This document shows, piece by piece, positions 1 to 64,000 of a DNA stretch of 64,000 nt; positions within the stretch are counted from its first letter, which is position 1, and the number at the start of each line of letters is the position of its first letter. This DNA is from an uncultured Gemmatimonadota bacterium (lineage in GTDB: Bacteria; JAAXHH01): assembly GCA_951812955.1 (NCBI GenBank), contig OX638340.1:32001-96000 (forward strand). Reading direction: 5' to 3'. The notes under the pieces were generated by a model. The model was not told the origin of the DNA. It did no database searches and worked only from the letters and a program-made list of their open reading frames with translations. A program made the translations under genes and the position numbers.

Positions 1-5
1 GGCCG

Positions 6-464
6 GTGGTCAGGACCATAGAGCTGGTGCGGCGGGAGATGGAACCGGTATTCATGACGGTCTCCTTTGTGGGGAGCAACGCCCTGGCGAACGCGTTGGG
101 GTCCTCCGGGACCGGCGTGTACGTTACGCAAGTAGTCCCTCTCCCCAATGATGAAAACATCCCCGTGGTGGCTCGATATCAACGCGCCCTCTCCGAGTAC
201 GACCCCAAGGCCGAGCCCGGTTTCGTTTCACTGGAGGGTTACCTGGCCGGACGCCTGGCCGTCGCCGGTCTCAAGGCTTGCGGCCCCGACCTGAGTCGAG
301 CGTGCCTGCTCCAGTCGGTACGAAATGCCGGCGCCATAGAAATCGACGGCATCCAGCTCGAATACGGGCCGGACGATAACCAGGGTTCCAATGCCGTGTT
401 CTTGACCGTGATTGGTGCGGACGGCAAGTATCACGGGGTCGAAGACCTGAGAGGCTCGTACTGA
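6..464 (+). CDS. ABC transporter periplasmic substrate-binding protein, Leu/Ile/Val-binding (LivJ-like) family, C-terminal fragment; 5' end lies outside the window
   Basis: ORF open from the window edge. C-terminal region resembles family-I periplasmic binding proteins (VYVTQVVP...EGYLAG...VFLTVIGADGK). Confidence 0.55.
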   Translation: MVRTIELVRREMEPVFMTVSFVGSNALANALGSSGTGVYVTQVVPLPNDENIPVVARYQRALSEYDPKAEPGFVSLEGYLAGRLAVAGLKACGPDLSRACLLQSVRNAGAIEIDGIQLEYGPDDNQGSNAVFLTVIGADGKYHGVEDLRGSY

Positions 465-484
465 AGTCCCCCTGAACTGCACCA

Positions 485-2257
485 GTGGAGAACCACAAGA
501 TGTCCATGGAAGGCTTCTCGCTCCAAGAGATAGTGGATCTGTTCAGATTAGCTGAGCACACGCCCGAACTGCACCAATCGTTGCTGACGCTCGGTATGCT
601 CATCATCGTTGCCAAGTTGGCCGAGGGCGCTTTTCGCAGGCTGCGGCTGAACTCCATCATAGCCTATGCAGCGACAGGTATGTTCCTTGGTCCGGTTTTG
701 GAATTGACCGGTGTCTGGTGGATTGAGTCTACGCTGCACCTCGAGTTGGTTTTGGCGCTGGGCGTGTTCATCTTTTTTTTCCTGATCGGCCTGGACGAAG
801 TGGATATTTCCAGTTTCATGTCGTCCCTCAAGGGCCATTACTTCCTCGCGGCTATACTGTCCGTGATCGTGTCACTCGGCATATCTATGCTGGTCACCAC
901 CGAATTGGTTTTCGATTTCGGTCTGAAACTGAATTTCACCGAGTCGCTGGCGCTGGCCGGCGTACTGTCGATGACCAGTCTGGGCATCGTGGCCAAAGTG
1001 CTGACAGATGGTGGATACCTGAAACAGCCGGTCGGACTGCAGATTTTCACCGTGGTGATCATCGCCGAGTTGATTGCCCTGCTGCTGATCGGCTTCAGCA
1101 TCGGTGAGCACGCCCACCAGGTTTCACCTCTCGGCATTCTGGTTTTGCTGTGCAAAGTGGCCGGTTTTTCGGTGGTGACCTGGATATTGTCGTCGCGGGT
1201 GCTGCCGCCGTTGGTGGCGCTGTTGCAGCGGGTGATCCAGGTGCCCCAACTCTCCCTGGGTCTGCTGCTTGGCATGCTCTTCCTGATCGTGTACGGCGCG
1301 GAAGCAGTGGGGCTCCACGGCTCACTCGGCGCTTTACTGTTCGGAGCGTCGCTGTCGAGCCTTCCCTACCAGGTGCAGCGGGAGATTATTCCTGGGATTC
1401 GCAGCGTGGCCGAAGGGTTTTTCGTACCGCTCTTCTTTGCTTCCGTCGGATTGAGCTTCAGCTTTACCTTCGTAACCTTGCCGCTGGCGGCCATGGCGGG
1501 GTTGGCGCTGATCCCTCTAATTGGCAATTTCACCGGCGCCTTCATCGGGGCATACGTGTCGCGCCTCACCGTTCCCTACGCCGTGGCAACCGGGTTGATG
1601 GGCAAAGGAGTGGCTGAAATCGCGCTGTTGCTGGTTATGTGGGGATCTGGAATCATCGACGAGGTGGTATTCTCATTCCTTGTGCTGGTCATGTTCTGCT
1701 ACATCCTGTTCATGCCGGCGGTGATTAACTACGCGGTAGGCCGGGCCAGCCGCAGGACCGACCTGCCAGCGCAACTTGACGACATTCCGATGGGAATAGT
1801 CCGCTTCGCGCTGGAAGACATCAGGATTGATGACATTCTGGACCGCTCGCATGGGTATCCTGCGTCTTCGGTCTCAGTGCGTGATTTCACTGAGCAGTGG
1901 GTCGTTCCGCACCAGTCCCACTATGTCGTGGCAGATAAGGAAGCGCTGGTTGGGATCGTGTCCCTGGAGATGCTCCGCTACCTGCCTAAGGACGATTGGG
2001 GCAAGACCAGGCTAGACACCGTGGTACGCCGCCAAACCCCCAAGGCCTGGCCTGATGAGCAAGTCGAAGACATACTGCACCGAATGTCGGAGAGTTCTCT
2101 TTCCGTCATGCCCGTCGTGGAAAGGGATACGGAAAAGTTCATAGGCGCGGTCACCAGCAGCGACATCATCCAGCTCATGACCATGGATGCCATGGGCGAG
2201 AGCAGACCGCCGCACCGCTCGGTCAACACCTCGACAAGATCCCTGCAGGACCATTGA
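485..2257 (+). CDS. Cation:proton antiporter (Na+/H+ exchanger family) with a C-terminal CBS-domain pair
   Basis: 590 aa. Multiple hydrophobic helices typical of CPA-type exchangers. C-terminal about 150 aa has CBS-like repeats (VADKEALVGIVSLEMLRYL; VMPVVERDTEKFIGAVTSSDIIQLM). Confidence 0.7.
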   Translation: MENHKMSMEGFSLQEIVDLFRLAEHTPELHQSLLTLGMLIIVAKLAEGAFRRLRLNSIIAYAATGMFLGPVLELTGVWWIESTLHLELVLALGVFIFFFLIGLDEVDISSFMSSLKGHYFLAAILSVIVSLGISMLVTTELVFDFGLKLNFTESLALAGVLSMTSLGIVAKVLTDGGYLKQPVGLQIFTVVIIAELIALLLIGFSIGEHAHQVSPLGILVLLCKVAGFSVVTWILSSRVLPPLVALLQRVIQVPQLSLGLLLGMLFLIVYGAEAVGLHGSLGALLFGASLSSLPYQVQREIIPGIRSVAEGFFVPLFFASVGLSFSFTFVTLPLAAMAGLALIPLIGNFTGAFIGAYVSRLTVPYAVATGLMGKGVAEIALLLVMWGSGIIDEVVFSFLVLVMFCYILFMPAVINYAVGRASRRTDLPAQLDDIPMGIVRFALEDIRIDDILDRSHGYPASSVSVRDFTEQWVVPHQSHYVVADKEALVGIVSLEMLRYLPKDDWGKTRLDTVVRRQTPKAWPDEQVEDILHRMSESSLSVMPVVERDTEKFIGAVTSSDIIQLMTMDAMGESRPPHRSVNTSTRSLQDH

Positions 2258-2296
2258 AGCGGCAGTCTTTCTGCGGCCACCGCGCCAGGGATATTC

Positions 2297-3496
2297 CTAC
2301 ATCAGCAGGCCCGCCACGGTGGCGGTCATGTTGGCGGCCAGGGCGCCGCCGATCATGGACCGTATACCGAACCGGGCGATGTCCTTGCGACGCTCCGGCA
2401 CCAGCCCGCCGATCCCCCCGATCATGATCGCGATGGTACCGAAGTTGGCGAAACTGCACAGCGCGTAGGTGGCGATGACGAATGATCGCTCCGACAACTG
2501 TGCCTCCATCGCGCTGAGGTCCTGGTAGGCAAGAAATTCGTTCAGAATGGTCTTCTTGCCGATCAGCATGCCCACGGCCTGGGCGTCTTCCCACGAAACG
2601 CCCATGAGCAGCGCCAGCGGCGCGCAGACCCATCCCAGGATGCGTTCGAGGGACAGCGGCGCGCCGTCCAGATGGGGGGCGAGTCCCACAGCCCAGTTGA
2701 ACAGGCTGACGAAGGCGATGGCCACGATAAGCATGGCGGCCACGTTCAGTGCCAGTCTCAAACCGTCCGACGCTCCGCTGCAGGCTGCGTCGATAAAGTT
2801 GACGCCCGGTTTCGGCACGTCCACGGTCACCACGCCCAGGGTACGTGACGTTTCGGTCTCGGGCGTCATGATCTTGGCGATGACCAGCGCCGCGGGCGCC
2901 GACATGAGCGATGCGGCCAGGAGATGGCCCGCGTCGGCGCCCAGGGCGACATAGGCGGCGAGCACGGATCCGGCCACGGTCGCCATGCCCGAAGTCATCA
3001 TGGCCATGATCTCGGACCGGGTCATGGTCTTCAGGTAGGGCAGGATGACGAGGGGCGCCGTGGAGGCGCCGAGATAGACGTTCGCCGCCGCAGCCATGGA
3101 TTCCGAGCCGGACGCGCCCATGGCGCGCACCATGACCTTGGCCATCTGCCGGACGACCCACTGAATCCACCCCAGGTAGAACAGGATCGAAGTGATGGAG
3201 GAAACGAAGATGATCATCGGGAGCACGGAGAAGCCGAACAACGCCGTTTCCACCAGGTCGCCGAAGACGAATCGCGCCCCTTCGTTGGAGAAGGCGATTA
3301 CCTTGTTAATGGCCAGCCGGGCCAGGTCGAAGACCAGTTGGCCTGGCGCCGTGTGCAGCAGCAGCAGGGCGAGCAGGGCTTGAAGACCCAGGCCGCTTCC
3401 GATCAGCCGCCAGTTCAATCGCCGCCGGTTCTCCGAGAGAAGCCAGGCTATACCCAGAAGGACCAGCAAGCCTAAAAGGCCAATTACGCGTTCCAT
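2297..3496 (-). CDS. Concentrative nucleoside transporter, NupC/CNT family
   Basis: 399 aa polytopic membrane protein. N-terminus MERVIGLLGLLVLLGIAWLLSENRRRLNWRLI and overall composition are typical of NupC-family transporters. Confidence 0.7.
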   Translation of the reverse strand: MERVIGLLGLLVLLGIAWLLSENRRRLNWRLIGSGLGLQALLALLLLHTAPGQLVFDLARLAINKVIAFSNEGARFVFGDLVETALFGFSVLPMIIFVSSITSILFYLGWIQWVVRQMAKVMVRAMGASGSESMAAAANVYLGASTAPLVILPYLKTMTRSEIMAMMTSGMATVAGSVLAAYVALGADAGHLLAASLMSAPAALVIAKIMTPETETSRTLGVVTVDVPKPGVNFIDAACSGASDGLRLALNVAAMLIVAIAFVSLFNWAVGLAPHLDGAPLSLERILGWVCAPLALLMGVSWEDAQAVGMLIGKKTILNEFLAYQDLSAMEAQLSERSFVIATYALCSFANFGTIAIMIGGIGGLVPERRKDIARFGIRSMIGGALAANMTATVAGLLM

Positions 3497-3499
3497 TGG

Positions 3500-4981
3500 T
3501 TATCCCCGGCTGGCGGTTCGCGGCCACAGGGAGGCCAGGCCGACGTACAGGAATCCGGCGAAAAACAGGCAGAGGAAGGGGATGGAAGGGTAGATGCCGT
3601 TGATGGCCGTGTAGTATATCAACAGGCCGAAGTGCACGGCGAACAGCAGCTCCAGCGCCGGAAGCCAGTTCCGGATCCCCCGGTAGCGCAGCCTGCGCCA
3701 CCGGACCGCCTGCTCCGTCCTGCTTAGGATGCCGTATTTCGGCGTCCGTTGAAAACCCGACTTGAGGTTCAGCAGCGCTTCCATGACGGCCCGCGTGTTG
3801 TTGAGGCAGATGCCAATGCCGATGGACATGAGCACAGGGAGATAAAGGGGACACCAAATCCACCGGGTGCGGTTTATTTCGAACTGCGCAAACAGGTAGA
3901 AGAGCGATACGGATACCGTGGCCGCGCAAAGAAAGGGCAGGTCGATCCAGAAGGAATTGATCCACCCGGCCTGCACCCGGATTACTATTGATGGAAAGAT
4001 CAGGACCGACAGCAGCAGCATGAGCATGTAGGCCATGTTGTTGGTGAGGTGATAGGTCGCCTCAAGCTTGTTGCGGAAGGGCAGCGAGCTGCGCCATACC
4101 GATGGAAGCATTTTCTTCGCGGTCTGGATGGATCCCTTGGACCACCGGTGCTGCTGGGTCTTGAATGCGTTCATTTCCACCGGGAGTTCAGAGGGGGTGG
4201 ATACATCTTCCAGGAACAGGAACCGCTGGCCCTGGAGTTGCGCCCGGTAGCTGAGGTCGAGATCCTCGGTCAGCGTGTCGTGCTGCCAGCCGCCCGCCGC
4301 ATCGATGCAATCCCGCCGCCAGATCCCCGCCGTCCCGTTAAAGTTGAAGAACCTGCCCGACCGGTTTCGCGCGCCGTGCTCCATGACGAAGTGTCCGTCC
4401 AGCATGATCGCTTGGACTCTGGTCAGGATCGAGTAGCCGCGGTTGAGATAGGACCAACGGGTCTGCACCATGCCCACCCGTTCGTCACCGAATCGGTGCA
4501 TCGTGTTCCTCAGGAATCCCGTAGGCGGGATGAAGTCTGCGTCGAAAATGGCGATGAATTCTCCCCTGGCCGCCTGCATTCCCGCCTGCAACGCACCCGC
4601 TTTGTAGCCCGTACGATCCGTCCGGTGCAGGTAGTGGATGTCGAAGCCGGCTTCCCTGTATCTTGTCACGCACCGGGCCGCTATTTCGCGGGTCTCGTCG
4701 GTAGAGTCGTCCAGGACCTGGATTTCCAGGCAATCGCGTGGATAGTCGATCCGGCAGACGGCGTCGATCAGCCTTTCCACCACGTACTGTTCGTTGTAAA
4801 GGGGTAGTTGTACGGTAACCGAGGGGGGCGGATCTGCGAGGGCTTCCGGCTTTACAGGCCGGGCCCGTTTCTTATATTTATAATACAGATACACCATGAG
4901 GTAACGGTGCATGCCGTAGACTGCGAGCAGGAACAGGACGAAGAAGTAGAGGATAATGAAGATCAGCGAAAGATAGCTCAT
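3500..4981 (-). CDS. Family-2 glycosyltransferase, processive cellulose-synthase-like type, membrane-embedded
   Basis: 493 aa. Has the DDSTDET and DAD motifs and the QxxRW signature (QQHRWSKG). N- and C-terminal transmembrane segments. Confidence 0.75.
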   Translation of the reverse strand: MSYLSLIFIILYFFVLFLLAVYGMHRYLMVYLYYKYKKRARPVKPEALADPPPSVTVQLPLYNEQYVVERLIDAVCRIDYPRDCLEIQVLDDSTDETREIAARCVTRYREAGFDIHYLHRTDRTGYKAGALQAGMQAARGEFIAIFDADFIPPTGFLRNTMHRFGDERVGMVQTRWSYLNRGYSILTRVQAIMLDGHFVMEHGARNRSGRFFNFNGTAGIWRRDCIDAAGGWQHDTLTEDLDLSYRAQLQGQRFLFLEDVSTPSELPVEMNAFKTQQHRWSKGSIQTAKKMLPSVWRSSLPFRNKLEATYHLTNNMAYMLMLLLSVLIFPSIVIRVQAGWINSFWIDLPFLCAATVSVSLFYLFAQFEINRTRWIWCPLYLPVLMSIGIGICLNNTRAVMEALLNLKSGFQRTPKYGILSRTEQAVRWRRLRYRGIRNWLPALELLFAVHFGLLIYYTAINGIYPSIPFLCLFFAGFLYVGLASLWPRTASRG

Positions 4982-4983
4982 AC

Positions 4984-6363
4984 ATGTCCGTTTCTGCTTA
5001 CAGATTCCATGCCCGTCTCCCCGGCCGGATCGCGATCCCCGGAATCCTGCTCGTGGCCGCCTGTGTCTGCATAGCGGCCATCGGGGACCTGAGGACCGGA
5101 CTGTTCGATCCCAACGCGTACCTGCCCGGGTTCGCGGCCACCCTGGTAACCCTGCCCGACGCCCTGCTGCTTTTCTGGATTCCCTTTGCCGCTGCTTTCG
5201 TCGTCTATACGATCGCCGTCGTACACCAGGTCCGTGCCGACGCTACGCCGGATCGGAGTCCACTCTGGTTCATCCTGGCCGCGGCCATCCTCTGCCGCAT
5301 CGTCCTGCTGTTCAGTCCACCCACGCTTTCCGACGACATCAACCGGTATTTGTGGGACGCCCGGATGCAGTTCCACGGCGTCAATCCCTATGTATATGCG
5401 CCGGAAAGCGAAGATATCGCCCACCTTCGCGATGAATTCCATGGGGGAATCAACAACAAGGATGTCCCGACGGTCTATCCGCCCCTGATGCAGACGGCTT
5501 TCATGGTCGCCGCGTACCTGTGGTACAGTCCAACTTCCATGAAACTGTTCTTCACCCTGTGCGACGTGGGCGTGATCGTGCTCATGATCCTGGTACTCGG
5601 TCGTCGAAACCGTCCGCCGGAGCGGGTGCTCATCTACGCCTGGAATCCCCTCGTCCTCGTTGAAATCTCCGGTAGCGGGCACAACGATTCGCTGCCCGTA
5701 GTCCTCATGCTCGCCGCGTTGCTGGCGGTAGACGGTCAGCGGTCTTACCGGGCGGTAGCCTGGCTCGCCCTTTCCATGCTCGCCAAATGGTTCACCGTCA
5801 TGCTTGTACCGGCCTTCTACCGCAAATTTCGCAGCCTGAAGCCGTTCTGGATCCTGCCGGCCCTGATCTTCGTCTCCTACCTGCCCTATCTCGACGCCGG
5901 TCCGAGCCTGTTCGGCGGACTCCTGGTCTACGGCGACAAATGGCGGTTCAACGACAGTATCTTCTCGATCTTGTTCTATCTGACGGATTCGCTGAACGTG
6001 TCCAAGATCATCGTGGCCACGCTCTTCGCCGGCCTGGTTGCGTATTGCGCGGCCTGGATACCAGATCCATTCCGTTCGGCTTTCATTCTTCTCGGTGCCT
6101 ATCTCGCGCTTACGCCCACGGTGCAACCCTGGTACCTGGTCTGGATCATCCCGTTCCTCTGCCTCTACCCCAACCCGGCATGGATCCTGCTTTCTGGCCT
6201 GGCCGCCCTTTCATACCATGTCGTGATCGGGTTCGTACTCAGCGGGACCTGGCACGAAGAAACCTGGGTTCGCTACGTGCAGTACGTCCCCTTCTACGGC
6301 CTGTTGATCGCGCAGTTTCTGAGGAACGGTTCGTGGCGGAACGCGCTGAAACCGGTTTCCTGA
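4984..6363 (+). CDS. Polytopic membrane protein, DUF2029 / GT87-like putative glycosyltransferase; start codon uncertain
   Basis: 459 aa with 10 or more hydrophobic segments. Divergent to the GT2 gene, with the annotated starts only 3 nt apart. Confidence 0.45.
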   Translation: MSVSAYRFHARLPGRIAIPGILLVAACVCIAAIGDLRTGLFDPNAYLPGFAATLVTLPDALLLFWIPFAAAFVVYTIAVVHQVRADATPDRSPLWFILAAAILCRIVLLFSPPTLSDDINRYLWDARMQFHGVNPYVYAPESEDIAHLRDEFHGGINNKDVPTVYPPLMQTAFMVAAYLWYSPTSMKLFFTLCDVGVIVLMILVLGRRNRPPERVLIYAWNPLVLVEISGSGHNDSLPVVLMLAALLAVDGQRSYRAVAWLALSMLAKWFTVMLVPAFYRKFRSLKPFWILPALIFVSYLPYLDAGPSLFGGLLVYGDKWRFNDSIFSILFYLTDSLNVSKIIVATLFAGLVAYCAAWIPDPFRSAFILLGAYLALTPTVQPWYLVWIIPFLCLYPNPAWILLSGLAALSYHVVIGFVLSGTWHEETWVRYVQYVPFYGLLIAQFLRNGSWRNALKPVS

Positions 6364-6592
6364 TTCACGCTGAAACAAGCGGGAAAACCCGGGCTGCGCA
6401 CGCATCCCGGCGCACCGGCGTAAATTAACCGGCACAGGGGTCGGATGCAAGGGCTAACGCGTCGCGCCGTGCGATGGCAACAGCCGATTTCGATTGACGA
6501 AATCCCGCCGTGAATGTACACTTCTCCGCCGAATTCGGCACCTTGACCGTTTCGATTACATGACCCCGACCACGTGCATCCCGGAGGAATCC

Positions 6593-7360
6593 ATGCCCGA
6601 TACATCCCTGTTCTCCCTGGAAGGCAAAACCATGATCGTTACTGGTGCGAGCAAGGGCATCGGCAAGGCCGTCGCGCTTGCGGCCGCCAGCGCCGGCGCC
6701 GACCTGGCGATCGGAAGCCGCACCCGGGCCGACCTGGAACTCGTGGCTACCGAGATCCGGTCGATGGGCCGTAGTTGCGCCGTTCATACGGTGGACGTGG
6801 GCAAGGTAGACTCGATCCGCGCGTTCGCGGACAAGGTGCTCGCTGAAGCAGGGGAAATCGACATCCTGGTCAACAACGCCGGGTGCAACCGGATCATGCC
6901 GGTGCTCGAAGTCACCGAAGAAGTGTACGACGAGATTATTGATGTGAACCTGAAAAGCGTATTCTTCCTCAGCCAGGCTCTCGCAGCCCACATGATCGAA
7001 CGAGGCCGCGGCGGCCGCATCATCAACGTTTCCTCCCAGGTGGGCGTGGTCGGCGGTCCATTGCGCGCGGCCTATACCGCGGCCAAGGGCGGCGTGTGCA
7101 CGCTGACCAAATCCATGGCGGCCGAATGGGCGGAGCACGGAATCACCGTGAATGCCGTGGCGCCGACCATGACGCGGACTCCTATGGTGGAGAAAGCGAT
7201 GGAGAACCCGGGATTCCGGGCCAATATCAAGAAGATTCTGCTGGGCCGGATTGCCGAACCGGAAGAAATCGCCAGTTCGATCATCTACCTCGCGTCCGAC
7301 GCCAGCGCCATGGTAACCGGCCACACCATGGTCGTGGACGGCGGATATACGGCCGTCTAA
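6593..7360 (+). CDS. Short-chain dehydrogenase/reductase (SDR) family oxidoreductase
   Basis: TGASKGIGKAVA Rossmann motif, NNAG, and the catalytic YTAAKGG (YxxxK) motif. Start set at the internal ATG (MPDTSLF...) rather than the upstream ORF start. Confidence 0.85.
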   Translation: MPDTSLFSLEGKTMIVTGASKGIGKAVALAAASAGADLAIGSRTRADLELVATEIRSMGRSCAVHTVDVGKVDSIRAFADKVLAEAGEIDILVNNAGCNRIMPVLEVTEEVYDEIIDVNLKSVFFLSQALAAHMIERGRGGRIINVSSQVGVVGGPLRAAYTAAKGGVCTLTKSMAAEWAEHGITVNAVAPTMTRTPMVEKAMENPGFRANIKKILLGRIAEPEEIASSIIYLASDASAMVTGHTMVVDGGYTAV

Positions 7361-7465
7361 CGGCGCGCAACGGCCCACACGGCTACTGCGCGGCCGTTTC
7401 CTCACCGCTTCCGGTTCATCCCACATCGAGGCCGGTACCGCATCAAGTTCGGTACCACATCAAGG

Positions 7466-8461
7466 TCAGTTCCGCTGGCTTTTGACCAGGGCCCGGGCCC
7501 GGTTGTGCTCGCGGTTGGTGGTGGAGAAGATGTGCGTGCCGTCGCCTCGGGCTACGAAGAAAAGGTAGGGAACCTCCCGGGGATACAGGGCGGCGTGTAT
7601 GGATGCCATCCCGGGGCTGCAGATCGGTCCCGGCGGCAGCCCGTCATGCACGTAGGTGTTGTAGGGCGACGGGTCCGAAAGGTGCTTCTGGTACAGCCTC
7701 ATGTTGGGTCTTCCGATCCCGTATTGGACCGTTGGATCGGCCTCCAGACGAATGCCCCTTCGCAACCTGTTGTGAAACACCCCCGAAATTACCTCCCTTT
7801 CGTCGTCCACCATCGCTTCCTGTTCAATGATGGATGCCAGAGTAACGATCTCGTGTATGCTGTACCCCAGTTCCTCGGCCCGATTTCGGTACTCCGCCGT
7901 AATGGTTTGCAAATAACGGGACGTCATTTGCTTGAGGATGTCATCGACCGTCATGTCGGGGTACATGTTATAGGTCGCGGGATACAGGTATCCTTCCAGG
8001 GTAGACGCGTCGATCCCCAGCGATCGCACTACAGCCGGATCGGCGGACCGGTGTACGAATGCGGTGGAGTCTATACCTATCTTCGCTCGTAGAGTTCGGG
8101 CCGTTTCCGGTATGGTCAGGCCCTCCGGGACGTTGATACGATTGGCCGCGATCCTGCCCTCGGTGAGCATGCTCAGGATCTGGCCGGGGTCCATGTACGC
8201 CTCGATCTCGTAACGGCCCGCGTTGATCCCATGCTCTACCCCCTTGTAACGCGCCACGAATTCGAACAGGATCGCGTGACGTACGACGCCATGGTCTTCC
8301 AGTCCCCGGGCGACCTCGGACAGGGTCATGCCGGGGTCGACGTTGAAGATCAGGGCGTCTTCGCGGGGTACGGGCGTGGTAATAGACTGGTATGCCGCCG
8401 TGAGCAAGGCCGCTCCGGATAGTACGGCAAGTGCGATGACGCCAGGGATCAGTTTCTTCAA
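7466..8461 (-). CDS. mltG: Endolytic murein transglycosylase MltG (YceG-like)
   Basis: 331 aa. N-terminal membrane anchor MKKLIPGVIALAVLSGAALL followed by a YceG-like domain. Confidence 0.65.
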   Translation of the reverse strand: MKKLIPGVIALAVLSGAALLTAAYQSITTPVPREDALIFNVDPGMTLSEVARGLEDHGVVRHAILFEFVARYKGVEHGINAGRYEIEAYMDPGQILSMLTEGRIAANRINVPEGLTIPETARTLRAKIGIDSTAFVHRSADPAVVRSLGIDASTLEGYLYPATYNMYPDMTVDDILKQMTSRYLQTITAEYRNRAEELGYSIHEIVTLASIIEQEAMVDDEREVISGVFHNRLRRGIRLEADPTVQYGIGRPNMRLYQKHLSDPSPYNTYVHDGLPPGPICSPGMASIHAALYPREVPYLFFVARGDGTHIFSTTNREHNRARALVKSQRN

Positions 8462-9060
8462 TCTAGGGATTCCGTTTCGTCCGCCGTCCGCCGGCGGGCA
8501 TCCAGGTAGTTCTGCAGCATGATCGTGGCGGCGATTCGGTCCAGGCCGCCCTTGTTCCCCCTGACCTCCATGCCCATTTCGTCCATAGCGCGGCGGGCCG
8601 ATATACTGGTCAGTCTTTCATCCCAGGTACGGACTTCACAGGAAACCCGGTCGCGCAGTTGTCTGGCGAAGGCCTCGACCTTTTCGGCCATTCGGCCCGT
8701 GGTCCCGTCCATGTTAACCGGCAGCCCCAGGACGATTTCGAGGACCTGCTCCGCCTCCGCGGCCTCGGCGATGTGCTCGACGGATTCGCCGACACTCCGC
8801 GTAGCCTTCGTTTCCAGGCCGTGGGCGATCAGACCGGCCGGATCGCTCAGGGCGAGACCGATCCGGCGTTCTCCGAAATCGACGCCGAGTATCCTGCCCT
8901 CCGTGACGCGGCCGATCCCGGCGCTCGCGGACGGGTCGGCATAACCGGGATCAACGGGAATCCCGTCCACATGTTGCCGGGACCCTCCGTAACGCCGCTT
9001 GCGCGACGCCCTGCGTCTCCCTTCCGTCGCGGCACTGTTCGTCCTGTTCTTCCTGGGCAT
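8458..9060 (-). CDS. ruvX: Holliday junction resolvase-like RuvX/YqgF, carrying a basic N-terminal extension
   Basis: ILGVDFGERRIGLALSD and LGLPVNMDGT motifs typical of YqgF. The first about 45 aa are Arg-rich, and the true start may be internal. Confidence 0.7.
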   Translation of the reverse strand: MPRKNRTNSAATEGRRRASRKRRYGGSRQHVDGIPVDPGYADPSASAGIGRVTEGRILGVDFGERRIGLALSDPAGLIAHGLETKATRSVGESVEHIAEAAEAEQVLEIVLGLPVNMDGTTGRMAEKVEAFARQLRDRVSCEVRTWDERLTSISARRAMDEMGMEVRGNKGGLDRIAATIMLQNYLDARRRTADETESLD

Positions 9061-9096
9061 GTCTTTCTCCCTGTCTCAGCCGGCAGCGGTACCCGT

Positions 9097-9984
9097 TCAG
9101 TGCTTCATAGCCCGTTCCCGCTCGATCATCGGCGGCAGCCCGGTCACGCTGATGCGCCAGAGCAGGCGGCTGTCACGGGGACCGGTGGCGGGTTCCAGCA
9201 CCGTGGCCTTGTGCAGGGTCGAAAAGGTATCCCACGCCCCCGCTTCGCCCACCCTGAAGTCGTACTCCGTCACGTATTCGGGCTTGATGGCGTGGGCGGC
9301 CAGTTCGTCCAGCAGATCGAAGGCCTCGTCATCCGGCATGCCGACGATGCCGAAGGAACTGCCGCAGACGCCGTATAGCGCCTTTCGTCCGGTGACCGGG
9401 TGGCGTTTGACCAGGGGATGATAAACGTTTTCGATCCGGTCCTTCTGGTCCAGCGTCAGTTTTTCCGCGGAGGTCGTTGATTCTTCGTTCAGGTCCGCCC
9501 GGTTGCCATAGTGATGCAGGACGGTCATGCGGTCTATGGCGTCTTTCGTCTTCGCGGGCAAATCGTCGTAGGCGGCCATCTGGTCGGCGAAGTAGGTCGG
9601 GCAGCCCCCATCGGGCCACTGCCTGCCGTACACGACCGTGGAACTGTTGGGCGGGTCCTGGTAGGCCACGTCCGTGTGCCAGAAGGCCGCGCCTTCATAA
9701 ACGCCGATGGGCTGTCCGTCTTCGAAAATGTTGGAGAGGTTGAGTATGGCCGGGTGGTTTTCGTGGCGCAGATGGTCCAGGAAATGAGGCTTCTGCACGC
9801 CGAACTCCCTGGTGAACGCGTCGTAGCGATCGAAGGTCATTTCCTGACGCGGGATCACGATCAGCCCATGGACGTGAAACACCTGGAGGATTTCCCCCAT
9901 GACGGCGGGCTCCAGCGGGCTGGACAGGTCGACCCCGGAGATCTCCATGCCGAATCCGGGCAGAGGTTTAGTGGAAATACGCAT
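9097..9984 (-). CDS. TauD/TfdA-family Fe(II)/2-oxoglutarate-dependent dioxygenase
   Basis: FWHTDVAY motif and length match TauD-like enzymes. Start placed at the internal ATG (MRISTKPLPG). Confidence 0.55.
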   Translation of the reverse strand: MRISTKPLPGFGMEISGVDLSSPLEPAVMGEILQVFHVHGLIVIPRQEMTFDRYDAFTREFGVQKPHFLDHLRHENHPAILNLSNIFEDGQPIGVYEGAAFWHTDVAYQDPPNSSTVVYGRQWPDGGCPTYFADQMAAYDDLPAKTKDAIDRMTVLHHYGNRADLNEESTTSAEKLTLDQKDRIENVYHPLVKRHPVTGRKALYGVCGSSFGIVGMPDDEAFDLLDELAAHAIKPEYVTEYDFRVGEAGAWDTFSTLHKATVLEPATGPRDSRLLWRISVTGLPPMIERERAMKH

Positions 9985-10030
9985 GGCCTTCACCTCCCGT
10001 ACTTCAAGGCGCCATCCGCAATACGCCAAT

Positions 10031-11014
10031 CTATGTCGGCGCGCCGTAGGGACTGTCCTGAAACATCGACTTGAGGTCCTGCGCCCACCCCGTGTCCGGC
10101 AGAAAACGGACACAGTCGTTCCAGCCCGATTCGAGACCCGCGCGGAACAGCGGTTCCGCGGAATCCCGCGGCCATGCGCCTATCAACCGGAACAGCGAAG
10201 GCGAATAAGCGGTGGGTCTCTCCAATTTAACCGCTTCCGGCCGGATCATGCAATGGGCGGCTGCCGGGCTCAACCGGTTTCCGTACCGCGCAAGCAACTC
10301 GTCTACCGGTGTTCCGGTATTCGGCGCCGGTTCGCCTTCCGTTAGGTAAAGCAGTCGCAACAGGGGGAGCATGGCCCCATCGGGCAGCGCGTCGTCCGGA
10401 CATTCGAGCAGGGAGGCATAGACCTCGTCGCCTGCATATTCCGAACCCAGGTCACCCAACCGGCCGTACCGGTCGACGATTTCCGGCGGCGCGGCGCACG
10501 GAACCGGCGCCAGGGTCCTTTCCGGAGGCAGCTCCGTTCCGGCGTCCGATGGGAAAACCTCCCGGTAAGCCGAAAGGGTGGCCCGCTTGACCTCGTACGG
10601 GTACATGTCCGGGTGGAAGTCCTGGACGCGGTCCGCGGCGTACGTGAGCCATCCAGGCGCGTATACGGCCTCGTCGCGGTAAAGACCGGCACGGACAGGA
10701 ACCGTGGCCTCTCCAGCCAGGACCCGCAACTCGCCGGGATCCAGGGGCAGGCCGCGGATGGCCCGGTGCGCCACGTCGAACAGTATCGCCACCCTGGACA
10801 GATCATCGTCCTCTTCGAGCCGCAATGTTGATCTAATGATCTTCTCGGCAGCTCTTCCAAGCCTGCCCAACGGTTCCACCACCGTCCAACTGCCCTTGAT
10901 TTCAGACTGACCCCGGCCGATCCAGCCGCCCCTGTTGAACCAGTTCGCGATCGATCGGACGAGCATGATGGCGACCACTACGAAGAGAGCGACGATGAGT
11001 ATGCGTTGGAACAT
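10031..11014 (-). CDS. Hypothetical protein with an N-terminal membrane anchor
   Basis: 327 aa. N-terminal hydrophobic helix MFQRILIVALFVVVAIMLV. No recognisable catalytic motif. Confidence 0.4.
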   Translation of the reverse strand: MFQRILIVALFVVVAIMLVRSIANWFNRGGWIGRGQSEIKGSWTVVEPLGRLGRAAEKIIRSTLRLEEDDDLSRVAILFDVAHRAIRGLPLDPGELRVLAGEATVPVRAGLYRDEAVYAPGWLTYAADRVQDFHPDMYPYEVKRATLSAYREVFPSDAGTELPPERTLAPVPCAAPPEIVDRYGRLGDLGSEYAGDEVYASLLECPDDALPDGAMLPLLRLLYLTEGEPAPNTGTPVDELLARYGNRLSPAAAHCMIRPEAVKLERPTAYSPSLFRLIGAWPRDSAEPLFRAGLESGWNDCVRFLPDTGWAQDLKSMFQDSPYGAPT

Positions 11015-11020
11015 GATGTT

Positions 11021-12196
11021 CTACGGGGCGATTCCCAGCATGTCGACGACGATCCCGCAGTAGGCCCGGGCGACGCGGAGCGTGGATTCGATACTGACGA
11101 ATTCGTTGGCCTGGCAGGTGTTCCCCCCTTCGGGTCCGTACACCAGCGTCGGGATGCCTCCGGTCACGGCAAAATGATTCGTGTCGGCCACGCTTCGCGC
11201 CAGGGCGTAACGCACCGGCCGGCCGAGCTGCTCTTCGACCCGCTTCCTGGCGGACCGGACGAACTTCGAACCGGGATCCACGATATACGGCGCCGGAGCG
11301 GGTGTGGGACGGTCATCCCACGAGACGCGCCACTTCGACTCGATCGACAGGGATTGGATCAGTGCCTCGATATTCTCCACGGCCTGGCCGACCGACTGGC
11401 CGGGCAGAATGTGCCGGTCGAGGACGATCTGCGCGTGTTCCGGTACGAGGATGATGTTCCTCCCACCGCTGATTTCGATTACACAGATCGTACCGCCCAG
11501 GTCGTACTCGTCATTCCATCCCAATTCGATCCGATCCAGCGCGGCAATGATCATGGCCGCGTCATGGACCGCGTTGACGCCTTCGCCCGTGTATGCGGCG
11601 TGCGCCGTCTTGCCCGACAGGTCGATCTTGATCACGTGCCGTCCCCGCGAACCGATGCGGAGTCGGCCGGGCGGCGTGGGTTCGGGTATGAGGCAGCCCT
11701 CGCATCCTTCCAGCAGTCCGCTCTCGATCAGCGCGTGGGCGCCCCGCGACCAGTTCTCCTCGTCCGTCGTGGCGGAGACGATCAGGTCGCCGGAGAGTTC
11801 CGCACCGGACCGCACGATGGCCTCCACCGCGGCGAGCACGGCCGCCGCGCCGGCCTTCATGTCGTGGGCGCCGAGTCCGTATAGACATCCGTCCTTCACC
11901 ACCGGAGACCACGGGTCCGTCTCCCACCCGTCACACGCGTCGAAGGTGTCCTGGTGGAAATTCAGCATGAACGCGCGGCCGTTGCCGCGGCCGGTTATCC
12001 GCGCCGCCAGGCTGTCTCCCGATTCGGCAACCGGAATCCGGCGCACGTCGGCAAGCCCGATCTCCTCCAGGTGTCCGTGGATCATGTCGCCCAGGGCCTT
12101 TTCGTTTCCCGTGACCGATGGCACGGAAACCAGCGCCTCAATCAGTTCCGTAATCCGTTCCGCGGTAATGGTGTTGTAGATGGCGCCTGGGGTCAT
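11021..12196 (-). CDS. M20-family metallopeptidase / deacylase (ArgE/DapE-like)
   Basis: GAHDMKAG motif and HQDTF are typical of the M20 family. Start placed at the internal ATG (MTPGAIYN). Confidence 0.75.
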   Translation of the reverse strand: MTPGAIYNTITAERITELIEALVSVPSVTGNEKALGDMIHGHLEEIGLADVRRIPVAESGDSLAARITGRGNGRAFMLNFHQDTFDACDGWETDPWSPVVKDGCLYGLGAHDMKAGAAAVLAAVEAIVRSGAELSGDLIVSATTDEENWSRGAHALIESGLLEGCEGCLIPEPTPPGRLRIGSRGRHVIKIDLSGKTAHAAYTGEGVNAVHDAAMIIAALDRIELGWNDEYDLGGTICVIEISGGRNIILVPEHAQIVLDRHILPGQSVGQAVENIEALIQSLSIESKWRVSWDDRPTPAPAPYIVDPGSKFVRSARKRVEEQLGRPVRYALARSVADTNHFAVTGGIPTLVYGPEGGNTCQANEFVSIESTLRVARAYCGIVVDMLGIAP

Positions 12197-12295
12197 GTCC
12201 CGTAGTATCGTCTCTGTAGAATTTCGTCCGTATCTGCAGGTCTTTCGCTCATTTTCATGATACAACGTAACGTCCTGTCAGACAAGAGAATTATC

Positions 12296-12324
12296 TTGAC
12301 ATTCAGGGCCCCGATCGTTAGTTA
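12296..12324 (+). promoter_or_regulatory. Candidate sigma70-like promoter upstream of lpdA
   Basis: TTGACA at 12296-12301, a 17-nt spacer, then TAGTTA. GGAG ribosome-binding site at about 12364. Confidence 0.25.
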
Positions 12325-12374
12325 TACCAGCGCTTTCAAGGCATTTCGGGTTCATCTATTTTATGGAGTAAGAC

Positions 12375-13769
12375 ATGGCATCAGCGCACTATGACGTGGC
12401 GGTGGTCGGCGGCGGTCCCGGCGGGTATGTTTCGGCGATTCGCGCCGCCCAGCTCGGATTGAAATCGGTTGTGATTGAAAAGGACAAACCCGGCGGCGTG
12501 TGCCTGAACTGGGGATGCATACCCACCAAGGCGTTGCTCAAGAACGCCGAACTCGTCCTTACCATGCGTCACGGGGAAGACTACGGCATCTCCTGCGACA
12601 ACCTCCGGTTCGACATGGGCAAGGCCGTGCAGCGAAGCCGGAAGGCCGCCAACACGCTCGCCGGCGGCATCAAGTTCCTACTCAAGAAGAACAATGTGGA
12701 TCTCGTCAGCGGCCACGGCCGGCTGGCATCGGCCGATTCCGTCGTAGTAACCGATGCTGGGGGTGAAACGCAGACCTTAAAGGCCCGTTCGGTCATTCTC
12801 GCGACGGGTTCGCGGTCCAAGGCCATCCCCGCCGTCCCCGTGGACGGAGAGCGTATCATCACCAGTACGGAAGCCATGCTGATCGAAGAACCGCCCGTTT
12901 CGATGACCATTATCGGAGGCGGCGCGATCGGCGTGGAGTTCGCCTACTATTACGCTGCCTACGGGACGAAGGTCACCATCGTCGAAATGCTGCCCCACCT
13001 CCTGCCCGTGGAAGACGAAGAGATCAGTGAAACGCTGGAGAAGAGCTTCGCGAAGCTGGGTATCGAAATCAAGACCGGGGCGCGTGTCGAAACGGCCGAA
13101 TCGGGTCCGGACGGAACGGCCGTGACCGTTACCGTCAACGGGGAACAGGAGACCCTGAAGGCCGACGTTACGCTGCTGGCCATAGGACGCGACGCGAACG
13201 TCGAGGATATAGGGCTGCAGGAACTCGGCGTGGAGACCGACAGAGGTTTCATCAAGGTGGATGAAAACTGTCAGACGTCGGTATCCGGTGTATACGCCAT
13301 CGGCGACGTCACGGGACCGCCCCTCCTCGCCCACAAGGCCTCTGCGGAAGGGATCAACCTGGTGGAACGGCTCGCGGGCCATTCAGCCCCGCCCATCGAT
13401 CGGGGAAACATCCCCGCGTGCACCTATTGCCAACCCCAGGTAGCCAGTGTCGGACTTACCGAAGCCCAGGCCGCAGAAGAACGCGAAATCCAGGTGTTCC
13501 GCATGCCCTACCGCTCCAGCGGCAAGGCCGTGGCCGTCGGGCAGACGGACGGCATGGTCAAGCTGATCGCTGACGCAAAGTACGGCGAGATACTCGGCGC
13601 GCACATCATCGGCGCGGACGCCACCGAACTGATCGCGGAGATCTGCACCGCGCGCACGTTGGAATCGACCACCCGGGAACTGCACAAGACCATACACGCC
13701 CACCCCACGCTGTCGGAACTGGTCATGGAAGCCGCCGCCGGGATGGAAGGCGCCGCGATCCACATCTAG
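12375..13769 (+). CDS. lpdA: Dihydrolipoyl dehydrogenase (E3 component)
   Basis: GGGPGGY FAD-binding motif, the redox-active disulfide motif CLNWGCIPTK, and the C-terminal HAHPTLSE motif. Confidence 0.9.
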   Translation: MASAHYDVAVVGGGPGGYVSAIRAAQLGLKSVVIEKDKPGGVCLNWGCIPTKALLKNAELVLTMRHGEDYGISCDNLRFDMGKAVQRSRKAANTLAGGIKFLLKKNNVDLVSGHGRLASADSVVVTDAGGETQTLKARSVILATGSRSKAIPAVPVDGERIITSTEAMLIEEPPVSMTIIGGGAIGVEFAYYYAAYGTKVTIVEMLPHLLPVEDEEISETLEKSFAKLGIEIKTGARVETAESGPDGTAVTVTVNGEQETLKADVTLLAIGRDANVEDIGLQELGVETDRGFIKVDENCQTSVSGVYAIGDVTGPPLLAHKASAEGINLVERLAGHSAPPIDRGNIPACTYCQPQVASVGLTEAQAAEEREIQVFRMPYRSSGKAVAVGQTDGMVKLIADAKYGEILGAHIIGADATELIAEICTARTLESTTRELHKTIHAHPTLSELVMEAAAGMEGAAIHI

Positions 13770-13866
13770 GATACCCGCGGTCAACCCGCGCTTCGATCCG
13801 TTCCGTTTCCGCGGGGGCTGGCGCGTCGCCCGATGACGGCCTCCACAGGCCAGGGCGGGTTCGACC

Positions 13867-16398
13867 ATGATACTCGGAAAACCGCCATACGCGGCCCGGA
13901 TGCGTAGCAAATCCCCTTTCCTGGCCGGCGTGTTGTTCTCCGCCTGCGTCTTCATCTCCGGAGTCGCGGGACAGGGGTGCGATTCCGGTTCCGAGCCTCA
14001 CCTGAACAGACTGGCCGGAGAAGCAAGCCCCTATCTGCGCGGCCATGCCCGGAACCCGGTGGATTGGTATCCGTGGGGCGCGGAAGCGATCGGACGCGCC
14101 CGCCGGGAGGGGAGGCCCATCTTCCTTTCCATCGGTTACTCGACCTGCCACTGGTGCCACGTCATGGAACGCAGGGTGTTTTCCGACCCCGGTATCGCCG
14201 CTTTCATGAATGCCCATTTCGTGAACATTAAGGTGGACCGCGAAGAACGCCCCGATGTAGATGAGATCTACATGGCGGCCACCCAGCTCATCACGGGCGG
14301 CGGCGGCTGGCCCAATTCGGTGTTCCTTACACCGGAACTCGAACCGTTTTTCGCCGGTACGTATTTCCCGCCGGAGGACCTGCCCGGCCGGCCCGGTTTC
14401 CCCCGGGTGCTGAACCTGTTGAAGGAGGCGTGGGACGCCCGCAGGGATGACCTGGTCGGACAGGCAGGCCGAGTGGCGGAAGCGATCCGGTCGCTTCAGC
14501 GCGACCAGGTCGCAGGAGACGGGACGGCGGTCCTGGACGAAGGAATACTCTCCGGTGCCCAATCGCACCTGAAAACGCGATACGATGCCGAAAACGGAGG
14601 ATTCGGCCCTGCGCCCAAGTTCCCGGCCCCTTTGCGAATTGAACTGGCGCTGAAAGAATACGAACGCACCGGCGACGGATCCCTGCTGTCCATGGCCACC
14701 CATACGCTGGACGTCATGATGAACGGCGGACTGTACGACCACGTGGGCGGCGGATTTCACCGGTATGCTACAGATTCCGGGTGGCGCATTCCCCACTTCG
14801 AAAAGATGTTGTATAACCAGGCAGACCTGGCCCGTGTCTACCTGCTGGCCTTCGAAATTACCGGCGAAACAGCCTACCGGGCCGTAGCCGAAGACGTGCT
14901 CGCCTTCGTCCAACGGGAGATGCGGGACCCCGGGAGCGCTTTCTATACCGCTGTGGATTCCGAGACCGACACCGTTGAAGGGCGTTACTACCTCTGGTCC
15001 GAGGAGGATATCAGGAAAACGCTTGGCGCAGACGCGGACGTCTTTCTGACACACTACGGCCTGGCGCCCATTTCCGGGACGGTCGCCGGAATCCCTGCCG
15101 TGGGTGACGTGGAAGGTGACGCGGTGGGCGTCGTGGATGGAGGCACGATAGGAGACGCGGAAGGAGATGCAGATGGTGACGCGGATGGTATCACCGGCGC
15201 GGGTGTCCTGTACGTAAGAACGGATAGGGATTCGGTCGGACCGCCCGACGGCCTGGATGAGCTGCGTGAAACGCTCCGATCGGCGCGTTCGAACCGAAAG
15301 CCTCCCGTGGTGGACACCAAGGTAATCACGGCCTGGAACGGCCAGATGATCGACGCCTTCGCCTACGCGGGGCTCGTGACGGACAACGGGCGTTACGTCG
15401 ACACAGCGGCGCGGGCCGCGGACTTCATCCTCGACCGCCTCTGGGACGACGGGTCCGGCCTCCACCGGATCTACCTGGAAGGAGCGGTTCATCGGGAAGC
15501 ATTTCAGGAGGACTACGCCTGCCTGATCCAGGGCCTGCAGAGACTGCATGAGGTCAGTGCGGAGCCGCGTTGGCTCGCCGCGGCCGAAATGCTCACGAAC
15601 CGGATGAACGAACGCTTCTGGGATACCGAGCGGGGCGGGTACTTCTTCGCGGAAGGCGGAGAATACCAGATCGTTCGCACGCGAAACGCCTTTGATGGCG
15701 CACGGGCATCCGGGAACGGCATGGCCGCCCGGTCACTGGTCTCAATGGCGCGCCTCACCGGCGACTATCGGTACCGGGCGCGAGCCGCACGCCTGTTCAA
15801 CGCATATGCTTCGTCGATGCATGAGATCCCCGGCCGGTTTACCTCCATGATCCTTGCGCTGCGGGACTATCTACACGACGAACGGATTCCGGTACAAATG
15901 GCTGGCGCGGATGGAGGGTCCCCCGCCGGGGAGCACGGGCGGAACGGAAGGACAGGCCCGGGAGAGGGGACGGACCCTTCGGGTGCGGGATTCGGCGGCG
16001 AACCAAAGGTCGTGGCCCGGCTGAGCGTCGTGGCGGGCCCGCGCGAGGAATCCTTCAACGCGACCGTATCGATCTCCATCGAGGACGGTTGGCACATTAA
16101 TGGCAATACGACTTCTGTCCCGGGACTGGTTCCCACGGCCCTTACTTTCAACGCGGATATCCCCATCGAGGCCGCCGCGATTTCTTACCCACCGGCTGAG
16201 ACGATGCGGTTCGCATTTGCCGACGCCCCGCTGGAGGTCTATCGTGGCGACGTCCGGCTGGGTGCCGATATCGATGTGGATCCCGGGTCCCTGGCGGAAG
16301 GCATGCTACTCTACGCGACCCTCTACTACCAGCCCTGCGACGACGCCGTGTGCCTCGAGCCGGCGGAGATCACGATGTCGGCCCCGATGCATCCGTGA
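13867..16398 (+). CDS. Thioredoxin-like DUF255/YyaL-family protein with a signal peptide, a Gly/Asp-rich insertion and a C-terminal DsbD-alpha-like domain
   Basis: [18 protein letters not shown] thioredoxin-like CxxC region. The central region is consistent with a GlcNAc 2-epimerase-like fold. C-terminus has HINGN...PT and [13 protein letters not shown], resembling the DsbD N-terminal domain. Confidence 0.65.
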
Positions 16399-16536
16399 TC
16401 GGGTTGAAGTGATCCGCAAGGAGAGTCCGGCACCGGGAGCGCGGGAGGATCGAGCGCGCCGGGAGCGCGGGAAAGAAGTTGCCGGATCCCCATGTACCGG
16501 TGTACAGTACAGGGATAACCGGGCGCGCATGAGGTT

Positions 16537-18330
16537 TTGGAACATCGCGATCCACGACCCGCGCCAGAGGTATATACCGTCACGTGGCCCCTTCCGGTCA
16601 CTTCGCCTTACGTACGAACCGCCATGTCTGAAACGAACTTTGATCCCGATCCGCGGCTGAGCGCGCCGATGCGCCGGCATCTCCGTACCCTCGATCTGGA
16701 TACGGTGGATGCCTACAGGAACTGGTGCCGTGAAAACGGATTCAACGCCCGCCTGAACAAGACTCTGCCACAGCGCCGAAAGGAACTGGCCTCGGCGCGG
16801 AGGACCACGAAACAGCATCGGATCGATTCCGAACTCGAGGCGCATATCCGTGCGCTGGCTCTCGGCACGATCGCGGAGTACCAGGCCTGGTGCCGGACGC
16901 ATGGCGTGGGAGACGGCCTTCAGAAGAGCAAGGCCCAGCGGCGCCAGGAGATCACGCTTGCGCGGCAGTCGCGAAACCGCGAGTTCGCCGAGCGGTCGAC
17001 CACCAGCCAGCACAGGCGTCGCCGAAAGGACATGTTGAAACGGATCGCCGCCGGTGAGATCGGCGACATGGAGCTCACCAGCCCCGTTCTGCTCAGGGTG
17101 CATCACCTCTTTCACAACGCGCCGTTCGATCCGGAGGCCAGGACGGCCTTCCTGTCGCTTCTTCTGCACGTCGAAAAACATGGAAGACTTTTTCATATCA
17201 AACCCGCCGTGCCTCAATACGGGCCGCAGCCGTACAACAATTTCGTGGACGGACTCGCGTCGCTGGCCGCCTGGCATGACCGCTGGATCCGGAAGGTCGA
17301 GGACTGGAAACCGGATAGCCACAACGGAAGGCGGCAGTTCGGCGCGTTGGCGCGCCATCTCCTGGCCGAATACGACGTGCCGTCGTGCATGGATACGGCG
17401 TACTTCACCGGATTGGATCCAGGCGCGAGAATCCGGCAGGGTTGGTTCGTTCACGTCGGTGGAGGCAAGAACATCAGGAAGGCTTCCATTCCGTTGCGAT
17501 TTACGAAGCGCATGGCCCACGAATTCATCGTTTCCGCCCCGTCTCAATACACGGTGGACGCGGCCCTTCGCTGGGCACAGGTGATCGGGATGGGAGGAGA
17601 CGACCTGTTAGCGGAGGCGGTCTGCGACTCGATGCTTGGGGAAGCGGTCGGGGAGGAGCCTTTCTGGGAGACCGTCCTGCACTTTTTCGTGAACAATCCC
17701 ATGCTCGACGTGGCGCATGTCGGTCCGATCATCGATTATGTCCATCACCAGCGGCATGTCGGTCAGGAGCGGCGGAATCCGGACGGAAGCGTTCGTCTCA
17801 TCGATCCCCCCGATCCGGATTTCACCATGAAGGGCCGTACGCCCGAATCCATGTTGCGGCGGGTGGAAGCCTGGCACGCCTCGATATCCAAGGCCTCGGT
17901 GAAGACGCCCAGAACCTGGCCGTCGTCCGGGATCCAGGGATTCGAGTGGGTGGATGAGGACGAAAGGGCGGGCGAGATCCGCAATTGGGCGATCGAGGAG
18001 GTTCTCAACGAACGGGCCCTATCGGAAGAGGGCAAGGCCATGCGGCATTGCGTGGCCACCTACAGGACCTCGTGCGCCAACGGCCACCGGTCCATCTGGT
18101 CATTGAAGGTGAGTTACACGAGTTCCGGCACCGTTCGCCGCGTCCTGACCATAGAACTGATCAATAACAGGAGGTACATCCGGCAGGTGCGCGGCAAAAG
18201 CAATTCCCGGCCCCTGGACGCCCACAGCGGTCGCGCCCAGGAAGGGTGGGACGTATTGCTCCGGTGGGCAAACCAGGAAGGCCTGACGCTACCTAGGGAA
18301 GGGTCGCCGTTCATGAGGAGATTGCATTAG
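16537..18330 (+). CDS. Hypothetical protein with two N-terminal repeats of about 50 aa (YxxWCRxxG...QRRxEl)
   Basis: 597 aa. The repeats are DAYRNWCRENGF...QRRKELASAR and AEYQAWCRTHGV...QRRQEITLAR. The true start may be the internal ATG at about 16624. Confidence 0.45.
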   Translation: MEHRDPRPAPEVYTVTWPLPVTSPYVRTAMSETNFDPDPRLSAPMRRHLRTLDLDTVDAYRNWCRENGFNARLNKTLPQRRKELASARRTTKQHRIDSELEAHIRALALGTIAEYQAWCRTHGVGDGLQKSKAQRRQEITLARQSRNREFAERSTTSQHRRRRKDMLKRIAAGEIGDMELTSPVLLRVHHLFHNAPFDPEARTAFLSLLLHVEKHGRLFHIKPAVPQYGPQPYNNFVDGLASLAAWHDRWIRKVEDWKPDSHNGRRQFGALARHLLAEYDVPSCMDTAYFTGLDPGARIRQGWFVHVGGGKNIRKASIPLRFTKRMAHEFIVSAPSQYTVDAALRWAQVIGMGGDDLLAEAVCDSMLGEAVGEEPFWETVLHFFVNNPMLDVAHVGPIIDYVHHQRHVGQERRNPDGSVRLIDPPDPDFTMKGRTPESMLRRVEAWHASISKASVKTPRTWPSSGIQGFEWVDEDERAGEIRNWAIEEVLNERALSEEGKAMRHCVATYRTSCANGHRSIWSLKVSYTSSGTVRRVLTIELINNRRYIRQVRGKSNSRPLDAHSGRAQEGWDVLLRWANQEGLTLPREGSPFMRRLH

Positions 18331-18337
18331 ACGTGTA

Positions 18338-18391
18338 AAGCGACGGCATATGGGCGGCCGCGTTGGAAGCGGCAAGGTATGCCGTCGCTTT
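18338..18391 (+). terminator. Perfect 14-bp inverted repeat (aaagcgacggcata / tatgccgtcgcttt) with a 26-nt loop, 8 nt past the stop of the 597-aa gene; no T-tract
   Basis: Read directly from the sequence. Confidence 0.3.
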
Positions 18392-18569
18392 GTGATTGGG
18401 TATGCTCCCGCGGGGCGCCGGAGTCATACCGAATCCTTTGACCATTGGCAGGCAATCGATCGTGCCCGTGATGCGATCACAGGTCTCGTTTCCTGCCCTG
18501 TACTACACCATTAGACGCCGAAATGCAAAAAAAGATGCACTAAATCGCTCATCGGGCACCTGATCCCGC

Positions 18570-19130
18570 ATGCGCCAATCCAGGGACCTTTCGGGAATGC
18601 CATATATCGAATCAATAACCTTTCTCGCCGCGATCACAGGCTTTGCCGGGTTGACCGCAAATATGGTCCTGGTCGCGGCAAACCGCCACCGGCGATATCA
18701 CATGATTCCGGTCGCTCTGATCGTTTTCGCCCATGTCCTTCTCGTCTGGCACTTCAGGTACGAATGGGAGATCGCCCAGGCCACGAGAAACGGCTACGCG
18801 GGGTTCGTGATATTTCATACCGCCCTGCTGGGCATCCTGTCCGCCCCGCTGGTCGGAAGCCGGCTGGCAAGGCGGCTCGTGGCCTTCTCGTTCTGCGTCG
18901 CCGCCATGGGCGCCAGCGGAGCCGTACTGCGCTACGAAGAAGTGGCGATCTATCGCCTGCCGGTTCTTGTTTTCGACCTCGCGGGACTAACCGCGCTGGC
19001 CTATTGGATGTTCAGGCCATGCGGACCAGCGAACGAGTTTTACAGACGGTATTTTGGCGTGAACCGGTACGAAAGGGAACCGGGCCGCAGCGTAGGGGCT
19101 GAAAACCGGCAAAACGACCGGGGAGACTGA
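18570..19130 (+). CDS. Hypothetical integral membrane protein
   Basis: 186 aa with about 5 hydrophobic helices. Confidence 0.4.
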   Translation: MRQSRDLSGMPYIESITFLAAITGFAGLTANMVLVAANRHRRYHMIPVALIVFAHVLLVWHFRYEWEIAQATRNGYAGFVIFHTALLGILSAPLVGSRLARRLVAFSFCVAAMGASGAVLRYEEVAIYRLPVLVFDLAGLTALAYWMFRPCGPANEFYRRYFGVNRYEREPGRSVGAENRQNDRGD

Positions 19131-19162
19131 ATCGACCACAGCGATCCGGGAGGGGATGCTAG

Positions 19163-19972
19163 ATGATGAACCTGGCTGAACAGAAGGCCTTTTTCGAGGA
19201 AGAGGGATACCTGATCGTCGAGGACCTGCTGTCGGAAGACGAATTGGCCGGATGCCGCGAGGAAATCGAACGGCTGCACCGGTTTTCCGCGGAACTCGAG
19301 GCCGCCGGCGATCCGAGATCTTCGCGTTTCCAGCGCGAACCCTACGCGAAGGGCGCCAACCGTGCGGACGGCCTGCCCGTGCTTCGGAAAATCGAAAACA
19401 CGCGGGAAACCTCGGCGTTTTTTCGCGATCTCTCCGTCCATCCGAACCTGCTTAGCGTGGTGGGAGGGCTGCTCGGTCCCGACCTGCTGCTGTTCCGAAG
19501 CACCCTGATGCTCAAGCCGGCTTTTCACGGCTCCGCACACGCGCCGCACCAGGATTCGGCCTACTGGCCGATAGAACCACCCGTGCTCGTAACCGTCAGC
19601 ATTGCCCTGAACGATGCCACGACCGAGAACGGCTGTTTCTACGTCATCCCCCGAAGCCATACCTGGGGCATGAAAGACTGGGGACATATCGCACAGGCGC
19701 AGGATACGGAGCCGGCGCATGGGCACGACTTGAAGGAGGCGCCCCAGCTCGAGGTGCCGCTGAAGGCTGGAAGCGCGCTGTTTTTCCACAGCCTGATGGT
19801 GCACGGATCCGGTCCCAACAGGTCTCCCGATCCACGCAATACGGCGCTTTACGCCTACTTTCCGCCCGGCGTCCGCTACGTTCCGGGGGAAGGCAGCCCC
19901 AGGGTGAAAACCTATCCGGTGGCGTGCGGTCTGGACGGAAAGAAGACCTTCACGCTTGAGGCCGCGGGTTAG
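19163..19972 (+). CDS. Phytanoyl-CoA dioxygenase (PhyH) family Fe(II)/2OG oxygenase
   Basis: N-terminal FFEEEGYLIVEDLL, HQDSAYW (HxD) and HGSGPN motifs. Confidence 0.8.
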   Translation: MMNLAEQKAFFEEEGYLIVEDLLSEDELAGCREEIERLHRFSAELEAAGDPRSSRFQREPYAKGANRADGLPVLRKIENTRETSAFFRDLSVHPNLLSVVGGLLGPDLLLFRSTLMLKPAFHGSAHAPHQDSAYWPIEPPVLVTVSIALNDATTENGCFYVIPRSHTWGMKDWGHIAQAQDTEPAHGHDLKEAPQLEVPLKAGSALFFHSLMVHGSGPNRSPDPRNTALYAYFPPGVRYVPGEGSPRVKTYPVACGLDGKKTFTLEAAG

Positions 19973-20519
19973 GGTCGTATTCCGGTTCCGTTACGGCCAT
20001 GCTTGCCTACAAACACACATTTATCGATTTATAGTTCCGGTTACAATAAAAATAAACTATATTATAATTATAAATCACATTTAATGATGGCATCCCGGGT
20101 CCGAAGCGGAACGCCATGGCGAGGGCGATTGGCAGGCAAACCAAGCTCCCGCAATGGATGCCGTCCTTATCGGTTCGTTTTCCTGAGACCAGTCAGCACC
20201 GAGTCGGGGAGATTTCATGCGAAACACAGAAGCGCAACAGATCAACGCGGCACTGAATGAATTGCGTGGAGAACTACGCGAGGTAGTCATCCTGTTGTCG
20301 ACGATAGCCAGGTACATAGACGATTTCCGGTACGAGACGCACAAGTTGAACCGGTACTTGCGGAGAATCCCCCGCGAAGATCAGTCCGGGGCCTGACCCG
20401 CGGTTCCAAGCTGTCCGCGCTGCAGGTGCGCCCCCGTGCTGACCGTGCGATCCATGGAACCCTTGCCGTCCTTGCCCGTCCTTGCCGTCCAGACGATACG
20501 CACCTTCCGTGAGCTTCCT

Positions 20520-21530
20520 ATGTACTATGACCAGGGTTCGTTCGATATTCGATGCGAGTGGGGTGAGGAAGGGCTTCAGGAACTGCTGTCCGGCAGCAGG
20601 GCCGTGGTCATCGTCGACGTCCTGTCGTTTTCCACCAGCGTAGACATCGCGGCGGGCAATGGCGCCCTGGTCTACCCGTGCCGAACGAGGGACCATACGG
20701 CGGCTGCCTATGCCCGGTCGCGTGACGCGCTGTTGGCCAACACCACCCGGGAATTCGAAGGAGGCGGATATTCTCTGTCCCCTTCGTCCCTGGTGAACAT
20801 TCCCGCCGGTACCGCCCTGGTCCTGCCCTCTCCCAACGGGTCGACGCTCTCCCTGTCGACCGGCGATACGCCGACATTCGCGGGTTGCCTAAGGAACGCA
20901 ACGGCCCTTGCGGGCATTTTGCGGCGATACGGAACCGGCATCAGTATAATCCCCGCGGGAGAACGGTGGAAGGAACAACAGACGCTCAGACCGGCGATCG
21001 AAGACCTGGTCGGCGCGGGGGCCGTCATTCACGCGCTGGAGGGCTCCCGTTCACCGGAGGCCGAAACCGCCGCCAGCGCATTTGCGGCGTTCAAGGATGA
21101 CCTGCCGTCGGTCATTGGCGCATCGGGGTCCGGCAAAGAACTGATAGGCAGGGGTTTCGAGGAAGACGTGCGGCTGGCAGCGGCCCTGGACGCGAGCGAC
21201 AGTGTTCCGGTTCTGAAGGATGGGCCTACCGGTCGTCCCGCGAATCCGGCGTCGTGGAGTTGTGACTGCAATGCGGTCTTTGCGGCGGATTCCTTACACT
21301 TCGTAAGCCTTCCACGCACCCAGGCAACCGTGCCCTCGACGGACGTGAAGAAGCCGTTTTCCGGGCTCGGCGATGTACCCGGAAATCGAGTGCATCCCGA
21401 CCGCGCCGTGCCGGCAGATCCCGCTCGGGTCGTTCTCGTGATCGGCCAGAATCTCCTTGATCGTGTCCACGTTGATCGTCCCCCAACGCGACCGGACAAG
21501 CTGCCGGATGCGGTCCAGGCGCGGACATGA
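20520..21530 (+). CDS. 2-phosphosulfolactate phosphatase (ComB)-like protein; the 3' region is questionable
   Basis: VVIVDVLSFSTS motif resembles ComB VIDVLRAST. The ORF runs about 100 aa beyond typical ComB length and overlaps the convergent C45 gene. Confidence 0.5.
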   Translation: MYYDQGSFDIRCEWGEEGLQELLSGSRAVVIVDVLSFSTSVDIAAGNGALVYPCRTRDHTAAAYARSRDALLANTTREFEGGGYSLSPSSLVNIPAGTALVLPSPNGSTLSLSTGDTPTFAGCLRNATALAGILRRYGTGISIIPAGERWKEQQTLRPAIEDLVGAGAVIHALEGSRSPEAETAASAFAAFKDDLPSVIGASGSGKELIGRGFEEDVRLAAALDASDSVPVLKDGPTGRPANPASWSCDCNAVFAADSLHFVSLPRTQATVPSTDVKKPFSGLGDVPGNRVHPDRAVPADPARVVLVIGQNLLDRVHVDRPPTRPDKLPDAVQART

Positions 21531-22325
21531 GTCGGGCAGGTGTCCGGATTCGTGATCGGCGAACTCGGAAGTCAGGTAATGGTTGGTATGCAGGCAGGCG
21601 TCCGGATGGGCGTCCTGGTACCGGGCAATCCCTTCGGGCCGTATTTCCACGGTATCGATGCTTCCCTGTCCGTCGCACAGTACCAGGTTGGCGGCCGAGC
21701 AGGTGCGGTGCCTGGCAAGAAGTCCCACGCAGTCCCCGACCGTCCGCTGTTCCAGGACCAGACGCTTGATCGGGTAGTGGGGCAATCCCATCCGCCACGT
21801 ACATCCGTAGAGGGCATTGGCGAAATGGGCTACGCCGTACTCGTTCATTCCTGAATAACCCAGCTGCCCGGCGAATGTGAACATCAGCGCACGGGGCCGG
21901 CCATCGCAGGGTTTTACCCGCAACAGGATCGCGACATCGGCGTATTCCGGCTCTAGATCCTGGTTTTGTCCGGCCAGCGTGTTCCCATCCGCTGTTGCCG
22001 ACCGCGTGAGCGCGAAGGCGGTACAGGCCCCGACCGCCATTTGCGCGGCTTCGGCGCGGGCCTGGCACAGCACGGCTTCCTCCAGGCTGATGCCCGCGCC
22101 AGCCGCCAGTCCTCGCACCTCTTCGGCGAAGGCAGGACTCAGTTGCTCGAACAGCGGCCAGAAACCCATGGCGTTCCGGCACAGCGCATCCCGGGGCCTC
22201 CCGGTCAGCCGCTCGATCCAGAGCAGGTACCGCTGGACGGGACCGGCTGCCTGCGCGCCATGCTGGTAACCCATTTCGTAGCCGCTGCCTTCGACTTCAA
22301 TCAGGGGGAAAGTATGATCGTTCAT
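21294..22325 (-). CDS. Peptidase C45 / acyl-CoA:6-aminopenicillanic-acid acyltransferase-like protein (Ntn-hydrolase)
   Basis: N-terminus FPLIEVEGSGYEMGYQHG is characteristic of the C45 family. 343 aa. Confidence 0.65.
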   Translation of the reverse strand: MNDHTFPLIEVEGSGYEMGYQHGAQAAGPVQRYLLWIERLTGRPRDALCRNAMGFWPLFEQLSPAFAEEVRGLAAGAGISLEEAVLCQARAEAAQMAVGACTAFALTRSATADGNTLAGQNQDLEPEYADVAILLRVKPCDGRPRALMFTFAGQLGYSGMNEYGVAHFANALYGCTWRMGLPHYPIKRLVLEQRTVGDCVGLLARHRTCSAANLVLCDGQGSIDTVEIRPEGIARYQDAHPDACLHTNHYLTSEFADHESGHLPDSCPRLDRIRQLVRSRWGTINVDTIKEILADHENDPSGICRHGAVGMHSISGYIAEPGKRLLHVRRGHGCLGAWKAYEV

Positions 22326-22379
22326 GGTGCTCTCCTCCGGTTTTGTCCGGGCCCGGTCTGACTGCCGAGCAAAGTGCCT

Positions 22380-25300
22380 TCAACGCGGGTTCCCGGTGTA
22401 CGTCCAAGCCCTCCATCCTTGCAGCATCGGGAAATAAAGACCCAGGTTTACCGGTCCGGAATACATTGACTGCAAGACGCTCGCATAGCCCTCCAACTGG
22501 TCGCGGTACCGCCGCTGTTCATTGTCCAGGAACCCTTCGAGGTCCCCGCCGGTATGGGCGCTGGTCTTGTAGTCGATGATCCAGCGCCTGCCCTCGGACA
22601 CGAAAGTCCGGTCCACGACGTATCGTTGGATCCTTCCGTCTAGAAACGTGGTAAGGGCAAGCTCTCTTTCGTCGCTCGGGTGCCGCGTCAGGATCCAGCG
22701 GCCTCGTTCGTCAGCGACGGTATTGCCGAGGGCGGACGTCGCCCTAGCAACCGCCTCGTCCAGCTTCTCACCGGCCAGTCCTTCCTGCCTGAGCGCAATG
22801 CGGAGCGTGTCCTCCCGGAAGTTCAGAAGATCCGGTGCGTACATGCGCTGAAGCATCCGATGCACGACAACCCCGACCCGGCGCTGAAGTTCGGTTACCC
22901 ACTCGAAGGTGGGATGCGCCGATTCGTGGCCTACCGGATCCGAGGGGTCAAGCCGCGGTTTAAGGTCGACGTTTTCAGGTAAAGGTCCGGGCGTCCAGCC
23001 CGCAACCAGGCGGCGGAGCGGCACGCCCCGGGGCTTCGCGTCGGCCAGATCTTCCTCCGGTTCCTGCTCTCCGCGGTCCTTCATCATCGACTGGAATTCA
23101 GGCTCTACCGCGTTCCAGATTCTTGCCAGCAGCGTTCGTGAGCCCGGCGTTTTCAGCGTTCCGCGCTCTGGATCGGTTTCGGCGTGACCGAGCAGATGCA
23201 GGCATTTCCGCGCCCTGGTGGCAGCTACATAGAGCAGGCGGGTCCGTTCGTGGTCGCGCTTTCGAGATTCAATGCCACCCAGGTAGGCGTAAAGCGGGTC
23301 CTTATCGCCGCCAGTCGCGCGAATAGGCGCCAGCAGAAGCCGGGACCGATCGCCGCGGGCATATTCGTGCCACAGGAGTAATTTCGGATCCTCCGCCCGG
23401 GGAAGCCGGCCCAGCCCCGGAAGGATGACGGTATCGAATTCCAGCCCCTTGGCCCGGTGAATCGTCAGCAATTGCACGTCCCCGCCGGCTTCGACGTCTG
23501 AAGGAGCGAAAAGGCGCTCGACGTCATCGGCGAATTCCTTCTCGTCCGGGATGCCCAGTCCGTCCTGGGCCCGTTCCAGGAGATCGAGAAAAGCGGAAGC
23601 GTCTTCACGTTCCGTCCGCGTTTCCAGACACTCCGGTCCGCCCAGCGCGGTCCAGGCGCCTTCCACCAGCCGTCGTGGCGGCAACCTGCCCCGCAGGGTG
23701 AACGCGTCGGCGAAAATGGGTATCAGGCGGCCGATCCTGGATACGGCGTCAGGAGACAGCCGCTCCCGTCTCTCGCGGTCCTGCAGAAGGTCCCATACGG
23801 CGGATGCGGCGTTGCCTCCAACCAGGATTTCCAAATCCTTCAACGTGAGGCCGCACCACGGAGCGCGCAATATCGCCAGCCAGGCCAACCGGTCGCCGGG
23901 ATGCAGGAGCGCCTGTGTCAGTGACATCAAGTCCCGCACCACCGGACGGTCCCCCAGGGCGTCGATCTCCACGGCCCGGAATCTCTTGCCGTTTTCTCGC
24001 AGGGCGGAAACGATACCGGTCAGATGACTGCGGGCGGAGACCAGGACGGCGATGGTCTCGCCCGGTCGCTCCGCCTGCGCCTCGGAGATAACTTCGACCA
24101 CCCGTTCGGCTTCGGCGTCCTGGTCACGGACCAGGAAGGGGTGGAAGCGCACGCAACTGTCCGCTTTCTCGGACTTGAAGGCCACGGAAGGCTCGTAAGT
24201 TACCGCGCCCGACAGGATGTCCTCGTCAGGGGGGAACGCGTCACGCAGCGCGCGGTTCACCCAGACCACGACCCGAGGATACGAGCGGAAGTTCACCGAC
24301 AGCGCGAGGGGGATCGGCCGGATGGCGCCGACCCCGTTTTTCCGGGCCTGAAGAAAGAGCCCCACCTCCGCTTCGCGGAAACCGTATATCGACTGCATGG
24401 GATCGCCCACCAGGAACAGCGTCCGGCCGTCTCCGGGGCGCCAGTCCCTGATCAGGCTGGTGAGCAGGCCGTACTGGCTCTGGGAGGTATCCTGAAACTC
24501 GTCGATGAGCAGGTGCCGGATGTGAAAGTCCAGGCTGCGGGCCAGGTCGGTGGGCACCTTGTCGGGACCCAGCGCGGCCCGCGCCCCGATGCCGATCTCC
24601 GTGAAGTCGACGCACCCTTCTTCCCGGAACACGAGCCTGAGCTGCGCCACGGCCACGGGCAGCAGGAGCATCAGCGCGTTCAGGACGTCCCACTGTCCAT
24701 CTTCGAAACGCGGAGCGGGCAGCGACCGCAGCTCATGCAACGACTCGGCGAATACCGGGTCCAGGTCGATGCGGGCGAGCCTTTCTTTGGCGGCGCGTCC
24801 GGCATCGGTGGGGGGGAATCCATGGTTCCTGTTGACCGCCCTGCGCCGGGTTCCCTGAGCGGTCAGGAACAATTCCGCGAAACCGATCCAGCAGGGAAGG
24901 GATTCGGCATCGGAACCTGGAAATCCGGAAAGTCCGATGCATGCATCTATCGCGCTCGCCCGGTTCTCCGCACGCAGATTCTCTGCCGCGAAACCGGCGA
25001 GTTCAACGGTTTCGTTTCGGTGCTGTTCCGCGAATGCGCTGCGGACATGCTCCAGGGCGCTTTCGATAACCAGCCTGAGGGATGACTCCAGGTCCCTGCG
25101 CAATGCTTCGTGCTTTCGAGGCGCCGCGGATTCGCTCATCGCACCGGGATTCGCAGGATCGGACAGGTGCCGCATCCACTGGTCCCGGGTGCCCAGCATG
25201 ATACTCAGCAGACGCTCGACTCTACCGAAGTGGTTGTCCAGGTGGGAAAGCAGTCTGGACAAAGCCCCCGTCACGTCTGGCGGTGTCTCATCTGCGTCCA

Positions 25301-25787
25301 GCATGGCCACTGTGCGGCGTGCCGCACGGGCGTACAGGTGTCCTGCATTGTCCACCGGCCGAGGCGCCGCGCCCATGCGTGAAACCCAGGGCATCCGCCG
25401 TACCAGCATGGCACAGAGCGAATCGATCGTTTGTATTCGAAGGCGCGCGGGATGCTCGGCCAGCCGCCAGTCCAGCGCGTCGTTGCGGGCAACGGCATCC
25501 CTCGCAAGCTGCCAGGTATGGATTTCGTGAGGCGTCGCAGGGCGCGGTCCCGCGGCGCTTCTCAGGGCCGCGACGATCCGATGGCGCATCTCCGCGGCCG
25601 CCTTCCTGGTAAAGGTAATGGCCACGACGGCCTCCGGACGGTCCACCTGTGCCAGCAAGGCCAGGTATCGCTGTATAAGCAATTCGGTCTTGCCGGACCC
25701 CGCGGGCGCCTGGACGATGAACGACCGGGTATGGTCGAGCGCTTGTAGGCGTTGCGCCTGGTCTGCCACGCGTTCAGCCACGGTCAT
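22380..25787 (-). CDS. addA: Double-strand break repair helicase AddA (UvrD-type helicase with a C-terminal PD-(D/E)XK nuclease)
   Basis: AGSGKTELLIQRY Walker A and UvrD motifs. C-terminal IIDYKTS nuclease motif. Start set at the internal ATG (MTVAERV), which reduces the overlap with addB to 14 nt. Confidence 0.85.
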   Translation of the reverse strand: MTVAERVADQAQRLQALDHTRSFIVQAPAGSGKTELLIQRYLALLAQVDRPEAVVAITFTRKAAAEMRHRIVAALRSAAGPRPATPHEIHTWQLARDAVARNDALDWRLAEHPARLRIQTIDSLCAMLVRRMPWVSRMGAAPRPVDNAGHLYARAARRTVAMLDADETPPDVTGALSRLLSHLDNHFGRVERLLSIMLGTRDQWMRHLSDPANPGAMSESAAPRKHEALRRDLESSLRLVIESALEHVRSAFAEQHRNETVELAGFAAENLRAENRASAIDACIGLSGFPGSDAESLPCWIGFAELFLTAQGTRRRAVNRNHGFPPTDAGRAAKERLARIDLDPVFAESLHELRSLPAPRFEDGQWDVLNALMLLLPVAVAQLRLVFREEGCVDFTEIGIGARAALGPDKVPTDLARSLDFHIRHLLIDEFQDTSQSQYGLLTSLIRDWRPGDGRTLFLVGDPMQSIYGFREAEVGLFLQARKNGVGAIRPIPLALSVNFRSYPRVVVWVNRALRDAFPPDEDILSGAVTYEPSVAFKSEKADSCVRFHPFLVRDQDAEAERVVEVISEAQAERPGETIAVLVSARSHLTGIVSALRENGKRFRAVEIDALGDRPVVRDLMSLTQALLHPGDRLAWLAILRAPWCGLTLKDLEILVGGNAASAVWDLLQDRERRERLSPDAVSRIGRLIPIFADAFTLRGRLPPRRLVEGAWTALGGPECLETRTEREDASAFLDLLERAQDGLGIPDEKEFADDVERLFAPSDVEAGGDVQLLTIHRAKGLEFDTVILPGLGRLPRAEDPKLLLWHEYARGDRSRLLLAPIRATGGDKDPLYAYLGGIESRKRDHERTRLLYVAATRARKCLHLLGHAETDPERGTLKTPGSRTLLARIWNAVEPEFQSMMKDRGEQEPEEDLADAKPRGVPLRRLVAGWTPGPLPENVDLKPRLDPSDPVGHESAHPTFEWVTELQRRVGVVVHRMLQRMYAPDLLNFREDTLRIALRQEGLAGEKLDEAVARATSALGNTVADERGRWILTRHPSDERELALTTFLDGRIQRYVVDRTFVSEGRRWIIDYKTSAHTGGDLEGFLDNEQRRYRDQLEGYASVLQSMYSGPVNLGLYFPMLQGWRAWTYTGNPR

Positions 25788-28452
25788 CCTCCGGTTCCTC
25801 CGTCCCCTGTCCAATTCGGCACAGCGACGGCAGCGCGCAGTGCCTGCAGGTCTGAGCCGGGTCTTTGGGATCCACATGGGCCCGGCCCTCCCGGAAGTCG
25901 CGGCCGAGGCGGTCCAGCACCGTCCTCCAGTCGCCTATGGTCTGTTCCATCGGCGGCTGCTCCTCGGGTACCCGGACCCCCGGCACGATGCCCGGGGACT
26001 CGGCCAACCCCCTGAATCCGGCTTCTCCCGTCCTCAGCCTGGCGAACACGACACCCGCTACCGGCGCATCCGCGCAAACGGCGTATATGGGCAGCTGGGG
26101 ATCATCCGGTCTCGCGCCTTTCCAGTCTGATGGCCCGCATTCGCCGGTCTTGTAATCGAGGATGACCAGTTTCCCGTCCTCCAGGCGATCCACCCGGTCC
26201 GCCCGTATATTCACCTCGATGCCGCCGACTTCAACCGTCCGTCTTTCCTCCTGGTCGACGACCGTGAAGGGCTGCCGAAGGCGTTCCAGGCGCAGCCAGT
26301 CTCCGATGACGGAAATCAACCTGGCCTGCTCGATTTCCGCGAACCGGGGATTTCGCAGGATCCGGCCGCCCAGCATGCCCCGGACTTCGGGTTCGACGTG
26401 CGAACGCACGATTTCCGTCAGCTCCTCTTCAGTCACTTCGAGCAGCCCCCCGTGAGACTTGAGCCGTCCCCACACCCGTTCGAGAACGCGATGGACGAGC
26501 AGTCCCCGCTCGAGTGCGTTCAGTCCGGATTCAGGTTCCTCCAGCGCCCTGGCGCCAAGGCGCATTTCTGCAAATGCCTTGAATGGACAGGCCGCCTGGA
26601 GCTTGAACAGGAAGGTCCCGCCCCCGAGCGCCATATCGTCGCACGGCGGTCCGTAGTGGTCGTCCACCATCTCCAGCACGGAAGCGCTTCGGAGTCGTTC
26701 CCCGTCACCGGGCGACAGCTGGATCCCCAGTTCAGCAGCCGAGGTTTCGGGCAACATGCTTACGAGCGGGCTGACGCGCAGGTCCGTGTCCTCTTCCCGC
26801 TCCGGATAGCTGACGACGACGGAACGCGCGGCCGAAAGAAGGCGTCCTGTGAGCGTCCGGGTGAGTTCGAGTTCCCGTTCAGGCGACGATCCGGGGAGGT
26901 CGTAACGGCGTTGAAGACGAAGTGGAATGAACGGATCCGGTGCGGGATCGGCCGGCCACGCGCCGTCATGCATGCCCATCATCCAGAGCCGGTCGAAACG
27001 CAGGCCCGAGCTTTCTAAAACACCCAGAATCTGCACGGGGGCCGGCGTGGATTCCGGTTGAAACAACCTGGCCGAAGCGAGATTTCTCAGCATGGACACC
27101 GCCGCGTGGCGTGTTACGCGGCCGGACACGGCGTCCAGACCGGCCAGCTCGGAGAGCAACTCGTGCCAGACTTCCAGGGTCTGGTATTCGATACTGTCGA
27201 GCGTGCGGTCACCGGGCCATCCAATGTCGCGTAGGAACCCCGACAGGACCGGAGCCCAGTCGCTTGGCAGCCGCGGGGCCTGAATCGCCTTGTACTTCTC
27301 TGCCCATGTCCCACACAGGGACGTGAATACGGGACACCCGTCGGCGTCCCCTCGTCTGCCGGCCAACCCGATCAACTCCGATATGGAGACATCCGGTGCT
27401 CCTCGGGCGCGCAGAGCGGCGTCCAGCATGGCCCGGCGGGTCATTTCCTCCGCGGCCCCGGGTAGAAACGGAGACCGGAGTACACGGCCCGCAAGCTCGA
27501 CGGCGATATCCCCGGGGTCGATACCGAGGAACAGCAACGCCGTCTCGATTACGGGGTATTCATCGAGAGGCAGCCCCAGGGAGATGTTGAAGCATCGCGC
27601 CGGGTCGAGGTCAGGCCGGAGCCGGTCGCGGGGATGAAACACCTCGCCGAATACGCGCTCGATCTCACTTCTACGCCGTTCCAGTCCGGGCACGATGATG
27701 CCGATTCGGTACGCCGGGTCATGGGCGTCCGGATCGATTTCCACACACCCGCGGGCCCATTCTGCGGCGGCACGGAGCTCGCGGCCGGCGTCGGCAAGGC
27801 CCAGGCGCGCGGCGTCGCCGGCTTCATCAGGGCGCGCGCTTTCCCGGATCTCCACGCCGCGCCTTGCGAGGGCGTCGATCAGGCTCTGTTGGACAGGCGA
27901 GAGTTCCAGGAATCCCGCGAATTCGACTTCTTCGGGAACGGGAAACGCTTCCTGGTCGATGAGGTCACCCACAGCCGCGGTCAGTTCGGCGTTCGAAATC
28001 CAGTCGTTGCGGCGGCAACGATCGCGAAACGCTTCGGCCCAAGACAGAAAGGTCCGGGCGTCCGCGGATTCATTCCACGCCTCGTCGTCGACCGGCAGCG
28101 CCCAGCCGCACAGATGGTCCCAGGACCTGGTGGCGGCCTCAACGGTCGAAGGGACGTCCAGCAGGCTTTCAGATTCTACAGGCCCATCAGGCCCGGATCG
28201 AATGATGTTTTCCCAAATCAACCGTTCTTCAGCCGGCCGGAGCAGGCGTGCCAGCGTGGCCGGGTGATCGTAGAACAGCCCGTTCTGCCAGGTCTCCGAA
28301 AGCCATGCGGAGAGCGGCAGGATCTGTGCGGTTGGCCACGTGGTTTGCCCCGCCGTCTCCTGGTCCCGGTCATGGCTCAGGCGGAGATCGCGTGCGAGGC
28401 GCGTGGTCGCAGTGATAACGGTCATGGAGGCAATATCCGGATTACACGGCAA
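25774..28452 (-). CDS. addB: Double-strand break repair protein AddB (inactive helicase-like domain plus Fe-S PD-(D/E)XK nuclease)
   Basis: C-terminal ILDYKTGE nuclease motif and the Cys cluster CRHCALPSLC. Immediately upstream of addA on the same strand. Confidence 0.8.
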   Translation of the reverse strand: MPCNPDIASMTVITATTRLARDLRLSHDRDQETAGQTTWPTAQILPLSAWLSETWQNGLFYDHPATLARLLRPAEERLIWENIIRSGPDGPVESESLLDVPSTVEAATRSWDHLCGWALPVDDEAWNESADARTFLSWAEAFRDRCRRNDWISNAELTAAVGDLIDQEAFPVPEEVEFAGFLELSPVQQSLIDALARRGVEIRESARPDEAGDAARLGLADAGRELRAAAEWARGCVEIDPDAHDPAYRIGIIVPGLERRRSEIERVFGEVFHPRDRLRPDLDPARCFNISLGLPLDEYPVIETALLFLGIDPGDIAVELAGRVLRSPFLPGAAEEMTRRAMLDAALRARGAPDVSISELIGLAGRRGDADGCPVFTSLCGTWAEKYKAIQAPRLPSDWAPVLSGFLRDIGWPGDRTLDSIEYQTLEVWHELLSELAGLDAVSGRVTRHAAVSMLRNLASARLFQPESTPAPVQILGVLESSGLRFDRLWMMGMHDGAWPADPAPDPFIPLRLQRRYDLPGSSPERELELTRTLTGRLLSAARSVVVSYPEREEDTDLRVSPLVSMLPETSAAELGIQLSPGDGERLRSASVLEMVDDHYGPPCDDMALGGGTFLFKLQAACPFKAFAEMRLGARALEEPESGLNALERGLLVHRVLERVWGRLKSHGGLLEVTEEELTEIVRSHVEPEVRGMLGGRILRNPRFAEIEQARLISVIGDWLRLERLRQPFTVVDQEERRTVEVGGIEVNIRADRVDRLEDGKLVILDYKTGECGPSDWKGARPDDPQLPIYAVCADAPVAGVVFARLRTGEAGFRGLAESPGIVPGVRVPEEQPPMEQTIGDWRTVLDRLGRDFREGRAHVDPKDPAQTCRHCALPSLCRIGQGTEEPEDDRG

Positions 28453-28895
28453 GCGGTCTCAGGAATAGATTGGGCGGCGGTGCTGGCAGTCCGCTCGATT
28501 GTGCAGAAAATGCGGGGATAGACGCGCTTGAGGAAAGCAGTTTTTGACCTGGCCGGAATTTGGGGTTGTAATCGAAAGCATTCGCAGATCAAGAATCTCA
28601 TTACGGACCATGTTTGAAATAGATGCGTTACGTCGAGTATAACCGTACAGAAGCTATCTTGCGCAAAAAATTAAATAAAATACATCTAAGTTAAAAATAT
28701 TTGTTACGTATTATTCATTTATCGGATATATTGCTTGACATAGCCTAATTGTCACCGGCATAAGTATATATGAAACCCATGCATGTCGTGTTCCGGTCCG
28801 CTCCGCGCTGCGGTACAGACCGGATTTCGGAACTGCAAGAGATCTAATATCCTGTGGTTGGCGTGACGGGACATGAGCAGCGCGAGCGAGTCATC

Positions 28896-29369
28896 ATGAA
28901 TAAACATCAGAGAAGGAAGTTAACGGACAGGTTCGTGTTTGCCGTGGAACAGCTGAATCGCCAGATGTCCGGCGGGCATTGGGTAAAACTGCGGACAATG
29001 AACCTGAATGTTCACCAGGTCAACACGCTTCTGGTACTGAACCATTACGGTCCGCTGTGCATGAGCGCGATTGCCGGGCTGTTGGGCAGTACGCAGTCAC
29101 ACACCACGAACGTTGTGCGTAAACTGGTCGGCAAGAAGTACATGAAGCGAAAATCGGACCCGAATGATCGAAGAGTCGTGATCGGTGAAATCACAGACCT
29201 GGGTAAGCAAGCCGCGAATCGGTACCAGGATATCATCAGGCAACGAGCGACCATGGTGTCCGAAAGATGGGACGTGGAGCAATTGGAATCCGTTGTCACC
29301 TCATTGGAGTTACTGGGGCGCGGCGATGGGGAATCACAGTACAAGCCCGATTCCGGCCAATCCGGATGA
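28896..29369 (+). CDS. MarR-family transcriptional regulator
   Basis: Winged-helix region LNVHQVNTLLVLNHYGPLCMSAIAGLLGSTQSHTTNVVRKLVGKKYMKRKSDPNDRR. A 350-nt AT-rich divergent intergenic region lies upstream. Confidence 0.75.
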   Translation: MNKHQRRKLTDRFVFAVEQLNRQMSGGHWVKLRTMNLNVHQVNTLLVLNHYGPLCMSAIAGLLGSTQSHTTNVVRKLVGKKYMKRKSDPNDRRVVIGEITDLGKQAANRYQDIIRQRATMVSERWDVEQLESVVTSLELLGRGDGESQYKPDSGQSG

Positions 29370-29437
29370 GCACGAAGCATGTCGAGGCCGACTGGTCATC
29401 CGGTTAGGTGAACGTGAACATAGCTCCGGGATTACTT

Positions 29438-30574
29438 TCAGGCCGTCTCGCCGGCCAGGGTCGTGATTGCCTCCACCAGCGTATTCAACTCGGAATCACT
29501 GGTGTAGAACGCCACCGAAATCCGTACACCGGTCGGTTTGTTGATGTGGGTAGCCCGCTGGGTGATTTGCCAGCGGTTGCGGAGCGCTTCCGAGACCTCG
29601 TTTCCCTCCATGCCCTCGATTGCGAAAGCGACGATGCCGGACTGGGTTTCGGCGTGGCGTGAGCTGGTGACCCGCACGCCGGGAATGGCGTCGAAGCGCG
29701 AGCGCAGTGATTCCGCCTTTCGTCCCGCCTCCGCGGCGATGGCTTCCGGCCCGCCGATGCCGGTCATGAAGTCAAGGCTGGCGGCAAGACCCTGGTAGAG
29801 CATGCAGGCCGGGGTTCCTGTCTCGTACTGACGGGCCGTGCCATCGGGCTCGTGCGGCCGCCGCAGCGGTTTTAGTACTTGCTGCGCGCCTTTCCGAACA
29901 AATAGAAACCCGGTGCCCATCGGCGAGAGCATCCACTTGTAGCAGTTGGTGGCGTAGAAATCGCAACCCATATCGTGCAGATCCACCGGAAACTGTCCAA
30001 TGGCCTGGCAACCGTCCCAGAGCGTGAGAATGCCGCGTTCTCGAGCCAGTGCGCAGATCTCCCTGGCGGGCAGCCGGGTCCCGGTATCCGTCGTGACGTG
30101 GCTGAAACAGAATAGCCGGGTACGGGGGGTGATGGCCTGTTCCAGCCGATCCAGGATCAGGTCCGTATCCTGGTCGATATCGACCACCTTGATGACCGCC
30201 CCTTCCCGGTCTGCCAGACCCTCGGCGGCCTGCAGGGGGACCGGATGTTCTTCGTTGGTAATAATCACTTCGTCGCCCGGTTGCCAGCGAAGCCCGCCGA
30301 GAACCATGCCGTAACCCTCGCCGGTGCTCATCGACAACGCGATCTCCTCTGTTTCGGCGCCGAAGAAGCCGGCGATCGTGGCCGGCATTTCGGAAGCCGC
30401 CCGCTCCATCTCGGTGTACCAGTCGAACGTGCTCACACTGCCGCTGAGCAACTGCTGATAGCTATCGGCTATCGCTCCGTTCACGCTGACAGGGGGCTGA
30501 CCGAATCCTCCAGTGTTGAAATAAACACCGTGTTGCAGGCCCGGAATCTGATCTCGTATCCGTGCGACATCCAT
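29438..30574 (-). CDS. Class-V aminotransferase-fold PLP-dependent enzyme (cysteine desulfurase / isopenicillin-N-epimerase-like)
   Basis: MDVARIRDQIPGLQHGVYFNTGGFGQ start, the overall class-V pattern, and a PLP-lysine region. Start placed at the internal ATG. Confidence 0.7.
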   Translation of the reverse strand: MDVARIRDQIPGLQHGVYFNTGGFGQPPVSVNGAIADSYQQLLSGSVSTFDWYTEMERAASEMPATIAGFFGAETEEIALSMSTGEGYGMVLGGLRWQPGDEVIITNEEHPVPLQAAEGLADREGAVIKVVDIDQDTDLILDRLEQAITPRTRLFCFSHVTTDTGTRLPAREICALARERGILTLWDGCQAIGQFPVDLHDMGCDFYATNCYKWMLSPMGTGFLFVRKGAQQVLKPLRRPHEPDGTARQYETGTPACMLYQGLAASLDFMTGIGGPEAIAAEAGRKAESLRSRFDAIPGVRVTSSRHAETQSGIVAFAIEGMEGNEVSEALRNRWQITQRATHINKPTGVRISVAFYTSDSELNTLVEAITTLAGETA

Positions 30575-30591
30575 GGGCTTCCCTCTCCTCG

Positions 30592-31479
30592 TTAAATCGC
30601 CAGATGTTTCCTGAAGAATCCGACGGTGCGGTTCCACGCCAGCGCGGCCGCCGTCTCGTTGTACCGGGGTGTCGAGTTGTTGTGGAAACCGTGCAGCGTC
30701 CCCTCGAACATGTGCATTTCGTAGGTCACGCCGTTCGCTTCGAGTGCCGCTTCGTACTCGGGCCACATGGCGTTGATACGCGGATCGGTTCCCGCGTAGA
30801 TGATCATCAAGGCCGCCTCGATCTTCGGCACGTCCTCGCTCGCGGCCGTGGCACCGTAGTACGGCACGCCGGCGTTCAGTTCGCTGCCGAGGGCGACCGC
30901 CAGGCGATTGGTCATCCCCCCTCCCCAGCAGAATCCCGTGGCGCCGAGGCGCCCGTTCGACAGTTCGTGCGCCTTAAGATACCGGGCACTGTTGATCATG
31001 TCCTGATCCAGCTTCGCCGGGTCGAGACTCCGCTGCAAGGTACGGCCATCGTCATCGTTACCGGGGTACCCGCCGACCGGAGCCAGTCCATCCGGTGCCA
31101 GCGCGAGGAATCCGGCCACGGCCGCGCGCCGCGCCACGTCCTCGATGTAGGGATTGAGGCCGCGATTCTCGTGGAAAACCACGACGGATGGAAAGGGCCC
31201 GTCGCCGGTGGGTTGCACGAGGTATCCGCGCATAGTCCCGGACGTGCCTCCGGGAGACGGGTACTCGACGTACCTGCCCTTGATCCGCCGGTCGGTGAAG
31301 GAGATCGTCTGGGCCTCGGCGTAGCGCGGCAGGAGCGATTCGGCCATCCAGAGCGCGGAGGCGCCGCCGATCGTGATCGCCGAGGCGCGCTTGAAAAACG
31401 TGCGCCGGTCGATATGGCCGTGACAATATTCGTCATACAGGACGAAGATGCGCGGGTCGATCTTTTTTTCAGAAGACAT
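30592..31479 (-). CDS. Dienelactone hydrolase-family protein with a twin-arginine (Tat) signal peptide
   Basis: RRTFFKRASAITIGGASALWMA Tat-like signal. DLH-family alpha/beta hydrolase features (GFCWGG). Confidence 0.7.
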   Translation of the reverse strand: MSSEKKIDPRIFVLYDEYCHGHIDRRTFFKRASAITIGGASALWMAESLLPRYAEAQTISFTDRRIKGRYVEYPSPGGTSGTMRGYLVQPTGDGPFPSVVVFHENRGLNPYIEDVARRAAVAGFLALAPDGLAPVGGYPGNDDDGRTLQRSLDPAKLDQDMINSARYLKAHELSNGRLGATGFCWGGGMTNRLAVALGSELNAGVPYYGATAASEDVPKIEAALMIIYAGTDPRINAMWPEYEAALEANGVTYEMHMFEGTLHGFHNNSTPRYNETAAALAWNRTVGFFRKHLAI

Positions 31480-31806
31480 GGGTCTTTGCTCCTTAAGGCT
31501 GGCGATTTGCTCACTTGCTCACTCGTTCGCGCCGCACGGCCGAGATTCGCACCGGATGAGGTTCTGCACCGGGCTAGGTCCTTCCAGGACTATTGCCTAC
31601 TCCAATAGTGACTAACCGGCATTTTAGTGACGAATAACGGCATGCCCAACGGATCACCAGTATAAAATACAATCTGGACCCGCGATTTCAAGGAGGATGC
31701 AGGGGACTTGCCAGAATGGATAGTGCTTGATGTTGGCATTGTCCGCTGTAATTTGCATGACCGTTCACCTGTTATACTAGTGGATACTGGTAGAGGAGTA
31801 TTGTGT

Positions 31807-32943
31807 ATGACAAGCACGCTTCCGGATCTCACGGCAAAACTCGTTTCGATTGACTCGACGAACCCCTCGCTGGTCTCGTCCGGAGCGGGCGAAGCGGAAA
31901 TTGCCGCCTTCGTAGCGGACTGGTGCCGGGATCAGGCCCTCGATGTTCGAATCATAGAGGCCGATGGGCGTCCGAACGTGGTTGCTGTCGCGAAGGGTAC
32001 GGGAGGCGGCCGTTCGATCATCCTGAATGGCCATCTCGATACGGTCGGAGTCGACGGCATGGACGATCCGTTCCGACCGAGGGTCGAAGGCGGCAGAATG
32101 TACGGCCGTGGCACAATCGACATGAAAGCGTCAATCGCCGCGATGATGGCCACTTTGGCCAGGGTGCGGAGAAACCCGTTGAGAGGGAACGTCGTCATGA
32201 CGGCTGTCGCCGACGAAGAGGCCTACAGCGTCGGCACCACCGCCGTGCTGGACAGCGGCGTGACGGCTGATGCCGCCATCGTGACCGAACCCACAAGCGG
32301 GGACGTCGTCGTCGCGCACAAGGGATTCTCATGGGCCGACGTCATCGCCCAGGGTCGCGCCGCCCATGGCTCCCTGCCGGCCGAGGGGCTCGATGCCATC
32401 ACGAAGATGGGTGCGTTCCTTCAAGGGCTTGAAAATCTCCAGGCCGAATTGCATAAACACCCGGGTGATCCTATGCTCGGACCGGGTTCGGTTCATGCTT
32501 CGACGATCAGCGGCGGCCGTGAAATGTCGAGTTATCCCGCGACCTGTCACCTCGGCGTGGAAAGGCGCACGATCCCGGGTGAGACCGCCCGGGACTTCAT
32601 TGCGGAGCTGGAAGGAATCGCCGAACGGTGCCGCCAGGCCGATCCGGGTTTCCAGGCCGAGATCACTCTGACCTTCGATCGACAGCCATTTTCGATTGAG
32701 GCAGATCATGAAATCGTCGAGCTGGTCAGGACGGTCGCTACGGAGACAACCGGTCGAGCGCCAGACATATGCGGGAAAGCCGGCTGGATGGATGCCGCGC
32801 TGCTGAGCGAGCGCTCGATTCCGACCGTTATCTACGGTCCGGCAGGAGGCGACTTCCACGGGGATAACGAATGGGTGGACCTGGCGTCGATCGAAGTGTG
32901 CGCCGATGTCCTCACAGATGTTGCCAGCGAGTTCTGTGCATGA
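31807..32943 (+). CDS. M20-family metallopeptidase / deacetylase (ArgE/DapE-like)
   Basis: GHLDTVGV, GTIDMKAS and the His/Asp/Glu metal-ligand pattern. Start at the internal ATG (MTSTLPDL). Confidence 0.8.
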   Translation: MTSTLPDLTAKLVSIDSTNPSLVSSGAGEAEIAAFVADWCRDQALDVRIIEADGRPNVVAVAKGTGGGRSIILNGHLDTVGVDGMDDPFRPRVEGGRMYGRGTIDMKASIAAMMATLARVRRNPLRGNVVMTAVADEEAYSVGTTAVLDSGVTADAAIVTEPTSGDVVVAHKGFSWADVIAQGRAAHGSLPAEGLDAITKMGAFLQGLENLQAELHKHPGDPMLGPGSVHASTISGGREMSSYPATCHLGVERRTIPGETARDFIAELEGIAERCRQADPGFQAEITLTFDRQPFSIEADHEIVELVRTVATETTGRAPDICGKAGWMDAALLSERSIPTVIYGPAGGDFHGDNEWVDLASIEVCADVLTDVASEFCA

Positions 32944-33622
32944 CCGGGAGCCCGGGGCGCGATGCACGAACCATATATCCAGATTAAACTCATCCAAAAA
33001 CATGGCGCCAAGATTCCGGGGTTTTATTGGGTACGGGTATGGTTCGGAACTGATCAGACTTGACAACAACTTAGTTCAGAGATTAAACTGATGTACAAAT
33101 AACTTATAGAACGCGTCCAGGCCGTTCTCGCCTGGGCACTTGTATTTACACCGTAACAGGATCAGGCGGAACGATGATTCGGACGGTAAGACGCGGTATC
33201 GGTACGGTCGTGATTTGGTTGATCACAACGCTGGTTCGATTGGGGAAACGGTTAATGCGGAATCGGAAACGAGGCGTTGCCTAGCGGAGGATGTGGCGCG
33301 GGCAGCACGGTAGGCAACGAGGGTCGAACCGGAAATCGGATGACGATTGGCAAACGGCCGGTAGTAACGTTAATCACCGATACGATATGCCAGCCGGGGG
33401 GGTGGTACAATACCCGGCGGCGATACAATAGCCGACTACCACATCGAGTATGACTCGCGAGATGGGACCACAAAAGGCGGAAGGATTCGCCGGTTGTGGT
33501 TTTTTTTGTGCGTGGATCCCGGCTCGGTACCTTAGTCATCAAACAGCGTACTTATTCCGAGAACTATACCGATGCTTCCGCTCAATAGATATATAGTCGA
33601 CATACAAAACCATATTGAGACT

Positions 33623-34693
33623 CTATTGACGAGCATTCGTCAGGTCTTCCAATTCATCTTCTTTGTAGGTGGCAGGTACCCATTCACGCGACAGGTATGG
33701 CTTGTCAATTTCGTCCAACTGTAATGCATCACGGTACCATTTGGGTAGGCCAGCTGTCGGCGGATTATCTGGATGGTAAATCGGCCGGTTCCATTGCGGC
33801 ATGCCGACTTCCGGCCAATGATCCTTGTCGTACTTCATAGGATATACCCACCAGAGTCCCAAATTAGATTCAACCAGGAAAATCTCGTCAGGCAAATAAG
33901 TACGCCCAGCAAGTAGAGTTGGTAACTGGTTCCCGATGAGGTCGAATCTCGTATGAGCTGCGTCCTGGCTTTCTAAAACCAGGACGGTTCGTGCTCCATC
34001 AGCACGACACTTCGCCAACTTTGGAAACTTGTCAGCAAAAGCTCTACGGATCCGTTCCGTCCGACAGCTTTCCAAGTCTTCGGGATAGTCAAGTACCGTT
34101 TGAACAAAGCCCGGCTTTCGTCCTGCCTTAATCCCATTCCGCCACCTCAGCAATTCGACTGTACAGTTTATACACGAGAGATCGTCTTTGATGCTATCGT
34201 CGGGAAAACAGTAAAGGCTGATTGGGATTCCATGGCAGTCGATAGGTAAAGACAGTAAGGTATTCCTCTCGTACATGGTCTGGGCACTGCTTAGAATCCA
34301 TTCGGCAAGGTTCTTCAAAGCCCTAACTCGTTTGACTTTCCCCCTGGGCAGACAAACATCTGTTGGTACTTGAAGCACGTAGTACATGGGATCTGGTAAC
34401 TGGCCGGCGAGGCTTTGTATCAAGTACTGTCTAATCTCCACGACGGTTAACTCAGTTTTAATATTGTTCTCAAAGGGTTCAATTATTGTGTGCTCAATCG
34501 CGTATTCTTGTTCACCCAATTTCATACGCAATTCCACTGGCGGCCCTACTCGATCACTCTCAGGATGACGTATTTCAGATCGTTTCTTCCGAGTGCGTCT
34601 TTCCATAGTCTTCACAACCGCGTCGCACGCCTTGCCCTCGTTTTTAGGTACGATTACGTGCGGTTTACTGTATGGAGTCTCGTTATTCTTCAT
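33623..34693 (-). CDS. Hypothetical protein at the island edge
   Basis: 356 aa, low GC, no recognisable motifs. Standalone gene with intergenic regions of 450 nt or more on both sides. Confidence 0.4.
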   Translation of the reverse strand: MKNNETPYSKPHVIVPKNEGKACDAVVKTMERRTRKKRSEIRHPESDRVGPPVELRMKLGEQEYAIEHTIIEPFENNIKTELTVVEIRQYLIQSLAGQLPDPMYYVLQVPTDVCLPRGKVKRVRALKNLAEWILSSAQTMYERNTLLSLPIDCHGIPISLYCFPDDSIKDDLSCINCTVELLRWRNGIKAGRKPGFVQTVLDYPEDLESCRTERIRRAFADKFPKLAKCRADGARTVLVLESQDAAHTRFDLIGNQLPTLLAGRTYLPDEIFLVESNLGLWWVYPMKYDKDHWPEVGMPQWNRPIYHPDNPPTAGLPKWYRDALQLDEIDKPYLSREWVPATYKEDELEDLTNARQ

Positions 34694-35149
34694 CGTTTCC
34701 TAATCTAAATGTAATTAACGGAAAATCGCTGTTGATGGCTGAGTCAGACCCTTTCACCAGTCTTCCGATCCGGTAGCCTTCTGTAGCCTTCTACTGATTA
34801 CAACTTCCAAACCTAATCCAGGAGCCATGCGCCTTGTGGAGATTGCCCCTCTGCAGTAGGGCGGCAGGTCACGAAAGAATCCGTGGACCACTCCAGTAAG
34901 ATTTCACGTAGCATCGCCTACTCGCCCTGACTGTCAAATGCAACCTAGCCATCGGTAACACCAAGCGTGATTCACTAAAGACGGTAAGCCCATGAAGTCT
35001 TCACGGTTCAAAGAAACTCCGAATTCCCTTATCTACGGGTTTTAAAGGGTTATGTAGGGGAGGTGTTGGCAACTGCTAATGGATGTTTCAGAGGGTGGGA
35101 ATGCGGTGTTGAGGCAACTCATAATAGTCCTGGTGATATCTAATCCCCA

Positions 35150-35635
35150 TCACAAGTTGTTTGTACGTCGGAGTAATTTGGATGATACCCAACTCCATGC
35201 TTTCCAAACAAACGAGGTTTTAGTTAGTAAGCCTTGCTCTTTATCAGTCTCCATACGGTCATCGGAGTTGAAAAACCGGTTGATTTCCAATCTATGGTTA
35301 CTTCGCTCCTCAAGAATCTCACGTGTAGACCATCGGCGTGACCAATGAACTTTGTTATTTTCGATCCAATAATGTGATTGACACTCCTCACTCCAATTTC
35401 CCACAGAGGGCCGGAGACTTATAGATAACCCATTGTAAATAAACGCCCACCCAGTGGGATGTAACGGTGTGTTTATCTCGCTACCACACCCACATGCACA
35501 TTTATGGATTACAGTACGGTACTTCAGCGAAATGTAAATTCGACCGTCTTCTAAACGGTTGGGTACAACATCCGAGAAGACCGGGGTAAATTCAGTCGTT
35601 TTTGAAGACCGTTCTAATCGTTTTGTTTTGCACAC
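35150..35635 (-). CDS. Small Cys-rich (HKCACGCG) predicted metal-binding protein, last gene of the E1/Ubl operon
   Basis: 161 aa. Its start overlaps the E1 gene stop by about 22 nt. CxCxCx cluster plus two further Cys residues. Confidence 0.45.
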   Translation of the reverse strand: MCKTKRLERSSKTTEFTPVFSDVVPNRLEDGRIYISLKYRTVIHKCACGCGSEINTPLHPTGWAFIYNGLSISLRPSVGNWSEECQSHYWIENNKVHWSRRWSTREILEERSNHRLEINRFFNSDDRMETDKEQGLLTKTSFVWKAWSWVSSKLLRRTNNL

Positions 35636-36831
35636 TCGACGTAGTCCCGGTTTATTATCTTGTTTCCGTCCATTATATATCCGGAATCACCCTCATGAAC
35701 TAAGTCTTGAAATACACCTCGGATTTTCTTCCATTTTATTACTGCCAATGCTGCATTGAGGGCGTTTAGTTCTGCCAATTGTATGTTTCTTTCGTACTCT
35801 CCAACATCTCCTCCTGCCATATCGATACGATTCTTCTCTGTCACATGGCCCCTATTGCCCGGTTCACTAGTAGTCGTTCGGAGTATCCCGCCTAGTCTAT
35901 CTCCTTCACGATAAATCCCCATCCCGGTATCAATACAAACGCTCTCGGCATCTTCGCAAATCCTAAATATAGATTGTTTTATGGCATGGCCATCAATACA
36001 CAGGAAAACTGTATCGTGTCCTTTTAACTCATTAACGTTTTCCTCCACAATCTTAGTGGGATGTGCAACAATACCGCGACGCATACGACTGTAGCGTTCG
36101 AAATGAAACTCTGATTTGATGGGGCCTCCTTCCAATTCTTCAACCGCTACTGCTCCCGGTGCTCGAAATGAGTTGTGCTGAAGAAAACGGTCATCGTCAT
36201 ACAGATGGATCTCTTTAACCCATGTCTTAGCAACATAGTCGAGAACGTAAGCCCCGGTCCCACCTAAACCAACAATTGCTACAGTCTCCCCTTCCAATCT
36301 CGAAGATATATCTGTTGTATTTTGACGGGCTGACGCTGTTTCCATAAACGCGAATACATTCGAATTGCTCTCGGATTTCGCGACTTTCCACTTCTGCGCC
36401 GACGTTGACGAGTCGATTTTCCTAGCTTCTCGCGTTATGATTTCAATATAGGTTCTTACTTTGTGTTCATAATCTATGTACCGCCCGCCTTCCGGCTTGG
36501 CTGAAAACATATAGGTTAACTTTAGACCATTGCTCAGAATCTGGTTGTGGCCGCTTTCACCCAGAACCTCAAGCTTCTGTGAATTCCCGTCATACGGAAA
36601 TTCTCCTGTCCAATAGGCCACGTGGTCACCTGGTTGACTAGTTCTCTCGCCTCTGAGGTCAAGTTGCATTACTAATGTTGCCTCTGCAATTCCTCCAACA
36701 CTGGTAACATAAGGCACATCTTGTATTAGAAGGTAGCCATCTATAAATCGGATTGTATATCCGGATTCCTCTATGCGTTTCAGATCCGTATTACGAGCGA
36801 TCAGTGCGTGTGACATTGAATACTGTCCCAT
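35614..36831 (-). CDS. E1-like ThiF/MoeB-family adenylyltransferase with a cysteine-free N-terminal domain of about 190 aa (possible E2/UEV-like)
   Basis: ThiF Rossmann motif VAIVGLGGTGAYVLDYVAKTWVKEIHLYDDD. The N-terminal half contains no Cys. Confidence 0.7.
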   Translation of the reverse strand: MGQYSMSHALIARNTDLKRIEESGYTIRFIDGYLLIQDVPYVTSVGGIAEATLVMQLDLRGERTSQPGDHVAYWTGEFPYDGNSQKLEVLGESGHNQILSNGLKLTYMFSAKPEGGRYIDYEHKVRTYIEIITREARKIDSSTSAQKWKVAKSESNSNVFAFMETASARQNTTDISSRLEGETVAIVGLGGTGAYVLDYVAKTWVKEIHLYDDDRFLQHNSFRAPGAVAVEELEGGPIKSEFHFERYSRMRRGIVAHPTKIVEENVNELKGHDTVFLCIDGHAIKQSIFRICEDAESVCIDTGMGIYREGDRLGGILRTTTSEPGNRGHVTEKNRIDMAGGDVGEYERNIQLAELNALNAALAVIKWKKIRGVFQDLVHEGDSGYIMDGNKIINRDYVECAKQND

Positions 36832-37060
36832 CCTTTATCTTCACATTTTCGCCTTCGCTCAAACCACCTTCTTGTTCACGTCCACCACCTTCATAAAACA
36901 GCACTGTGTAACTAATTAAAGCGCCACGACCACCATCCGGGTAAGCTAAATCCACTATTTCGTCAAAAGTCACTTCGTCATGGTCTACGGTGTACGGACG
37001 TGCATTGATTATGATATCAAAACCCTTGTTCTCTAGACTTTGCTGAGGTTCTTTTTCCAT
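36791..37060 (-). CDS. Small beta-grasp ubiquitin-like protein, multiubiquitin-family-like
   Basis: About 89 aa from the internal ATG (MEKEPQQ). Pattern FDIIINARPYTV..VTFDEIVDLA...ENVKIKDGTVFNVTRTDRS resembles the Multi_ubiq family. Its 3' end overlaps the E1 start. Confidence 0.45.
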   Translation of the reverse strand: MEKEPQQSLENKGFDIIINARPYTVDHDEVTFDEIVDLAYPDGGRGALISYTVLFYEGGGREQEGGLSEGENVKIKDGTVFNVTRTDRS

Positions 37061-37089
37061 ATTAATGGCTTCCGCCTCCTTATCGGGAT

Positions 37090-37629
37090 TCAGGCTATGT
37101 CCCTGATGCCCAATGTCAACCCTCCTGAGCGAACGAATTCCCTCCATAGAGGTGACAACAATTGAGCTGCAACTGGAGCTTCACGAGAAGAAAGTATAAT
37201 TTGTAATTCTCTCCTTTCATCTAAAGGTGCCTCTTTCCATATATTGTACAAATCCCAGCAGTTTCCGTCCGTCAAAATACCGTACCTTACCCCGACCTCA
37301 GTACAGTATGTCAACATCTGAGTGCGGTGTGTGTTGAGATCCTCGTTCAGTTTTTTTGCCTCGACTAGAACCAGTGGCTTTCTATCTTCTCCAAGTAATG
37401 CGTAGTCAACACGCTGATTCGCTTGATTTCCTGTACGGAATTCAACTTCTACATGCTCTACGATGCTAACGTCCCAAGCAAGGGCTTTCAATACCGGATC
37501 CACTAATACATTCCTTGTCCTTATCTCATTTTTCTGGAGGTATTCTCCGTGTTTTACTATTACCTCACGTGCTCGTTGTAGCGTGCTTACCAAGGGTTCT
37601 AACAAATCAGTCATAAACTCCCTCACCAC
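37090..37629 (-). CDS. PD-(D/E)XK restriction-endonuclease-like protein (HsdR N-terminal-domain-like), first gene of the operon
   Basis: 179 aa. RVDYALLGEDRKPLVLVEAKKL gives the D...EAK catalytic motif, followed by QMLTY...GILTDG. Confidence 0.6.
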   Translation of the reverse strand: MVREFMTDLLEPLVSTLQRAREVIVKHGEYLQKNEIRTRNVLVDPVLKALAWDVSIVEHVEVEFRTGNQANQRVDYALLGEDRKPLVLVEAKKLNEDLNTHRTQMLTYCTEVGVRYGILTDGNCWDLYNIWKEAPLDERRELQIILSSREAPVAAQLLSPLWREFVRSGGLTLGIRDIA

Positions 37630-37982
37630 TAAGTGAGCGATTCCCCAGTTGAACTTCTCTACTATAATATACGGCTAGCGGATCTGTACATATTACTTAA
37701 CGTATGATTCGTATGGAACTCTGTCAAATAGATTTCAACTTGAATACAATGTCATTGCTGAATAGATCGTAGCCATATCTCATCTACACCATTGAGTAGC
37801 ATATTGGATTACGCGCGGCGGTTTGGTAATATCGCGCATTCAGGTAGTTGGCGATGCACTTGGCACGCCGCACGGTCCCTGCAGATACGCCACAGAGCCA
37901 ACTCAGGCATGCACGAGTCATTTAACATCAGCCCTAGAAAATGCCCTTGACATCATATGATTTATGAGTCATGTTATGATGT

Positions 37983-38351
37983 ATGAAATGGGAAGTCGAT
38001 TTCCATCCGGCGTTTGATCCCGAGTTTGCCGCCATGGCACTGAAGGTGCAGGACGAACTGCTTACACAAGCAAAGCTCTTGGAGGAGTTCGGACCAACAT
38101 TAGGTCGTCCGCGGGTGGATACGCTAAATGGTTCGCGGCATGCTAATATGAAGGAACTTCGTTTTACTATGACTGGCGGAGTCTGGCGGGTCGCATTTGC
38201 TTTCGACCCCGAACGTAAGGCCATGCTACTGGTTGCCGGCGATAAATCGGGAGTCGGTGAACAACGGTTCTACCAGCAACTGATCAGGAAGGCGGATCAC
38301 CGCTTCGATCTACATCTTGAACTGTTGAAAGCTGAGAGGAGGCCAAGATGA
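37983..38351 (+). CDS. Type II toxin, RelE/HigB-like (phage Gp49-like addiction-module killer)
   Basis: 122 aa. KELRFTMTGGVWRVAFAFDPERKAMLLVAGDK matches the HigB/Gp49 family pattern. Confidence 0.7.
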   Translation: MKWEVDFHPAFDPEFAAMALKVQDELLTQAKLLEEFGPTLGRPRVDTLNGSRHANMKELRFTMTGGVWRVAFAFDPERKAMLLVAGDKSGVGEQRFYQQLIRKADHRFDLHLELLKAERRPR

Positions 38352-38698
38352 GTACGTTGACGGACAGAATGGACAAGCTGTCCCCGTCCCGACGGAAGAA
38401 GGTAGAAGAACGGGCCAGGGCGTTGATCGCCGAAGAAATGTCGCTACGGGACTTGCGCAAGGCTCGAAAGCAGACGCAGATGCGGGTCGCCGAGAAGCTC
38501 GGGATCAATCAGGAAAACGTGTCCCGCCTTGAACAGCGCAGTGATCTCTTGATTTCCACCCTCAGCGGCTATGTCGAGGCGATGGGGGGTAAACTGAGTC
38601 TGGTGGCGGAGTTTCCGGACCGGCCGCCAGTGGCGCTGACTGGCATTGCGGCACTCGACGACCTTTTGGAGCGGCCTGCAGAATCTCGTACCGGATGA
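38348..38698 (+). CDS. HTH (XRE-family) antitoxin, HigA-like
   Basis: 116 aa. HTH region MSLRDLRKARKQTQMRVAEKLGINQENVSRLEQ. 4-nt ATGA overlap with the toxin gene. Confidence 0.7.
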   Translation: MSTLTDRMDKLSPSRRKKVEERARALIAEEMSLRDLRKARKQTQMRVAEKLGINQENVSRLEQRSDLLISTLSGYVEAMGGKLSLVAEFPDRPPVALTGIAALDDLLERPAESRTG

Positions 38699-38964
38699 AG
38701 AGAGGATCGCGATATGGTCGCAGGCGGGTCGCTAAACGTCGAAAACACACCGGTTCCCGGGTGTCGCGAATCTCAGATTTGGGATATATAACTACAGTGA
38801 GGCGGGACCGGCCTTGGCCTTAGTGGCAAAACGCCTACGATCGATCAGTTCGCATTCCACGCTTGTGAAGATTCTCTTGCACAGCACGTTGTCATAGTAG
38901 TCGTTTACCGAGCCCATAGATGGCCAGATGCCAGCCGTGCAAACCGGTGCCCGTCGGAGCGAAC

Positions 38965-40140
38965 TCATCCACTAGGCGTTCGTCCACCGACCTCCGTCGA
39001 GATTTGTAGAATATACATCAGTGACGGATCGGATTTGAGGAGAATGGCCCGCAGCTGTTCGTCGGTTAGCTTTGTCTCCAATTCGTGGACCCGGTTGAAA
39101 AACTCGATCAGCTTCACCAGTGCTTTGGTGTCTTGGATCACGAATTCAGACAGCGGATCGTTGTACAACTCCCGACAGACGTACAGTACCCTCGCTCGAC
39201 GGGTTGGCTTGCCCTCATGTAGCAGATCCTTCTGATTAGCTAGGCTCAGAATCCATGCAGTAACTAGATCGTCGGGGGCTAATCGTCGGAGCAAATGGTT
39301 CCACAGCTCCCTGAGGGAGGTCAGAATGTGCCGTGCCCGGTCGGCACTGTTTCCATTCAGGGCATCTCGAGCGCCGATGTATGGCCCAGCGAGACTTGGA
39401 TCGACCTGTTGCAGCAGAATGATGCAGTCGGATGTTTCTAACTCTGCCTCGGCGACAAACTGGAATTCCGTTTCGGCCTCTTCTTCGTCCCGTTCACCCC
39501 AGGGGCGAAGAGTTTTGAGCGCGAAGCTGGTAGTGTAGATTTCACGAGTGGCGCCTGGCAAAACGAAAGCAGGTAAGCGCGTAATGTCCGAGACCTCCCG
39601 CAGTGAACCGGCCAAACTTCCATATGAGGCAGCCACCTGGGCAATCGAACTCTCCAGCCCTGAAATGGCGGGCATCTTGATTTGGAATTGACTCCCTATG
39701 GCCTTGAAATCGATGTTCGCCATGAGTCGTTCCGTGGCGATCAATTGCAAAGAAGTATCGCCCAGGGCCAACTTAGCGGATGCTTGAAGCTGGAAAAGTT
39801 GGGAAACTCCCTGTTGAAGAAGATTCGACTGGTCAAGCCAGGATTCATGAGTGGTATGCAGACTCTCGGCAATCCAGTTAGAAGCGGTAGTCTGTTTGAT
39901 CACATCATGCCAGTGTTGATTGGCGTTGGCGATCTCTTTAATCCCGGCCACTGCTTCAGGTATTTCGAGGGCACGACTGATTTCCATTTGATGGAGACGG
40001 AATGGTTCTATCGTGCGTTCTAACTGTTCTATAACGCCTAGGTAGGATGGCTTGGCCAAACGGTTGGAAGCCTCCATGTCCTGACGGAGTTTGCCGATGG
40101 CGGATTTTGCGGACATCAGATCTTCGGAGAGAATATCCAT
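38965..40140 (-). CDS. Hypothetical protein, third gene downstream of SIR2-HerA
   Basis: 391 aa soluble protein with no recognised motifs. 83 nt downstream of herA on the same strand. Confidence 0.45.
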   Translation of the reverse strand: MDILSEDLMSAKSAIGKLRQDMEASNRLAKPSYLGVIEQLERTIEPFRLHQMEISRALEIPEAVAGIKEIANANQHWHDVIKQTTASNWIAESLHTTHESWLDQSNLLQQGVSQLFQLQASAKLALGDTSLQLIATERLMANIDFKAIGSQFQIKMPAISGLESSIAQVAASYGSLAGSLREVSDITRLPAFVLPGATREIYTTSFALKTLRPWGERDEEEAETEFQFVAEAELETSDCIILLQQVDPSLAGPYIGARDALNGNSADRARHILTSLRELWNHLLRRLAPDDLVTAWILSLANQKDLLHEGKPTRRARVLYVCRELYNDPLSEFVIQDTKALVKLIEFFNRVHELETKLTDEQLRAILLKSDPSLMYILQISTEVGGRTPSG

Positions 40141-40223
40141 ATTTTGATGTTAGTCCCGGAGTTGTCAAATTGCAAGGCTGTGTGGATGTTTGGGTATGCT
40201 GGTACCTTCAACCTCAATTGAAA

Positions 40224-41915
40224 TCATCGGCGCTGATATCTCCAACGCTTAACAACATCTTGAATTTCCGAGTCAGGAGTTGCATCGTTTTGCCACCCCT
40301 TATCGAAGTCAATGTCATTTGATTTCGGTAGCTGATCAGGATTTAAATCACGTATTAGGATGCGCGACGGCAACATTGCAGCTTGGCCAACGAAAATTGC
40401 CTCTTGCCTCCGTAAACCAGAAAGCATCTTTGTCAGACCAGACATCGAATCTGGTAGAATGGATCGAACATGCTCCCTGTCGGCGTCATTGGTGATTCGC
40501 ATAACAATCCAGCTATTGCATTGTGAAAGAACCGTTGCCTCAACTTCGCTTGGGCGCTGGGATACCAACAGGAGCCCTACACCATACTTTCGACCTTCCT
40601 TAGCAACACGCCTGATTGCTTCTTGAGCAGCCTCATATTGCGCTTCGCCCCGATTTGGAACGTAGCGATGAGCTTCTTCACATACCAGTAAAACTGGGTC
40701 AGATTCGCGCTCTGATTGGGTTTGCCAAATCTTCAGATTGAATAAAGTTCGAGCAATTACCGCACTTGATACACCGGCTACTTCATTGGGGACACCGGAC
40801 AGATCTACTATTCTTGGTTGAGACCCATCCCCGATAAGTTGCTTGATAACAGTAAGAAAAGGATCGTTATTTTCCCATTCTGACATCATGAATCGGAGTC
40901 GAGCATCGGTCATTAAGACTTCGAGTTTTTGGAGTATCGAGTTATGAGAATCTTGTTTGCTGAGCGCAGTTGGCTTATCCGCTTCAATCTTTTCTATAAG
41001 CCTCGATAACTTGTATGGTACGGGGGAATCAACAGTTATGAGATTGACATCAAGACCTAGCTGATGCGCACCTTCTTCGCGGGCGTAGATTAAGGCTCTC
41101 TTTACGATGTTAGCTTGTGAGGTCGCAACAAATTCAGTTCTTCCGATCAACAAGGCAACCGTCTCTTGAAAGTTCAAGAGCCAGTATGGAAGTGTTAGTG
41201 TTCCGTCATCAGAGGAAAGTTTAGTATGATCAGTAAATGCGCTGCCGTATTCACCATGGGGGTCGAGTATAATAACCCTGGGCTTCCATTTCGTATATGA
41301 TCTAGTGTCACCTCTATCAAGAATACTGTGAATGATAGCTGCGACCGTACCTGACTTGCCAGCGCCAGTGGAGCCGAGAACGGCTGTGTGTTTACCAAGT
41401 AGTTCATTCAAATCTGCAAAACATGGGGTCCCGCCTGAACCTACATGCTGCCCGAGCTGAACAACGGCACTTTTCGCTTTCCCGTAAATAAAACGCAATT
41501 CAGCTTTTGGAGTCAGATAGACAGTTTGCTGTGGGAGTGGATAGGTTGATACCCCACGTTCAAAAAAAAGCTTCCATTCACTAGATGTCCCATGAATCCA
41601 TTCGCCTTCGCCGAACAGGTCTGCTTCGACGATTCTTTCATCCGAAGATGATGCTGACACCAATCCTCGTTCTGCTTGAAATTCTGATTTCATCCTTAGT
41701 CGGCCGACCAACGCGTAGACGGTTTGACGCCCGAAATGGACTTTGACAATGGAACCAAATTGTCCGATGGGATAGGTTTCTCCCGCATACACACGCGAGA
41801 GTTCAGAAAGAGTCGGATTTAACTCGGCAACAAGGTGAGATCCATCAACTTCAATTATCTTGCCGATTGCCAGATTCTCAATTGGCTCATTGGGATTGCG
41901 AGTCGAAACACTCAT
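40224..41915 (-). CDS. HerA/FtsK-like ATPase (DUF87) of a SIR2-HerA defence pair
   Basis: Walker A LGSTGAGKSGT. Walker B LLVCEEAHRY, followed by LLLVSQRPSEV. 563 aa. 4-nt start/stop overlap with the sir2 gene. Confidence 0.8.
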   Translation of the reverse strand: MSVSTRNPNEPIENLAIGKIIEVDGSHLVAELNPTLSELSRVYAGETYPIGQFGSIVKVHFGRQTVYALVGRLRMKSEFQAERGLVSASSSDERIVEADLFGEGEWIHGTSSEWKLFFERGVSTYPLPQQTVYLTPKAELRFIYGKAKSAVVQLGQHVGSGGTPCFADLNELLGKHTAVLGSTGAGKSGTVAAIIHSILDRGDTRSYTKWKPRVIILDPHGEYGSAFTDHTKLSSDDGTLTLPYWLLNFQETVALLIGRTEFVATSQANIVKRALIYAREEGAHQLGLDVNLITVDSPVPYKLSRLIEKIEADKPTALSKQDSHNSILQKLEVLMTDARLRFMMSEWENNDPFLTVIKQLIGDGSQPRIVDLSGVPNEVAGVSSAVIARTLFNLKIWQTQSERESDPVLLVCEEAHRYVPNRGEAQYEAAQEAIRRVAKEGRKYGVGLLLVSQRPSEVEATVLSQCNSWIVMRITNDADREHVRSILPDSMSGLTKMLSGLRRQEAIFVGQAAMLPSRILIRDLNPDQLPKSNDIDFDKGWQNDATPDSEIQDVVKRWRYQRR

Positions 41916-43072
41916 CTTTCACCTCCAAGCAGGCGGGTCAAGTTTTCAAATTTCCACCAAAGTAGGTCGGTGTCGGATGGTGCTTTTTTGCTGCCGTGAA
42001 AGAAGCCAAGATTAGCAAAAATAAGTACTTGCTCGGTTATGGAGTCATCATCATGCCATCTCTTAAGTAGGCCTTTTGGTTCATCATCAGAGGTAAACAC
42101 CACGACGGTAAGACGACCGTCAGATTCACGTAACGCCCGGTCGATTTCGAGATTGATGTGTGAATCACCAAAGCGGTACCCGCACGTAATCAGTATTTTT
42201 TGCGAACCTGAAACAGCCGTTAGTGCTTTCCGCCCATATTCTGCCAATTGAGCATAGGGGTCTCTTTGAGTTTCACGGTATTTGGTGGATGCTGGCCAAA
42301 TGAGAATCTTGTTTTTACCCCCGGATTGTACTTTGACATTACCGGAAACTCGGCGAGGGAGTGGATCACCATCGAACTCGCACCAGTTTATTGAACCGTG
42401 CAGTTTGAAGATCCTCGACGAGAGTCCATCACGCTCAAAATCCGCAGGATTCCACCATCCGGTGACTCCGCCTTCCAGACCATCTGAAAAGGAAACTCGC
42501 TCAAGCGCGAGTGCATCTTCAAGAAGCGTGTCGTAGTTGAGGCAGAGATAGTCCACACGATCAAAGTTGCCCGTTTTACCAGGCCGAATTGGGCGATGAA
42601 CCGCCTTTACGAATTTGCGATGAACCACTACATCGATTTGCTCGTCATTGTGCTCGATTATATTGGAAATGATACGCTTTATATCTTCTGCAGATTCCCT
42701 TAGTTGCTGGCCAGAATATCGATTGTCTTTGATAGTGATCTGGTCATCGGTTGCGCCTCGCTCCGCCCTTCTTTCAGCGATGGCCAGAAGGTCGATTATT
42801 TCACTAAGGTAGTCCTCAATATCTGGATCACTCGCACCGGTGAAACCTTCCTTAATTCCCTTGAGGATCTCTGTGGTATAGTCACTCAAAGCACCTATTT
42901 CCAGTACTTTAGTAGTTAGTTCTTCCATCAATGGTAAACCCGCGCATTTGCTACAACCTGCACCAATTAGGAACACTTTCCCATGCTGGACCATAAGTTC
43001 GTCTAGCGTATCATAAGCTTCAACTAATTGAGGGGTATCCCATATTGCGTCAAGATTGTCAGGTGCGCTCAT
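41912..43072 (-). CDS. SIR2-family (DHS-like NAD-binding) protein, putative NADase effector
   Basis: VFLIGAGCSKCAGLP (a sirtuin GAGxS-like motif) and KLHGSINW. 386 aa. Confidence 0.75.
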   Translation of the reverse strand: MSAPDNLDAIWDTPQLVEAYDTLDELMVQHGKVFLIGAGCSKCAGLPLMEELTTKVLEIGALSDYTTEILKGIKEGFTGASDPDIEDYLSEIIDLLAIAERRAERGATDDQITIKDNRYSGQQLRESAEDIKRIISNIIEHNDEQIDVVVHRKFVKAVHRPIRPGKTGNFDRVDYLCLNYDTLLEDALALERVSFSDGLEGGVTGWWNPADFERDGLSSRIFKLHGSINWCEFDGDPLPRRVSGNVKVQSGGKNKILIWPASTKYRETQRDPYAQLAEYGRKALTAVSGSQKILITCGYRFGDSHINLEIDRALRESDGRLTVVVFTSDDEPKGLLKRWHDDDSITEQVLIFANLGFFHGSKKAPSDTDLLWWKFENLTRLLGGER

Positions 43073-43405
43073 ATTAACCCTTTCTCATTTTATCATACTC
43101 CAATTTCCTGACTTCATTGCTATTCATGTGTCGCTATGCCATTAACTTCAACAACACGTCGTCTAGACCAAACCGATCATTCAAGGATTTAGCTATCCGA
43201 ACGAGTTTCGGACTTGGTCCGGAGTAAATAGAGAATCAGTCGCCCAAAGTGAGAGAATGTGTGACGGACAGGGAAAATCGACGATGTGGAACGGTTGTTC
43301 GAGAGGACATTAACAGACGCAATCTCTTAGAAACAAGTGCAAAAAACCCGTCATCCCCGAGAATGAGCCAGACCCTAGAGAGACGGGTTGTCTTTTTAGA
43401 ATTGA

Positions 43406-43766
43406 TGGAGGTGGGGGGAATCGAACCCCCGTCCGAAAGTGCCTAAGCGGAAACTTCTACATGCGTAGCCTGTTGTTTAATCTCGTTCCGGAGAACTCCA
43501 GCAGGCAGGATTTAACCGGAACCAGCCTCAGTTGAGTCTCGCCTGGCGCCCTGAGGCGCGACGCCCGGCCAGCCTGCTTTATCGACGCTTTTGACCATCC
43601 CGCAGGCGGGGCTGATCAAAAACGGGCCGGCCTAAGTTACCTTAGGCAGCCATTGCATACGAAGGTTCGTCTGCAGATAAATTGTTCCCAATGGTTTTAC
43701 GAGGTTATCGGGGACCTCGGCACGCGATTCCCGCCGCATCCACTCCCGTCGAATCCTTTCACCCCC
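43406..43766 (-). ncRNA. ssrA: tmRNA (SsrA); the predicted tag reading frame encodes ADEPSYAMAA followed by TAA
   Basis: On the minus strand the 5' end reads GGGGGTGAAAGGATTCGACGGG and the 3' tRNA-like end reads TTTCGGACGGGGGTTCGATTCCCCCCACCTCCA. The internal frame is GCA GAC GAA CCT TCG TAT GCA ATG GCT GCC TAA. Confidence 0.85.
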
Positions 43767-43880
43767 ATGTCAAAGAACATAGGCCATTTGGGCGCTTCTG
43801 TCAAATTCGCCCGGCCGCGATGGTTCGGTTGCATCATGATACGGCAGCACCATGGTACGGCTGCATCGCGGTTTGGCCAG

Positions 43881-43953
<73 letters not shown>

Positions 43954-43959
43954 ATTCCA

Positions 43960-44032
43960 TGAGCGCGGAAGGAATCGAACCTTCGACCCACAGATTAAAA
44001 GTCTGTTGCTCTGCCAACTGAGCTACGCGCCC
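43960..44032 (-). tRNA. tRNA-Lys (anticodon TTT)
   Basis: Minus strand: GGGCGCGTAGCTCAGTTGGCAGAGCAACAGACTTTTAATCTGT...GGTTCGATTCCTTCCGCGCTCA. Confidence 0.85.
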
Positions 44033-44131
44033 TCGCAGGCGTAGCATAATAAGCGATTACACCTACTTCGTCAACCGATTTCCGGTTAGGACAGGATGGC
44101 CAATGAGCACGAACGCGGGGCCCGCGAAACC

Positions 44132-45409
44132 TTACATGAAAATGGTCGCGTCTCGATGCGAACCCACGGAAACGAGGTCCACTTTGGCCTTCACCAGTTC
44201 CGATATGCGCTCGATGTATGCCTGGGCTTCCTTCGGCAATCCGTCCCAGGTCCGTATGTGGCCGGTGGGCCGATCCCAGCCCTCCATCTCCTCGTATACG
44301 GGCTCGCATCGGCGCAGGACGTTCGCGTCGTTGGGCAGATGAGGGACCACCTCGCCGTTCAGCCTGTATCCGACGCACAGCCTCAGCGTCTGGAGCGTGT
44401 CCAAGGTGTCGAGGCGGGCGAGGGCCAGCCGGTCGATGCCGTTCACCATGACCGCGTAGCGAACCACCATGGCGTCGAACCAGCCGCACCGGCGCGGGCG
44501 GCCCGTCGTAGCGCCGAATTCACCCGCCATGCGCCGGAATTCGTCTCCCCACCTGGAAGGAAACTCAGTGGGGAAGGGGCCGTTGCCTACCCGGGTGGTG
44601 TAGGCCTTGGCCACGCCGATGACTTCGTCGATGCGGGTGGGACCGACGCCGGCGCCCATGCAGGCGGCACCCGTGGTCGTGTTGGAGGACGTGACGTAGG
44701 GATAGGTCCCGTGGTCCACGTCCAGCAGGGTGCCCTGGCTGCCCTCGAACAAGATCTCCTTGTCGGCATCAATAGCGTCGTTGAGATATTCCGACGTATT
44801 CGTCACGAATGGACCGATCCGGTCAGCAAATGCCATGTACTCCTCGATGATCCGGTCGGCGTCGAGCGTCTCGGCCTGGTATATGGCGTCGAGAATCCTG
44901 TTCGCCTCGTCGATATTGCGCTGAAGCTTCTCGCGAAGCACGGACCGATCGTGCAGGTCGCCGATGCGAATACCCTTGCGGGCAGCCTTGTCCGCATAAG
45001 CGGGACCGATACCCCTTCCCGTGGTACCGATCCGCTCTTCCTCCTGCAACTGTTCTTCCCCGACCCGGTCGATCAGCTTGTGGTACGGCATGATAACGTG
45101 GGCGTTGTGGCTGATGAAAAGGCGTCCCTCCACGTCGATGCCGTGAGACCCGAGCATCTCGATCTCTTCCATCAGCGCTTCCGGATCGATCACCGTGCCG
45201 TTGCCGATGACGCAGGCCTTGTCCTGCCGGAGGATGCCGACTGGTATGAGGTGGAGGATGTACTCCTGGTCTCCGATCTGAACGGTGTGCCCGGCATTGG
45301 CCCCGCCCTGGAACCGCACGACGATATCGGCCCGCTCACTCAGGAAATCGACGATCTTTCCCTTGCCTTCATCTCCCCACGCTGCGCCTACGAGTATGCG
45401 AACGGCCAT
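44132..45409 (-). CDS. purA: Adenylosuccinate synthetase
   Basis: N-terminal GAAWGDEGKGKIVD P-loop, GGANAGHTV, and 425 aa length. Confidence 0.9.
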   Translation of the reverse strand: MAVRILVGAAWGDEGKGKIVDFLSERADIVVRFQGGANAGHTVQIGDQEYILHLIPVGILRQDKACVIGNGTVIDPEALMEEIEMLGSHGIDVEGRLFISHNAHVIMPYHKLIDRVGEEQLQEEERIGTTGRGIGPAYADKAARKGIRIGDLHDRSVLREKLQRNIDEANRILDAIYQAETLDADRIIEEYMAFADRIGPFVTNTSEYLNDAIDADKEILFEGSQGTLLDVDHGTYPYVTSSNTTTGAACMGAGVGPTRIDEVIGVAKAYTTRVGNGPFPTEFPSRWGDEFRRMAGEFGATTGRPRRCGWFDAMVVRYAVMVNGIDRLALARLDTLDTLQTLRLCVGYRLNGEVVPHLPNDANVLRRCEPVYEEMEGWDRPTGHIRTWDGLPKEAQAYIERISELVKAKVDLVSVGSHRDATIFM

Positions 45410-45482
45410 CTTTCTTCCATCTCCCTGTTGATTCCCGGACTGTCTGAATCCCGCTTCGAAGTCGACCGGTATCCGGGTCCAT

Positions 45483-45517
45483 AAACAATAAAAGGGCGAG
45501 TCATAAGACCCGCCCTC
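45483..45517 (-). terminator. Intrinsic-terminator-like hairpin on the minus strand (GGGCGGGTC-TTAT-GACTCGCCC followed by TTTTATTGTTT), 75 nt upstream of purA
   Basis: 9-bp GC-rich stem plus T-tract, read from the reverse complement. Confidence 0.4.
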
Positions 45518-45631
45518 AAGACCGTTAGATCTTACAGTTCATTGTATGCGGTATGGGCGTGGGAGGTCAAGAAAAAAACGGCTGAAAAACGGGCAGGTTC
45601 ACGGTACCGGCGCGCCGCCGAATAGATCGGT

Positions 45632-45660
45632 TGACATTCGCGCCGTGGGTGATACTAATG
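45632..45660 (+). promoter_or_regulatory. Candidate sigma70-like promoter (TTGACA, 16-nt spacer, TACTAAT) facing the sugar-isomerase gene
   Basis: ttgacattcgcgccgtgggtgatactaat. Confidence 0.3.
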
Positions 45661-45847
45661 CATGTTATACATTAATCGGGCGGTAACATAGTTTGTAGCG
45701 GATTGGATTGCGGCCGGACGCGGGCTGGGAGCGTGCAGCAACGCAGCTGGACACGGACCATAAGCGGATTGTGTCACGGCCGGATCCAATCTGGGAGCAT
45801 GGCCGTACTTGCCCCATCCCAATAAGAACAGAAAAGAGAGCCTTCCC

Positions 45848-46654
45848 ATGTACGCATGCATCAACGGCGCGACGACCATGCCCTATACCCTGGAGCAGGA
45901 CCTGGCCGCCGCGGCGACGGCGGGTTTCGAAGCCGTCGAAATCTGGTCCAGGAAACTCGACGCGTACCTGGAGGAACACGATTCCGTCGAGTTGAAAGCA
46001 CTCCTGGACTCCCACGGGTTGTGCGCGGCCTCGCTCTGTCCCTACGGGCTGGTCGGTTTCGCCGACAACAGGAAAGAACTGGAATCAATCGAACGTGCGG
46101 CGACGGTCGCCGCGGCGATCGATTGTCCGGTCCTCCTCGTCTGCGCCGACGCGCCTCCGAAGGGCATGGACAGGGATGAAGCCTTCGATACCATGGCAGC
46201 CGCGGCCCGGACATACGCCGAACGGGCCGCCGCCCACGGGGTGAAGATCGCCATCGAACCCCTCGGACGCCATCCCTTCATCCCCGGTCCCCGCGAGGCC
46301 CTGGAGGTGATCGATCGAGCCGGACACGGCAGCCTGGGGCTGATGATGGATTTCTTCCACTACTACAAGTCGGGCGTTACATTCGAGGACATACGGGCGA
46401 TCCCCGCCGAACTGCTGCTGATCGTCCACGTGGACGACTGCGAGGATCTGCCGGCTGAATCGTTGACCGACCAGCATCGTGTCTACATGGGCGAGGGCGT
46501 GCTGCCCCTGCGGAATATGCTGGGTGCGCTCCGTGAAAAGGGCTACTCGGGCGCCCTGTCGGTCGAGATCTTCCGGGAGGAATACTGGAAGAATTCCCCT
46601 GTGGAAATTTCCACCTCAGCTAAGGCTGCCTACGACCGGATGATGGAGGCTTGA
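45848..46654 (+). CDS. Sugar phosphate isomerase/epimerase (xylose-isomerase-like TIM barrel) family protein
   Basis: MYACINGATT start and overall AP-endonuclease-2 / TIM-barrel pattern (FEAVEIW, HVDDCED). Confidence 0.65.
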   Translation: MYACINGATTMPYTLEQDLAAAATAGFEAVEIWSRKLDAYLEEHDSVELKALLDSHGLCAASLCPYGLVGFADNRKELESIERAATVAAAIDCPVLLVCADAPPKGMDRDEAFDTMAAAARTYAERAAAHGVKIAIEPLGRHPFIPGPREALEVIDRAGHGSLGLMMDFFHYYKSGVTFEDIRAIPAELLLIVHVDDCEDLPAESLTDQHRVYMGEGVLPLRNMLGALREKGYSGALSVEIFREEYWKNSPVEISTSAKAAYDRMMEA

Positions 46655-46760
46655 GTCCGGCACTTCGTTTAACCTTAGTATCCGCAATCCAGGTTGGCCA
46701 TTCCACTACCGGCCCGGCAACGGGCCATAGGACCGCCAGCCGCCCGAAAGCCTGAAGGGC

Positions 46761-48278
46761 CTACTCCGCCAGTGACTTCCGGTACCGCAGGTTCAGGGAC
46801 TTCGGATGGGCGGCGCGGGCCTCGTCGAGCCGGCTCACCGGTGTGGTGTGGGGGGCGTTCCGGACCAGGTCCGGATCCTTCTCCGCCTCTTCGGCAATAG
46901 CGAGCATGGCGTCGATGAACCGGTCGATGGATTCCTTGCTTTCGGTTTCCGTGGGTTCGACCATGGCCGCCTCGGGAACGATGAGCGGGAAGTAGATCGT
47001 CGGCGCGTAGAAACCGTAGTCGAGCAGGCGCTTTGCGATGTCGAGCATCCTGACGCCGTGTTCACGGAACCGGGTGCCGGAAGCCACGAACTCGTGCTGG
47101 CAGGGCACTTCGGCGGGGATGGGCGTCTCCTTCTGGGTTCCGTGTAACAGGACGGTCCGGGGGTAATGGCGCTCCAGGCGACGCATGATGTAGTTGGCGT
47201 TCAGGATGGCGTTCTCGCTCACCTGGCGCAGGCCGTCGGGACCGTTGGCCCGGATGTAGGCGTAGGCCCGAACCATCATGCCGAAGCTCCCGCCGAAACT
47301 GCGCACGCGGCCGATGGATTCCGGCCTGTCGTAGTCGAGCCTGTACGCGTCGCCGTCCTTCACCGGCAGAGGCGTCGGCAGGAAGTCGACCAGGTCGCTC
47401 CGCACGCCGACGGGACCGGCACCAGGTCCTCCGCCCCCGTGGGGCGTGGAAAAGGTCTTGTGCAGGTTGAAGTGAACGACGTCGAAACCCATGTCGCCGG
47501 GCCGGGTGATGCCCAGAACGGCGTTCAGGTTCGCCCCGTCCATGTAGAGCAGGGCCCCCGCGTCGTGGACGATGTCCGCGATGGTGCGGATTTCGGATTC
47601 GAACAGGCCCAGTGTATTAGGATTCGTGAGCATGAAGGCGGCCGTTTCTTCGTCGATCAGTTCCGCCAGCCGTCCGGTGTCCACGAGTCCGTGGGCATTC
47701 GTCGGTATCTGTACCGTATCGTATCCCACCAGCGTGACACTGGCCGGGTTGGTGCCGTGGGCCGAATCGGGGATGATGACCTTGCGCCGGGCGTGTCCGC
47801 GGCGCTCGTGGTAGGCCCGCATGATCATCAGGCCGGTCAGTTCGCCGTGGGCGCCGGCCGCGGGCTGCAACGTGACCCCGTCCATCCCCGCGATTTCCGC
47901 GAGATCACTCGACAGTTCGTAAAGTAGCCGCAGGCTGCCCTGGCAGGTCTCGTCCTGCTGCAGAGGATGCAGCCGCGCGAACCCCGGCAGGGCCGCCATG
48001 TCCTCGTTGACCTTCGGATTGTGCTTAATGGTGCACGAACCGAGGGGATACATGGCCCGGTCGGGATGGTAGTTCAGGGTGGACAGCCGGGTATAGTGGC
48101 GGACGACGTCGACCTCGCTGACCTCGGGCAGATCAGGGGCCGCGGTCCGGATATCCGATTCGGGCAGGTAGGTAGAAATCGGCTTGACCGGCACGTCCGG
48201 CGCGGGCAGCCTGACGCCCCGTCTACCGGGGGAGCTCAGTTCGAAAATCAGCGGTTCCGACAATGGGTGTCCTCTCAA
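46761..48278 (-). CDS. gcvPB: Glycine dehydrogenase (decarboxylating) subunit 2
   Basis: PLIFELS N-terminus and the PLP-lysine region [16 protein letters not shown]. Confidence 0.9.
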
Positions 48279-48281
48279 TGC

Positions 48282-49631
48282 TCAGCTGAACCGGCCCAGG
48301 GCTTCGACGAGCCGGTCGATCTGCGAACGCGTTCGTCTTTCCGTGACCGCGATCAGCAGGCCGTTGTCCAGTTCAAGCGACGGGAAGCGTGCCAGGTCGA
48401 CCCCGGCCAGCAACCCTTCGTCAGCGAGCCGGGTCACGATCTCACCTGCAGGCGCCGGCGTCCGTACCGCGAATTCCTTGAAGAACGGCCGGTCGAATGC
48501 GAGCTCGTAGCCGGGCAGCCTGGTAATCCGTTCGGCCGCGTAGTGGCTCTTGTGGAGACACAGCTCCGCGACTTCTTTCAACCCCTGTTTTCCGATCAGC
48601 GAAAGGTAGATCGTAGCCATCAGAGCGTTGAGCTGCTGGCTGGTGCAGATGTTCGACGTCGCCTTGTCCCGGCGGATGTGCTGTTCGCGGGCCTGCAGCG
48701 TCAGGACGAACCCCCGGCGATCCTCCTGGTCGACGGTCTGCCCCGCGATGCGGCCTGGCATGCGCCGGACGAAGCGGTCCCGCGCTGCGAAGAATCCCAG
48801 GGCCGGTCCGCCGTAGCTCACCTGGTTGCCCATGGATTGGCCTTCCCCCACGGCGATGTCCGCGCCGTAGGCACCCGGCGATTCGATGACGCCGAGGGAA
48901 ATCGGGTCTACGGCCATGACCAGTAGGGCGCCCGCGCCGTGAACGACCCGTTCCAGGTCCCCCATGGATTCCAGGCAGCCGTAGAAGTTGGGATGCTGGA
49001 CGATGACGCAGGCCGTGTCGTCGTCCAGGGCGGACGCCAGCCGGTCGGGATCCAGCGTGCCGTCCGTGCAGGAAACCGTCTCCACCCGGATGCCGGGCCC
49101 GTGGGCGTAAGTACGGACTGTTTCGACGTAATGGGGGTGCAGGCTGCCCGCCAGGATCACGCGGTCGCGCCGCGTCGCCGCGCGGGCCAGCATGGCCGCC
49201 TCCGCCGCCGCGGATGCGCCGTCGTACAAGGAGGCGTTGGCCACGTCCAGGCCCGTCAGTTCGCAGATCATCGTCTGGAACTCGTAAATCCCCTGGAGCG
49301 TACCCTGGCTCACTTCCGGCTGGTAGGGCGTGTAGGAAGTCAGGAATTCCGAGCGGCCGGCAAGGTGGCCTATGGCGCTGGGAACGAAATGATCGTACAT
49401 GCCGCCGCCCACGAATGAAGCCAACCGGTCGGCCGAATCGTTACAGGCGGCCATCTCGCCCATCGTGTCGTGGAGCTCGAGTTCCGAAAGGGCGGGGGGG
49501 AGATCCAGCGGACCGTCGAGCCGAACGTCTTTCGGGATGACGCTCAGCAGCTCTTCGACAGAATCGATGCCGATAGCGGCCAACATCGCCTGCCGGTCGG
49601 CATCTGTATTGGGTATGTACGCCATGGACAC
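48282..49631 (-). CDS. gcvPA: Glycine dehydrogenase (decarboxylating) subunit 1
   Basis: MAYIPNTDADRQAMLAAIG N-terminus. Located immediately upstream of gcvPB. Confidence 0.9.
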   Translation of the reverse strand: MSMAYIPNTDADRQAMLAAIGIDSVEELLSVIPKDVRLDGPLDLPPALSELELHDTMGEMAACNDSADRLASFVGGGMYDHFVPSAIGHLAGRSEFLTSYTPYQPEVSQGTLQGIYEFQTMICELTGLDVANASLYDGASAAAEAAMLARAATRRDRVILAGSLHPHYVETVRTYAHGPGIRVETVSCTDGTLDPDRLASALDDDTACVIVQHPNFYGCLESMGDLERVVHGAGALLVMAVDPISLGVIESPGAYGADIAVGEGQSMGNQVSYGGPALGFFAARDRFVRRMPGRIAGQTVDQEDRRGFVLTLQAREQHIRRDKATSNICTSQQLNALMATIYLSLIGKQGLKEVAELCLHKSHYAAERITRLPGYELAFDRPFFKEFAVRTPAPAGEIVTRLADEGLLAGVDLARFPSLELDNGLLIAVTERRTRSQIDRLVEALGRFS

Positions 49632-49650
49632 TCCGCGGTGACCGGCCGCC

Positions 49651-50031
49651 TCAGGCGCCGGTGAAGGAACTGTAGTCCGCGGCGGTCATCAGGCTTGTGA
49701 ATGCGCCCGCGTCATCTACCTGGAGCTTGATCATCCATCCGTCGCCGTAGGGGTCCTGGTTGACTGCTTCCGGGTTGTCTTCCAGGTCGTCGTTGACCTC
49801 CGTCACGGTCCCGCCCAGCGGACTATAGAGGTCCGAAACGGTCTTCACGGCCTCCACCGCCCCGAAAACGCCCATCTCGGCCACGGTATCGCCTTCCGTG
49901 GGCAGTTCCACGAAGACGATGTCGCCGAGTTCGGATTGCGCGAAATCGGTGATGCCGACGGTGGCGATGTCGCCCTCCATGCGCACCCACTCGTGTTCGG
50001 AAGAATAGCGGAGATCCGAGGGCGTGTTCAT
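49651..50031 (-). CDS. gcvH: Glycine cleavage system H protein
   Basis: YSSEHEWV and the lipoyl-lysine region EAVKTVSDLYSP. Confidence 0.9.
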   Translation of the reverse strand: MNTPSDLRYSSEHEWVRMEGDIATVGITDFAQSELGDIVFVELPTEGDTVAEMGVFGAVEAVKTVSDLYSPLGGTVTEVNDDLEDNPEAVNQDPYGDGWMIKLQVDDAGAFTSLMTAADYSSFTGA

Positions 50032-50117
50032 ACGTTCCTTTCTCCGGCGTTTCGGTCCGTTGCGGGCCGCTTCCGCCGGTCAAATCTTCAACTCAGGGGT
50101 ACACACCGGTCATATTG

Positions 50118-51464
50118 TCAACTCAAGTGGCTCATCGATTCAACGAAGGCCGTATCCGCCTCCCCGGAACGGAAGGTCGGGTGCTTCAACATGTACTGAT
50201 GGAACGGTATCGTCGTGTTGATGCCTTCGACGATGAACTCGTCCAGGGCCCGTTCGGCCCGTGTAAGCGCTTCCTCCCGGTCCTTTCCCCAGACGATCAG
50301 CTTCGCCAGCATGGAATCGTAAAACGGCGTGACGACATACTGGGCGTACACGTGGCTGTCCACCCGCACACCATAGCCGCCCGGCGTGTGAAAACTGGTG
50401 ATCTCTCCCGTGGAGGGCATGAAGTTCCGGTCCGGGTCCTCGGCGTTGATCCTGCATTCGATGGCGTGTCCACGCAGTTCAACGTCTTCCTGCGAGAACC
50501 CCAGGGGACAGCCCGCGGCGACGCGGATCTGTTCCTTGACCAGGTCCTGTGAAACGACCATTTCCGTCACGGGATGTTCTACCTGGATTCGCGTGTTCAT
50601 TTCCATGAAGTAGAACTGCCGGTCATCCGTCACCAGGAATTCCACGGTGCCGGCGTTTTCATAGTCGATGGACCGTGCCGCTCTCAGGGCCGCGTCGCCG
50701 AGACCGGACCGCAGTTCGTCGTCTACGAAGGGGGAGGGCGACTCTTCGATGAGCTTCTGCCGTCTCCGCTGAATCGAGCAGTCCCGCTCGCCCAGGTGGA
50801 CCACCTGGCCGTGCTGGTCGCCCAGGACCTGCACCTCGATGTGCCGGGCTTTCTCGATATATCGTTCCAGATACAGCGCGGAATTGTTGAACGCGTTCTG
50901 GGCCTCCCGGGAGGCCTGCCGGAAGGCTTCTCGCAGTTCGTCGGCGTTGCGCACGATGCGGATGCCCCGTCCGCCGCCGCCTGCCGAAGCCTTGATCACC
51001 AGGGGGAAACCGATGTCCTCCGAGGCCGCCAACGCCGCATCCTCGTCGGCCACGGTGTCCTCAGTCCCCGGAATGGTGGGCACGTCGGACGCCGCCACCG
51101 TCTTCCGCGCTTCGGCCTTGTCGCCCATGAGGCGGATGGCCCTCGACGCCGGTCCGATGAAGGCAATGTCGCAGGATTCGCACACTTCGGCGAAGTGGGG
51201 GCTTTCGGAAAGGAATCCGTACCCGGGATGCACAGCTTCGGCGTTCATGATTTCCGCCGCGCTGATGATGCGGGGTATGTTCAGGTAACTGTCGTTGGGC
51301 GAGTTACTGCCGATGCAGACCGCCTCGTCGGCGAAGCGTACGTGGAGAGAGTCCTGGTCCGATTCGGAGTGGACGGCCACCGTCGCGATATTCAACTCTT
51401 TGCAAGAGCGGATTACGCGCAGGGCGATCTCGCCGCGGTTTGCGATGAGGATCTTCTGGAACAT
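50118..51464 (-). CDS. accC: Acetyl-CoA carboxylase biotin carboxylase subunit
   Basis: MFQKILIANRGEIALRVIRSC, with ATP-grasp motifs. Confidence 0.9.
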   Translation of the reverse strand: MFQKILIANRGEIALRVIRSCKELNIATVAVHSESDQDSLHVRFADEAVCIGSNSPNDSYLNIPRIISAAEIMNAEAVHPGYGFLSESPHFAEVCESCDIAFIGPASRAIRLMGDKAEARKTVAASDVPTIPGTEDTVADEDAALAASEDIGFPLVIKASAGGGGRGIRIVRNADELREAFRQASREAQNAFNNSALYLERYIEKARHIEVQVLGDQHGQVVHLGERDCSIQRRRQKLIEESPSPFVDDELRSGLGDAALRAARSIDYENAGTVEFLVTDDRQFYFMEMNTRIQVEHPVTEMVVSQDLVKEQIRVAAGCPLGFSQEDVELRGHAIECRINAEDPDRNFMPSTGEITSFHTPGGYGVRVDSHVYAQYVVTPFYDSMLAKLIVWGKDREEALTRAERALDEFIVEGINTTIPFHQYMLKHPTFRSGEADTAFVESMSHLS

Positions 51465-51470
51465 CGATGC

Positions 51471-51938
51471 CTATGCCGGTTCGATCAGAAACAACGGTTG
51501 GCCGTATTCGACGGGCTGGGCGTCTTCTACCAGGATGGCCATCACCCGTCCGTTCAATTCGGACTGGATGGGGTTCATCAGCTTCATGGCTTCGATGATG
51601 CACAGCTGTTGGCCGGCACTGATCCGGTCCTGCTCCTTTACGAAGGGCTCGGCTTCAGGTTCGGATGACCGGTAGAAGGTGCCCACCATGGGCGAGGTCA
51701 CCTCGATATAAGTACTGTCGGCGGAATCTGCCTGACCGTTATCCGACGGGCTGCTTGCCGCGGGCGTAGCGGCGGCCGGCGCATGGGCTTCCGCCGCGGG
51801 AGCGGGAACGACGGCCGCTGTCGTGCCGGGCGCCATTCGGACGACCCGGATCCTGCGGTCGCCCTCGGCCACCTCGACCTCCAGGATGTCGGTGTCCCGC
51901 AACGACTCGATCAGCTTGAGCACCTCATCGATTCCCAT
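51471..51938 (-). CDS. accB: Acetyl-CoA carboxylase biotin carboxyl carrier protein
   Basis: Biotinyl-lysine motif [10 protein letters not shown]. Ala/Pro-rich linker. Confidence 0.85.
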
Positions 51939-51984
51939 GTCTGACTCCTCGGTAGGGCGGTTACACCCACTATCGGTAGGGCGG

Positions 51985-52542
51985 TTACACCCGCTCTACG
52001 TACTCCCGGGACCGCGTATCGATGCGCAACACGTCGCCCGGGTTAATGAACAGCGGGACCTGAACCACGGCGCCGCTCTCGAGCGTGGCCGGTTTGGTGC
52101 CTCCCGACGCGGTATCGCCACGGACGCCCGGGTCGGTCTGCGTCACTTCCAGCTCGATGAAATTCGGCATCTCAATGCCCACGACGCCCTGGTCCGCGGT
52201 GAGCAACTCGAGCGTCATGCTGTCCTTGATGTAATCTTTATTGTCGCCGATGATTGCCGCGCCTACCGGTACCTGTTCGTAGGTCTCCAGGTCCATCATG
52301 TAGTACATGTCGCCGTCGGCGTACTGGAATTGGGCCTTGCGCCGTTCCACACGCACGTCTTCCAGCTTGTCCGAGGCCTTGTAGGTCTTATCGATAACGG
52401 ACCCGGTGTGGAGATGTTTCAGGCGGGTGCGCGAAAAGGCCGTCCCCTTGCCAGGCTTGATGTGTTCGCAACCCGTGATGAAGTATATGGACCCATCAAT
52501 CCGTATAGCCATACCGGTGCGCAATTCCGTAGCGTTTACCAT
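51985..52542 (-). CDS. efp: Elongation factor P
   Basis: [44 protein letters not shown]. Start at the internal ATG. The upstream part of the listed ORF reads across the tRNA-His gene. Confidence 0.9.
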
Positions 52543-52660
52543 TTGATTCGGCGGGTCTCCTTGACCAGCCCTGTCGGCTGGTACGCGAAAACCGGGTAAT
52601 CGGCGGATATACGGCGCGCCGAGGATCCTGTCCGGACGGGAAGAATACATCCCATTTGCA

Positions 52661-52735
52661 GGGTGGGCAACGGGATTCGAACCCGCGACCTCCAGAGCCA
52701 CAGTCTAGCGCTCTAACCAACTGAGCTATGCCCAC
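52661..52735 (-). tRNA. tRNA-His (anticodon GTG) with an encoded G(-1)
   Basis: Minus strand: G-GTGGGCATAGCTCAGTTGGTTAGAGC...CTGTGGC loop...GGTTCGAATCCCGTTGCCCACC. Confidence 0.85.
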
Positions 52736-52892
52736 CATCACCGACGAATGGAGCAAGCAATATAGGCGCGATACCAAACTTCTGTCAAGGGATTTGTCCG
52801 AGATCCGGCACCCGTTCGGCGAGGTGGCGAGGCAAGGTCTTCGTTCCATGTCCGGCCGCCGAATTCACGCGGAGCGTAACGGGGGAAACCGC

Positions 52893-53789
52893 TCAAAATC
52901 GCCCACTCCGGTCCGATGCGCCATCATCCGATGCGCCATCCTTCGAAGCGCCATCTATTGATTCGAAGACCGGCGCCGCCTCTTCAAGGGGACGTCGGAC
53001 GACGGTTTCGGGCAGGCGCACGTCGATGTCCGCCGGCTTCAATCCGCGATTGACCGACTGCGTCCGGTAGTTCAACTCGAACGTCCCCGCTTGATGGCCC
53101 TCGCGGGTTATCCGGATGCGGTCTGGTCTCCAGATCCCATTCCGTCTGCGAAAGCGTTCGTACGTCCTGGTGACGGTTGCACGGTTCACAGGAGATTCCG
53201 ACACCTCCCGCGTGACCGACATGGTCTTCGTGTCGATCCACAGCGATCTCCGGCCGTTGCCGACCACGAGCGTGACGGCCGCCGAACCTCCGTCCTGGCG
53301 GTAGTCCGCTACGGGCAGCCCGCCGTATCTTCCCGGCGCTACGGTCCCGGTCACGGCGGCGCGCACGTCCTCCAGGGTCAGGTCCAGACCGGGAATGGTG
53401 GCGTCGCCTGTCCCGACCGTGCCTTCGAACACCGTGTTTTCCCGGGGTATGTACAGACGTACCTGGCGGTCGTGAATGAGGAGAACGGCGAGGATCTGGA
53501 AGAGGGATCCATGCACGTCGATACGGAATCGCGCCGGGTTGAGATATCGAATTCGAAGCGATGCGCGGCCCCGGCGGTTCGCGAAGGATGTCTCGACAAC
53601 CGCACTGCCCCTGAAATCCTGAAGGCGCGCGGAGGCCGCATCGATCTCCCGCAGAAGCATTTCGACCGGTAATTGAGGCGGCGCTGCGGCCGGCGGCCGG
53701 CAGGACAGCAACAGGAGGCCTATGCTGGCGAGCAACCAGGATCGGCCGGCCCGGTGCGGGCCATGCGGACCGGGCGTCTTACCTTGCAT
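52893..53789 (-). CDS. Hypothetical secreted protein or lipoprotein
   Basis: Signal peptide with the Cys-containing sequence LLASIGLLLLSC. C-terminal DGAS repeats. Confidence 0.4.
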   Translation of the reverse strand: MQGKTPGPHGPHRAGRSWLLASIGLLLLSCRPPAAAPPQLPVEMLLREIDAASARLQDFRGSAVVETSFANRRGRASLRIRYLNPARFRIDVHGSLFQILAVLLIHDRQVRLYIPRENTVFEGTVGTGDATIPGLDLTLEDVRAAVTGTVAPGRYGGLPVADYRQDGGSAAVTLVVGNGRRSLWIDTKTMSVTREVSESPVNRATVTRTYERFRRRNGIWRPDRIRITREGHQAGTFELNYRTQSVNRGLKPADIDVRLPETVVRRPLEEAAPVFESIDGASKDGASDDGASDRSGRF

Positions 53790-56100
53790 CCTGGAGTTTT
53801 TGCAGAATCTCTTCGGATTCCTCGGGGGTTATGTCTTCCATCTCGAGGGCGCGCTCCCAGAAACGGACGGCGCGATCGCGCATGCCGAGCTGATTGTAGA
53901 TGTCTCCGAGGTGGTCGTGCACCGTCGCGCTGGTGTCTTCGAACTGAATGGCTTTTTCCACATACAGCCGCGCATTACGGTAGTCGCCCTGCCTGTAATA
54001 CACCCATCCCAGGCTGTCCAGGAACGCTCCGTTCTCCGGGCTCTGCTCGAGCGCTTTTTCGATCATCACCTTGGCTTCTTCGAGCCGCAGGCCCCGGTCG
54101 GCCAGGATATAACCCAGGTAGTTCAGCGTGTAAATGTCGTCGGGATCGATTTCCAGGGCGGTCTCGAAGGTGGCCACGGCTTTCTCGAACTGTCCCGACT
54201 GGTCGTAGTTCTGCGCCAGCAGGAAGAGGAGGCGGTGATGTCCCTCGAACCGATCGACCGCTTCTTCCGCGATCTCGATGGCCTCCTCGTAATGCTTCTG
54301 CTCCGTATGGGCGTAACCCAGGTAGAACCACAGGTCGGGGTTTCCGGGAACGATTTCCAATCCGTCGCGAAGGACCTGGATGCCGACTTCGTAGTCCTCC
54401 TGGCGCAGATGGGACAGCCCCAGATTCACCCACCCTCGTCCGTCGTTCGGATTGAGATCCACGACCTTTCGGAATTGTGCGACGGCCTGGTCGAAATCCT
54501 CCCTGGACATGTAACTGACGCCCAGATACAGGTAGAGCTCGGGAATCTCGGGAAGGATCGACATGGCCTGGGTGAGCACGCTTTCCGCCTGTTCGAACTT
54601 GTCCTGCCGGAGGTAGGCCAGGCTCAGGCTGATCCATCCGCGGGGATCATGGCGATTGATGTTTATGCTTTTCTGTGCCTGATCGATGGACTTGTTGTAC
54701 ATCTCGTTATCGAGATAGACGTTCGCCAGGTTCAGGCGCAGGGTGACGTCGTCCGGCAACGATTCCACGCCTTCATGCAATGCGGCGATTCCGTCCTGCG
54801 TCCGTCCTTGTTCCATGAGGGCGTAACCCAGCGAAATCCAGCTTCTGCCGTGGGTGGGATCCGCTGCGATGGCCGACCTGAACGCGTCGACTGCGAGGGG
54901 ATAGGCGCCGGATTCCTGGTATACGAATCCAAGGTGCAGGTAGAGGTCGGCGTGCTCTCCCAGGATGCCCAGGCCGTCTTTCAGTGCGGTCTCGGCCCGT
55001 TCGGCATCCCCGGCGCCGCGGTACGCCAGTCCGAGGCTGATCCGGTATTTCACTTCTCTTGCGTCCAGCGAGATTGCTTTCTTCAGCGGAGCCACGGCCT
55101 CTTCCGGCCTGTCCTGGGTGAGCAGCACTTCTCCCATCGTTCCGTGGAGCACGGCCGCGTCGGGATGTAATTCCAGACCCTCGCGCAGGGTAGCCAGCGC
55201 CTGCTCGGTCTCGCCGAGGTCCTGGTAGGCGTCGCCCAGTTCCGCCCACAGATCCGGAGACGTCCGGTTGTGCTCGAGCAGCAGCCGGTACTCTTCGGCC
55301 GCTTCGCCCGGCCGGCCGAGGAACTTCAGGAGGAGCGCGAGCCGGCGCCGCAGGTCCGCTTCCCGGTCGGGCCCCAGCGCGATAATCTCCCGGTACATGA
55401 CAACGACCCTGTCCCACTGCCGTCTCTCCTCGTAGATCTCCGTCAGGCCTATCCTTGCGGGAATCGAATCGGGATAGTCGTCCAGCACTTTCCGCAACGC
55501 GATGACCGCCTTGTCATACATCCCTCTCCTTTTGTAGGCGTCGGCCAGTTTGAAATGGAATTCAGGATTGCGCGGCGCCAGGCGGCTCAGCGTTTCAAGT
55601 TCCCTGAGGACGGCTTCCGGGTCGTTCAATCGGTCCGCCAGCTGGGAAAGGGCGATATGGGCCTCGATGTGGTTCGGCTCCAGCGTGACGGCCCGTTCGA
55701 ATGCGGCCCGGGCCGGCAGGTACTTGCCCAGGTCGGCTTGGCACTTCCCCAGCACGACCCATGATTCCGTTGCTGTCGAATCGAGGGCTACCGCCGTCCG
55801 GGCGTGCCGCTGCGCCTTGTCGCGGTCGAATACCCGGTAGAAGTTCACGGCGAGCGCGGTGTGGATTTCCGCGGACGAGGGATCGAACTCGAGCGCCTGT
55901 AGATAGGATTTGATTGCGTTATCCGTATCGTTCTGGGCGTCGTAGAGGCCGCCCCGGGCGTAATGCTCCAGGGCCTTGGCCCGGTCTTCCTGGCCATGTA
56001 CATTGCCCTGGGGACACAGGGCGGTCAGCGCCATGAAGACGAGTAGGGCGTACCACCGGGCCGGACCGAACTTGACCGGTCTTCTTCCCGCCCGCATGTG
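53779..56100 (-). CDS. Tetratricopeptide-repeat (TPR) protein with an N-terminal signal/anchor
   Basis: More than 15 TPR-like 34-aa repeats (AxxxxGxxYxxxGxxxxA pattern). Start placed at the internal ATG to avoid overlap with rseP. Confidence 0.7.
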   Translation of the reverse strand, partial: HMRAGRRPVKFGPARWYALLVFMALTALCPQGNVHGQEDRAKALEHYARGGLYDAQNDTDNAIKSYLQALEFDPSSAEIHTALAVNFYRVFDRDKAQRHARTAVALDSTATESWVVLGKCQADLGKYLPARAAFERAVTLEPNHIEAHIALSQLADRLNDPEAVLRELETLSRLAPRNPEFHFKLADAYKRRGMYDKAVIALRKVLDDYPDSIPARIGLTEIYEERRQWDRVVVMYREIIALGPDREADLRRRLALLLKFLGRPGEAAEEYRLLLEHNRTSPDLWAELGDAYQDLGETEQALATLREGLELHPDAAVLHGTMGEVLLTQDRPEEAVAPLKKAISLDAREVKYRISLGLAYRGAGDAERAETALKDGLGILGEHADLYLHLGFVYQESGAYPLAVDAFRSAIAADPTHGRSWISLGYALMEQGRTQDGIAALHEGVESLPDDVTLRLNLANVYLDNEMYNKSIDQAQKSININRHDPRGWISLSLAYLRQDKFEQAESVLTQAMSILPEIPELYLYLGVSYMSREDFDQAVAQFRKVVDLNPNDGRGWVNLGLSHLRQEDYEVGIQVLRDGLEIVPGNPDLWFYLGYAHTEQKHYEEAIEIAEEAVDRFEGHHRLLFLLAQNYDQSGQFEKAVATFETALEIDPDDIYTLNYLGYILADRGLRLEEAKVMIEKALEQSPENGAFLDSLGWVYYRQGDYRNARLYVEKAIQFEDTSATVHDHLGDIYNQLGMRDRAVRFWERALEMEDITPEESEEILQKLQDAR

Positions 56101-56119
56101 TCCGCCCGTCGTCAGGCGA

Positions 56120-57442
56120 TTATCGGAATATCCGTGTAATATCATTGAATACCACGAAAACCATCAGCACCAGCAGCAGGGCCATGCCCGTCTGCTGCCA
56201 TATAAGCCGGTACCTCAGGGAAAGCGGACGCCGGAGCACTTTCTCGACGCCCAGGATGAGCAGTTGGCCGCCGTCGAGCGCAGGAATGGGCAGCAGGTTG
56301 AGAATGGCGAGGTTGATGCTCAGAAAGGCCATGAAGCTGAACAGACTGCTGGCTCCCTGGCGGGCGCTGTCTCCCGCCATCCTTGCGATGGCGATGGGGC
56401 CGCCCACCGAGTCGGTGGACACCTCCCCCAGGACCAGTTTCTTGACGAATCCGAGTATGGTGTAGGTGACGTTGACCAGTTGCGTCCCCGCCAGTCCGGC
56501 GGAGGAGACCAGCCCCGCAGGACTGCGTTTGATATGATCCTGCTGGGTTATGCCGATCTGGCCGATATCGATCACGTCTCCGGTCTCGCGGTCCAGGTCC
56601 TGGGCCGTGATGGGTATGACGATCACCTGGTGGTACTGGCCGTTTCGTGTCCAGGACACCGTGGTTTCCATGCCCGGACGGACGCGTATCAGTTCGACCA
56701 TTTCGTACCACTGCGTGACCGGGGCGCCGTTTACCGAGGTAATGACGTCCCCAGACCGCAGGCCGGCCTTCTCGGCTGGAGAGTCCGGGATGACTGAGCT
56801 CACGGCCGACGCGCGGAAATAGTCCAGGCCGGCCAGGCGTTCCGCCGCGTCGTCGCCGCCGTACCGTACTTCTAACGCGCGTTCCTGTCCCTCCCGCTGC
56901 ACTTTCAGATCGAGGGACGCCGCCGTGCCGGACGCGAGCCGTTCCCTTACATCCTCCCACGTATCGACGGGCGCCTGGTCGATCTCGAGGATTTCATCGC
57001 CGACCTGCAACCCCGCCGCCGCGTAGGGGCTGGCGTTTTCCACCCGGCCAACCGTGGTCGTATCGACGAGCATCACGCCCATGGTCGCGTAGAACAGCCA
57101 GAAGATGATGAAGGCGAGGACGAAATTCATTCCGGGACCGGCCGCGATGACGAAGGCACGCGCTCCCACGGACTTGGATTGGAATTCCCAGGGCTCGTTC
57201 CCGTGCTCTTCTCCATCGGCATCGGGCTGCTCTCCGGCCATTTTCACATACCCACCCAGGGGGATCCAGGAGATGCAATACTCGGTGTCTCCTATGGTCT
57301 TTCCGATCATCTTGGGCGGGAATCCGAGAGAGAACCGCTCCACCCGGATGCCCATGCGCTTGGCGGCCAGGAAGTGACCGAGCTCATGGATGAAGACCAG
57401 CAGCCCCAGGACGAATATCGCCGATAACACGGTTGTCAACAT
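56120..57442 (-). CDS. rseP: RIP zinc metalloprotease RseP (site-2 protease)
   Basis: HELGHFLAAK HExxH motif at the N-terminus, PDZ region, and the LDGG motif. Confidence 0.85.
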   Translation of the reverse strand: MLTTVLSAIFVLGLLVFIHELGHFLAAKRMGIRVERFSLGFPPKMIGKTIGDTEYCISWIPLGGYVKMAGEQPDADGEEHGNEPWEFQSKSVGARAFVIAAGPGMNFVLAFIIFWLFYATMGVMLVDTTTVGRVENASPYAAAGLQVGDEILEIDQAPVDTWEDVRERLASGTAASLDLKVQREGQERALEVRYGGDDAAERLAGLDYFRASAVSSVIPDSPAEKAGLRSGDVITSVNGAPVTQWYEMVELIRVRPGMETTVSWTRNGQYHQVIVIPITAQDLDRETGDVIDIGQIGITQQDHIKRSPAGLVSSAGLAGTQLVNVTYTILGFVKKLVLGEVSTDSVGGPIAIARMAGDSARQGASSLFSFMAFLSINLAILNLLPIPALDGGQLLILGVEKVLRRPLSLRYRLIWQQTGMALLLVLMVFVVFNDITRIFR

Positions 57443-57545
57443 GCCTGCTTCTCCGTTCTAGTCTTGCCGTTTGCGATGCGTTCACCCGGCGTCGCCCGCG
57501 AGGACGCCTGCCCGGATGCCAGAGTGAATATAAGGGTGTGCGGTG

Positions 57546-58733
57546 CTATCCGGCAATCAACTTTTCCCTGCAGTACGTCCTGGTCCACCGGTCCGCCGCC
57601 ACGATGGATTCCAACGTAACCGGTGCCGCGCTACCCGGGGCTGCCCCGTGCCGGTCGCTACCCGGTGCGGCCCCGTGCCGGTCCATGGCATCGGCGATGA
57701 TGCGTGGTATGTCGTTAAACCCGATCCGCTGCTGGAGGAAGGCCTCGACGGCCACTTCGTCGGCCGTGCTCAAAACGGCGGGCAAGGTGGACCCGCGGCG
57801 GATGGCGTCGTAGGCGAGACCCAGGCAGGGAAACATGGCTACATTGGGCGGATCCAGTGTCAGGGACCAGTGCCGCGTGATGTCGAACCGGGGCCACGGT
57901 GTTTCCAGGCGTTCCGGGTACGAGAGGGCATACTGGATCGGTATGCGCATGTCGGTCGGACCCATCTGGGCCAACAGCGATCCGTCTACCATCTCTACCA
58001 TGGAGTGGATGATGGACTGCGGATGGATCACCACGTCGATCTTCGACACGGGGAGGCCGAAGAGCCAGTGGGCCTCGATGACCTCGAATCCCTTGTTCAT
58101 GAGCGTGGCGGAATCGATCGTGACCTTCCGTCCCATGTTCCACGTGGGATGGTTCAGCGCTTCTTTCGACGACATCCGCGACAGTTCATCCGGGTCGCTG
58201 TCGCGAAAGGGTCCGCCCGATGCCGTCAGGACCACGCGCTCGACCCGGTCCGGGTCCTGGCCGGACAGGCACTGGTGCACCGCGCAGTGTTCGCTGTCCA
58301 CGGGCAGGATCTCCACGCCGTGGCGACGCGCCGCCGCCATGACGATCTCCCCGGCCATGACCAGGATCTCCTTGTTGGCCAGTCCGATGGTCTTGCCCGC
58401 TTCGATCGCCCTCAGCGTGGGCACCAGCCCCGCGCTGCCCGGAAGGGCGCTGATAACCAGGTCCACGTCAGGATGGGTGACCGCTTCGATCAGTCCCTCC
58501 ACACCCGTGTGGATCGATGGCGCGCCGGCGCCGCGGGCAAGCGCTGCCGCCCGTTCCGCGTCGTGGACGGCGATCATGCGCGGGCCGAACCGCGCGATCT
58601 GCCGCTCCAGCAGATCGACCCGGCTATGGGCGGTAAGGCTGTGCGCCGCGTACCGGTCCGGGAAGGCCGCGATGACCTCCAGCGTCTGCGTGCCGACTGA
58701 ACCCGTCGAACCCAGGATGGCGATTTGCTTCAT
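57546..58733 (-). CDS. dxr: 1-deoxy-D-xylulose 5-phosphate reductoisomerase
   Basis: MKQIAILGSTGSVGTQTLEVI N-terminus. 395 aa. Confidence 0.9.
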   Translation of the reverse strand: MKQIAILGSTGSVGTQTLEVIAAFPDRYAAHSLTAHSRVDLLERQIARFGPRMIAVHDAERAAALARGAGAPSIHTGVEGLIEAVTHPDVDLVISALPGSAGLVPTLRAIEAGKTIGLANKEILVMAGEIVMAAARRHGVEILPVDSEHCAVHQCLSGQDPDRVERVVLTASGGPFRDSDPDELSRMSSKEALNHPTWNMGRKVTIDSATLMNKGFEVIEAHWLFGLPVSKIDVVIHPQSIIHSMVEMVDGSLLAQMGPTDMRIPIQYALSYPERLETPWPRFDITRHWSLTLDPPNVAMFPCLGLAYDAIRRGSTLPAVLSTADEVAVEAFLQQRIGFNDIPRIIADAMDRHGAAPGSDRHGAAPGSAAPVTLESIVAADRWTRTYCREKLIAG

Positions 58734-58759
58734 GGCTTCAGTTTACTCCGATCGAGGTG

Positions 58760-59602
58760 TCAGCCGACGGCGTAGGCCAGGTAGTAATACACGAAAGGCG
58801 CCGCGAAGAAAACGCTGTCGAACCGGTCCAGTATCCCGCCATGGCCCGGTATGAGGCTAGAAGAATCCTTCAGGCCCGCGTCCCGTTTCACCAGGGACTC
58901 CGCCAGGTCGCCCACTTGGGCGACGATGCCGCCCGCCGCGCCCAGGACGACGCAGTGCAGCGGACTGAGAAAGGGAAACAACGCATATTTGAGCGCGAAC
59001 ATGAAGGCGACGGCGCCGATCAGCCCCCCGATGGCGCCCTCGACGGTCTTGCCCGCGCTGACGCGGGGCAGCAGCTTGCGGCGACCCATCAACCTGCCGG
59101 TAAAGTAGGCGAAGGCGTCGTAGGACCATGGTATGGCGAATGCGAGGAGGACCGGTGCCATGGCCCGGCCTCCCCATGCCGTGACGTCCGGATCGACGAT
59201 GGGCCAGCTGCCCAGGAGGATCAGGTGGCTGCCTAGCAGGCCGATGTAGACGACGCCGAAAACCGTGGCCGCCACGTTATGGAAGTGGGAATGCGCGCCT
59301 TTCCTGAATATCTCCGAAGTGGCGGTCGTAAGCAGGAGGACTGTGAGGATCAGCGGGGCGTGGTTGCCCGCTTCAAGCCAGGCGTCGAGACACAGCAGGA
59401 AAACCGCGGGTACGCCGATGTACCTGTTAGGCGCTGTGTCCCTGGCCGCTGCGATTCCGTGGAATTCGCGCAGGCCGAAGAGCACGACGAGGGTGACGAA
59501 CACGAAGAGGCCCGTTCCGCCCATCCAGCAGAGGAACACGATGCACGGGACGAATACCACGCCCACGATGACACGGACCCACGTCTCCGCGAAGGCGGCC
59601 AT
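58760..59602 (-). CDS. cdsA: Phosphatidate cytidylyltransferase
   Basis: Polytopic membrane protein with the C-terminal motif SxxKRxxxxKDxxxxxPGHGGxxDRxDS. Confidence 0.8.
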   Translation of the reverse strand: MAAFAETWVRVIVGVVFVPCIVFLCWMGGTGLFVFVTLVVLFGLREFHGIAAARDTAPNRYIGVPAVFLLCLDAWLEAGNHAPLILTVLLLTTATSEIFRKGAHSHFHNVAATVFGVVYIGLLGSHLILLGSWPIVDPDVTAWGGRAMAPVLLAFAIPWSYDAFAYFTGRLMGRRKLLPRVSAGKTVEGAIGGLIGAVAFMFALKYALFPFLSPLHCVVLGAAGGIVAQVGDLAESLVKRDAGLKDSSSLIPGHGGILDRFDSVFFAAPFVYYYLAYAVG

Positions 59603-59616
59603 GGAGATCCACTCCG

Positions 59617-60396
59617 TTACGTGTTGTGAGAAGAGACCTGCTCGCCGGTCCGACCGAAACGGCGTTCTCTCGACTGGTAATCCCTGACGGCCGCGATGAA
59701 ATGGCTGCGTGTGAAATCGGGCCAGAGGACCGGTGATACCAGGATTTCGGTATAGGCCAACTGGTAGAGCAGGAAGTTGCTGATCCGCATCTCACCGCTG
59801 GTCCGGATCAACAGGTCCGGGTCGGGAAGGTGCTCCGTGTACAGGTAGGAAGCAAAAAGTGTTTCGTCGATGGCTTCCGGATCCAACCTGCCTGCCTGGA
59901 CGTCCAGGGCGATACATTGCGCGGCTTCGACGATCTCCTGCCTGCCGCCGTAATTCAAGGCGAAATTCAACAGAAGGCGGTCGTTGCCCGCCGTTTGCTC
60001 GGTTATCTGACGTATGACCTGACGATTGGATTCCGGTAGTTCGTCCCACCTGCCCAGGAAGGAGACCCGGATCCCGTGTGTGCTGGCTTCCTCGAAGGCG
60101 CCCTGGAGCGATTCGACGATCAACCGCATGATGGCGGCGACTTCCCGCCTGGGCCGGTTCCAGTTCTCGGTGGAGAACCCAAAGAAGGTGAGGATCCCGA
60201 CACCGAACTCCCCTGCACACCGGATCATTTCGCGAACGGACTTCACCCCCGCGGAGTGTCCCTGGTCCCGCGCGAGCCCCTGCTTCTTCGCCCATCGCCC
60301 GTTGCCATCCATGATGAACGCGATGTGGCGGGGCATGCGCTCCGGATGCAATCCTTCTTCCGAGACCGCCCGGTCTTGCTCTGCGTCTCGACCCAC
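59617..60396 (-). CDS. uppS: Isoprenyl transferase (undecaprenyl-diphosphate synthase)
   Basis: PRHIAFIMDGNGRWA and ILTFFGFSTENWNRP motifs. Confidence 0.9.
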   Translation of the reverse strand: MGRDAEQDRAVSEEGLHPERMPRHIAFIMDGNGRWAKKQGLARDQGHSAGVKSVREMIRCAGEFGVGILTFFGFSTENWNRPRREVAAIMRLIVESLQGAFEEASTHGIRVSFLGRWDELPESNRQVIRQITEQTAGNDRLLLNFALNYGGRQEIVEAAQCIALDVQAGRLDPEAIDETLFASYLYTEHLPDPDLLIRTSGEMRISNFLLYQLAYTEILVSPVLWPDFTRSHFIAAVRDYQSRERRFGRTGEQVSSHNT

Positions 60397-60449
60397 GTCA
60401 CCCCCGTAAGGCCGCCGGCGGGTATGGACCCTGAATGGCCGGATTCCGC

Positions 60450-61028
60450 CTATATCTCCAGGATTTCCTGTTCTTTTGCCGATATGGCGCTGTCGATGGA
60501 GGAGATATGCTGGTCGGTGAGATCCTGGATGGTTTTCTGATGCCGTTTGCTTTCATCTTCCGACAACCGGTGGGCTTTCTCTTCGGCCTTGATGCGCTCG
60601 TTCATTTCCCTGCGGACGTTTCGGATCCCGATCTTGCTGTCCTCGCCGAGTTTCTTGATCAGTTTCACGTATTCGTGCCTGCGCTCTTCGGTCAGCGGAG
60701 GTACCGGCAGGTGAATCACGTTGCCGTCGGAATTCGGCATTAGTCCCAGGTCGGACGTCTGGATGGCCCGGACGATTTCGTTGATCATCTGCTTGTCCCA
60801 CGGCTGTATCGAGATCGTGCGGGCGTCCGGCGTGTTCACGGTGGCGACCTGGTTGATGGGCGTCATGGTCCCGTAGGCTTCGACCTGGATGTTGTCCAGC
60901 AAAGCCGGATTGGCCCGGCCGGCCCGGACGCCGGCGAGTTCCGTGCGCAGCACCTCGACGGACTGATCCATTTTTCGATTGGTCTCTTTGATGATCTCAT
61001 TCGCTTCCACGATACACCTCACTGGCAT
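60450..61028 (-). CDS. frr: Ribosome recycling factor
   Basis: Internal start MPVRCIVEANEIIKETNRKMDQSVEVLRTELAGVRAGRANPALLDNIQVEAYG. 192 aa. The upstream about 100 aa of the listed ORF are an artefact. Confidence 0.85.
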   Translation of the reverse strand: MPVRCIVEANEIIKETNRKMDQSVEVLRTELAGVRAGRANPALLDNIQVEAYGTMTPINQVATVNTPDARTISIQPWDKQMINEIVRAIQTSDLGLMPNSDGNVIHLPVPPLTEERRHEYVKLIKKLGEDSKIGIRNVRREMNERIKAEEKAHRLSEDESKRHQKTIQDLTDQHISSIDSAISAKEQEILEI

Positions 61029-61071
61029 CGGAAAACCGGCATCGATCCTGCCGGTTGGGATGTTCGGTTCG

Positions 61072-61668
61072 CTATTCTCCGCCCAGTTCGTACCGGACGA
61101 ACCGTCTGACCATGATATTCTCGCCCAGGGTGGCCACCGCCTCCGTGACCAGCTCCCGCACCGTCTTGTCGGTATCCCGGATGAACGGCTGTTCCAGGAG
61201 ACAGTTTTCCTGGTTGAATTTCTCGATCTTCCCCTGGACGATCCGGTCGATGATATGGTCCGGCTTGCCCTCGTTCCGGGCCTGATTCCGGTAGATCTCC
61301 CGCTCTTGTTCCAGGACGGCTTCTTCAATCTGGTCCCGGTCCACGGCGATAGGACGCGTGGCCGCCACTTGCATGGCGATATCCCGGGCCAGGGTTTGGA
61401 AGGACTCGTTCCGGGCGACGAAATCGGTTTCGCAGTTGATCTCGACCATCGTGGCGATTCGGCTGCCGGGATGGATATAGGTATGAATGATGCCTTCTTT
61501 CGCTTCCCGCGCGCTTTTCTTCGACGCCGCCATGATGCCTTTTTCTCGCAGGAGCGTGACCGCCTGCTCGATACTGCCGCCGGACTCTTCGAGGGCCCGC
61601 TTGCAGTCCATCATCCCGGCGCCGGTCTGGTTCCTCAGGGTCTTTACGTCACTTGCTGATATAGTCAT
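61072..61668 (-). CDS. tsf: Elongation factor Ts (short form)
   Basis: VKTLRNQTGAGMMDCKRALEESGG UBA-like N-terminus. Confidence 0.85.
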   Translation of the reverse strand: MTISASDVKTLRNQTGAGMMDCKRALEESGGSIEQAVTLLREKGIMAASKKSAREAKEGIIHTYIHPGSRIATMVEINCETDFVARNESFQTLARDIAMQVAATRPIAVDRDQIEEAVLEQEREIYRNQARNEGKPDHIIDRIVQGKIEKFNQENCLLEQPFIRDTDKTVRELVTEAVATLGENIMVRRFVRYELGGE

Positions 61669-61793
61669 GAATGCATATCACTCTTAGCGAATGCGGAACA
61701 TCCGCTACGGCCGCCTTTCTCCGGCCACGTATCCGGCTTCGGGCTCGCTCCTCGAATTCCTCGATTTCCTCGACCGGTTCTTCGTATCCGGTT

Positions 61794-62543
61794 TCAGGCT
61801 TGCTCCTCGACTTCTTCGACTTCCTCGACCGGTTCCTCGTCCGAGGGAACGGGCCGGCCGGAGTTGCGCAGCCCTTCTTCCACGGCGCTCGCGACGACTT
61901 CCGTGATGAGGCCGATGGACCGGAGGGCGTCATCGTTCCCCGGTATGGGATAGTCGATCAGGTCGGGGTCGCAGTTCGTATCCAGAATGCTGACGATTGG
62001 GATCTCCAGGGTATTTGCCTCCGCAACCGCGATACGTTCCTTCCGGGTGTCCACCACGAAAATGACACCGGGCAGGTCGCGCATGTCGCGGATTCCGCCC
62101 AGGACCTTCTGAAGGCGATCGCGCTCCTTTTCCAGGCTCGCGGCCTCCTTTTTCGTGAGCGCCGCCATGGTGCCGTGTTCTTTCATTTTCTCGAGTTCTT
62201 CCAGGCGTTTGACGCTGGTCTGGATGGTCTGGAAGTTCGTCAGCATGCCACCGAGCCAGCGCTCCGCGACGTAGAACATGCCGCACCGCTGCGCCATTTC
62301 GATAATGATGGGCCGAGCCTGCTTCTTCGTACCCACGAAGAGGACGGACTGCCCTTTCTCGACGGCCGTGCGCACGGCTTTGTACGCGATTTCGATCTGA
62401 CCGAGCGTCTTCTTCAGATCGATGATGTAGATATTGTTGCGCTCGGCGAATATGAACTGTTTCATCTTCGGGTTCCAGCGTCGGGTCTGGTGACCGAAGT
62501 GAACGCCGGCGTCAAGTAATTCCTGAATGGTCGGAATCCCCAT
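61794..62543 (-). CDS. rpsB: 30S ribosomal protein S2
   Basis: [18 protein letters not shown]. Acidic C-terminal tail [14 protein letters not shown]. Confidence 0.9.
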
Positions 62544-62595
62544 TGGCGGCTCTGATCTCCTTGTCTGGCAGGCGGATCGGCCTGCGTCCCGTGAA

Positions 62596-63000
62596 TTAAC
62601 GCTTCGAGAACTGGAACCGCTTCCGCGCGCCGGCCAGTCCGTATTTCTTGCGTTCCTTGATACGTGAATCCCGCGTCAGCATGCCCGCTTCGCGCAACGG
62701 GGTGTGCAGGCTTTCATCCATGTCCTTAAGCGCTCTCGCGATTCCGAGCCTCAGCGCCCCGGCCTGTCCGGTCTTGCCTCCGCCGAAGGTCCGGGCAAAC
62801 ACGACCACCTGGTCGTTCATTTCGGTGAGCACCAGGGGTTCCTCGATCGCGGAGACGAGGCCGGCCCGGTCGAAGTATTCGATCAGCGGCTGGTCGTTGA
62901 CCTGGTGGCTCGCTCCCTCCTTCTTCGCGCGCAGCCACACCTTGGCGACGGCACGTTTCCTCCTGCCCACCGCGTGGTGTCCATGGGTATCCGAATTCAT
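62596..63000 (-). CDS. rpsI: 30S ribosomal protein S9
   Basis: [20 protein letters not shown]-terminus ends [17 protein letters not shown]. Confidence 0.9.
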
Positions 63001-63019
63001 GCTTCGTTACGCTCCTTTT

Positions 63020-63448
63020 TTATAATTCCAGCGCGACCGGTTTCTGGGCGCTGTGGGGGTGTTCCGCGCCGGCGTACACGCGGAGTTTACGGAATATCTG
63101 CCGGCCGAGGGCGTTGTGCGGCAGCATGCCCTTGATGGCCATGCGCAACACGCGATCCGGATGGCGGGCGGCCATTCGCTCGTAACTGATTGCCTTCAGG
63201 CCGCCGGGATAGCCGCTGTGGCGATAGTAGATCTTGTTCTGTGGCTTCTTGCCGGTCAGGACCACCTTTTCCGCGTTGATGACGATGACGTGGTCGCCGG
63301 TATCCAGGTGCGGCGAGAAGATCGGCTTGTGCTTGCCGCGCAGGATCTTGGCCACTTCGCTGGCCAGCCTGCCGAGCACCTTGCCGTCGGCGTCCACGAC
63401 GTGCCAGTCGCGCTGCAGGTCTTCTTTCTTAACAGTCGGTGTATTCAT
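63020..63448 (-). CDS. rplM: 50S ribosomal protein L13
   Basis: [30 protein letters not shown]. Start at the internal ATG. Confidence 0.9.
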
Positions 63449-63465
63449 GAATGGTACACGCTCCT

Positions 63466-64000
63466 TTATCCGGTAGCGGCCGGTTGCCATGCGTGGTGTG
63501 ACAACGCGGCGAGACTTTCGGCGTAGGGCCGCCTGGCCACACCGCGTTCAGTGATGATCGCAGACACGTAACGGGCCGGAGTTACGTCGAATGCGGGATT
63601 GTAAACTTCCACCTCTTCGGGCGCGTTGCGTCCGCCCGGCCCCTGGCTGATTTCAGCGGCATTGCGCACTTCGATCGGGATCTCGCTGCCCGACTCGATG
63701 GACAGGTCGATCGACGAGAACGGCGCCGCCACGTAAAGGGGCACGTCGTGCGCATCGGCCAGCACGGCCACGCCATAGGTGCCGATCTTGTTGGCGACGT
63801 CGCCGTTGGCGGCCACACGGTCCGCGCCGACGATCACGCAGTCGATTCGGCCTTCCTTCATGACCTGCGCGGCCATGCTGTCGCAGATGAGCGTCACGCC
63901 GACTCCGGCCTGGGCCAGTTCCCAGGCAGTCAGCCTGGCGCCCTGGAGGACGGGTCTCGTTTCATCCGCGTACACGTGTACGCGCTTTCCTTCATTGTGC
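63466..64000 (-). CDS. mtnA: Methylthioribose-1-phosphate isomerase (eIF-2B alpha/beta/delta-like), C-terminal part; the N-terminus lies beyond the window
   Basis: [43 protein letters not shown] still open at the window end. Confidence 0.65.

What the first reader, a model, noticed from the sequence alone, without database searches (positions are those of the whole stretch)
33050..43766. Roughly 10 kb low-GC defence island abutting the 3' end of tmRNA with no integrase
Seen: GC content falls sharply between about 33.05 kb (after the M20 peptidase gene) and 43.4 kb, where the 3' tRNA-like end of minus-strand ssrA lies, followed by two tRNA-Lys genes. The island carries the E1/Ubl operon, a HigBA pair, SIR2-HerA and two orphan genes. 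Established: the ssrA 3' end and tRNA genes are classic integration sites for genomic islands and prophages. Not seen: any tyrosine or serine recombinase, transposase, or a direct repeat of the ssrA 3' end at the left boundary (33.0-33.6 kb inspected by eye). Inference: an old or degraded integrative element, or a defence island whose mobility genes lie elsewhere.
Basis: partly seen in the sequence, partly recalled or inferred. Interest (0 to 1): 0.6.

Follow-up and report, generated by a model that had tools for sequence, protein, structure and literature searches.

The report
Defence-gene hotspot beside the tmRNA gene
The low-GC stretch is real, horizontally acquired DNA filling a variable slot between the tmRNA gene and a peptidase gene, a patchwork of anti-phage gene cassettes with no mobility genes of its own; this kind of ssrA-side defence hotspot is already known from other bacteria.

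Summary
Window 32956-43402 (10.4 kb) has 47.8% GC against 61.8% in the rest of the window. It abuts the 3' end of minus-strand tmRNA (43403-43766). It carries SIR2-HerA, a pP_pnuc_1 nuclease gene, HigBA, a Type II Bub (Ubl/E2-E1/peptidase) operon with a PD-(D/E)XK gene, and an uncharacterised nuclease-like gene. I found no integrase, no transposase and no repeat of the ssrA 3' end.

Nine related loci keep the same core flanks (purA-tRNA-Lys x2-tmRNA and M20 peptidase). Each holds something different between them: BREX, Upx, Dsr2, PDC-S09, IS elements, a prophage with a tyrosine integrase 163 bp after tmRNA, a decayed copy of that integrase, or about 320 bp.

The island is a mosaic of at least four or five cassettes of different age, not one decayed element. 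The 4.2-kb SIR2-HerA-pP_pnuc_1 cassette is 80-82% identical in DNA to copies in a gammaproteobacterium and next to a relaxase in a metagenome contig. One relative carries a displaced 16-nt ssrA end in front of the same cassette, so site-specific insertion at ssrA does happen in this clade.

Verdict: a new example of a known kind, an ssrA-adjacent core defence hotspot. Interest is modest.

The parts
31807..32943 (+). M20/ArgE-DapE family peptidase gene, the left core flank of the hotspot
   Evidence: Pfam Peptidase_M20 and M20_dimer. The 378-aa form matches orthologues in relatives at 86-96%. Homology to the most distant relatives ends at 32955-32958.
33060..33510 (+). Oldest island layer: promoter-like site (33060-33089), conserved 36-aa basic/hydrophobic ORF (33174-33284), 18-nt repeats, hairpin plus T-run (33468-33510)
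   Evidence: Shared with L082, L087 and partly L084, but absent from L088, L089 and L126. Frame and stop are kept; 13 synonymous and 8 nonsynonymous codon differences. Promoter-like site. No Rfam match.
33623..34693 (-). orf356: member of a large uncharacterised family, predicted PD-(D/E)XK-like nuclease fold
35150..35635 (-). BubE (DUF6527 serine peptidase) of a Type II Bub operon
   Evidence: Pfam DUF6527, E 1e-22. Family role taken from PMC11601596.
35614..36831 (-). BubBD, an E2-like (DUF6791) domain fused to a ThiF-type E1 adenylation domain
   Evidence: Pfam DUF6791 and ThiF. NCBIfam PRK06153.1-4 at 434 bits, above its cutoff. Weak PADLOC E1-E2 hits.
36791..37147 (-). BubA, ubiquitin-like protein (Multi_ubiq)
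   Evidence: Pfam Multi_ubiq, E 4e-14.
37090..37629 (-). PD-(D/E)XK / HSDR_N small nuclease-like gene at the head of the Bub operon
   Evidence: Pfam HSDR_N and HSDR_N_2. PHROG endonuclease, E 3e-16. A 45% homologue in L082/L083 lies immediately upstream of an IS3 element and may be cut short by it.
37983..38698 (+). HigB-like (Gp49) toxin and HTH antitoxin pair, an older resident of the site
   Evidence: Pfam Gp49 and HTH families. GC3 0.53 and 0.70. Deletion remnants of both genes at the same site in L084, at 93-97% DNA identity.
38995..43176 (-). 4.2-kb SIR2-HerA-pP_pnuc_1 cassette (SIR2 41912-43072, HerA 40224-41915, pP_pnuc_1 protein 38965-40140)
   Evidence: PADLOC HerA E 2e-138 and SIR2 E 2e-68. 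Pfam pP_pnuc_1. HerA is related to the HerA of solved SIR2-HerA complexes. The same three genes occur in L126, L127 and L128. DNA identity is 90% to L126, 82% to L127 and 80% to L128, with the same end points in L127 and L128.
43205..43402 (-). ssrA-proximal spacer with terminator hairpin (about 43340-43390)
   Evidence: Shared with L081 and L126, and partly with L087. The other relatives have two other, unrelated versions that start at the tmRNA 3' end.
43403..43766 (-). tmRNA (ssrA), the right anchor of the hotspot
   Evidence: ARAGORN and Rfam RF00023 at 196 bits. About 99% identical in six relatives.
43880..44032 (-). tRNA-Lys(ctt) and tRNA-Lys(ttt)
   Evidence: Conserved in all relatives examined.
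44132..45409 (-). purA, the right core flank
   Evidence: Pfam Adenylsucc_synt, E 2e-181. Used to find the relatives.

Best explanation
The segment is the current occupant of a conserved chromosomal defence hotspot. The hotspot lies between the 3' end of ssrA (tmRNA) and the M20 peptidase gene in an uncultured lineage whose nearest named relatives are Gemmatimonadota and Latescibacterota MAGs.

The occupant is a mosaic of cassettes acquired separately:
- a small-ORF module;
- a nuclease-like orphan (orf356);
- a PD-(D/E)XK gene plus a Type II Bub operon;
- HigBA;
- SIR2-HerA-pP_pnuc_1.

It has no recombinase or att repeat and is not mobile by itself now.

Shown here: the site turns over between close relatives, its occupants are mostly anti-phage systems, and ssrA-targeting integrase elements insert there and then decay.

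Inferred: the window's content arose in three ways. One is such insertions followed by loss of the integrase and att. The second is cassette-level gain and loss inside the island. The third is exchange of the region between lineages by homologous recombination through the conserved flanks.

Functionally it is a stack of independent immune modules. These are NAD+ depletion and DNA nicking by SIR2-HerA, Ubl conjugation by Bub, toxin-antitoxin and nucleases. Those functions are inferred from family membership only.
For: Composition: GC, GC3 and tetranucleotide outlier.

The flanks are conserved and the content differs in every relative:
- L081 holds BREX, with BrxF and BrxC.
- L082/L083 hold IS3, IS256, orf356 and a PD-(D/E)XK homologue.
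- L084 holds a PDC-S09 gene plus HigBA scars.
- L085 holds a prophage with integrase and AlpA.
- L087 holds Upx.
- L088 has only about 320 bp between M20 and tmRNA.
- L089 holds an integrase remnant.
- L126 holds Dsr2 and more, followed by SIR2-HerA-pP_pnuc_1 and orf356.

Site-specific use of ssrA: several relatives diverge from the window exactly at the tmRNA 3' end. L126 has a displaced CCCCTAACCTCCATCA (14 of 16 matches, last 10 exact) in front of the same spacer and cassette; chance expectation is 0.01 per locus.

Mosaic structure: modules differ in GC3 and are shared with different relatives.

Horizontal transfer: HerA homologues of 89-91% aa identity are named from Methylomarinum, Kiritimatiellia, Mariprofundus and Cupriavidus, while purA is at most about 72% identical to any named taxon. 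The cassette is 80-82% identical in DNA to L127 and L128, and L128 has NikA and a relaxase beside it. Between the window and L126, the cassette is 90% identical but the core flank only 82%.
Against: - No att scar or integrase fragment survives in the window, so an integrase origin for any of its modules is inferred from relatives only.
- I could not read the far ends of the L085 prophage or of the L126 upstream element, so the att core is known from one displaced copy only.
- L088, the nearly empty site, carries about 100 nt resembling the L085 element's tmRNA-proximal end. A pristine empty site was therefore not seen.
- The defence function of every module rests on homology.
- The relatives are metagenome assemblies, although the junctions recur in independent assemblies.
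Confidence: 0.8

Rival explanations
1. A single integrative element, a satellite or island, once inserted into the ssrA 3' end and later lost its integrase and distal att repeat. The whole 10.4 kb is one decayed unit.
For: It sits next to ssrA, is foreign in composition, and relatives show integrase elements and integrase decay at this very site.
Against: - GC3 ranges from 0.40 to 0.70 between modules.
- HigBA remnants occur in L084 without the other modules.
- orf356 occurs in L082 and L126 without Bub.
- SIR2-HerA-pP_pnuc_1 has the same discrete ends in two unrelated contexts and starts about 230 bp from ssrA, beyond a spacer shared with the BREX-bearing L081.
Confidence: 0.08
2. Turnover at this site is driven only by homologous recombination through the conserved flanks after transduction or transformation. 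Integrases played no part in building the window's island.
For: - No att or integrase scar in the window.
- The island is more similar than the flank between the window and L126.
- The tmRNA is about 99% conserved and offers a recombination anchor.
- This route has been proposed for Pseudomonas core defence hotspots (PMC10250203).
Against: Several relatives break from the window exactly at the tmRNA 3' end. One carries a displaced ssrA end in front of the same spacer and cassette. An intact and a decayed integrase sit at the site. Site-specific events therefore clearly contribute in the clade.
Confidence: 0.1
3. The low-GC block is a metagenome assembly or binning chimera.
For: The source is an uncultured organism, and the composition changes abruptly.
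Against: - A HerA 100% identical to the window's is on record on a 3.8-Mb contig.
- The ssrA-spacer-SIR2 junction recurs in L126.
- The left junction region recurs in L082 and L087.
- orf356 lies next to M20 in L126. All of these are independent assemblies.
Confidence: 0.02

Closest known systems
Core defence hotspot cDHS2 of Pseudomonas aeruginosa at ssrA (Johnson et al. 2023, PMC10250203) and E. coli hotspot #9 at the tmRNA locus (Hochhauser et al. 2023, PMC10121019)
   Same: Both are slots bounded by the tmRNA gene and core genes. Their content varies between strains, is mostly anti-phage systems and has low GC. They are sometimes filled by prophages or other mobile elements and sometimes by islands with no recognisable mobility genes.
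   Different: The phylum differs (an uncultured Gemmatimonadota/Latescibacterota-like lineage) and so does the other flank (M20 peptidase). The sample here is nine related loci, not hundreds to thousands.
tmRNA/tRNA-integrated genomic islands and prophages (Williams 2002, 2003; cited in PMC10121019 and recalled from my own knowledge)
   Same: The position is at the ssrA 3' end. A relative (L085) has the classic layout with the integrase next to ssrA. L126 shows a tandem arrangement with a displaced ssrA end.
   Different: The window's island has no integrase and no ssrA direct repeat, and it is not a single unit.
SIR2-HerA anti-phage system (PMC11472057, PMC11514289, PMC13434337)
   Same: Overlapping SIR2 and HerA genes. 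HerA is homologous to the HerA of solved SIR2-HerA complexes. Strong PADLOC matches.
   Different: A 387-391-aa pP_pnuc_1 protein gene follows HerA in all four contexts seen; it is split in one. The abstracts I saw describe or imply a two-gene system. HerA and SIR2 score below NCBIfam's equivalog cutoffs.
Type II Bub (6E.2/DUF6527) bacterial ubiquitination-like operon (PMC11601596)
   Same: BubA Ubl, BubBD E2-E1 fusion and BubE DUF6527 peptidase, as Pfam reads the genes.
   Different: The operon is headed by a small PD-(D/E)XK/HSDR_N gene rather than the CapW or CapH+CapP regulators noted in the paper. BubA has no C-terminal glycine as encoded.

Membership tests
ssrA-integrated genomic island / integrative element | Lies directly at the 3' end of the tmRNA gene | tested here: met
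   The tmRNA 3' end is at 43403 and low-GC DNA starts there. However, the first 200 bp are a spacer and terminator shared with L081 and L126.
ssrA-integrated genomic island / integrative element | Encodes a tyrosine (or serine) recombinase | tested here: not met
   No recombinase domain in any island or flank ORF tested. tblastn with the L085 integrase finds nothing in the window.
ssrA-integrated genomic island / integrative element | Direct repeat of the ssrA 3' segment at the distal boundary | tested here: not met
   No second copy by BLAST at word size 7, with a 30-mer or 20-mer at up to 3 mismatches, or with an 11-mer at up to 1 mismatch in the right orientation.
ssrA-integrated genomic island / integrative element | Absent or different in close relatives; foreign composition | tested here: met
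Core defence hotspot (cDHS-type) | The same core genes flank the site in related genomes | tested here: met
   purA-tRNA-Lys x2-tmRNA on one side in seven loci. M20 peptidase on the other side in L082, L084, L087, L088 and L126.
Core defence hotspot (cDHS-type) | Content differs between related genomes | tested here: met
   Every relative differs. Only orf356, HigBA scraps, the small-ORF module and, in L126, the SIR2-HerA cassette are shared.
Core defence hotspot (cDHS-type) | Occupants are enriched in anti-phage systems | tested here: met
   SIR2-HerA in the window. BREX, Upx, Dsr2 and PDC-S09 in relatives. Bub is a candidate immune operon according to PMC11601596.
Core defence hotspot (cDHS-type) | Diverse mobile elements land at the site in some genomes | tested here: met
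   A prophage with integrase in L085, IS3 and IS256 in L082, and an integrase remnant in L089.
SIR2-HerA defence system | Adjacent SIR2-domain and HerA (DUF87) ATPase genes | tested here: met
   The genes overlap by 4 nt at 41912-41915. PADLOC, Pfam and PDB homology.
SIR2-HerA defence system | Phage-triggered NADase and nuclease activity, protection from phage | not testable with these tools
   Needs experiments.
Type II Bub operon | BubA Ubl, BubBD E2-E1 fusion and BubE DUF6527 in one operon, without a JAB peptidase | tested here: met
   Multi_ubiq, DUF6791+ThiF and DUF6527 on consecutive minus-strand genes at 35150-37147. Definition from PMC11601596.
Type II Bub operon | Catalytic Tyr (E1 crossover loop), Ser (E2) and Ser-His dyad (BubE) conserved | not tested
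   I made no residue-level alignment to the published proteins.
HigBA-type toxin-antitoxin | Small Gp49/HigB-family toxin gene followed by an overlapping HTH antitoxin gene | tested here: met
   Gp49 E 2e-19. HTH families are all below Pfam's gathering scores, so the antitoxin call is weak. The genes overlap by 4 nt at 38348-38351.

The most novel reading that the evidence does not exclude
SIR2-HerA-pP_pnuc_1 is a distinct three-component subtype in which the pP_pnuc_1 protein is a working partner. It spreads between phyla as a self-contained 4.2-kb cassette with fixed ends and no mobility genes of its own. It drops into existing defence islands, here about 230 bp downstream of ssrA and elsewhere next to BREX, by a route that leaves no att scar.
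Probability: 0.3. Interest if true: 0.5.

Novelty: new member of a known kind. Interest (0 to 1): 0.3.

Why it matters
It shows that the ssrA-side defence hotspot described in Pseudomonas and E. coli also exists in a poorly known, uncultured lineage. Here the intermediate stages are visible side by side: an intact integrase element, a decayed integrase, a displaced ssrA end and integrase-free mosaics.

It gives exact cassette boundaries that could be used to mine this slot for new immune genes. Candidates are the orf356 family, the 36-aa ORF module and the unannotated genes in L087 and L126. It does not reveal a new kind of system.

Tried and rejected
- Exact look-ups of the window's M20 (411-aa ORF) and purA found nothing. 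For M20 the ORF submitted was longer than the 378-aa gene. For purA some relatives on record carry a longer 457-aa form, so a different start call is a possible cause that I did not check.
- The viral-contig scan with the 29-nt ssrA end gave 36 hits, mostly complete tmRNA genes of other organisms or phages. The motif is too conserved to mark att sites. The L085 integrase has no relative in the eight tmRNA-less hits.
- A 13-nt match of internal tmRNA sequence at 37444-37456 (E 0.09) and an 11-mer at 41309 on the wrong strand are chance-level.
- The 20-nt inverted repeat 33327-33346 / 44068-44087 looked like island-bounding repeats. One arm overlaps the promoter-like site of the tRNA-Lys cluster and the other arm is not conserved in relatives, so I treat it as chance.
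- The single-sequence AlphaFold model of orf356 was unusable at pLDDT 35. The alignment-based model worked.
- afdb50 was not available.
- Plasmid searches for the SIR2-HerA and Bub cassettes gave only weak 65-78% partial hits.
- No Rfam family matches 32940-33640.


Full report
**Observation**

Per-kb GC falls from 0.58-0.66 to 0.44-0.56 between 33 and 44 kb; one search gives a finer profile. The segment 32956-43402 (10,447 bp) is 47.8% GC and the rest of the window is 61.8%. Five-kb windows inside the segment lie 10-13 standard deviations below 44 host windows in GC, and about 20 sd away in tetranucleotide use. GC3 is 0.40-0.43 for SIR2, HerA and the Bub genes. It is 0.50 for orf356, 0.57 for the pP_pnuc_1 gene and 0.53/0.70 for HigB/HigA. 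Flank genes are at 0.70-0.83.

tmRNA is at 43403-43766 on the minus strand, followed by tRNA-Lys(ctt) and tRNA-Lys(ttt). purA (44132-45409, -) and an M20 peptidase gene (31807-32943, +) are the nearest core genes.

**Gene content**

In the tmRNA's orientation the genes run as follows:
- SIR2 (41912-43072) and HerA (40224-41915), which overlap.
- A 391-aa protein with a C-terminal pP_pnuc_1 domain (38965-40140).
- HigA/HigB on the other strand (37983-38698).
- A small PD-(D/E)XK/HSDR_N protein (37090-37629).
- BubA Multi_ubiq (36791-37147), BubBD DUF6791+ThiF (35614-36831) and BubE DUF6527 (35150-35635). This is the Type II Bub layout as defined in PMC11601596.
- A 356-aa orphan (33623-34693).
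- A short module with a 36-aa ORF (33060-33510).

**Absences**

No recombinase or transposase domain was found in the island ORFs or in the flank ORFs I tested, which are housekeeping genes: AddAB-like, cysteine desulfurase, DLH, MarR, gcvP, accBC and efp. tblastn with the integrase, AlpA, IS3 and IS256 proteins of relatives finds nothing in the island. No second copy of the ssrA 3' end exists in the window at any sensitivity tried.

**Relatives**

purA homologues of 93-99% identity exist on long metagenome contigs. Nearest named taxa are Latescibacteria and Gemmatimonadota MAGs, at about 70-72% for purA and 78-79% for M20.

Look-ups gave loci with the same purA-tRNA-Lys-tRNA-Lys-tmRNA arrangement. 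Between tmRNA and M20 their content differs:

| Locus | Content between tmRNA and M20 |
|---|---|
| L081 | BREX (BrxF, BrxC, PglX) |
| L082/L083 | Small genes, a 45% homologue of the PD-(D/E)XK gene, IS3, an orf356 orthologue, IS256 |
| L084 | A PDC-S09 nucleotidyltransferase gene and remnants of HigA and HigB |
| L085 | A prophage: tyrosine integrase 163 bp after tmRNA, AlpA, portal, protease |
| L087 | Upx and unknown genes |
| L088 | Only about 320 bp between M20 and tmRNA |
| L089 | A remnant of the L085-type integrase, residues 1-71 and 343-380 |
| L126 | Dsr2, DUF4238 and a 200-aa gene, then SIR2-HerA-pP_pnuc_1, a methyltransferase fragment, orf356, then M20 |

This is a hotspot with conserved flanks and mostly defence cargo.

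**Boundaries**

Against the more distant L088 and L126, homology stops at 32955-32958 on the left. On the right it stops at 43400 against L088; L126 does not include the tmRNA gene. Against the closer L082 and L087, the left break is at 33520-33528, just after the hairpin and T-run. That is also where L082 has its IS256.

On the right, L082, L083, L084 and L085 diverge from the window exactly at the tmRNA 3' end. L087 diverges at 43375 and L081 at 43205. Three unrelated versions of the sequence downstream of tmRNA exist, each starting at ...CCACCTCCA.

**Evidence for site-specific insertion in the clade**

L126 aligns with the window at 90% from 38801 up to 43422, that is, 20 nt into the tmRNA gene. 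Yet L126 has no tmRNA gene within the 8.5 kb of that locus that lie upstream of the match. The sequence there is CCCCTAACCTCCATCA against the tmRNA end CCCCCCACCTCCATCA: 14 of 16 matches, the last 10 exact. Chance expectation is 0.01 per locus.

The simplest reading is that a newer element, the Dsr2 block, inserted into the ssrA end and pushed the old ssrA end, spacer and SIR2-HerA block away. L085, with its intact integrase, and L089, with its decayed integrase, show the earlier and later stages of such events. L088's short spacer resembles the tmRNA-proximal end of the L085 element. It is therefore probably a scar rather than a pristine site.

**Mosaic nature**

Modules differ in GC3 and in their distribution among relatives:
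- The small-ORF module is in L082, L087 and L084 only.
- HigBA scraps are in L084 only.
- orf356 is in L082 and L126.
- A distant PD-(D/E)XK homologue is in L082/L083.
- The Bub genes are in none of the relatives.
- The SIR2-HerA cassette is in L126 only.

The cassette 43176-38995 matches Methylomarinum sp. Ch1-1 (L127, CP157743) at 82% and a metagenome contig (L128) at 80%, with the same end points. In both it follows a BREX-like block. In L128 it is followed by NikA and a relaxase/primase gene. HerA homologues of 89-91% aa identity are named from Kiritimatiellia, Mariprofundus and Cupriavidus. That is far closer than the host's housekeeping proteins are to those taxa.

Between the window and L126 the cassette is 90% identical, orf356 86% and the core flank 82%. 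The island was therefore exchanged, or acquired in parallel, after the lineages split.

**The orphans**

**Interpretation**

This is an ssrA-adjacent core defence hotspot, like cDHS2 of P. aeruginosa and hotspot #9 of E. coli. The window's occupant is a non-mobile patchwork. Its picture of one degraded element is not. The phenomenon is known, and the particular lineage and cassette combination are new examples. The most novel point left open is whether pP_pnuc_1 defines a three-gene SIR2-HerA subtype that moves as a fixed 4.2-kb cassette.

Noticed in passing
window 33060-33510 (+): A conserved 36-aa ORF (33174-33284, MIRTVRRGIGTVVIWLITTLVRLGKRLMRNRKRGVA) has a TTGACA-type promoter-like site upstream and a hairpin plus T-run downstream. 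Frame and stop are kept in L082, L087 and L084, with 13 synonymous and 8 nonsynonymous codon changes. An 18-nt unit GGYGRTACAATACCCGGC occurs 2x here, 3x in L082 and 1x in L087. It could be a small membrane peptide or toxin. There is no Rfam or PHROG match.
   Followed up: partly
window 33327-33346 and 44068-44087: A 20-nt inverted repeat (19 of 20) brackets the island plus tmRNA and the tRNAs. The right arm overlaps the promoter-like -35 of the tRNA-Lys cluster. The left arm is not conserved in L082 or L087. Probably chance.
   Followed up: partly
window 38965-43176; L126 8489-13119; L127 8744-12932; L128 6743-10928: SIR2-HerA is always followed by a pP_pnuc_1 protein gene (387-391 aa, split in L127). 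The 4.2-kb block has the same ends in a gammaproteobacterium and in a relaxase-bearing contig, at 80-82% DNA identity across phyla.
   Followed up: partly
window 37090-37629 (-); L082 14287-14676: A small PD-(D/E)XK/HSDR_N gene heads the Type II Bub operon, and its ORF overlaps the longest BubA ORF by 58 nt. L082/L083 carry a 45% homologue that lies immediately upstream of an IS3 element and may be cut short by it, with no Bub genes. It may be an effector partner of Bub.
   Followed up: no
window 36791-37147 (-): BubA as encoded ends ...NVTRTDRS with no C-terminal glycine. The first ATG may not be the true start; a second Met lies 29 codons in.
   Followed up: no
L084 12546-12710: The 122-aa 'gene' called here is an artefact that spans remnants of HigA (139 bp, 93%) and HigB (35 bp, 97%) joined to the small-ORF module. 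It is a deletion scar showing that HigBA once occupied the site in that lineage.
   Followed up: yes
L088 6778-7523; L126 19006-19751; L089 10001-11137: A second M20 peptidase copy lies beyond the cysteine desulfurase gene in the more distant relatives. It is intact in L089 and broken into two fragments in L088 and L126. In L089 the copy next to tmRNA is missing.
   Followed up: no
window 43403-43766 (-): ARAGORN predicts an unusually short tag peptide, EPSYAMAA, and predicts the same tag in all relatives. The genomic 3' end reads ...CCACCTCCATCA, so CCA is apparently not encoded.
   Followed up: no
window 28000-29400: A local GC dip (0.54) falls around a MarR-family regulator gene (28854-29369) between the AddB-like gene and the cysteine desulfurase gene. 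In L084 this stretch is replaced by other genes (AAT, PhyH).
   Followed up: no

What the first reader, a model, noticed from the sequence alone, without database searches (positions are those of the whole stretch)
35150..37629. Four-gene E1/ubiquitin-like operon whose first gene is a PD-(D/E)XK nuclease; no JAB or canonical E2 is evident
Seen in sequence: four tightly packed or overlapping minus-strand genes in low-GC DNA. They are (1) a 179-aa HsdR_N-like restriction-endonuclease-fold protein with VDYALL...LVLVEAKKL; (2) an approximately 89-aa beta-grasp protein whose pattern (IIINARPYTV..VTFDEIVDLA...KIKDGTVFNVTRTDRS) resembles the multiubiquitin family; (3) a 405-aa ThiF/E1-like protein (GLGGTGAYV...HLYDDD) with a cysteine-free N-terminal domain; (4) a 161-aa Cys-rich HKCACGCG protein. 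Established: prokaryotic E1/E2/Ubl/JAB operons described by Iyer, Burroughs and Aravind, and the Bil/Bub-type systems, act in anti-phage defence; E2_B-type domains fused to E1, multiubiquitin proteins and a predicted metal-binding protein are known to co-occur. Inference: this is a candidate ubiquitin-like-conjugation defence system in which a nuclease effector replaces the usual JAB peptidase, an architecture I do not recognise as described. The Ubl lacks a C-terminal Gly-Gly (it ends RTDRS) but has internal EGGG/EGG, so proteolytic maturation may be needed. Placement inside a defence island beside SIR2-HerA supports an immunity role.
Basis: partly seen in the sequence, partly recalled or inferred. 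Interest (0 to 1): 0.85.

Follow-up and report, generated by a model that had tools for sequence, protein, structure and literature searches.

The report
Bub ubiquitin-like operon with extra nuclease
This is a known bacterial ubiquitin-like conjugation operon (Type II Bub) that carries one extra, consistently linked restriction-type nuclease gene, which could be a first clue to what these still-unexplained operons do.

Summary
The four tightly packed minus-strand genes are real. Three of them are a textbook Type II Bub (formerly 6E.2/DUF6527) operon:
- BubA: one Multi_ubiq beta-grasp, 89 aa.
- BubBD: a DUF6791 E2 domain fused to a ThiF E1, 400 aa.
- BubE: a DUF6527 zinc-binding Ser-His protease, 161 aa.

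- The cysteine-free domain is the E2. It uses a serine, and the E1 uses a tyrosine.
- BubE is the peptidase, so no JAB is expected.

The Ubl needs no maturation. All 81 Type II BubA tails examined end T-x-x-S, mostly TD[KRQ]S, and so does the crystallised E. coli BubA.

What remains new is the first gene, a 174-aa stand-alone HsdR_N-type PD-(D/E)XK nuclease with an intact E/D/ExK/QxxxY site.
- It sits directly upstream of bubA in all 9 contexts of its clade that I examined.
- A second, larger family of short nucleases (at least 209 clusters) sits directly downstream of bubE in all 6 contexts examined.
- Neither published Bub catalogue lists a nuclease.

Verdict: a new variant of a known system. 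The nuclease's role as effector is inference only.

The parts
37090..37614 (-). Stand-alone HsdR_N-type PD-(D/E)XK nuclease, 174 aa. The longest ORF runs to 37629 from a GTG. Predicted catalytic residues, in 174-aa numbering: E58, D70, E85-A-K87 and Q99xxxY103.
   Evidence: Pfam HSDR_N and HSDR_N_2. The catalytic residues are invariant in 32-36 homologues. The AF2 model has pLDDT 93. Its best PDB matches are the nuclease domains of BpuSI, DrdV, V. vulnificus HsdR and BsaXI. The 174-aa form is in the public collection.
36791..37060 (-). bubA: ubiquitin-like protein with a single Multi_ubiq beta-grasp, 89 aa. It ends ...NVTRTDRS.
   Evidence: Pfam Multi_ubiq 3.6e-14. It matches the third beta-grasp of the E. 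coli ZDHYS365 BubA, PDB 9cd2, end to end at E 3.5e-7. The C-terminal Ser is shared by 81 of 81 Type II BubA.
36337..36816 (-). bubBD, N-terminal E2 domain (DUF6791, cysteine-free). The catalytic candidates are S105 and K107 in the F-S-A-K-P motif (400-aa numbering; S110 and K112 in ORF numbering).
35614..36336 (-). bubBD, C-terminal ThiF-type E1 adenylation domain. It has a GxGGxG loop, R218 and the crossover-loop Y341 (ORF numbering R223 and Y346).
   Evidence: Pfam ThiF, and NCBIfam PRK06153.1-4 at 4.8e-130. The best fold and profile hits are Citrobacter BubCD. R and Y are invariant and align to E. coli R219 and Y342.
35150..35635 (-). bubE: DUF6527 serine protease, 161 aa. C4 zinc site C46, C48, C50 and C85; catalytic dyad S77 and H88; hydrophobic C-terminal tail.
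   Evidence: Pfam DUF6527 9.9e-23. The residues are conserved in 80-82 of 82 sequences. The family was characterised as a Ser-His protease.
37615..37982 (.). Intergenic region between the operon and the divergent Gp49/HTH pair. This is the presumed promoter region of the four-gene operon. A Shine-Dalgarno-like GGTGAGGGAG lies upstream of the nuclease ATG.
   Evidence: Sequence read. One sigma-70-like match lies at 37690-37661, but such matches are no more frequent than in shuffled sequence, so the promoter is not established.

Best explanation
[quoted passage not shown] That gene encodes a stand-alone HsdR_N-type PD-(D/E)XK DNA nuclease.

What is shown for the family elsewhere, and supported here by residue conservation:
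- BubBD adenylates the C-terminal serine carboxylate of BubA.
- BubA then passes through a Tyr oxyester on the E1 crossover loop (Y341) and a Ser oxyester on the E2 domain (S105).
- BubA is finally transferred to lysines of target proteins.
- BubE, a zinc-stabilised Ser-His protease, removes it again.

What is inferred here:
- The nuclease is co-transcribed with the Bub genes and works with them.
- Most likely it is the DNA-cutting output of the system. Restriction-type nuclease domains of this class are normally active only when other domains bring them together on DNA.
- So BubA conjugation, either to the nuclease itself or to a partner that recruits it, would switch it on or place it. BubE would reset it.
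- The setting, a low-GC island next to the tmRNA gene that also holds SIR2-HerA and a toxin-antitoxin pair, fits a role against phages or other invading DNA.
For: Identity as Type II Bub:
- Pfam Multi_ubiq, DUF6791+ThiF and DUF6527, all above threshold.
- NCBIfam PRK06153.1-4 at 4.8e-130.
- The same bubA-bubBD-bubE order in 78 of 80 GTDB loci.
- Structural match of the E1 domain to Citrobacter BubCD and of the N-terminal domain to Citrobacter BubB.
- BubA matches PDB 9cd2.
- All published catalytic residues are present and invariant.
- The system definition comes from the literature.

Linkage of the nuclease:
- All 9 contexts examined for its clade (window, L081, L082, L083, L164, L166, L168, L169, L171) have nuclease-bubA-bubBD-bubE. 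The nuclease-to-bubA spacing is -4 to +54 nt, and the flanking genes are otherwise unrelated.
- 17 of 40 nuclease clusters share their longest-contig length with close BubBD clusters, and identities fall in parallel: 80/89%, 68/70%, 51/63%.
- A second family of short HSDR_N_2 nucleases, 209 clusters and 28-34% identical to this one, lies directly downstream of bubE in 6 of 6 contexts: L013, L020, L080, L172, L173, L174.

The nuclease is probably active:
- E, D, ExK and QxxxY are invariant.
- E/D/ExK is invariant in 121 of 121 members of the second family.
- The model is confident and matches restriction nuclease domains.

Defence context: PADLOC SIR2 and HerA, and a Gp49/HTH pair.
Against: - No experiment links a nuclease to Bub. 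No Bub operon has yet shown phage protection.
- Most Type II Bub operons lack this nuclease. Only 3 of the 80 GTDB loci have it, and one close relative, L165, lacks it. It is therefore not required for the core reaction.
- Relatives of the nuclease at 45% identity or less are 300-400-aa proteins not next to Bub genes on the JGI contigs.
- I could not model complexes, so no physical contact between the nuclease and any Bub protein is shown.
- The promoter and co-transcription are inferred from spacing only.
- The 17 contig-length matches are indirect evidence.
Confidence: 0.6

Rival explanations
1. The nuclease-fold protein is a DNA sensor or targeting adaptor for the Bub machinery, not the killing effector. 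It would bind invading or damaged DNA and either trigger conjugation or bring BubBD to DNA-bound targets.
For: Other Type II Bub operons (the three-beta-grasp type) carry an M78-peptidase-UvrD-helicase-PDDEXK_1 protein upstream, and some a second PDDEXK_1 protein downstream. Bub operons are often linked to DNA-damage-responsive regulators. A 174-aa lone nuclease domain has no obvious specificity module of its own.
Against: The full catalytic set, E/D/ExK plus QxxxY, is invariant in both nuclease families. That argues for retained cleavage chemistry and not only binding.
Confidence: 0.2
2. The four-gene module is a DNA-damage or stress-response device, not an anti-phage system. Ubl conjugation would regulate DNA processing by the nuclease.
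For: The authors found no phage protection for any Bub operon and suggest a stress response as an alternative. Helicase-nuclease and M78 (CapP-like) partners recur.
Against: The island also holds SIR2-HerA, a toxin-antitoxin pair and a pP_pnuc_1 nuclease. Homologous modules sit among restriction, HEPN, AbiTii and transposase genes.
Confidence: 0.12
3. The nuclease is an independent gene, either a solitary restriction-like nuclease or mobile-element cargo. It merely travels next to the Bub operon.
For: Most Bub operons lack it. Related nuclease domains occur alone on plasmids and phages, annotated as type I restriction endonuclease or HsdR N-terminal domain proteins.
Against: 15 of 15 examined contexts of the two short-nuclease families are glued to Bub operons, on the same strand, despite unrelated flanks. 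The nuclease and BubBD diverge in parallel. Two different gene orders both preserve adjacency.
Confidence: 0.06
4. One reading: a previously undescribed E1/Ubl system that lacks an E2, in which a nuclease replaces the JAB peptidase and the Ubl must be cleaved to expose Gly-Gly. A related alternative is a MoaD/ThiS sulfur-carrier pathway.
For: There is no JAB and no canonical cysteine E2 by sequence. hhalign against UBE2D2 gives probability 0.15, and the E2 domain has no PDB sequence hit.
Against: The N-terminal domain matches the solved BubB E2. BubE is the peptidase. The C-terminal Ser is universal and is used as such in vitro. The only ThiF/MoeB-family NCBIfam hits are weak matches of the shared adenylation domain, far below their cut-offs. 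No biosynthetic family hit was found among the neighbouring ORFs scanned.
Confidence: 0.02

Closest known systems
Type II Bub operon (6E.2 / DUF6527 operon; BubA, BubBD, BubE), e.g. E. coli ZDHYS365 (Ye, Gong, Chambers, Corbett 2024, bioRxiv 10.1101/2024.11.21.623953)
   Same: Same three genes in the same order with overlapping reading frames. Same domains (Multi_ubiq; DUF6791 E2 fused to ThiF E1; DUF6527). Same catalytic residues: E2 Ser+Lys, E1 Tyr and Arg, BubE C4 site plus Ser-His. Same T-D-[KR]-S Ubl tail. No JAB. Located in a mobile island.
   Different: BubA here has one beta-grasp (89 aa), against three in the E. coli protein. An HsdR_N-type nuclease gene precedes bubA, and no such gene is listed in the published operon table. 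No CapW or CapH/CapP regulator is adjacent; a Gp49/HTH pair sits there instead.
Type II Bub operons with a short HSDR_N_2 nuclease after bubE
   Same: Same Bub core plus a roughly 165-aa lone PD-(D/E)XK nuclease with the same E/D/ExK site, on the same strand and adjacent.
   Different: The nuclease is the last gene, not the first. It is only 28-34% identical and falls in a separate clade in a simple neighbour-joining tree. These operons are often preceded by HTH plus M78 peptidase genes.
Nuclease domains of Type I HsdR and Type IIG/IIB restriction enzymes (BpuSI 3s1s, DrdV 7lvv/7lo5, V. vulnificus HsdR 3h1t, BsaXI 8w2p)
   Same: Same fold (Foldseek E 4e-4 to 2e-3, probability 1.0). Same D...ExK site, with a QxxxY spacing that I recall (from memory, not checked here) as an HsdR nuclease motif.
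   Different: There is no translocase, methyltransferase or specificity domain, and no hsdM or hsdS next to it. It is a lone 174-aa domain embedded in a Ubl-conjugation operon.
Type II CBASS Cap2/Cap3 and Bil (BilABCD) systems
   Different: Those systems use cysteine thioesters and JAB peptidases. CBASS conjugates a CD-NTase, not a Ubl. Here there is no CD-NTase and no JAB, and PADLOC E1-E2 hits are weak and cover only the adenylation domain.

Membership tests
Type II Bub (6E.2/DUF6527) operon | Ubl (BubA) with a Multi_ubiq beta-grasp and the family's C-terminal tail | tested here: met
   Pfam Multi_ubiq 3.6e-14. End-to-end match to the last beta-grasp of PDB 9cd2. The tail ...TRTDRS fits the pattern; 81 of 81 tails end in Ser.
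Type II Bub (6E.2/DUF6527) operon | E2-E1 fusion protein (BubBD) | tested here: met
Type II Bub (6E.2/DUF6527) operon | Cysteine-free catalysis: an E2 serine (E. coli S106) with an accompanying Lys and His, an E1 crossover-loop tyrosine (Y342) and an adenylation arginine (R219) | tested here: met
   S105, K107, R218 and Y341 (400-aa numbering) are invariant in 25 homologues. Two histidines, H65 and H118 (ORF numbering H70 and H123), are also invariant, but which of them accompanies the serine was not resolved. The Ser and Lys are also invariant in 11 distant E2 domains. The offset to E. coli numbering is consistent through the Kluyvera orthologue. The N-terminal domain has no Cys.
Type II Bub (6E.2/DUF6527) operon | BubE: DUF6527 domain with a C4 zinc site and a Ser-His dyad | tested here: met
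   Pfam DUF6527 9.9e-23. C46, C48, C50, C85, S77 and H88 are conserved in 80-82 of 82 sequences.
Type II Bub (6E.2/DUF6527) operon | No JAB/JAMM peptidase; gene order bubA-bubBD-bubE | tested here: met
   No JAB hit in any of the ORFs. The same order is found in 78 of 80 GTDB loci.
Type II Bub (6E.2/DUF6527) operon | ATP-dependent BubA conjugation through oxyester intermediates | not testable with these tools
   Shown for the E. coli and Citrobacter systems only.
Type I restriction enzyme R subunit (HsdR) | PD-(D/E)XK nuclease domain with D...ExK and QxxxY | tested here: met
   HSDR_N and HSDR_N_2 hits. E58, D70, E85-A-K87 and Q99xxxY103 are invariant. The fold matches 3h1t and others.
Type I restriction enzyme R subunit (HsdR) | SF2 translocase domains, with hsdM and hsdS partners | tested here: not met
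   The protein is 174 aa and consists of the nuclease domain only. The neighbouring ORFs are bubA and a Gp49/HTH pair. The NCBIfam equivalog scores are far below cut-off, 23 against 550 bits.
Bil (BilABCD) system | Separate cysteine E2, JAB peptidase and a two-adenylation-domain E1 with a Cys domain | tested here: not met
Type II CBASS (Cap2/Cap3 plus CD-NTase) | CD-NTase, a Cap2 E2-E1 with catalytic cysteines, and a Cap3 JAB | tested here: not met
   PADLOC E1-E2 models hit only the adenylation region, at 1e-6 or weaker. There is no CD-NTase or JAB ORF.
MoaD/ThiS sulfur-carrier pathway | A Gly-Gly tail on the carrier, with MoaE, ThiG or other biosynthetic neighbours | tested here: not met
   The tail is TDRS. 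The small protein hits Multi_ubiq only. The only ThiF/MoeB-family NCBIfam hits are weak matches of the shared adenylation domain, far below their cut-offs. No biosynthetic family hit was found among the neighbouring ORFs scanned.
SIR2-HerA defence system (neighbour, context claim) | Adjacent SIR2 and HerA genes | tested here: met
   PADLOC SIR2 1.7e-68 (41912-43072) and HerA 1.6e-138 (40224-41915), overlapping by 4 nt.

The most novel reading that the evidence does not exclude
Nuclease-linked Type II Bub operons, in two gene orders and together at least about 250 protein clusters, are a distinct subtype. In it, ubiquitin-like conjugation through oxyester chemistry directly switches or places a restriction-type DNA nuclease. 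This would give the first identified effector, and possibly the first conjugation substrate, for any Bub system. It would also be the first bacterial case of a Ubl-controlled nuclease.
Probability: 0.35. Interest if true: 0.7.

Novelty: new variant of a known kind. Interest (0 to 1): 0.5.

Why it matters
Bub operons are biochemically remarkable because they ubiquitinate without cysteines. Their biological role is unknown: no targets, no effector and no phage phenotype have been reported.

A sub-family that always carries a catalytically intact DNA nuclease next to the conjugation genes gives a concrete hypothesis that can be tested by mutation. It proposes what the output is (DNA cleavage) and what might be modified (the nuclease or its partner). 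It also identifies a compact 2.5-kb module to clone.

Together with the helicase-nuclease partners seen beside other Type II Bub operons, it suggests that DNA is the common theme of these systems. If the nuclease turns out to be a passenger, the locus is simply one more member of a described family.

Tried and rejected
- PADLOC-DB 2.0.0 has no Bub models. BubA and BubE gave no hits, and BubBD gave only weak Cap2-type hits. It cannot classify this system.
The fold comparison succeeded instead.
- The Foldseek search of the whole BubBD model was dominated by E1 hits.
- I searched for attachment-site repeats of the tmRNA 3' end at the left island border. No shared 11-mer turned up and nothing convincing appeared in the repeat scan. 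No integrase was found among the island ORFs scanned.
- Promoter and terminator scans were no better than shuffled sequence, so I make no promoter claim.
- The JGI metagenome scan with the nuclease profile returned only distant 300-400-aa relatives with no Bub genes within the flanks held, many on short contigs. This helps define the short Bub-linked clade, but it does not measure its frequency.
The 3-of-80 frequency is therefore a rough figure, and the window's own clade was not sampled there.
- An apparently conserved 142-200-aa ORF upstream of bubA in L001-L003 has the composition of a wrong-frame translation and no Pfam hit. I rejected it as a gene.
- orf356 (33623-34693) recurs only in the near-identical contig L083 and weakly in L041. 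It is not part of the module.
- Literature searches for later Bub papers found only the two 2024 preprints.
Full report
**1. Observation**

The four minus-strand ORFs are present as described. They lie in a block of 0.44-0.51 GC, about 33-43.4 kb, inside DNA of about 0.62 GC.

Refined gene models:
- Nuclease: 37090-37614, 174 aa from the ATG. The 179-aa ORF begins at an upstream GTG.
- bubA: 36791-37060, 89 aa. The 118-aa figure is the longest possible ORF.
- bubBD: 35614-36816, 400 aa.
- bubE: 35150-35635, 161 aa.

The 174-aa and 400-aa forms are exactly the sequences held in the public protein collection, from a 3.81-Mb contig. Homologous contigs have bubA called at 89-93 aa. bubA and bubBD overlap by 26 nt, bubBD and bubE by 22 nt, and the nuclease stop is 29 nt from the bubA start. 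Both starts have Shine-Dalgarno-like sequences.

Pfam assigns each protein above the gathering threshold:
- HSDR_N and HSDR_N_2
- Multi_ubiq
- DUF6791 plus ThiF
- DUF6527

**2. What the core is**

A literature search for DUF6527 led to two 2024 preprints from the Corbett laboratory. They rename the '6E/DUF6527' operons Bub. They define Type II Bub as BubA (the Ubl), BubBD (an E2-E1 fusion) and BubE (a DUF6527 protein), typically without a JAB peptidase.

They show three things:
- The pathway runs on oxyesters: a tyrosine on the E1 crossover loop and a serine in the E2.
- DUF6527 is a serine-histidine protease with a C4 zinc site.
- E. coli BubA plus BubBD plus ATP forms conjugates, and these conjugates depend on R219, Y342 and S106.

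I tested each defining feature here.
- BubBD belongs to a family of more than 5,000 clusters.
- In an alignment of 25 members, the Gly-rich ATP loop, R223, Y346 and the F-S110-A-K112-P motif are invariant (ORF numbering; subtract 5 for the 400-aa protein).
- The serine and lysine are also invariant in 11 much more distant E2 domains.
- Alignment to the Kluyvera orthologue gives a constant offset, which maps these residues onto E. coli S106, R219 and Y342.
- The E1 half finds Citrobacter BubCD first, both by sequence profile and by fold.
- BubA matches the last beta-grasp of the crystallised E. coli BubA (PDB 9cd2) right to the C-terminus.
- BubE has C46, C48, C50, C85, S77 and H88 conserved in 80-82 of 82 sequences.
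- In 80 loci from GTDB genomes spanning bacteria and archaea, the bubA-bubBD-bubE triad is present in 78.
- RefSeq already annotates the E. coli version, including a 'ubiquitination-like system serine protease'.

The core is therefore a known system.

**3.

- 'No E2' and 'no peptidase' are features of the family, and both are already explained. The E2 is the DUF6791 domain, and the peptidase is BubE.
- The nuclease does not stand in for a JAB.
- The missing Gly-Gly is not a sign of maturation. All 81 Type II BubA tails I extracted end in serine, nearly all as T-D-[KRQ]-S. The crystallised E. coli BubA (9cd2) ends the same way.

**4. What is left: the nuclease**

*The protein.* It has an invariant E58, D70, E85-A-K87 and Q99xxxY103 (174-aa numbering). 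The QxxxY spacing is what I recall, from memory and not checked here, as an HsdR nuclease motif. Its AlphaFold model is confident (pLDDT 93). The best solved matches are the N-terminal nuclease domains of the type IIG enzymes BpuSI and DrdV, a Vibrio HsdR and BsaXI. It has no translocase, methylase or specificity partner, so it is not a restriction enzyme subunit.

*Its own clade.*
- A search of 5.8 billion protein clusters found only 40 relatives.
- 17 of these share their longest-contig length with the closest BubBD clusters, and identities fall in step.
- I inspected nine contexts: the window, L081, L082, L083, L164, L166, L168, L169 and L171. All show nuclease-bubA-bubBD-bubE on one strand, with -4 to +54 nt between the nuclease and bubA. 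The genes on either side are unrelated from contig to contig.
- Gene callers often missed bubE, but six-frame searches find it.
- One close BubBD relative (L165) lacks the nuclease.

*A second family.*
- In the GTDB set, only 3 of 80 loci carry a related nuclease, and there it follows bubE.
- Searching with that version found 209 clusters of proteins of about 165 aa.
- Three further contexts were all bubA-bubBD-bubE-nuclease. Two of the three (L173 and L174) are preceded by an HTH gene, followed in L173 by an M78 peptidase gene.
- E/D/ExK is invariant in 121 of 121 members.

*Relationship between the two.* In a simple neighbour-joining tree without bootstraps, the two Bub-linked groups are separate. 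The window's group nests among longer 300-400-aa proteins. The JGI contigs holding those longer proteins show no Bub genes within the flanks held, though many are short. One longer relative does lie 3.5 kb from a Bub operon. Whether the nuclease was recruited once or twice is open. Either way, adjacency has been kept in two gene orders.

**5. Mechanism**

- Shown for the family, and supported here by conserved residues: BubBD adenylates BubA, passes it through Tyr and Ser oxyesters, and attaches it to lysines. BubE removes it.
- Inferred: the nuclease is part of the same transcript and the same function.
- My preferred reading is that the nuclease is the DNA-cutting output and that BubA conjugation switches it on or places it. 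Nuclease domains of this class act only when other parts of their enzymes bring them together on DNA, and here no such parts exist in the protein itself.
- I give the identity about 0.95, the functional linkage about 0.8 and the effector model about 0.35-0.4.

Rivals:
- A DNA-sensing or targeting role. This is favoured by the M78-UvrD-PDDEXK_1 and PDDEXK_1 partners of other Type II Bub operons.
- A stress-response role instead of a defence role.
- Plain hitch-hiking. This is disfavoured by 15 of 15 linked contexts.

**6. Context**

The island abuts the 3' end of the tmRNA gene (43403-43766). It also holds:
- SIR2-HerA
- a pP_pnuc_1-domain protein
- a Gp49/HTH toxin-antitoxin-like pair, divergent from the operon

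The same pair and a 356-aa unknown protein flank the operon in the near-identical contig L083. No integrase or attachment repeat was found. BubBD relatives are rare on viral contigs: 6 loci in 2.9 million contigs.

**7. Novelty and score**

The core is already known. The consistent nuclease partner is not in the published operon table, whose accessory columns are only CapP, CapH and CapW. It is also not in the papers I could search.

I rate it a new variant of a known kind, interest 0.5. It is not surprising in kind, but it offers a direct experimental handle on the unanswered question of what Bub systems do.

Noticed in passing
L076:1803-5195 (also L028, L030, L046, L058, L060, L061, L066, L071); L046:7841-10495 and L060:7833-10490: Type II Bub operons of the three-beta-grasp kind (Kluyvera, Acinetobacter, Mesorhizobium and others) have, directly upstream of bubA, a protein of about 1130 aa that combines a Peptidase_M78 domain, a UvrD helicase and a PDDEXK_1 nuclease. 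Some also have a PDDEXK_1 protein of about 885 aa downstream of bubE. This looks like an AddAB-like helicase-nuclease pair attached to Bub.
   Followed up: partly
L013:7680-8204, L020:7679-8206, L080:8003-8554, L172-L174 around 5001-5500: A second, larger family of lone HSDR_N_2 nucleases of about 165 aa (209 clusters) sits immediately after bubE in 6 of 6 contexts. Two of the three newly inspected contexts (L173 and L174) are preceded by an HTH gene, followed in L173 by an M78 peptidase gene.
   Followed up: yes
L170:5001-5879 and 6823-10879: A 292-aa long-form relative of the nuclease lies convergent to, and 3.5 kb from, another Type II Bub operon. That operon is followed by three unannotated genes of 194, 354 and 213 aa.
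   Followed up: no
window 38965-40140 (-): A 391-aa protein with a pP_pnuc_1 domain ('predicted pPIWI-associating nuclease', 9.8e-21; PADLOC Aga_Nuclease 3.8e-7). None of the neighbouring ORFs scanned matched an Argonaute family.
   Followed up: no
window 37983-38351 (+) and 38348-38698 (+): A Gp49/HigB-like gene and an HTH gene, overlapping by 4 nt and divergent from the Bub operon. The same Gp49-type gene, followed by a small unannotated gene, flanks the operon in L083. They could be a toxin-antitoxin pair or a local regulator.
   Followed up: partly
window 33623-34693 (-): A 356-aa ORF, 456 nt downstream of bubE, with no family hit in Pfam, NCBIfam or PADLOC. It is conserved in L083 (8e-212) but not in other nuclease-Bub loci.
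   Followed up: partly
window 33000-43766: The low-GC island ends at the 3' end of the tmRNA gene, a classic integration site. I found no integrase and no direct repeat of the tmRNA end. A 20-nt inverted repeat (33327-33346 / 44068-44087, 95% complementary) brackets the island plus the tmRNA and the two tRNA-Lys genes.
   Followed up: partly
L022, L040, L052, L062 (DUF2188); L033, L035, L067 (DUF3892); L038, L041 (M78): Small genes recur directly upstream of bubA in other Type II Bub loci: DUF2188, DUF3892 and lone Peptidase_M78 proteins.
   Followed up: no
L081, L082, L164, L168, L169, L174: Gene calls stored with these metagenome contigs omit bubE, although a full-length bubE reading frame is present (E 1e-34 to 1e-51). 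Surveys based on called genes will undercount complete Bub operons.
   Followed up: yes
window 25774-28452 (-): An 892-aa protein with a C-terminal PDDEXK_1 domain lies outside the island, in high-GC DNA. It may be an AddB/RecB-like housekeeping nuclease.
   Followed up: no
window 43403-43766 (-): ARAGORN gives the tmRNA tag peptide as EPSYAMAA, which is short. The tmRNA itself is a full-length Rfam match of 196 bits.
   Followed up: no

What the first reader, a model, noticed from the sequence alone, without database searches (positions are those of the whole stretch)
35150..35635. Cys-rich HKCACGCG small protein translationally coupled to the E1 gene
Seen: a 161-aa ORF whose start overlaps the E1 stop by about 22 nt. 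It has a dense C-x-C-x-C-G cluster plus further Cys/His residues (HKCACGCGSEINTPLHPTGW; EECQSHYW). Inference: either the predicted metal-binding partner known from E1/multiubiquitin neighbourhoods, or a highly divergent E2 whose catalytic Cys lies next to an HPx motif in reversed order. Its role in this operon is unknown.
Basis: partly seen in the sequence, partly recalled or inferred. Interest (0 to 1): 0.55.

Follow-up and report, generated by a model that had tools for sequence, protein, structure and literature searches.

The report
BubE protease of a Bub operon
The Cys-rich small ORF is an ordinary member of the published BubE (DUF6527) family, a zinc-binding serine protease thought to strip a bacterial ubiquitin-like tag off proteins, and it lies in a standard Type II "Bub" operon on a defence island.

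Summary
A 161-aa ORF lies on the minus strand at 35150..35635. It has a GTG start that overlaps the stop of the upstream E1-type gene by 22 nt, and it carries the quoted HKCACGCG and EECQSHYW motifs.

The ORF is not an unknown protein or a divergent E2. It matches Pfam PF20137 (DUF6527, now called BubE) at 80 bits.

The operon is a canonical Type II Bub (formerly "6E.2") operon:
- BubA, a Multi_ubiq ubiquitin-like protein.
- BubBD, a DUF6791 E2 domain fused to a ThiF E1.
- BubE, the ORF in question.

The four invariant cysteines (C46, C48, C50, C85) correspond to the published C4 zinc finger. S77 and H88 correspond to the published Ser-His catalytic dyad. The real E2 is the N-terminal domain of the upstream protein: it has an invariant Ser110, and the E1 part has an invariant Tyr346.

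In 79 of 80 related genome loci an E1 relative lies directly upstream of the BubE relative. In 72 of 78 loci the two genes overlap.

The most likely function, by homology to Citrobacter BubE, is cleavage of BubA-target conjugates. This has not been tested for this protein.

The only mildly new element is a conserved small PD-(D/E)xK protein encoded as a fourth gene of the operon. Interest is low.

The parts
35150..35635 (-). bubE: 161-aa DUF6527/BubE protein with a GTG start. The last three bases are the stop codon.
   Evidence: The ORF is listed. It matches PF20137 at E 1e-22 and 80.3 bits, against a cut-off of 23.6. The identical protein is in NCBI/ENA.
35330..35587 (-). BubE core domain (aa 17-102), an eight-strand beta-sandwich. 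It contains the zinc ligands C46 (35498-35500), C48, C50 (35486-35488) and C85 (35381-35383). It also contains the predicted dyad S77 (35405-35407) and H88 (35372-35374).
   Evidence: These residues are invariant or near-invariant in 120 and in 51 homologs. They align to a Type I BubE that has C57/C59/C61, S91, C98 and H101. The AF2 model has 8 strands between aa 17 and 98, with block-mean pLDDT of 71-94.
35153..35230 (-). BubE C-terminal amphipathic extension (aa 136-161, LLTKTSFVWKAWSWVSSKLLRRTNNL). It is rich in Trp, Lys and Arg.
   Evidence: The segment is 46% hydrophobic, with 5 K/R, 0 D/E and 3 W. The model predicts a helix at aa 140-158. Homologs have a similar tail. The preprint describes hydrophobic N- or C-terminal extensions as a family feature.
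35614..36831 (-). bubBD: the E2-E1 fusion. The ORF is 405 aa, and the probable true start is M6 at 36816. The E2-like DUF6791 domain spans aa 16-165 and carries H70, S110 and K124. The ThiF adenylation domain runs from aa 177 and carries G188xGGxG193, R223, D301 and the crossover-loop Y346.
   Evidence: Pfam hits are DUF6791 plus ThiF. NCBIfam NF004805 matches aa 6-396. Invariant residues come from a 75-sequence alignment. They sit at a constant +4 offset from the published E. coli S106, R219 and Y342.
36791..37147 (-). bubA: a Multi_ubiq ubiquitin-like protein with a single beta-grasp domain. The ORF is 118 aa, and the probable true start is M30 at 37060, giving 89 aa. It ends in ...TRTDRS-COOH.
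   Evidence: PF14452 matches at E 4e-14. Homologs from stop-to-stop ORFs or called genes are 89-100 aa. It matches the last beta-grasp domain of E. coli ZDHYS365 BubA (PDB 9cd2), which ends in ...TQTDKS. The C-terminal Ser is invariant in 73 of 73 loci.
37090..37629 (-). Accessory fourth gene: a small stand-alone PD-(D/E)xK (HSDR_N-like) protein. The ORF is 179 aa, and the probable start is M6 at 37614, giving 174 aa. The D...ExK motif (VDYAL...VEAKK) is intact.
   Evidence: Pfam hits are HSDR_N and HSDR_N_2. The motif is conserved in the alignment. The gene is linked to Type II Bub operons in L001, L039, L061 and L081-L084.
37661..37690 (-). Promoter-like site (TGTACA-18-TATAGT) upstream of the four-gene operon.
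   Evidence: This is a consensus scan result only. The number of such sites in the region does not exceed that in shuffled sequence, so the support is weak.

Best explanation

Operon layout:
- The operon reads PD-(D/E)xK protein, BubA, BubBD, BubE on the minus strand.
- All gene junctions overlap or nearly abut, so the proteins are probably made together.

Mechanism by homology to the characterised systems:
- BubBD adenylates the C-terminal carboxylate of the ubiquitin-like BubA.
- BubBD then carries BubA as a Tyr346 oxyester and next as a Ser110 oxyester.
- It finally transfers BubA to lysines of unknown targets.
- BubE is a small beta-sandwich held together by a C4 zinc site (C46, C48, C50, C85).
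- BubE binds the last beta-grasp domain of BubA.
- BubE uses a Ser77-His88 dyad to hydrolyse the bond at the BubA C-terminus. This removes BubA from targets and restrains or edits the pathway.
- Its Trp/Lys-rich C-terminal helix may hold it at the membrane.

Inference about maturation: BubA here is already encoded with its conserved terminal Ser exposed, so BubE is not needed to mature it. Deconjugation is therefore the likeliest role.

Shown here: family membership, residue conservation, operon context and predicted fold.

Inferred from published work on Citrobacter and E. coli proteins: zinc binding, protease activity and the oxyester chemistry.

My confidence that this is a BubE family member is about 0.97. 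My confidence that it acts as a deconjugating Ser-His protease is about 0.7.
For: - Pfam: PF20137 at 80 bits, and it is the only hit even at E<=10.
- Conservation: C46, C48, C85, S77 and H88 are invariant, and C50 is present in 119 of 120 homologs.
- Alignment to a Type I BubE whose CxCxC sits at 57/59/61, as in the characterised Citrobacter protein. This places window S77, C85 and H88 on its S91, C98 and H101. Citrobacter has S92, C99 and H102.
- AF2 model: 8 strands plus C-terminal helices, matching the published description of 8 strands and a hydrophobic extension.
- Operon partners:
  - Multi_ubiq BubA. PDB 9cd2 is its relative.
  - DUF6791+ThiF BubBD, with invariant H70, S110, K124, R223 and Y346, and no conserved Cys in the crossover loop. 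These match the published S106, R219, Y342 and the Lys+His pair.
- Context in related genomes: a BubBD relative lies directly upstream in 79 of 80 genome loci, and BubA is present in 73 of 80. The same gene order is annotated on plasmids.
- Published experiments:
  - Citrobacter BubE cleaves BubA-GFP, and this depends on S92 and H102.
  - Zn2+ enhances the cleavage.
  - Wild-type BubE, but not the S92A or H102A mutants, erases BubA-target conjugates in cells.
- Genomic setting: a low-GC island next to the tmRNA and tRNA-Lys genes, with SIR2-HerA nearby. This fits the published placement of Bub operons in mobile or defence loci.
Against: - Nothing has been measured for this protein.
- The published protease activity is very weak in vitro, needing 48-h incubations. 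No experimental BubE structure exists.
- The authors themselves considered a Ubl-transfer role.
- A second serine, S87, next to H88, is also invariant. The nucleophile assignment therefore rests on alignment to Citrobacter S92, with a one-residue indel between the Ser and the fourth Cys.
- The AF2 model is only moderately confident overall (mean pLDDT 76.5, pTM 0.59). I could not measure the Ser-His or Cys4 geometry.
- Bub operons have not been shown to protect against phage, and their targets are unknown.
- The characterised BubE is from a Type I operon. The Type II enzyme was only modelled.
Confidence: 0.8

Rival explanations
1. BubE is not a hydrolase in vivo. Instead it is an E3-like or transfer factor. 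It would bind the BubA C-terminus and use Ser77 to accept BubA as a further oxyester, passing it on to targets or to a non-protein acceptor.
For: - The preprint states that the Ser/His pair near the BubA C-terminus is compatible with either Ubl transfer or proteolysis.
- In vitro proteolysis is extremely slow.
- The pathway already uses Ser and Tyr oxyesters.
- No E3 is encoded in the operon.
Against: - In cells, wild-type BubE abolishes BubA-target conjugates, and the S92A and H102A mutants restore them. An obligatory transfer factor would give the opposite result.
- BubA, BubB and BubCD, or BubA and BubBD, form conjugates without BubE.
Confidence: 0.1
2. One reading: the ORF is a highly divergent E2 whose catalytic Cys lies in the HKCACGCG cluster, near an HPx motif.
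For: - It is a small protein in an E1/Ubl operon.
- It has conserved His-Pro (H59-P60) and Cys residues.
Against: - There is no Pfam hit to any UQ_con or Prok-E2 family, even at E<=10.
- The four invariant Cys form the C4 zinc site described for the family.
- The operon already has an E2 domain (DUF6791), with an invariant Ser at the published catalytic position.
Confidence: 0.02
3. It is a catalytically inert zinc-binding adaptor. It would merely sequester BubA or tether the Bub machinery to the membrane.
For: - A zinc site and a membrane-like amphipathic tail are the most obvious sequence features.
- In vitro activity is weak.
Against: - S77 and H88 are invariant across Type I, Type II and even orphan members. 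This is hard to explain without catalysis.
- Point mutants of the equivalent Ser and His abolish the effect on conjugates in cells.
Confidence: 0.05
4. It is a spurious ORF created by chance on the strand opposite to, or overlapping, real genes.
For: - The start is a GTG.
- No strong Shine-Dalgarno sequence is evident upstream.
- Gene callers miss the homologous ORF on some metagenome contigs.
Against: - There are 782 relatives with 24 invariant residues.
- The Pfam hit is 80 bits.
- Synteny is conserved in 79 of 80 loci.
- The same protein is annotated in NCBI.
Confidence: 0.005

Closest known systems
BubE (DUF6527, Pfam PF20137) of Bub operons. Described in Ye, Gong, Chambers and Corbett, bioRxiv 10.1101/2024.11.21.623953, cited as Ye et al. 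2026 in PMC13373217.
   Same: - The same Pfam family.
- The same CxCxC...C zinc-ligand set and the same P-S...C-x-S-H dyad motif.
- An eight-strand beta core with a hydrophobic terminal extension.
- The same position as the last gene of a Ubl/E2/E1 operon.
   Different: - The biochemically tested protein (Citrobacter) is from a Type I operon and has its hydrophobic extension at the N-terminus. The window protein is Type II and has its extension at the C-terminus.
- The window protein has a 10-residue N-terminal extension, caused by a GTG start inside bubBD.
- It has one extra residue between the catalytic Ser and the fourth Cys.
The Type II Bub operon of E. coli ZDHYS365. Its BubA structure is PDB 9cd2, and its BubBD was tested in vitro.
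   Same: - BubA-BubBD-BubE gene order, with no JAB peptidase.
- The BubA C-terminus ends in T-D-[KR]-S.
- BubBD Ser, Arg and Tyr sit at a constant +4 offset from S106, R219 and Y342.
   Different: - Window BubA has one beta-grasp domain (about 89 aa). The E. coli protein has three (222 aa).
- The window operon has an extra upstream PD-(D/E)xK gene.
- No CapW, CapH+CapP or CapK+CapS regulator is adjacent. The neighbours are a Gp49/HTH pair.
Cap3 (a JAB/JAMM peptidase) of Type II CBASS, and BilC of Bil systems.
   Same: The proposed role is the same: a peptidase encoded with an E1/E2 ligase that reverses the conjugation made by that ligase.
   Different: - The fold and chemistry are unrelated. 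Cap3 and BilC are JAB metalloproteases. BubE is a Ser-His dyad on a fold without solved relatives, and its zinc is structural.
- BubE is not a member of that family.
Prokaryotic E2 families (Pfam Prok-E2_A to E, and UQ_con).
   Same: Only the genomic neighbourhood with E1 and Ubl genes is shared.
   Different: There is no sequence or fold similarity and no free catalytic Cys. The E2 of this operon is the DUF6791 domain of BubBD.

Membership tests
BubE / DUF6527 (PF20137) | Match to the family HMM above the curated threshold | tested here: met
   The score is 80.3 bits against a cut-off of 23.6, at E 1e-22, covering profile positions 2-62 of 63. It is the only Pfam hit at E<=10.
BubE / DUF6527 (PF20137) | Four conserved cysteines of the C4 zinc finger (C57, C59, C61 and C99 in Citrobacter) | tested here: met
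   C46, C48, C50 and C85 are present. They are conserved in 120, 120, 119 and 120 of 120 homologs. They align to C57, C59, C61 and C98 of a Type I BubE. Actual metal binding was not tested.
BubE / DUF6527 (PF20137) | Invariant Ser-His catalytic dyad (S92 and H102 in Citrobacter) | tested here: met
   S77 and H88 are invariant in 120 of 120 homologs. They align to S91 and H101 of a Type I BubE. Caveat: S87 is also invariant.
BubE / DUF6527 (PF20137) | Compact eight-strand beta-sandwich with a hydrophobic N- or C-terminal extension and no close structural homolog | tested here: met
BubE / DUF6527 (PF20137) | Peptidase or isopeptidase activity on BubA fusions and conjugates, enhanced by Zn2+ | not testable with these tools
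   This is known only for Citrobacter BubE.
Type II Bub operon (6E.2) | A Ubl (BubA) with Multi_ubiq beta-grasp domain(s), encoded as a separate gene | tested here: met
   PF14452 matches at E 4e-14. The protein is related to PDB 9cd2, the E. coli Type II BubA.
Type II Bub operon (6E.2) | An E2-E1 fusion (BubBD) with an invariant E2 Ser accompanied by Lys and His, and an invariant crossover-loop Tyr instead of a catalytic Cys | tested here: met
   Pfam hits are DUF6791 plus ThiF. H70, S110, K124, R223 and Y346 are invariant in 73-75 of 75 sequences. No Cys column at 30% or more was found in the crossover loop; the only such columns are positions 80 and 278. There is a +4 offset from the published S106, R219 and Y342.
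Type II Bub operon (6E.2) | BubE present and no JAB/JAMM peptidase | tested here: met
   None of the four operon proteins hits a JAB family. BubE is the last gene.
Type II Bub operon (6E.2) | Adjacent DNA-damage-responsive regulator (CapW/BrxR, CapH+CapP or CapK+CapS). This is frequent but not obligatory. | tested here: not met
   The divergent neighbours are a Gp49 (HigB-like) protein and an HTH protein. No WYL, peptidase or STAS/GHKL protein was found next to the operon. The published association covers only part of the operons, so this does not exclude membership.
E2 ubiquitin-conjugating enzymes (UQ_con, Prok-E2_A to E) | UBC fold with a catalytic Cys (or Ser), detectable by family HMM or by fold comparison | tested here: not met
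Metal_CEHH (PF14455), the 'predicted metal-binding domain' of prokaryotic ubiquitin neighbourhoods. The family is recalled from memory. | Match to PF14455 | tested here: not met
   Only PF20137 is reported at E<=10.

The most novel reading that the evidence does not exclude
The small PD-(D/E)xK (HSDR_N-like) protein encoded as the first gene of this operon is a genuine fourth component of a Bub subclade. It would be either the effector nuclease or the dedicated conjugation target whose activity is switched by BubA attachment (BubBD) and removal (BubE). That would give Bub systems, whose output is still unknown, a concrete effector.
Probability: 0.2. Interest if true: 0.55.

Novelty: already known. 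Interest (0 to 1): 0.18.

Why it matters
The main value of this result is as an annotation. It turns an 'unknown Cys-rich ORF' into a named component, BubE, of a recently characterised ubiquitination-like pathway that runs on oxyester rather than thioester intermediates.

It also corrects the assignment of the E2, which is the N-terminal domain of the 'E1' gene.

This adds one more Type II Bub operon located in a tmRNA-adjacent defence island, beside a SIR2-HerA system. That is in line with the suspected, but still unproven, immune role of Bub.

The recurrent PD-(D/E)xK partner gene could be a lead to the missing effector or target of these systems.

Tried and rejected
- PDB sequence search with the ORF found no hit at E<=1.
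- PADLOC and NCBIfam have no model for the ORF.
- An exact-sequence contig look-up for the ORF's protein found nothing on record. The source genome and organism of the window therefore remain unidentified.
- A cluster look-up gave no names.
- The promoter and terminator scan gave counts no better than shuffled sequence, and no convincing terminator after bubE.
- I searched for a direct repeat of the tmRNA 3' end at the left edge of the low-GC island, to define att sites. No exact repeat of 12 nt or more was found.
- I looked for an alternative, non-overlapping start codon for bubE. None exists between the GTG and the conserved core.
- Rejected ideas: divergent E2, Metal_CEHH-type partner, inert zinc adaptor and spurious ORF (see the rival explanations).
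- I could not obtain the Citrobacter or E. coli BubE sequences themselves. Residue equivalence was therefore established through a Type I BubE from a Synechocystis plasmid that shares the Citrobacter numbering of the CxCxC motif.

Full report
**1. Observation**

The region 35150..35635 holds a 161-aa ORF on the minus strand with a GTG start. The upstream 405-aa gene on the same strand ends at 35614, so the two genes overlap by 22 nt. Between that GTG and the first conserved residue of the family (F20) there is no other ATG, GTG or TTG in frame. If the gene is expressed, the overlapping start must therefore be used. The identical 161-aa protein is already in NCBI/ENA. Relatives at 79-85% identity keep the N-terminal extension.

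**2. Identity of the ORF**

Pfam places the ORF in PF20137 (DUF6527) at 80.3 bits, against a gathering score of 23.6. Nothing else is reported even at E<=10.

The three genes upstream on the same strand are:
- A 405-aa protein with DUF6791 (aa 16-165) followed by ThiF.
- A 118-aa ORF with a Multi_ubiq domain.
- A 179-aa ORF with an HSDR_N-type PD-(D/E)xK domain.

The literature search for DUF6527 led to two preprints from the Corbett laboratory. They rename the '6E/DUF6527' operons Bub, for bacterial ubiquitination-like. A Type II Bub operon is defined as BubA (a Ubl), BubBD (an E2-E1 fusion) and BubE (DUF6527), usually without a JAB peptidase. The precomputed Pfam labels attached to metagenome genes already call PF20137 'BubE'. 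The window operon has exactly this architecture.

**3. Test of the defining residues of BubE**

The preprint gives three defining features for Citrobacter BubE: a C4 zinc finger (C57, C59, C61, C99), an invariant Ser-His dyad (S92, H102), and a compact beta-sandwich of eight strands with a hydrophobic N- or C-terminal extension.

Sequence conservation:
- In an alignment of the 120 best homologs, C46, C48, C85, S77 and H88 of the window protein are invariant, and C50 is present in 119 of 120.
- A 51-sequence alignment gives the same result.

Residue equivalence:
- I could not get the Citrobacter sequence, so I used a Type I operon on a Synechocystis plasmid. Its genes are a WYL regulator, a 366-aa multiubiquitin protein, a 459-aa ThiF protein and DUF6527.
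- Its BubE ORF has the CxCxC at 57/59/61, as in Citrobacter, then a P-S serine at 91, a Cys at 98 and a His at 101.
- These align to window C46/C48/C50, S77, C85 and H88.
- One caveat: S87, next to H88, is also invariant. The choice of S77 as nucleophile therefore rests on this alignment and on the published S92A result.

Predicted structure:
- An AlphaFold2 model built on the 51-sequence alignment has eight strands between residues 17 and 98, with block-mean pLDDT of 71-94. A helix follows at 104-132, and a C-terminal helix at 140-158.
- The tail LLTKTSFVWKAWSWVSSKLLRRTNNL is 46% hydrophobic, with three Trp and five Lys/Arg and no acidic residue. Homologs have similar tails.

**4. Test of the partner proteins**

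BubBD:
- From 80 genome loci that encode relatives of the ORF, I extracted the upstream ORFs.
- In 75 full-length BubBD sequences, the invariant or near-invariant residues are H70, S110, K124 and Y128 in the E2-like domain. In the adenylation domain they are G188xGGxG193, D212, R223, D301 and Y346.
- There is no conserved Cys in the crossover loop.
- The published E. coli residues are S106 (E2), R219 (adenylation) and Y342 (E1 tyrosine), with an accompanying Lys+His pair. The window residues sit at a constant +4 offset.
- NCBIfam and the alignment indicate that the true BubBD start is M6, at 36816.

BubA:
- It probably starts at M30 (37060), giving 89 aa, as in its closest relatives.
- Its C-terminus ...TRTDRS fits the T-[DN]-[KR]-S ending seen in most of the 73 related loci. 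The terminal Ser is invariant in all 73, and the E. coli protein ends the same way.
- BubA is therefore encoded in its mature form, and no processing peptidase is required.

**5. Context conservation**

- A BubBD relative lies immediately upstream of the BubE relative in 79 of 80 loci, and a BubA relative is present in 73 of 80.
- The shortfalls are contig ends and frameshifts. One locus (L002) is different: an IS3-like element has replaced the upstream genes.
- The gap between the bubBD stop and the conserved F20 codon never exceeds 44 nt.
- The most plausible bubE start overlaps the end of bubBD in 72 of 78 loci, and in 36 of them the overlap is the 4-nt type.
- On plasmids, the same trio is annotated as 'multiubiquitin domain-containing protein / ThiF family adenylyltransferase / DUF6527 family protein'.
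- A distant subgroup (24% identity) in Ralstonia megaplasmids keeps all catalytic and zinc residues but has no BubBD or BubA within 4.5 kb.

**6. Mechanism**

By homology, BubBD adenylates the BubA C-terminus, carries it on Tyr346 and then on Ser110 as oxyesters, and transfers it to targets. BubE binds the last beta-grasp domain of BubA and hydrolyses the bond at its C-terminus with the Ser77-His88 dyad.

The supporting experiments were done on Citrobacter BubE:
- It cleaves BubA-GFP slowly, and the cleavage depends on S92 and H102 and is enhanced by Zn2+.
- In cells, wild-type BubE removes BubA-target conjugates, but the S92A and H102A mutants do not.

BubA here needs no maturation, so deconjugation (negative regulation or editing) is the likeliest role. 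The amphipathic C-terminal helix may localise the enzyme at the membrane, as the authors suggest for the family.

None of this chemistry was tested for the window protein. The biological output of Bub operons is still unknown: as of June 2026 no protection against phage had been shown.

**7. Rival explanations**

- **Divergent E2.** Rejected. There is no E2 family hit and no UBC fold. The invariant cysteines are the zinc ligands, and the operon already has its E2 domain.
- **Transfer or E3-like role.** This was considered by the authors. It is contradicted by the in-cell mutant phenotypes.
- **Inert zinc adaptor.** This does not explain the invariance of S77 and H88 across Type I, Type II and orphan members.
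- **Spurious ORF.** Excluded by the conservation evidence.

**8. Surroundings**

- The operon lies in a low-GC stretch (0.45-0.54, against 0.60-0.65 in the flanks) from about 33 to 43.4 kb.
- This stretch abuts a tmRNA gene (43406..43766) and two tRNA-Lys genes.
- The island also carries:
  - A SIR2-HerA defence pair.
  - A protein with a pPIWI-associated nuclease domain.
  - A Gp49/HTH pair, which I read as toxin-antitoxin-like.
- This fits the published observation that Bub operons sit in mobile elements at tRNA-type genes and in defence loci.
- I found no att-type repeat of the tmRNA end.

**9. The accessory gene**

- The PD-(D/E)xK protein (probably 174 aa, starting at 37614) has an intact D...ExK motif.
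- It belongs to a small family of 40 relatives at E<=1e-5.
- Everywhere I looked, it accompanies a Type II Bub operon:
  - In the same first position in L001, L081, L082 and L083.
  - Directly after bubE in L039 and L061.
  - 3.5 kb away in L084.
  - As a remnant in L002.
- Eleven of the 40 relatives share their longest-contig length with BubE hits.
- The main text of the Bub preprint I read does not contain 'nuclease' or 'effector'.
- This is the only element here that may add to what is published. It could be an effector or a dedicated target, but that is speculation.

**10. Verdict**

The finding is real but ordinary. It is a standard member of the published BubE family in a standard Type II Bub operon. 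The E2 alternative is wrong, and 'role unknown' is outdated. Interest is low (0.18) and the novelty rating is 'already known'.

Noticed in passing
window 37090..37629 (-); L001 4965-5528; L039 7447-7971; L061 7395-7898; L081 2098-2619; L082 5001-5522; L083 1815-2336; L084 5001-5879: A small stand-alone PD-(D/E)xK (HSDR_N-like) protein with an intact D...ExK motif. It belongs to a small family of 40 relatives. Wherever I checked, it sits in or beside a Type II Bub operon, usually as the first gene. The main text of the Bub preprint I read does not contain 'nuclease' or 'effector'. It is a candidate effector or target.
   Followed up: partly
window 36791..36808 (-) and the BubA C-termini in 73 loci (L001-L079): Type II BubA proteins end in an invariant C-terminal Ser, with the motif ...T-[DN]-[KR]-S-COOH in most. 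Type I BubA and ubiquitin end in Gly. The E. coli BubA of PDB 9cd2 also ends in ...TDKS. The Bub preprint's main text does not contain the phrase 'C-terminal serine'.
   Followed up: partly
window about 33100..43400; tmRNA 43406..43766 (-); tRNA-Lys 43880..44032 (-): A low-GC island (0.45-0.54, against 0.60-0.65 in the flanks) abuts the 3' end of a tmRNA gene. It carries the Bub operon, a SIR2 (41912..43072) and HerA (40224..41915) defence pair, a 391-aa protein with a pPIWI-associated nuclease domain (38965..40140), and a Gp49/HTH toxin-antitoxin-like pair (37983..38698). No integrase and no att repeat were found.
   Followed up: partly
L086 4462-4866 (Ralstonia solanacearum OE1-1 megaplasmid, CP009763.1). 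Similar hits H26-H28.: An orphan DUF6527 homolog (24% identity) with the CxCxC, P-S and C-x-S-H motifs intact, but with no BubBD or BubA within 4.5 kb. It lies between acyl-CoA dehydrogenase genes and IS5 elements. BubE-like proteins can therefore exist outside Bub operons.
   Followed up: partly
L081 4092-4544; L082 7036-7365; L083 3850-4179: On these metagenome contigs the bubE ORF is present by tblastn but was not called as a gene. In L082 and L083, a 57-aa gene on the opposite strand was called there instead. BubE is probably under-annotated where its start overlaps bubBD.
   Followed up: yes
L002 5585-6978: This is the one locus that lacks BubA and BubBD. An IS3-like transposase pair sits directly upstream of bubE, next to a fragment of the PD-(D/E)xK gene. 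The operon has been disrupted by an insertion sequence.
   Followed up: partly
window 33623..34693 (-): A 356-aa ORF lies 456 nt downstream of bubE on the same strand. It has no hit in Pfam, NCBIfam or PADLOC, and no relative in any of the 80 Bub loci. Its function is unknown.
   Followed up: partly
window 38792..38968 (-): A 58-aa ORF whose sequence (…GSVNDYYDNVLCKRIFTSVECELIDRRRF…) looks, from memory, like the C-terminal end of an IS3-family transposase. It may be an IS remnant inside the island. It has no Pfam hit at E<=0.01.
   Followed up: no
BubE alignment columns equivalent to window residues 36/37 and 67: About half of the 120 closest BubE homologs have additional cysteines at positions 36 or 37 (57 and 54 sequences) and at position 67 (54 sequences). 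The window protein has S36, L37 and Y67. This may be a second metal site or a disulfide in a subclade.
   Followed up: no

Follow-up and report, generated by a model that had tools for sequence, protein, structure and literature searches.

A cysteine-free E2-like domain in a Type II Bub operon of an uncultured Gemmatimonadota bacterium, most likely acting through a conserved serine

The stretch of DNA analysed here (64,000 nucleotides of contig OX638340.1, from an uncultured Gemmatimonadota bacterium; hereafter the window) carries a cassette of three overlapping and co-directional genes, 35150-37147(-), whose products match the Pfam families Multi_ubiq, DUF6791 plus ThiF, and DUF6527, respectively (Table 1). 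The cassette is a Type II Bub operon (formerly 6E.2/DUF6527) with the gene order bubA-bubBD-bubE, a type whose studied example comes from Escherichia coli ZDHYS365 (Ye, Gong, Chambers & Corbett, bioRxiv 10.1101/2024.11.21.623953; hereafter Ye et al., 2024), and the family of the third product, PF20137, is itself labelled 'BubE' in the precomputed Pfam annotation. In the middle gene, the DUF6791 match (PF20590, E 1.4e-41) spans residues 16-165 and ThiF begins at residue 177, while the NCBIfam model NF004805 scores 434 bits (cutoff 352) in an alignment that begins at residue 6. We consider it highly probable that the protein belongs to the Type II BubBDs and that its E2 domain is of the serine type. 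The open reading frame on the reverse strand encodes a 405-aa protein that begins with MGQYSMSHALI, and residues are numbered on this frame throughout. M6 (36816) is probably the true start: all bubBD homologs begin at the equivalent position (MSHALIARN), an AAGGA lies ~13 nt upstream of it, and the 26-nt overlap between bubA and bubBD seen in six other loci is matched only when M6 is taken as the start. BubA is a single beta-grasp Multi_ubiq domain (PF14452, E 3.6e-14) with the C-terminus ...NVTRTDRS; an AAGGAGG stands upstream of its M30 codon, and bubA homologs in related loci are called as genes of 85-89 aa.

Proteins of the BubBD type, with both Pfam domains, have more than 5000 homologs. 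The N-terminal domain alone matches 749 cluster representatives (50% identity), almost all of which are proteins of ~395 aa that have it at the N-terminus. BubBD relatives occur in at least 587 stretches of species-representative genomes, from numerous phyla of bacteria and from a few archaea, and in 128 plasmid records; for the plasmid matches listed, annotation of the matched stretch shows a multiubiquitin-domain gene and often one for a DUF6527 protein. For the relatives whose loci were fetched, BubA was adjacent in 89 of 90 loci and BubE in 87 of 90. The window locus itself reaches no more than 57% identity to any species-representative genome, against 88-89% to two metagenomic contigs.

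The Bub operon is part of a defence island of low GC content that adjoins a tmRNA gene. GC content is 45-54% in this stretch, compared to 56-66% in its flanks, and the stretch is bounded by ~33.6 kb on one side and by the tmRNA gene's 3' end on the other. Within the island the cassette has as neighbours a SIR2-HerA pair (matched by PADLOC at E 1.7e-68 and 1.6e-138), a protein carrying a pPIWI-associated nuclease domain and a Gp49/HTH toxin-antitoxin-like pair. Bub operons have been found in mobile elements at tRNA-type genes (Ye et al., 2024), and an island adjoining a tmRNA gene therefore fits the published placement. A direct-repeat search for attachment sites of the island returned short chance pairs only, and a promoter and terminator scan gave nothing above the shuffled expectation. 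Protection against phage has so far been shown for no Bub operon (Ye et al., 2024).

Table 1. Positions in the window of the Bub cassette, of the domains and proposed active-site codons of BubBD, and of neighbouring features.
Feature	Position	Strand	Description
bubE	35150..35635	-	DUF6527/BubE; Pfam PF20137, E 1e-22
bubBD (middle gene)	35614..36831	-	DUF6791 + ThiF E2-E1 fusion; 405-aa ORF; probable start M6 at 36816, giving 400 aa
E1 adenylation domain (ThiF/MoeB fold)	35617..36303	-	residues 177-405; GxGxxG 188-193, R223, D280, D301
Y346 codon	35794..35796	-	proposed E1 catalytic Tyr, Ubl~Tyr oxyester
R223 codon	36163..36165	-	adenylation-site Arg, motif QHNxFRxPG
E2-like (UBC-superfamily) domain	36337..36816	-	residues 6-165 of BubBD, without Cys
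K112 codon	36496..36498	-	Ser-x-Lys-Pro motif, proposed active-site helper
S110 codon	36502..36504	-	proposed E2 nucleophile, Ubl~Ser oxyester
Y80 codon	36592..36594	-	directly after invariant P79; Cys in most relatives
H70 codon	36622..36624	-	invariant His of the E2-like domain
bubA	36791..37060	-	Multi_ubiq Ubl, ~89 aa from M30; open frame up to 37147
HsdR-N-terminal-like PD-(D/E)XK gene	37090..37629	-	~175 aa; Pfam HSDR_N + HSDR_N_2, E ~3e-7
tmRNA gene	43403-43766	-	Rfam 196 bits; ARAGORN

A preliminary description of this DNA had pointed out that the first 190 residues of the ThiF-like protein (exactly 36262-36831) hold no cysteine. This is correct, the only cysteines of BubBD being at positions 278, 292, 299 and 400. 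By itself, the absence of cysteine from 190 residues is not unusual and constitutes weak evidence: at the cysteine frequency of the window's own long open reading frames (1.2%, n=37) a run of this length would lack cysteine with a chance of ~0.10, and empirically 17% of all 190-residue segments of these 37 frames are free of it. A length of 190 residues, moreover, intrudes into the Rossmann fold of the E1 half, whose ThiF match and GxGxxG loop both begin before residue 190. The observation matters because the N-terminal domain proves to be E2-like. A cysteine-free E2 domain is a minority state, encountered in 5 of 90 relatives from the fetched loci and in 19 of the 142 representatives (50% identity), and is a trait of the subclade to which the window belongs, not of the family.

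Structure prediction yielded a model of the N-terminal domain whose core has a pLDDT above 90 and in which two N-terminal helices are followed by a four-stranded meander, a beta-hairpin ending at S110 and one long helix (121-139). The closest structural match of the domain is active BubB, not a UEV. The domain has an E2/UBC-like fold related to BubB, as opposed to the unrelated or plain dimerisation fold that the preliminary description had named as the alternative to its E2-like reading. Against this, several other searches were negative: a Foldseek comparison of the N-domain model to the PDB yielded nothing significant (best E 0.27); a sequence profile of the domain had no match among PDB chains and hence does not link it by sequence to Type I BubB; hhalign of that profile against UBE2D2 returned an insignificant probability of 0.1%; and neither UQ_con nor Prok-E2 of Pfam matched BubBD at E<=0.1.

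Conservation of single residues was read from two sets, one of 90 sequences (the window and the fetched loci) and one of ~150 representatives at 50% identity. Position 110 is serine in 90/90 relatives and in 148/150 representatives, and the only two that deviate, P0193 and P0269, show cysteine inside the same motif, C-x-K-P. Interchange of serine and cysteine is expected at a nucleophile position. Lysine occupies position 112 in 87/90 relatives, the remainder having arginine, and in 136/151 representatives; histidine occupies position 70 in all members of both sets (90/90 and 151/151), and the prolines P79 and P113 are likewise invariant (90/90 relatives). None of the columns of BubBD, across the 90 sequences, is an invariant cysteine. 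We also considered K124 and H123 as the lysine and histidine partners of S110 and rejected both, as position 123 is histidine in only ~35-40% of relatives and position 124 is glutamine in the E. coli type.

To place these residues on the studied protein (E. coli ZDHYS365 BubBD, WP_063617865.1), we used as E. coli-type reference the first 203 BubBD residues encoded on a 907-bp contig of Citrobacter portucalensis, the single return of a protein search with a BubA fragment. The BubA of this contig is 99% identical to the crystallised BubA of E. coli ZDHYS365 (PDB 9cd2). Blastn with the window cassette and megablast with the Citrobacter fragment against E. coli complete genomes gave no match, and tblastn with E. 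coli ZDHYS365 BubA against plasmids gave matches at 45% identity or less only. In a pairwise alignment (E 3e-47), window BubBD is 36% identical to the fragment over the E2 domain, the motif of which reads HWF-S106-N-K108-PP, so that M1, H66, S106 and K108 of the E. coli type are equivalent to M6, H70, S110 and K112 of the window protein. According to Ye et al. (2024), Bub E2s have an invariant serine at the position of the E2 catalytic cysteine, to which Type II adds an invariant lysine and histidine; the E2 and E1 work via serine and tyrosine oxyesters, the ATP-dependent formation of which has been demonstrated for the E. coli and Citrobacter homologs; and the substitutions S106A, Y342F and R219A in E. 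coli BubBD each abolish BubA conjugation in vitro, the Type II evidence being one in-vitro assay on this one homolog. By analogy, the E2-like domain of the window most likely acts through the conserved S110 in place of a cysteine, and the missing cysteine would then be a hallmark of a serine/tyrosine oxyester relay and not a sign of inactivity.

The preliminary description thus saw the fold rightly, and its view of the domain as an inactive, UEV-like E2 or adaptor fares less well. In that account, a dead E2 fold would merely recruit BubA or the substrate, with the Ubl passing from the E1, as adenylate or tyrosine ester, straight to the target. The lack of cysteine agrees with such a scaffold, as do an earlier comparative-genomic prediction that the E2-like proteins of 6E systems are inactive (cited in Ye et al., 2024) and the intrinsically lower reactivity of oxyesters (Ye et al., 2024). 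A mere scaffold would, however, not be expected to keep the S110-x-K112-P113 motif and H70 down to sequences of ~30% identity; together with the cysteine found in the exact S110 slot of two natural relatives, the retention of S110, K112 and H70 therefore argues against a UEV-like dead domain. So do the loss of all conjugates on mutation of the aligned serine in the E. coli homolog and the proximity of the structure to an active E2, BubB. We regard a non-catalytic domain as quite improbable. Direct transfer from the E1, although possible by sequence, is not favoured over transfer through S110.

The residue that follows the invariant P79 is a tyrosine in the window. Position 80 is cysteine in 84% of the 90 relatives and in 103/151 representatives, and tyrosine or histidine in the clade of the window. 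Because whole clades that lack this cysteine keep S110, K112 and H70, the pattern suggests that the position-80 cysteine is not an essential nucleophile; the residue is not discussed by Ye et al. (2024). Our guess is that [FHY]-P79-X80 corresponds to the HPN motif of E2s, in which case residue 80 may take the place of the HPN asparagine and tune oxyester versus thioester chemistry, a weaker proposal than the one made below for the neighbouring nuclease gene.

The E1 half of BubBD has Citrobacter BubCD as its best sequence match in the PDB (E 0.0016), and its Foldseek matches are ThiF, BubCD, UBA5 and MoeB at E ~1e-9, along with MccB and PaaA. Bub E1s share a crossover-loop tyrosine that is invariant, Y342 in E. 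coli BubBD (Ye et al., 2024). In the model of the window protein the crossover loop (~333-347), whose last residue is Y346, has a pLDDT below 50, which fits a mobile catalytic loop. Both Y346 and R223 are invariant (tyrosine and arginine, respectively, in 90/90 relatives). Y346 would be the counterpart of Y342, although counted from M6 it is residue 341 and so one off, and R223, by its numbering and motif, that of R219. C278 was considered as a hidden E1 cysteine and discarded: it lies in a core strand outside the crossover loop, and is cysteine in only 70% of relatives.

At the other end of the operon, seven diverse BubE sequences have C46, C48, C50, C85, S77 and H88 of the window protein as invariant residues, a pattern that matches the C4 zinc site (C57/C59/C61/C99) and the dyad (S92/H102) described for Citrobacter BubE (Ye et al., 2024). 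Citrobacter BubE is a serine peptidase that cleaves BubA fusions in vitro and strips BubA from conjugates, and co-expression of active BubE does away with BubA-target conjugates, which return when BubE is inactivated (Ye et al., 2024). By this analogy, window BubE is probably a deconjugating serine peptidase. The preliminary description had suggested that this downstream cysteine-rich protein might instead supply the thioester, i.e. that the DUF6527 protein is the true carrier, an E2- or E3-like acceptor that the N-terminal domain of BubBD merely docks. Its four conserved cysteines and the position of bubE directly after the E1 gene speak for this, and a role in Ubl transfer was weighed by Ye et al. 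(2024) prior to testing. Yet the cysteines follow the CxCxC...C pattern that was assigned to a structural zinc site, S77 and H88 match a catalytic dyad, and the Citrobacter enzyme removes BubA, its inactivation restoring the conjugates. We consider a thioester carrier very unlikely because the C4 zinc site and the Ser-His dyad of Citrobacter BubE are both reproduced here.

The final residue of BubA is serine in 89/89 relatives, and the alignment of window BubA with the crystallised E. coli BubA extends as far as the latter's C-terminal residue. We had entertained the non-glycine C-terminus as an anomaly, which it is not, the characterised E. coli BubA having the same ending. That the operon instead encodes a non-conjugating adenylation pathway of the ThiF/MoeB/MccB type (sulfur carrier or peptide modification), with the N-terminal domain as a substrate clamp, is hardly credible: the E1 half is indeed structurally nearest ThiF and MoeB, matches MccB and PaaA too, and faces a Ubl that ends in serine and not in Gly-Gly, but the neighbourhood holds SIR2-HerA, the pPIWI-associated-nuclease protein and the toxin-antitoxin-like pair of the low-GC island and no sulfur-transfer or biosynthetic genes, the E. 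coli system makes covalent conjugates from a BubA with the same ...TDKS end, and the fold of the N-terminal domain is that of an E2 and not of a peptide clamp.

For conjugation through S110, the chemistry can be read by homology onto the fold, the domain and operon architecture and the conserved and aligned catalytic residues described above. A BubBD dimer would bind BubA, the single beta-grasp Ubl with its conserved terminal serine, and the E1 domain (R223, D301 and the GxGxxG loop) would adenylate the BubA C-terminus. The flexible crossover loop would then take up BubA as an oxyester on Y346 and hand it on to the E2-like domain at S110, assisted by K112 and H70. In published predictions the receiving E2 domain is that of the opposite protomer (Ye et al., 2024). 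From S110, BubA would be passed to an amine of the target, and BubE, as a zinc-stabilised Ser-His peptidase, would undo the conjugation.

Akin to the Type II Bub operon of E. coli, the window has the same three genes, identically ordered and with overlapping frames, and no JAB peptidase (no JAB/JAMM match in Pfam among 11 island proteins scanned). The two systems also share an E2-E1 fusion without a conserved cysteine, with Ser-x-Lys and a histidine in the E2 part and, by an equivalence of motif and numbering, a crossover-loop tyrosine and an adenylation arginine in the E1 part; a BubE with C4 zinc site and Ser-His dyad; a BubA ending in ...T-D-[KR]-S; and a location at a tRNA-like gene, within a mobile or defence island. 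They differ in that the E2 domains are only 36% identical, that window BubA has one beta-grasp domain whereas E. coli BubA has three, that position 80 is tyrosine in the window and cysteine (C76) in the E. coli type, and that the window has an extra HsdR-N-like nuclease gene upstream. The island genes that were scanned include neither a CapH/CapP nor a CapW regulator.

Other systems stand further apart. In Type I Bub (Citrobacter BubAB and BubCD; PDB 9ea4, 9ea5, 9ea8, 9eae and 9eav) the Ubl is fused to the E2 and a JAB peptidase to the E1, and the Ubl ends in glycine after JAB cleavage, whereas the window combines E2 and E1, lacks JAB and has a Ubl that ends in serine; no sequence similarity was detectable between the window and Type I E2 domains. 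Crystal structures of Bub proteins are at hand (9ea4 to 9eav, and 9cd2). The Cap2 protein of Type II CBASS (E2-E1, Atg7/Atg10-like) has a catalytic cysteine in both domains, unlike window BubBD with no conserved one, and conjugates a CD-NTase, not a Ubl, in partnership with the JAB peptidase Cap3. PADLOC matched the window protein only weakly and only over ~residues 130-300, the E1 part, at E 1e-6 or worse, and the scanned neighbours of bubBD include neither a cyclase nor a JAB gene. Compared to the UBC E2s and UEV domains of eukaryotes (UBE2D2, Ubc13/Mms2, Tsg101), the window domain lacks the catalytic cysteine, a recognisable HPN motif and the C-terminal helix pair. Fold and absence of cysteine would fit a UEV, but the window domain keeps an invariant nucleophile-type serine together with lysine and histidine.

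In light of these comparisons, the cysteine-free E2-like module is of a known and mechanistically explained kind, the oxyester explanation dating from 2024. The window locus is one more uncharacterised member of Type II Bub, and finding it alters little by itself. A fully cysteine-free E2 domain that keeps the set of serine, lysine and histidine does lend comparative support to a dispensable position-80 cysteine and a key serine, and the rare natural serine-to-cysteine variants at the nucleophile position likewise point to the serine as key.

Two small leads are worth noting beside the main result, namely the polymorphism at position 80 and the linkage of the cassette to the HsdR-N-like gene, which shares the strand of bubA and lies 29 nt upstream of it. 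A gene of this kind is linked to the Bub cassette in eight loci including the window, in two gene orders: it directly precedes bubA in four related metagenomic loci (L002, L008, L009 and L010) and directly follows bubE in three distant ones (L025, L031 and L085). The D...EAK and QxxxY motifs of its product are conserved. DNA similarity with three related loci extends over ~35340-37547, that is most of the four genes, and excludes the flanks. The gene is possibly, and we say so tentatively, a clade-specific fourth gene of the operon. That its product is a functional fourth Bub component, either an effector nuclease switched by BubA conjugation or a conjugation target, seems to us rather unlikely; nuclease partners of Bub are not mentioned by Ye et al. 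(2024), and a true fourth component of this kind would be the first concrete output for Bub systems.

The Bub operon is accompanied on its own strand by a small gene for an HsdR-N-terminal-like PD-(D/E)XK protein, which adjoins the cassette in 8 of the 91 loci (the window included) and is found in two arrangements, either 5' of bubA or 3' of bubE. The D...EAK and QxxxY motifs are kept in the encoded protein, which could be a candidate effector or target of Bub; this neighbour is absent from the account of the Bub system by Ye, Gong, Chambers and Corbett (10.1101/2024.11.21.623953). A large gene with a UvrD-helicase domain lies directly 5' of bubA in two unrelated plasmids, and its product may be a further recurrent Bub partner.

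Coordinates of the features in the window and in fetched loci of BubBD relatives (L handles).
Feature	Location	Strand	Remarks
Low-GC island	window about 33600-43400		bounded by tmRNA and tRNA-Lys genes
356-aa ORF	window 33623-34693	-	3' of bubE
Codon of BubBD Y80	window 36592-36594	-	
bubA/bubBD overlap	window 36791-36816		26 nt, conserved; also in L001-L006
HsdR-N-like PD-(D/E)XK gene	window 37090-37629	-	
HsdR-N-like gene, other loci	L002 4196-4702; L008 1943-2458; L009 4200-4760; L010 4200-4736; L025 7653-8201; L031 7679-8203; L085 8003-8551		
Gp49-like (HigB/RelE-type) gene	window 37983-38351	+	
HTH gene	window 38348-38698	+	
391-aa protein gene	window 38965-40140	-	C-terminal part matches PF18165, E 1e-20
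HerA (DUF87) ATPase gene	window 40224-41915	-	PADLOC E 1.6e-138
SIR2_2 gene	window 41912-43072	-	PADLOC E 1.7e-68
tmRNA gene	window 43403-43766	-	
Two tRNA-Lys genes	window 43880-44032	-	
UvrD-helicase-domain gene	L004, Acinetobacter johnsonii pXBB1-8; L005, Leptolyngbya boryana p1		directly 5' of bubA

The low-GC island (GC of 45-54%, vs 56-66% in the flanks) adjoins the tmRNA gene at the gene's 3' end, and neither an integrase gene nor an att repeat was found for it. Its HerA and SIR2_2 genes overlap by 4 nt and, by their PADLOC matches, constitute a SIR2-HerA anti-phage system. PF18165, matched by the 391-aa protein, is a predicted pPIWI-associating nuclease domain, and no Argonaute or pPIWI gene is visible adjoining the gene that carries it. 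Divergent from the Bub operon, the Gp49-like and HTH genes, which also overlap by 4 nt, form a toxin-antitoxin-like pair; alternatively, they might act as a local regulator. Locus L008 keeps part of this pair (window 38256-38740) at 85% DNA identity, and it matches the region of the 356-aa ORF, for which Pfam and PADLOC gave no match, at the same identity, being annotated there with two shorter genes.

Within the cassette itself, the C-terminus of Type II BubA is an invariant Ser rather than Gly, with the motif T-x-T-D-[KRQ]-S in 89 of 89 loci; in the E. coli BubA that was crystallised (9cd2), the final residues are ...TQTDKS. As the final bubA codons lie within the overlap with the start of bubBD, the BubA tail is under dual coding constraint.

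In two cluster representatives at 50% identity among the relatives of the BubBD N-domain (P0193 and P0269), Cys replaces the catalytic Ser at the column of S110, the proposed E2 nucleophile, the C-x-K-P motif being otherwise the same; judged by sequence, both look like natural thioester-type variants of the Bub E2 domain. Directly past the invariant P79, 84% of 90 relatives and 103 of the 151 cluster representatives carry Cys, as does E. coli-type BubBD (C76); members of the window's clade have Tyr or His there. From its position, residue 80 could be a candidate counterpart of the Asn in the HPN motif of E2 enzymes.
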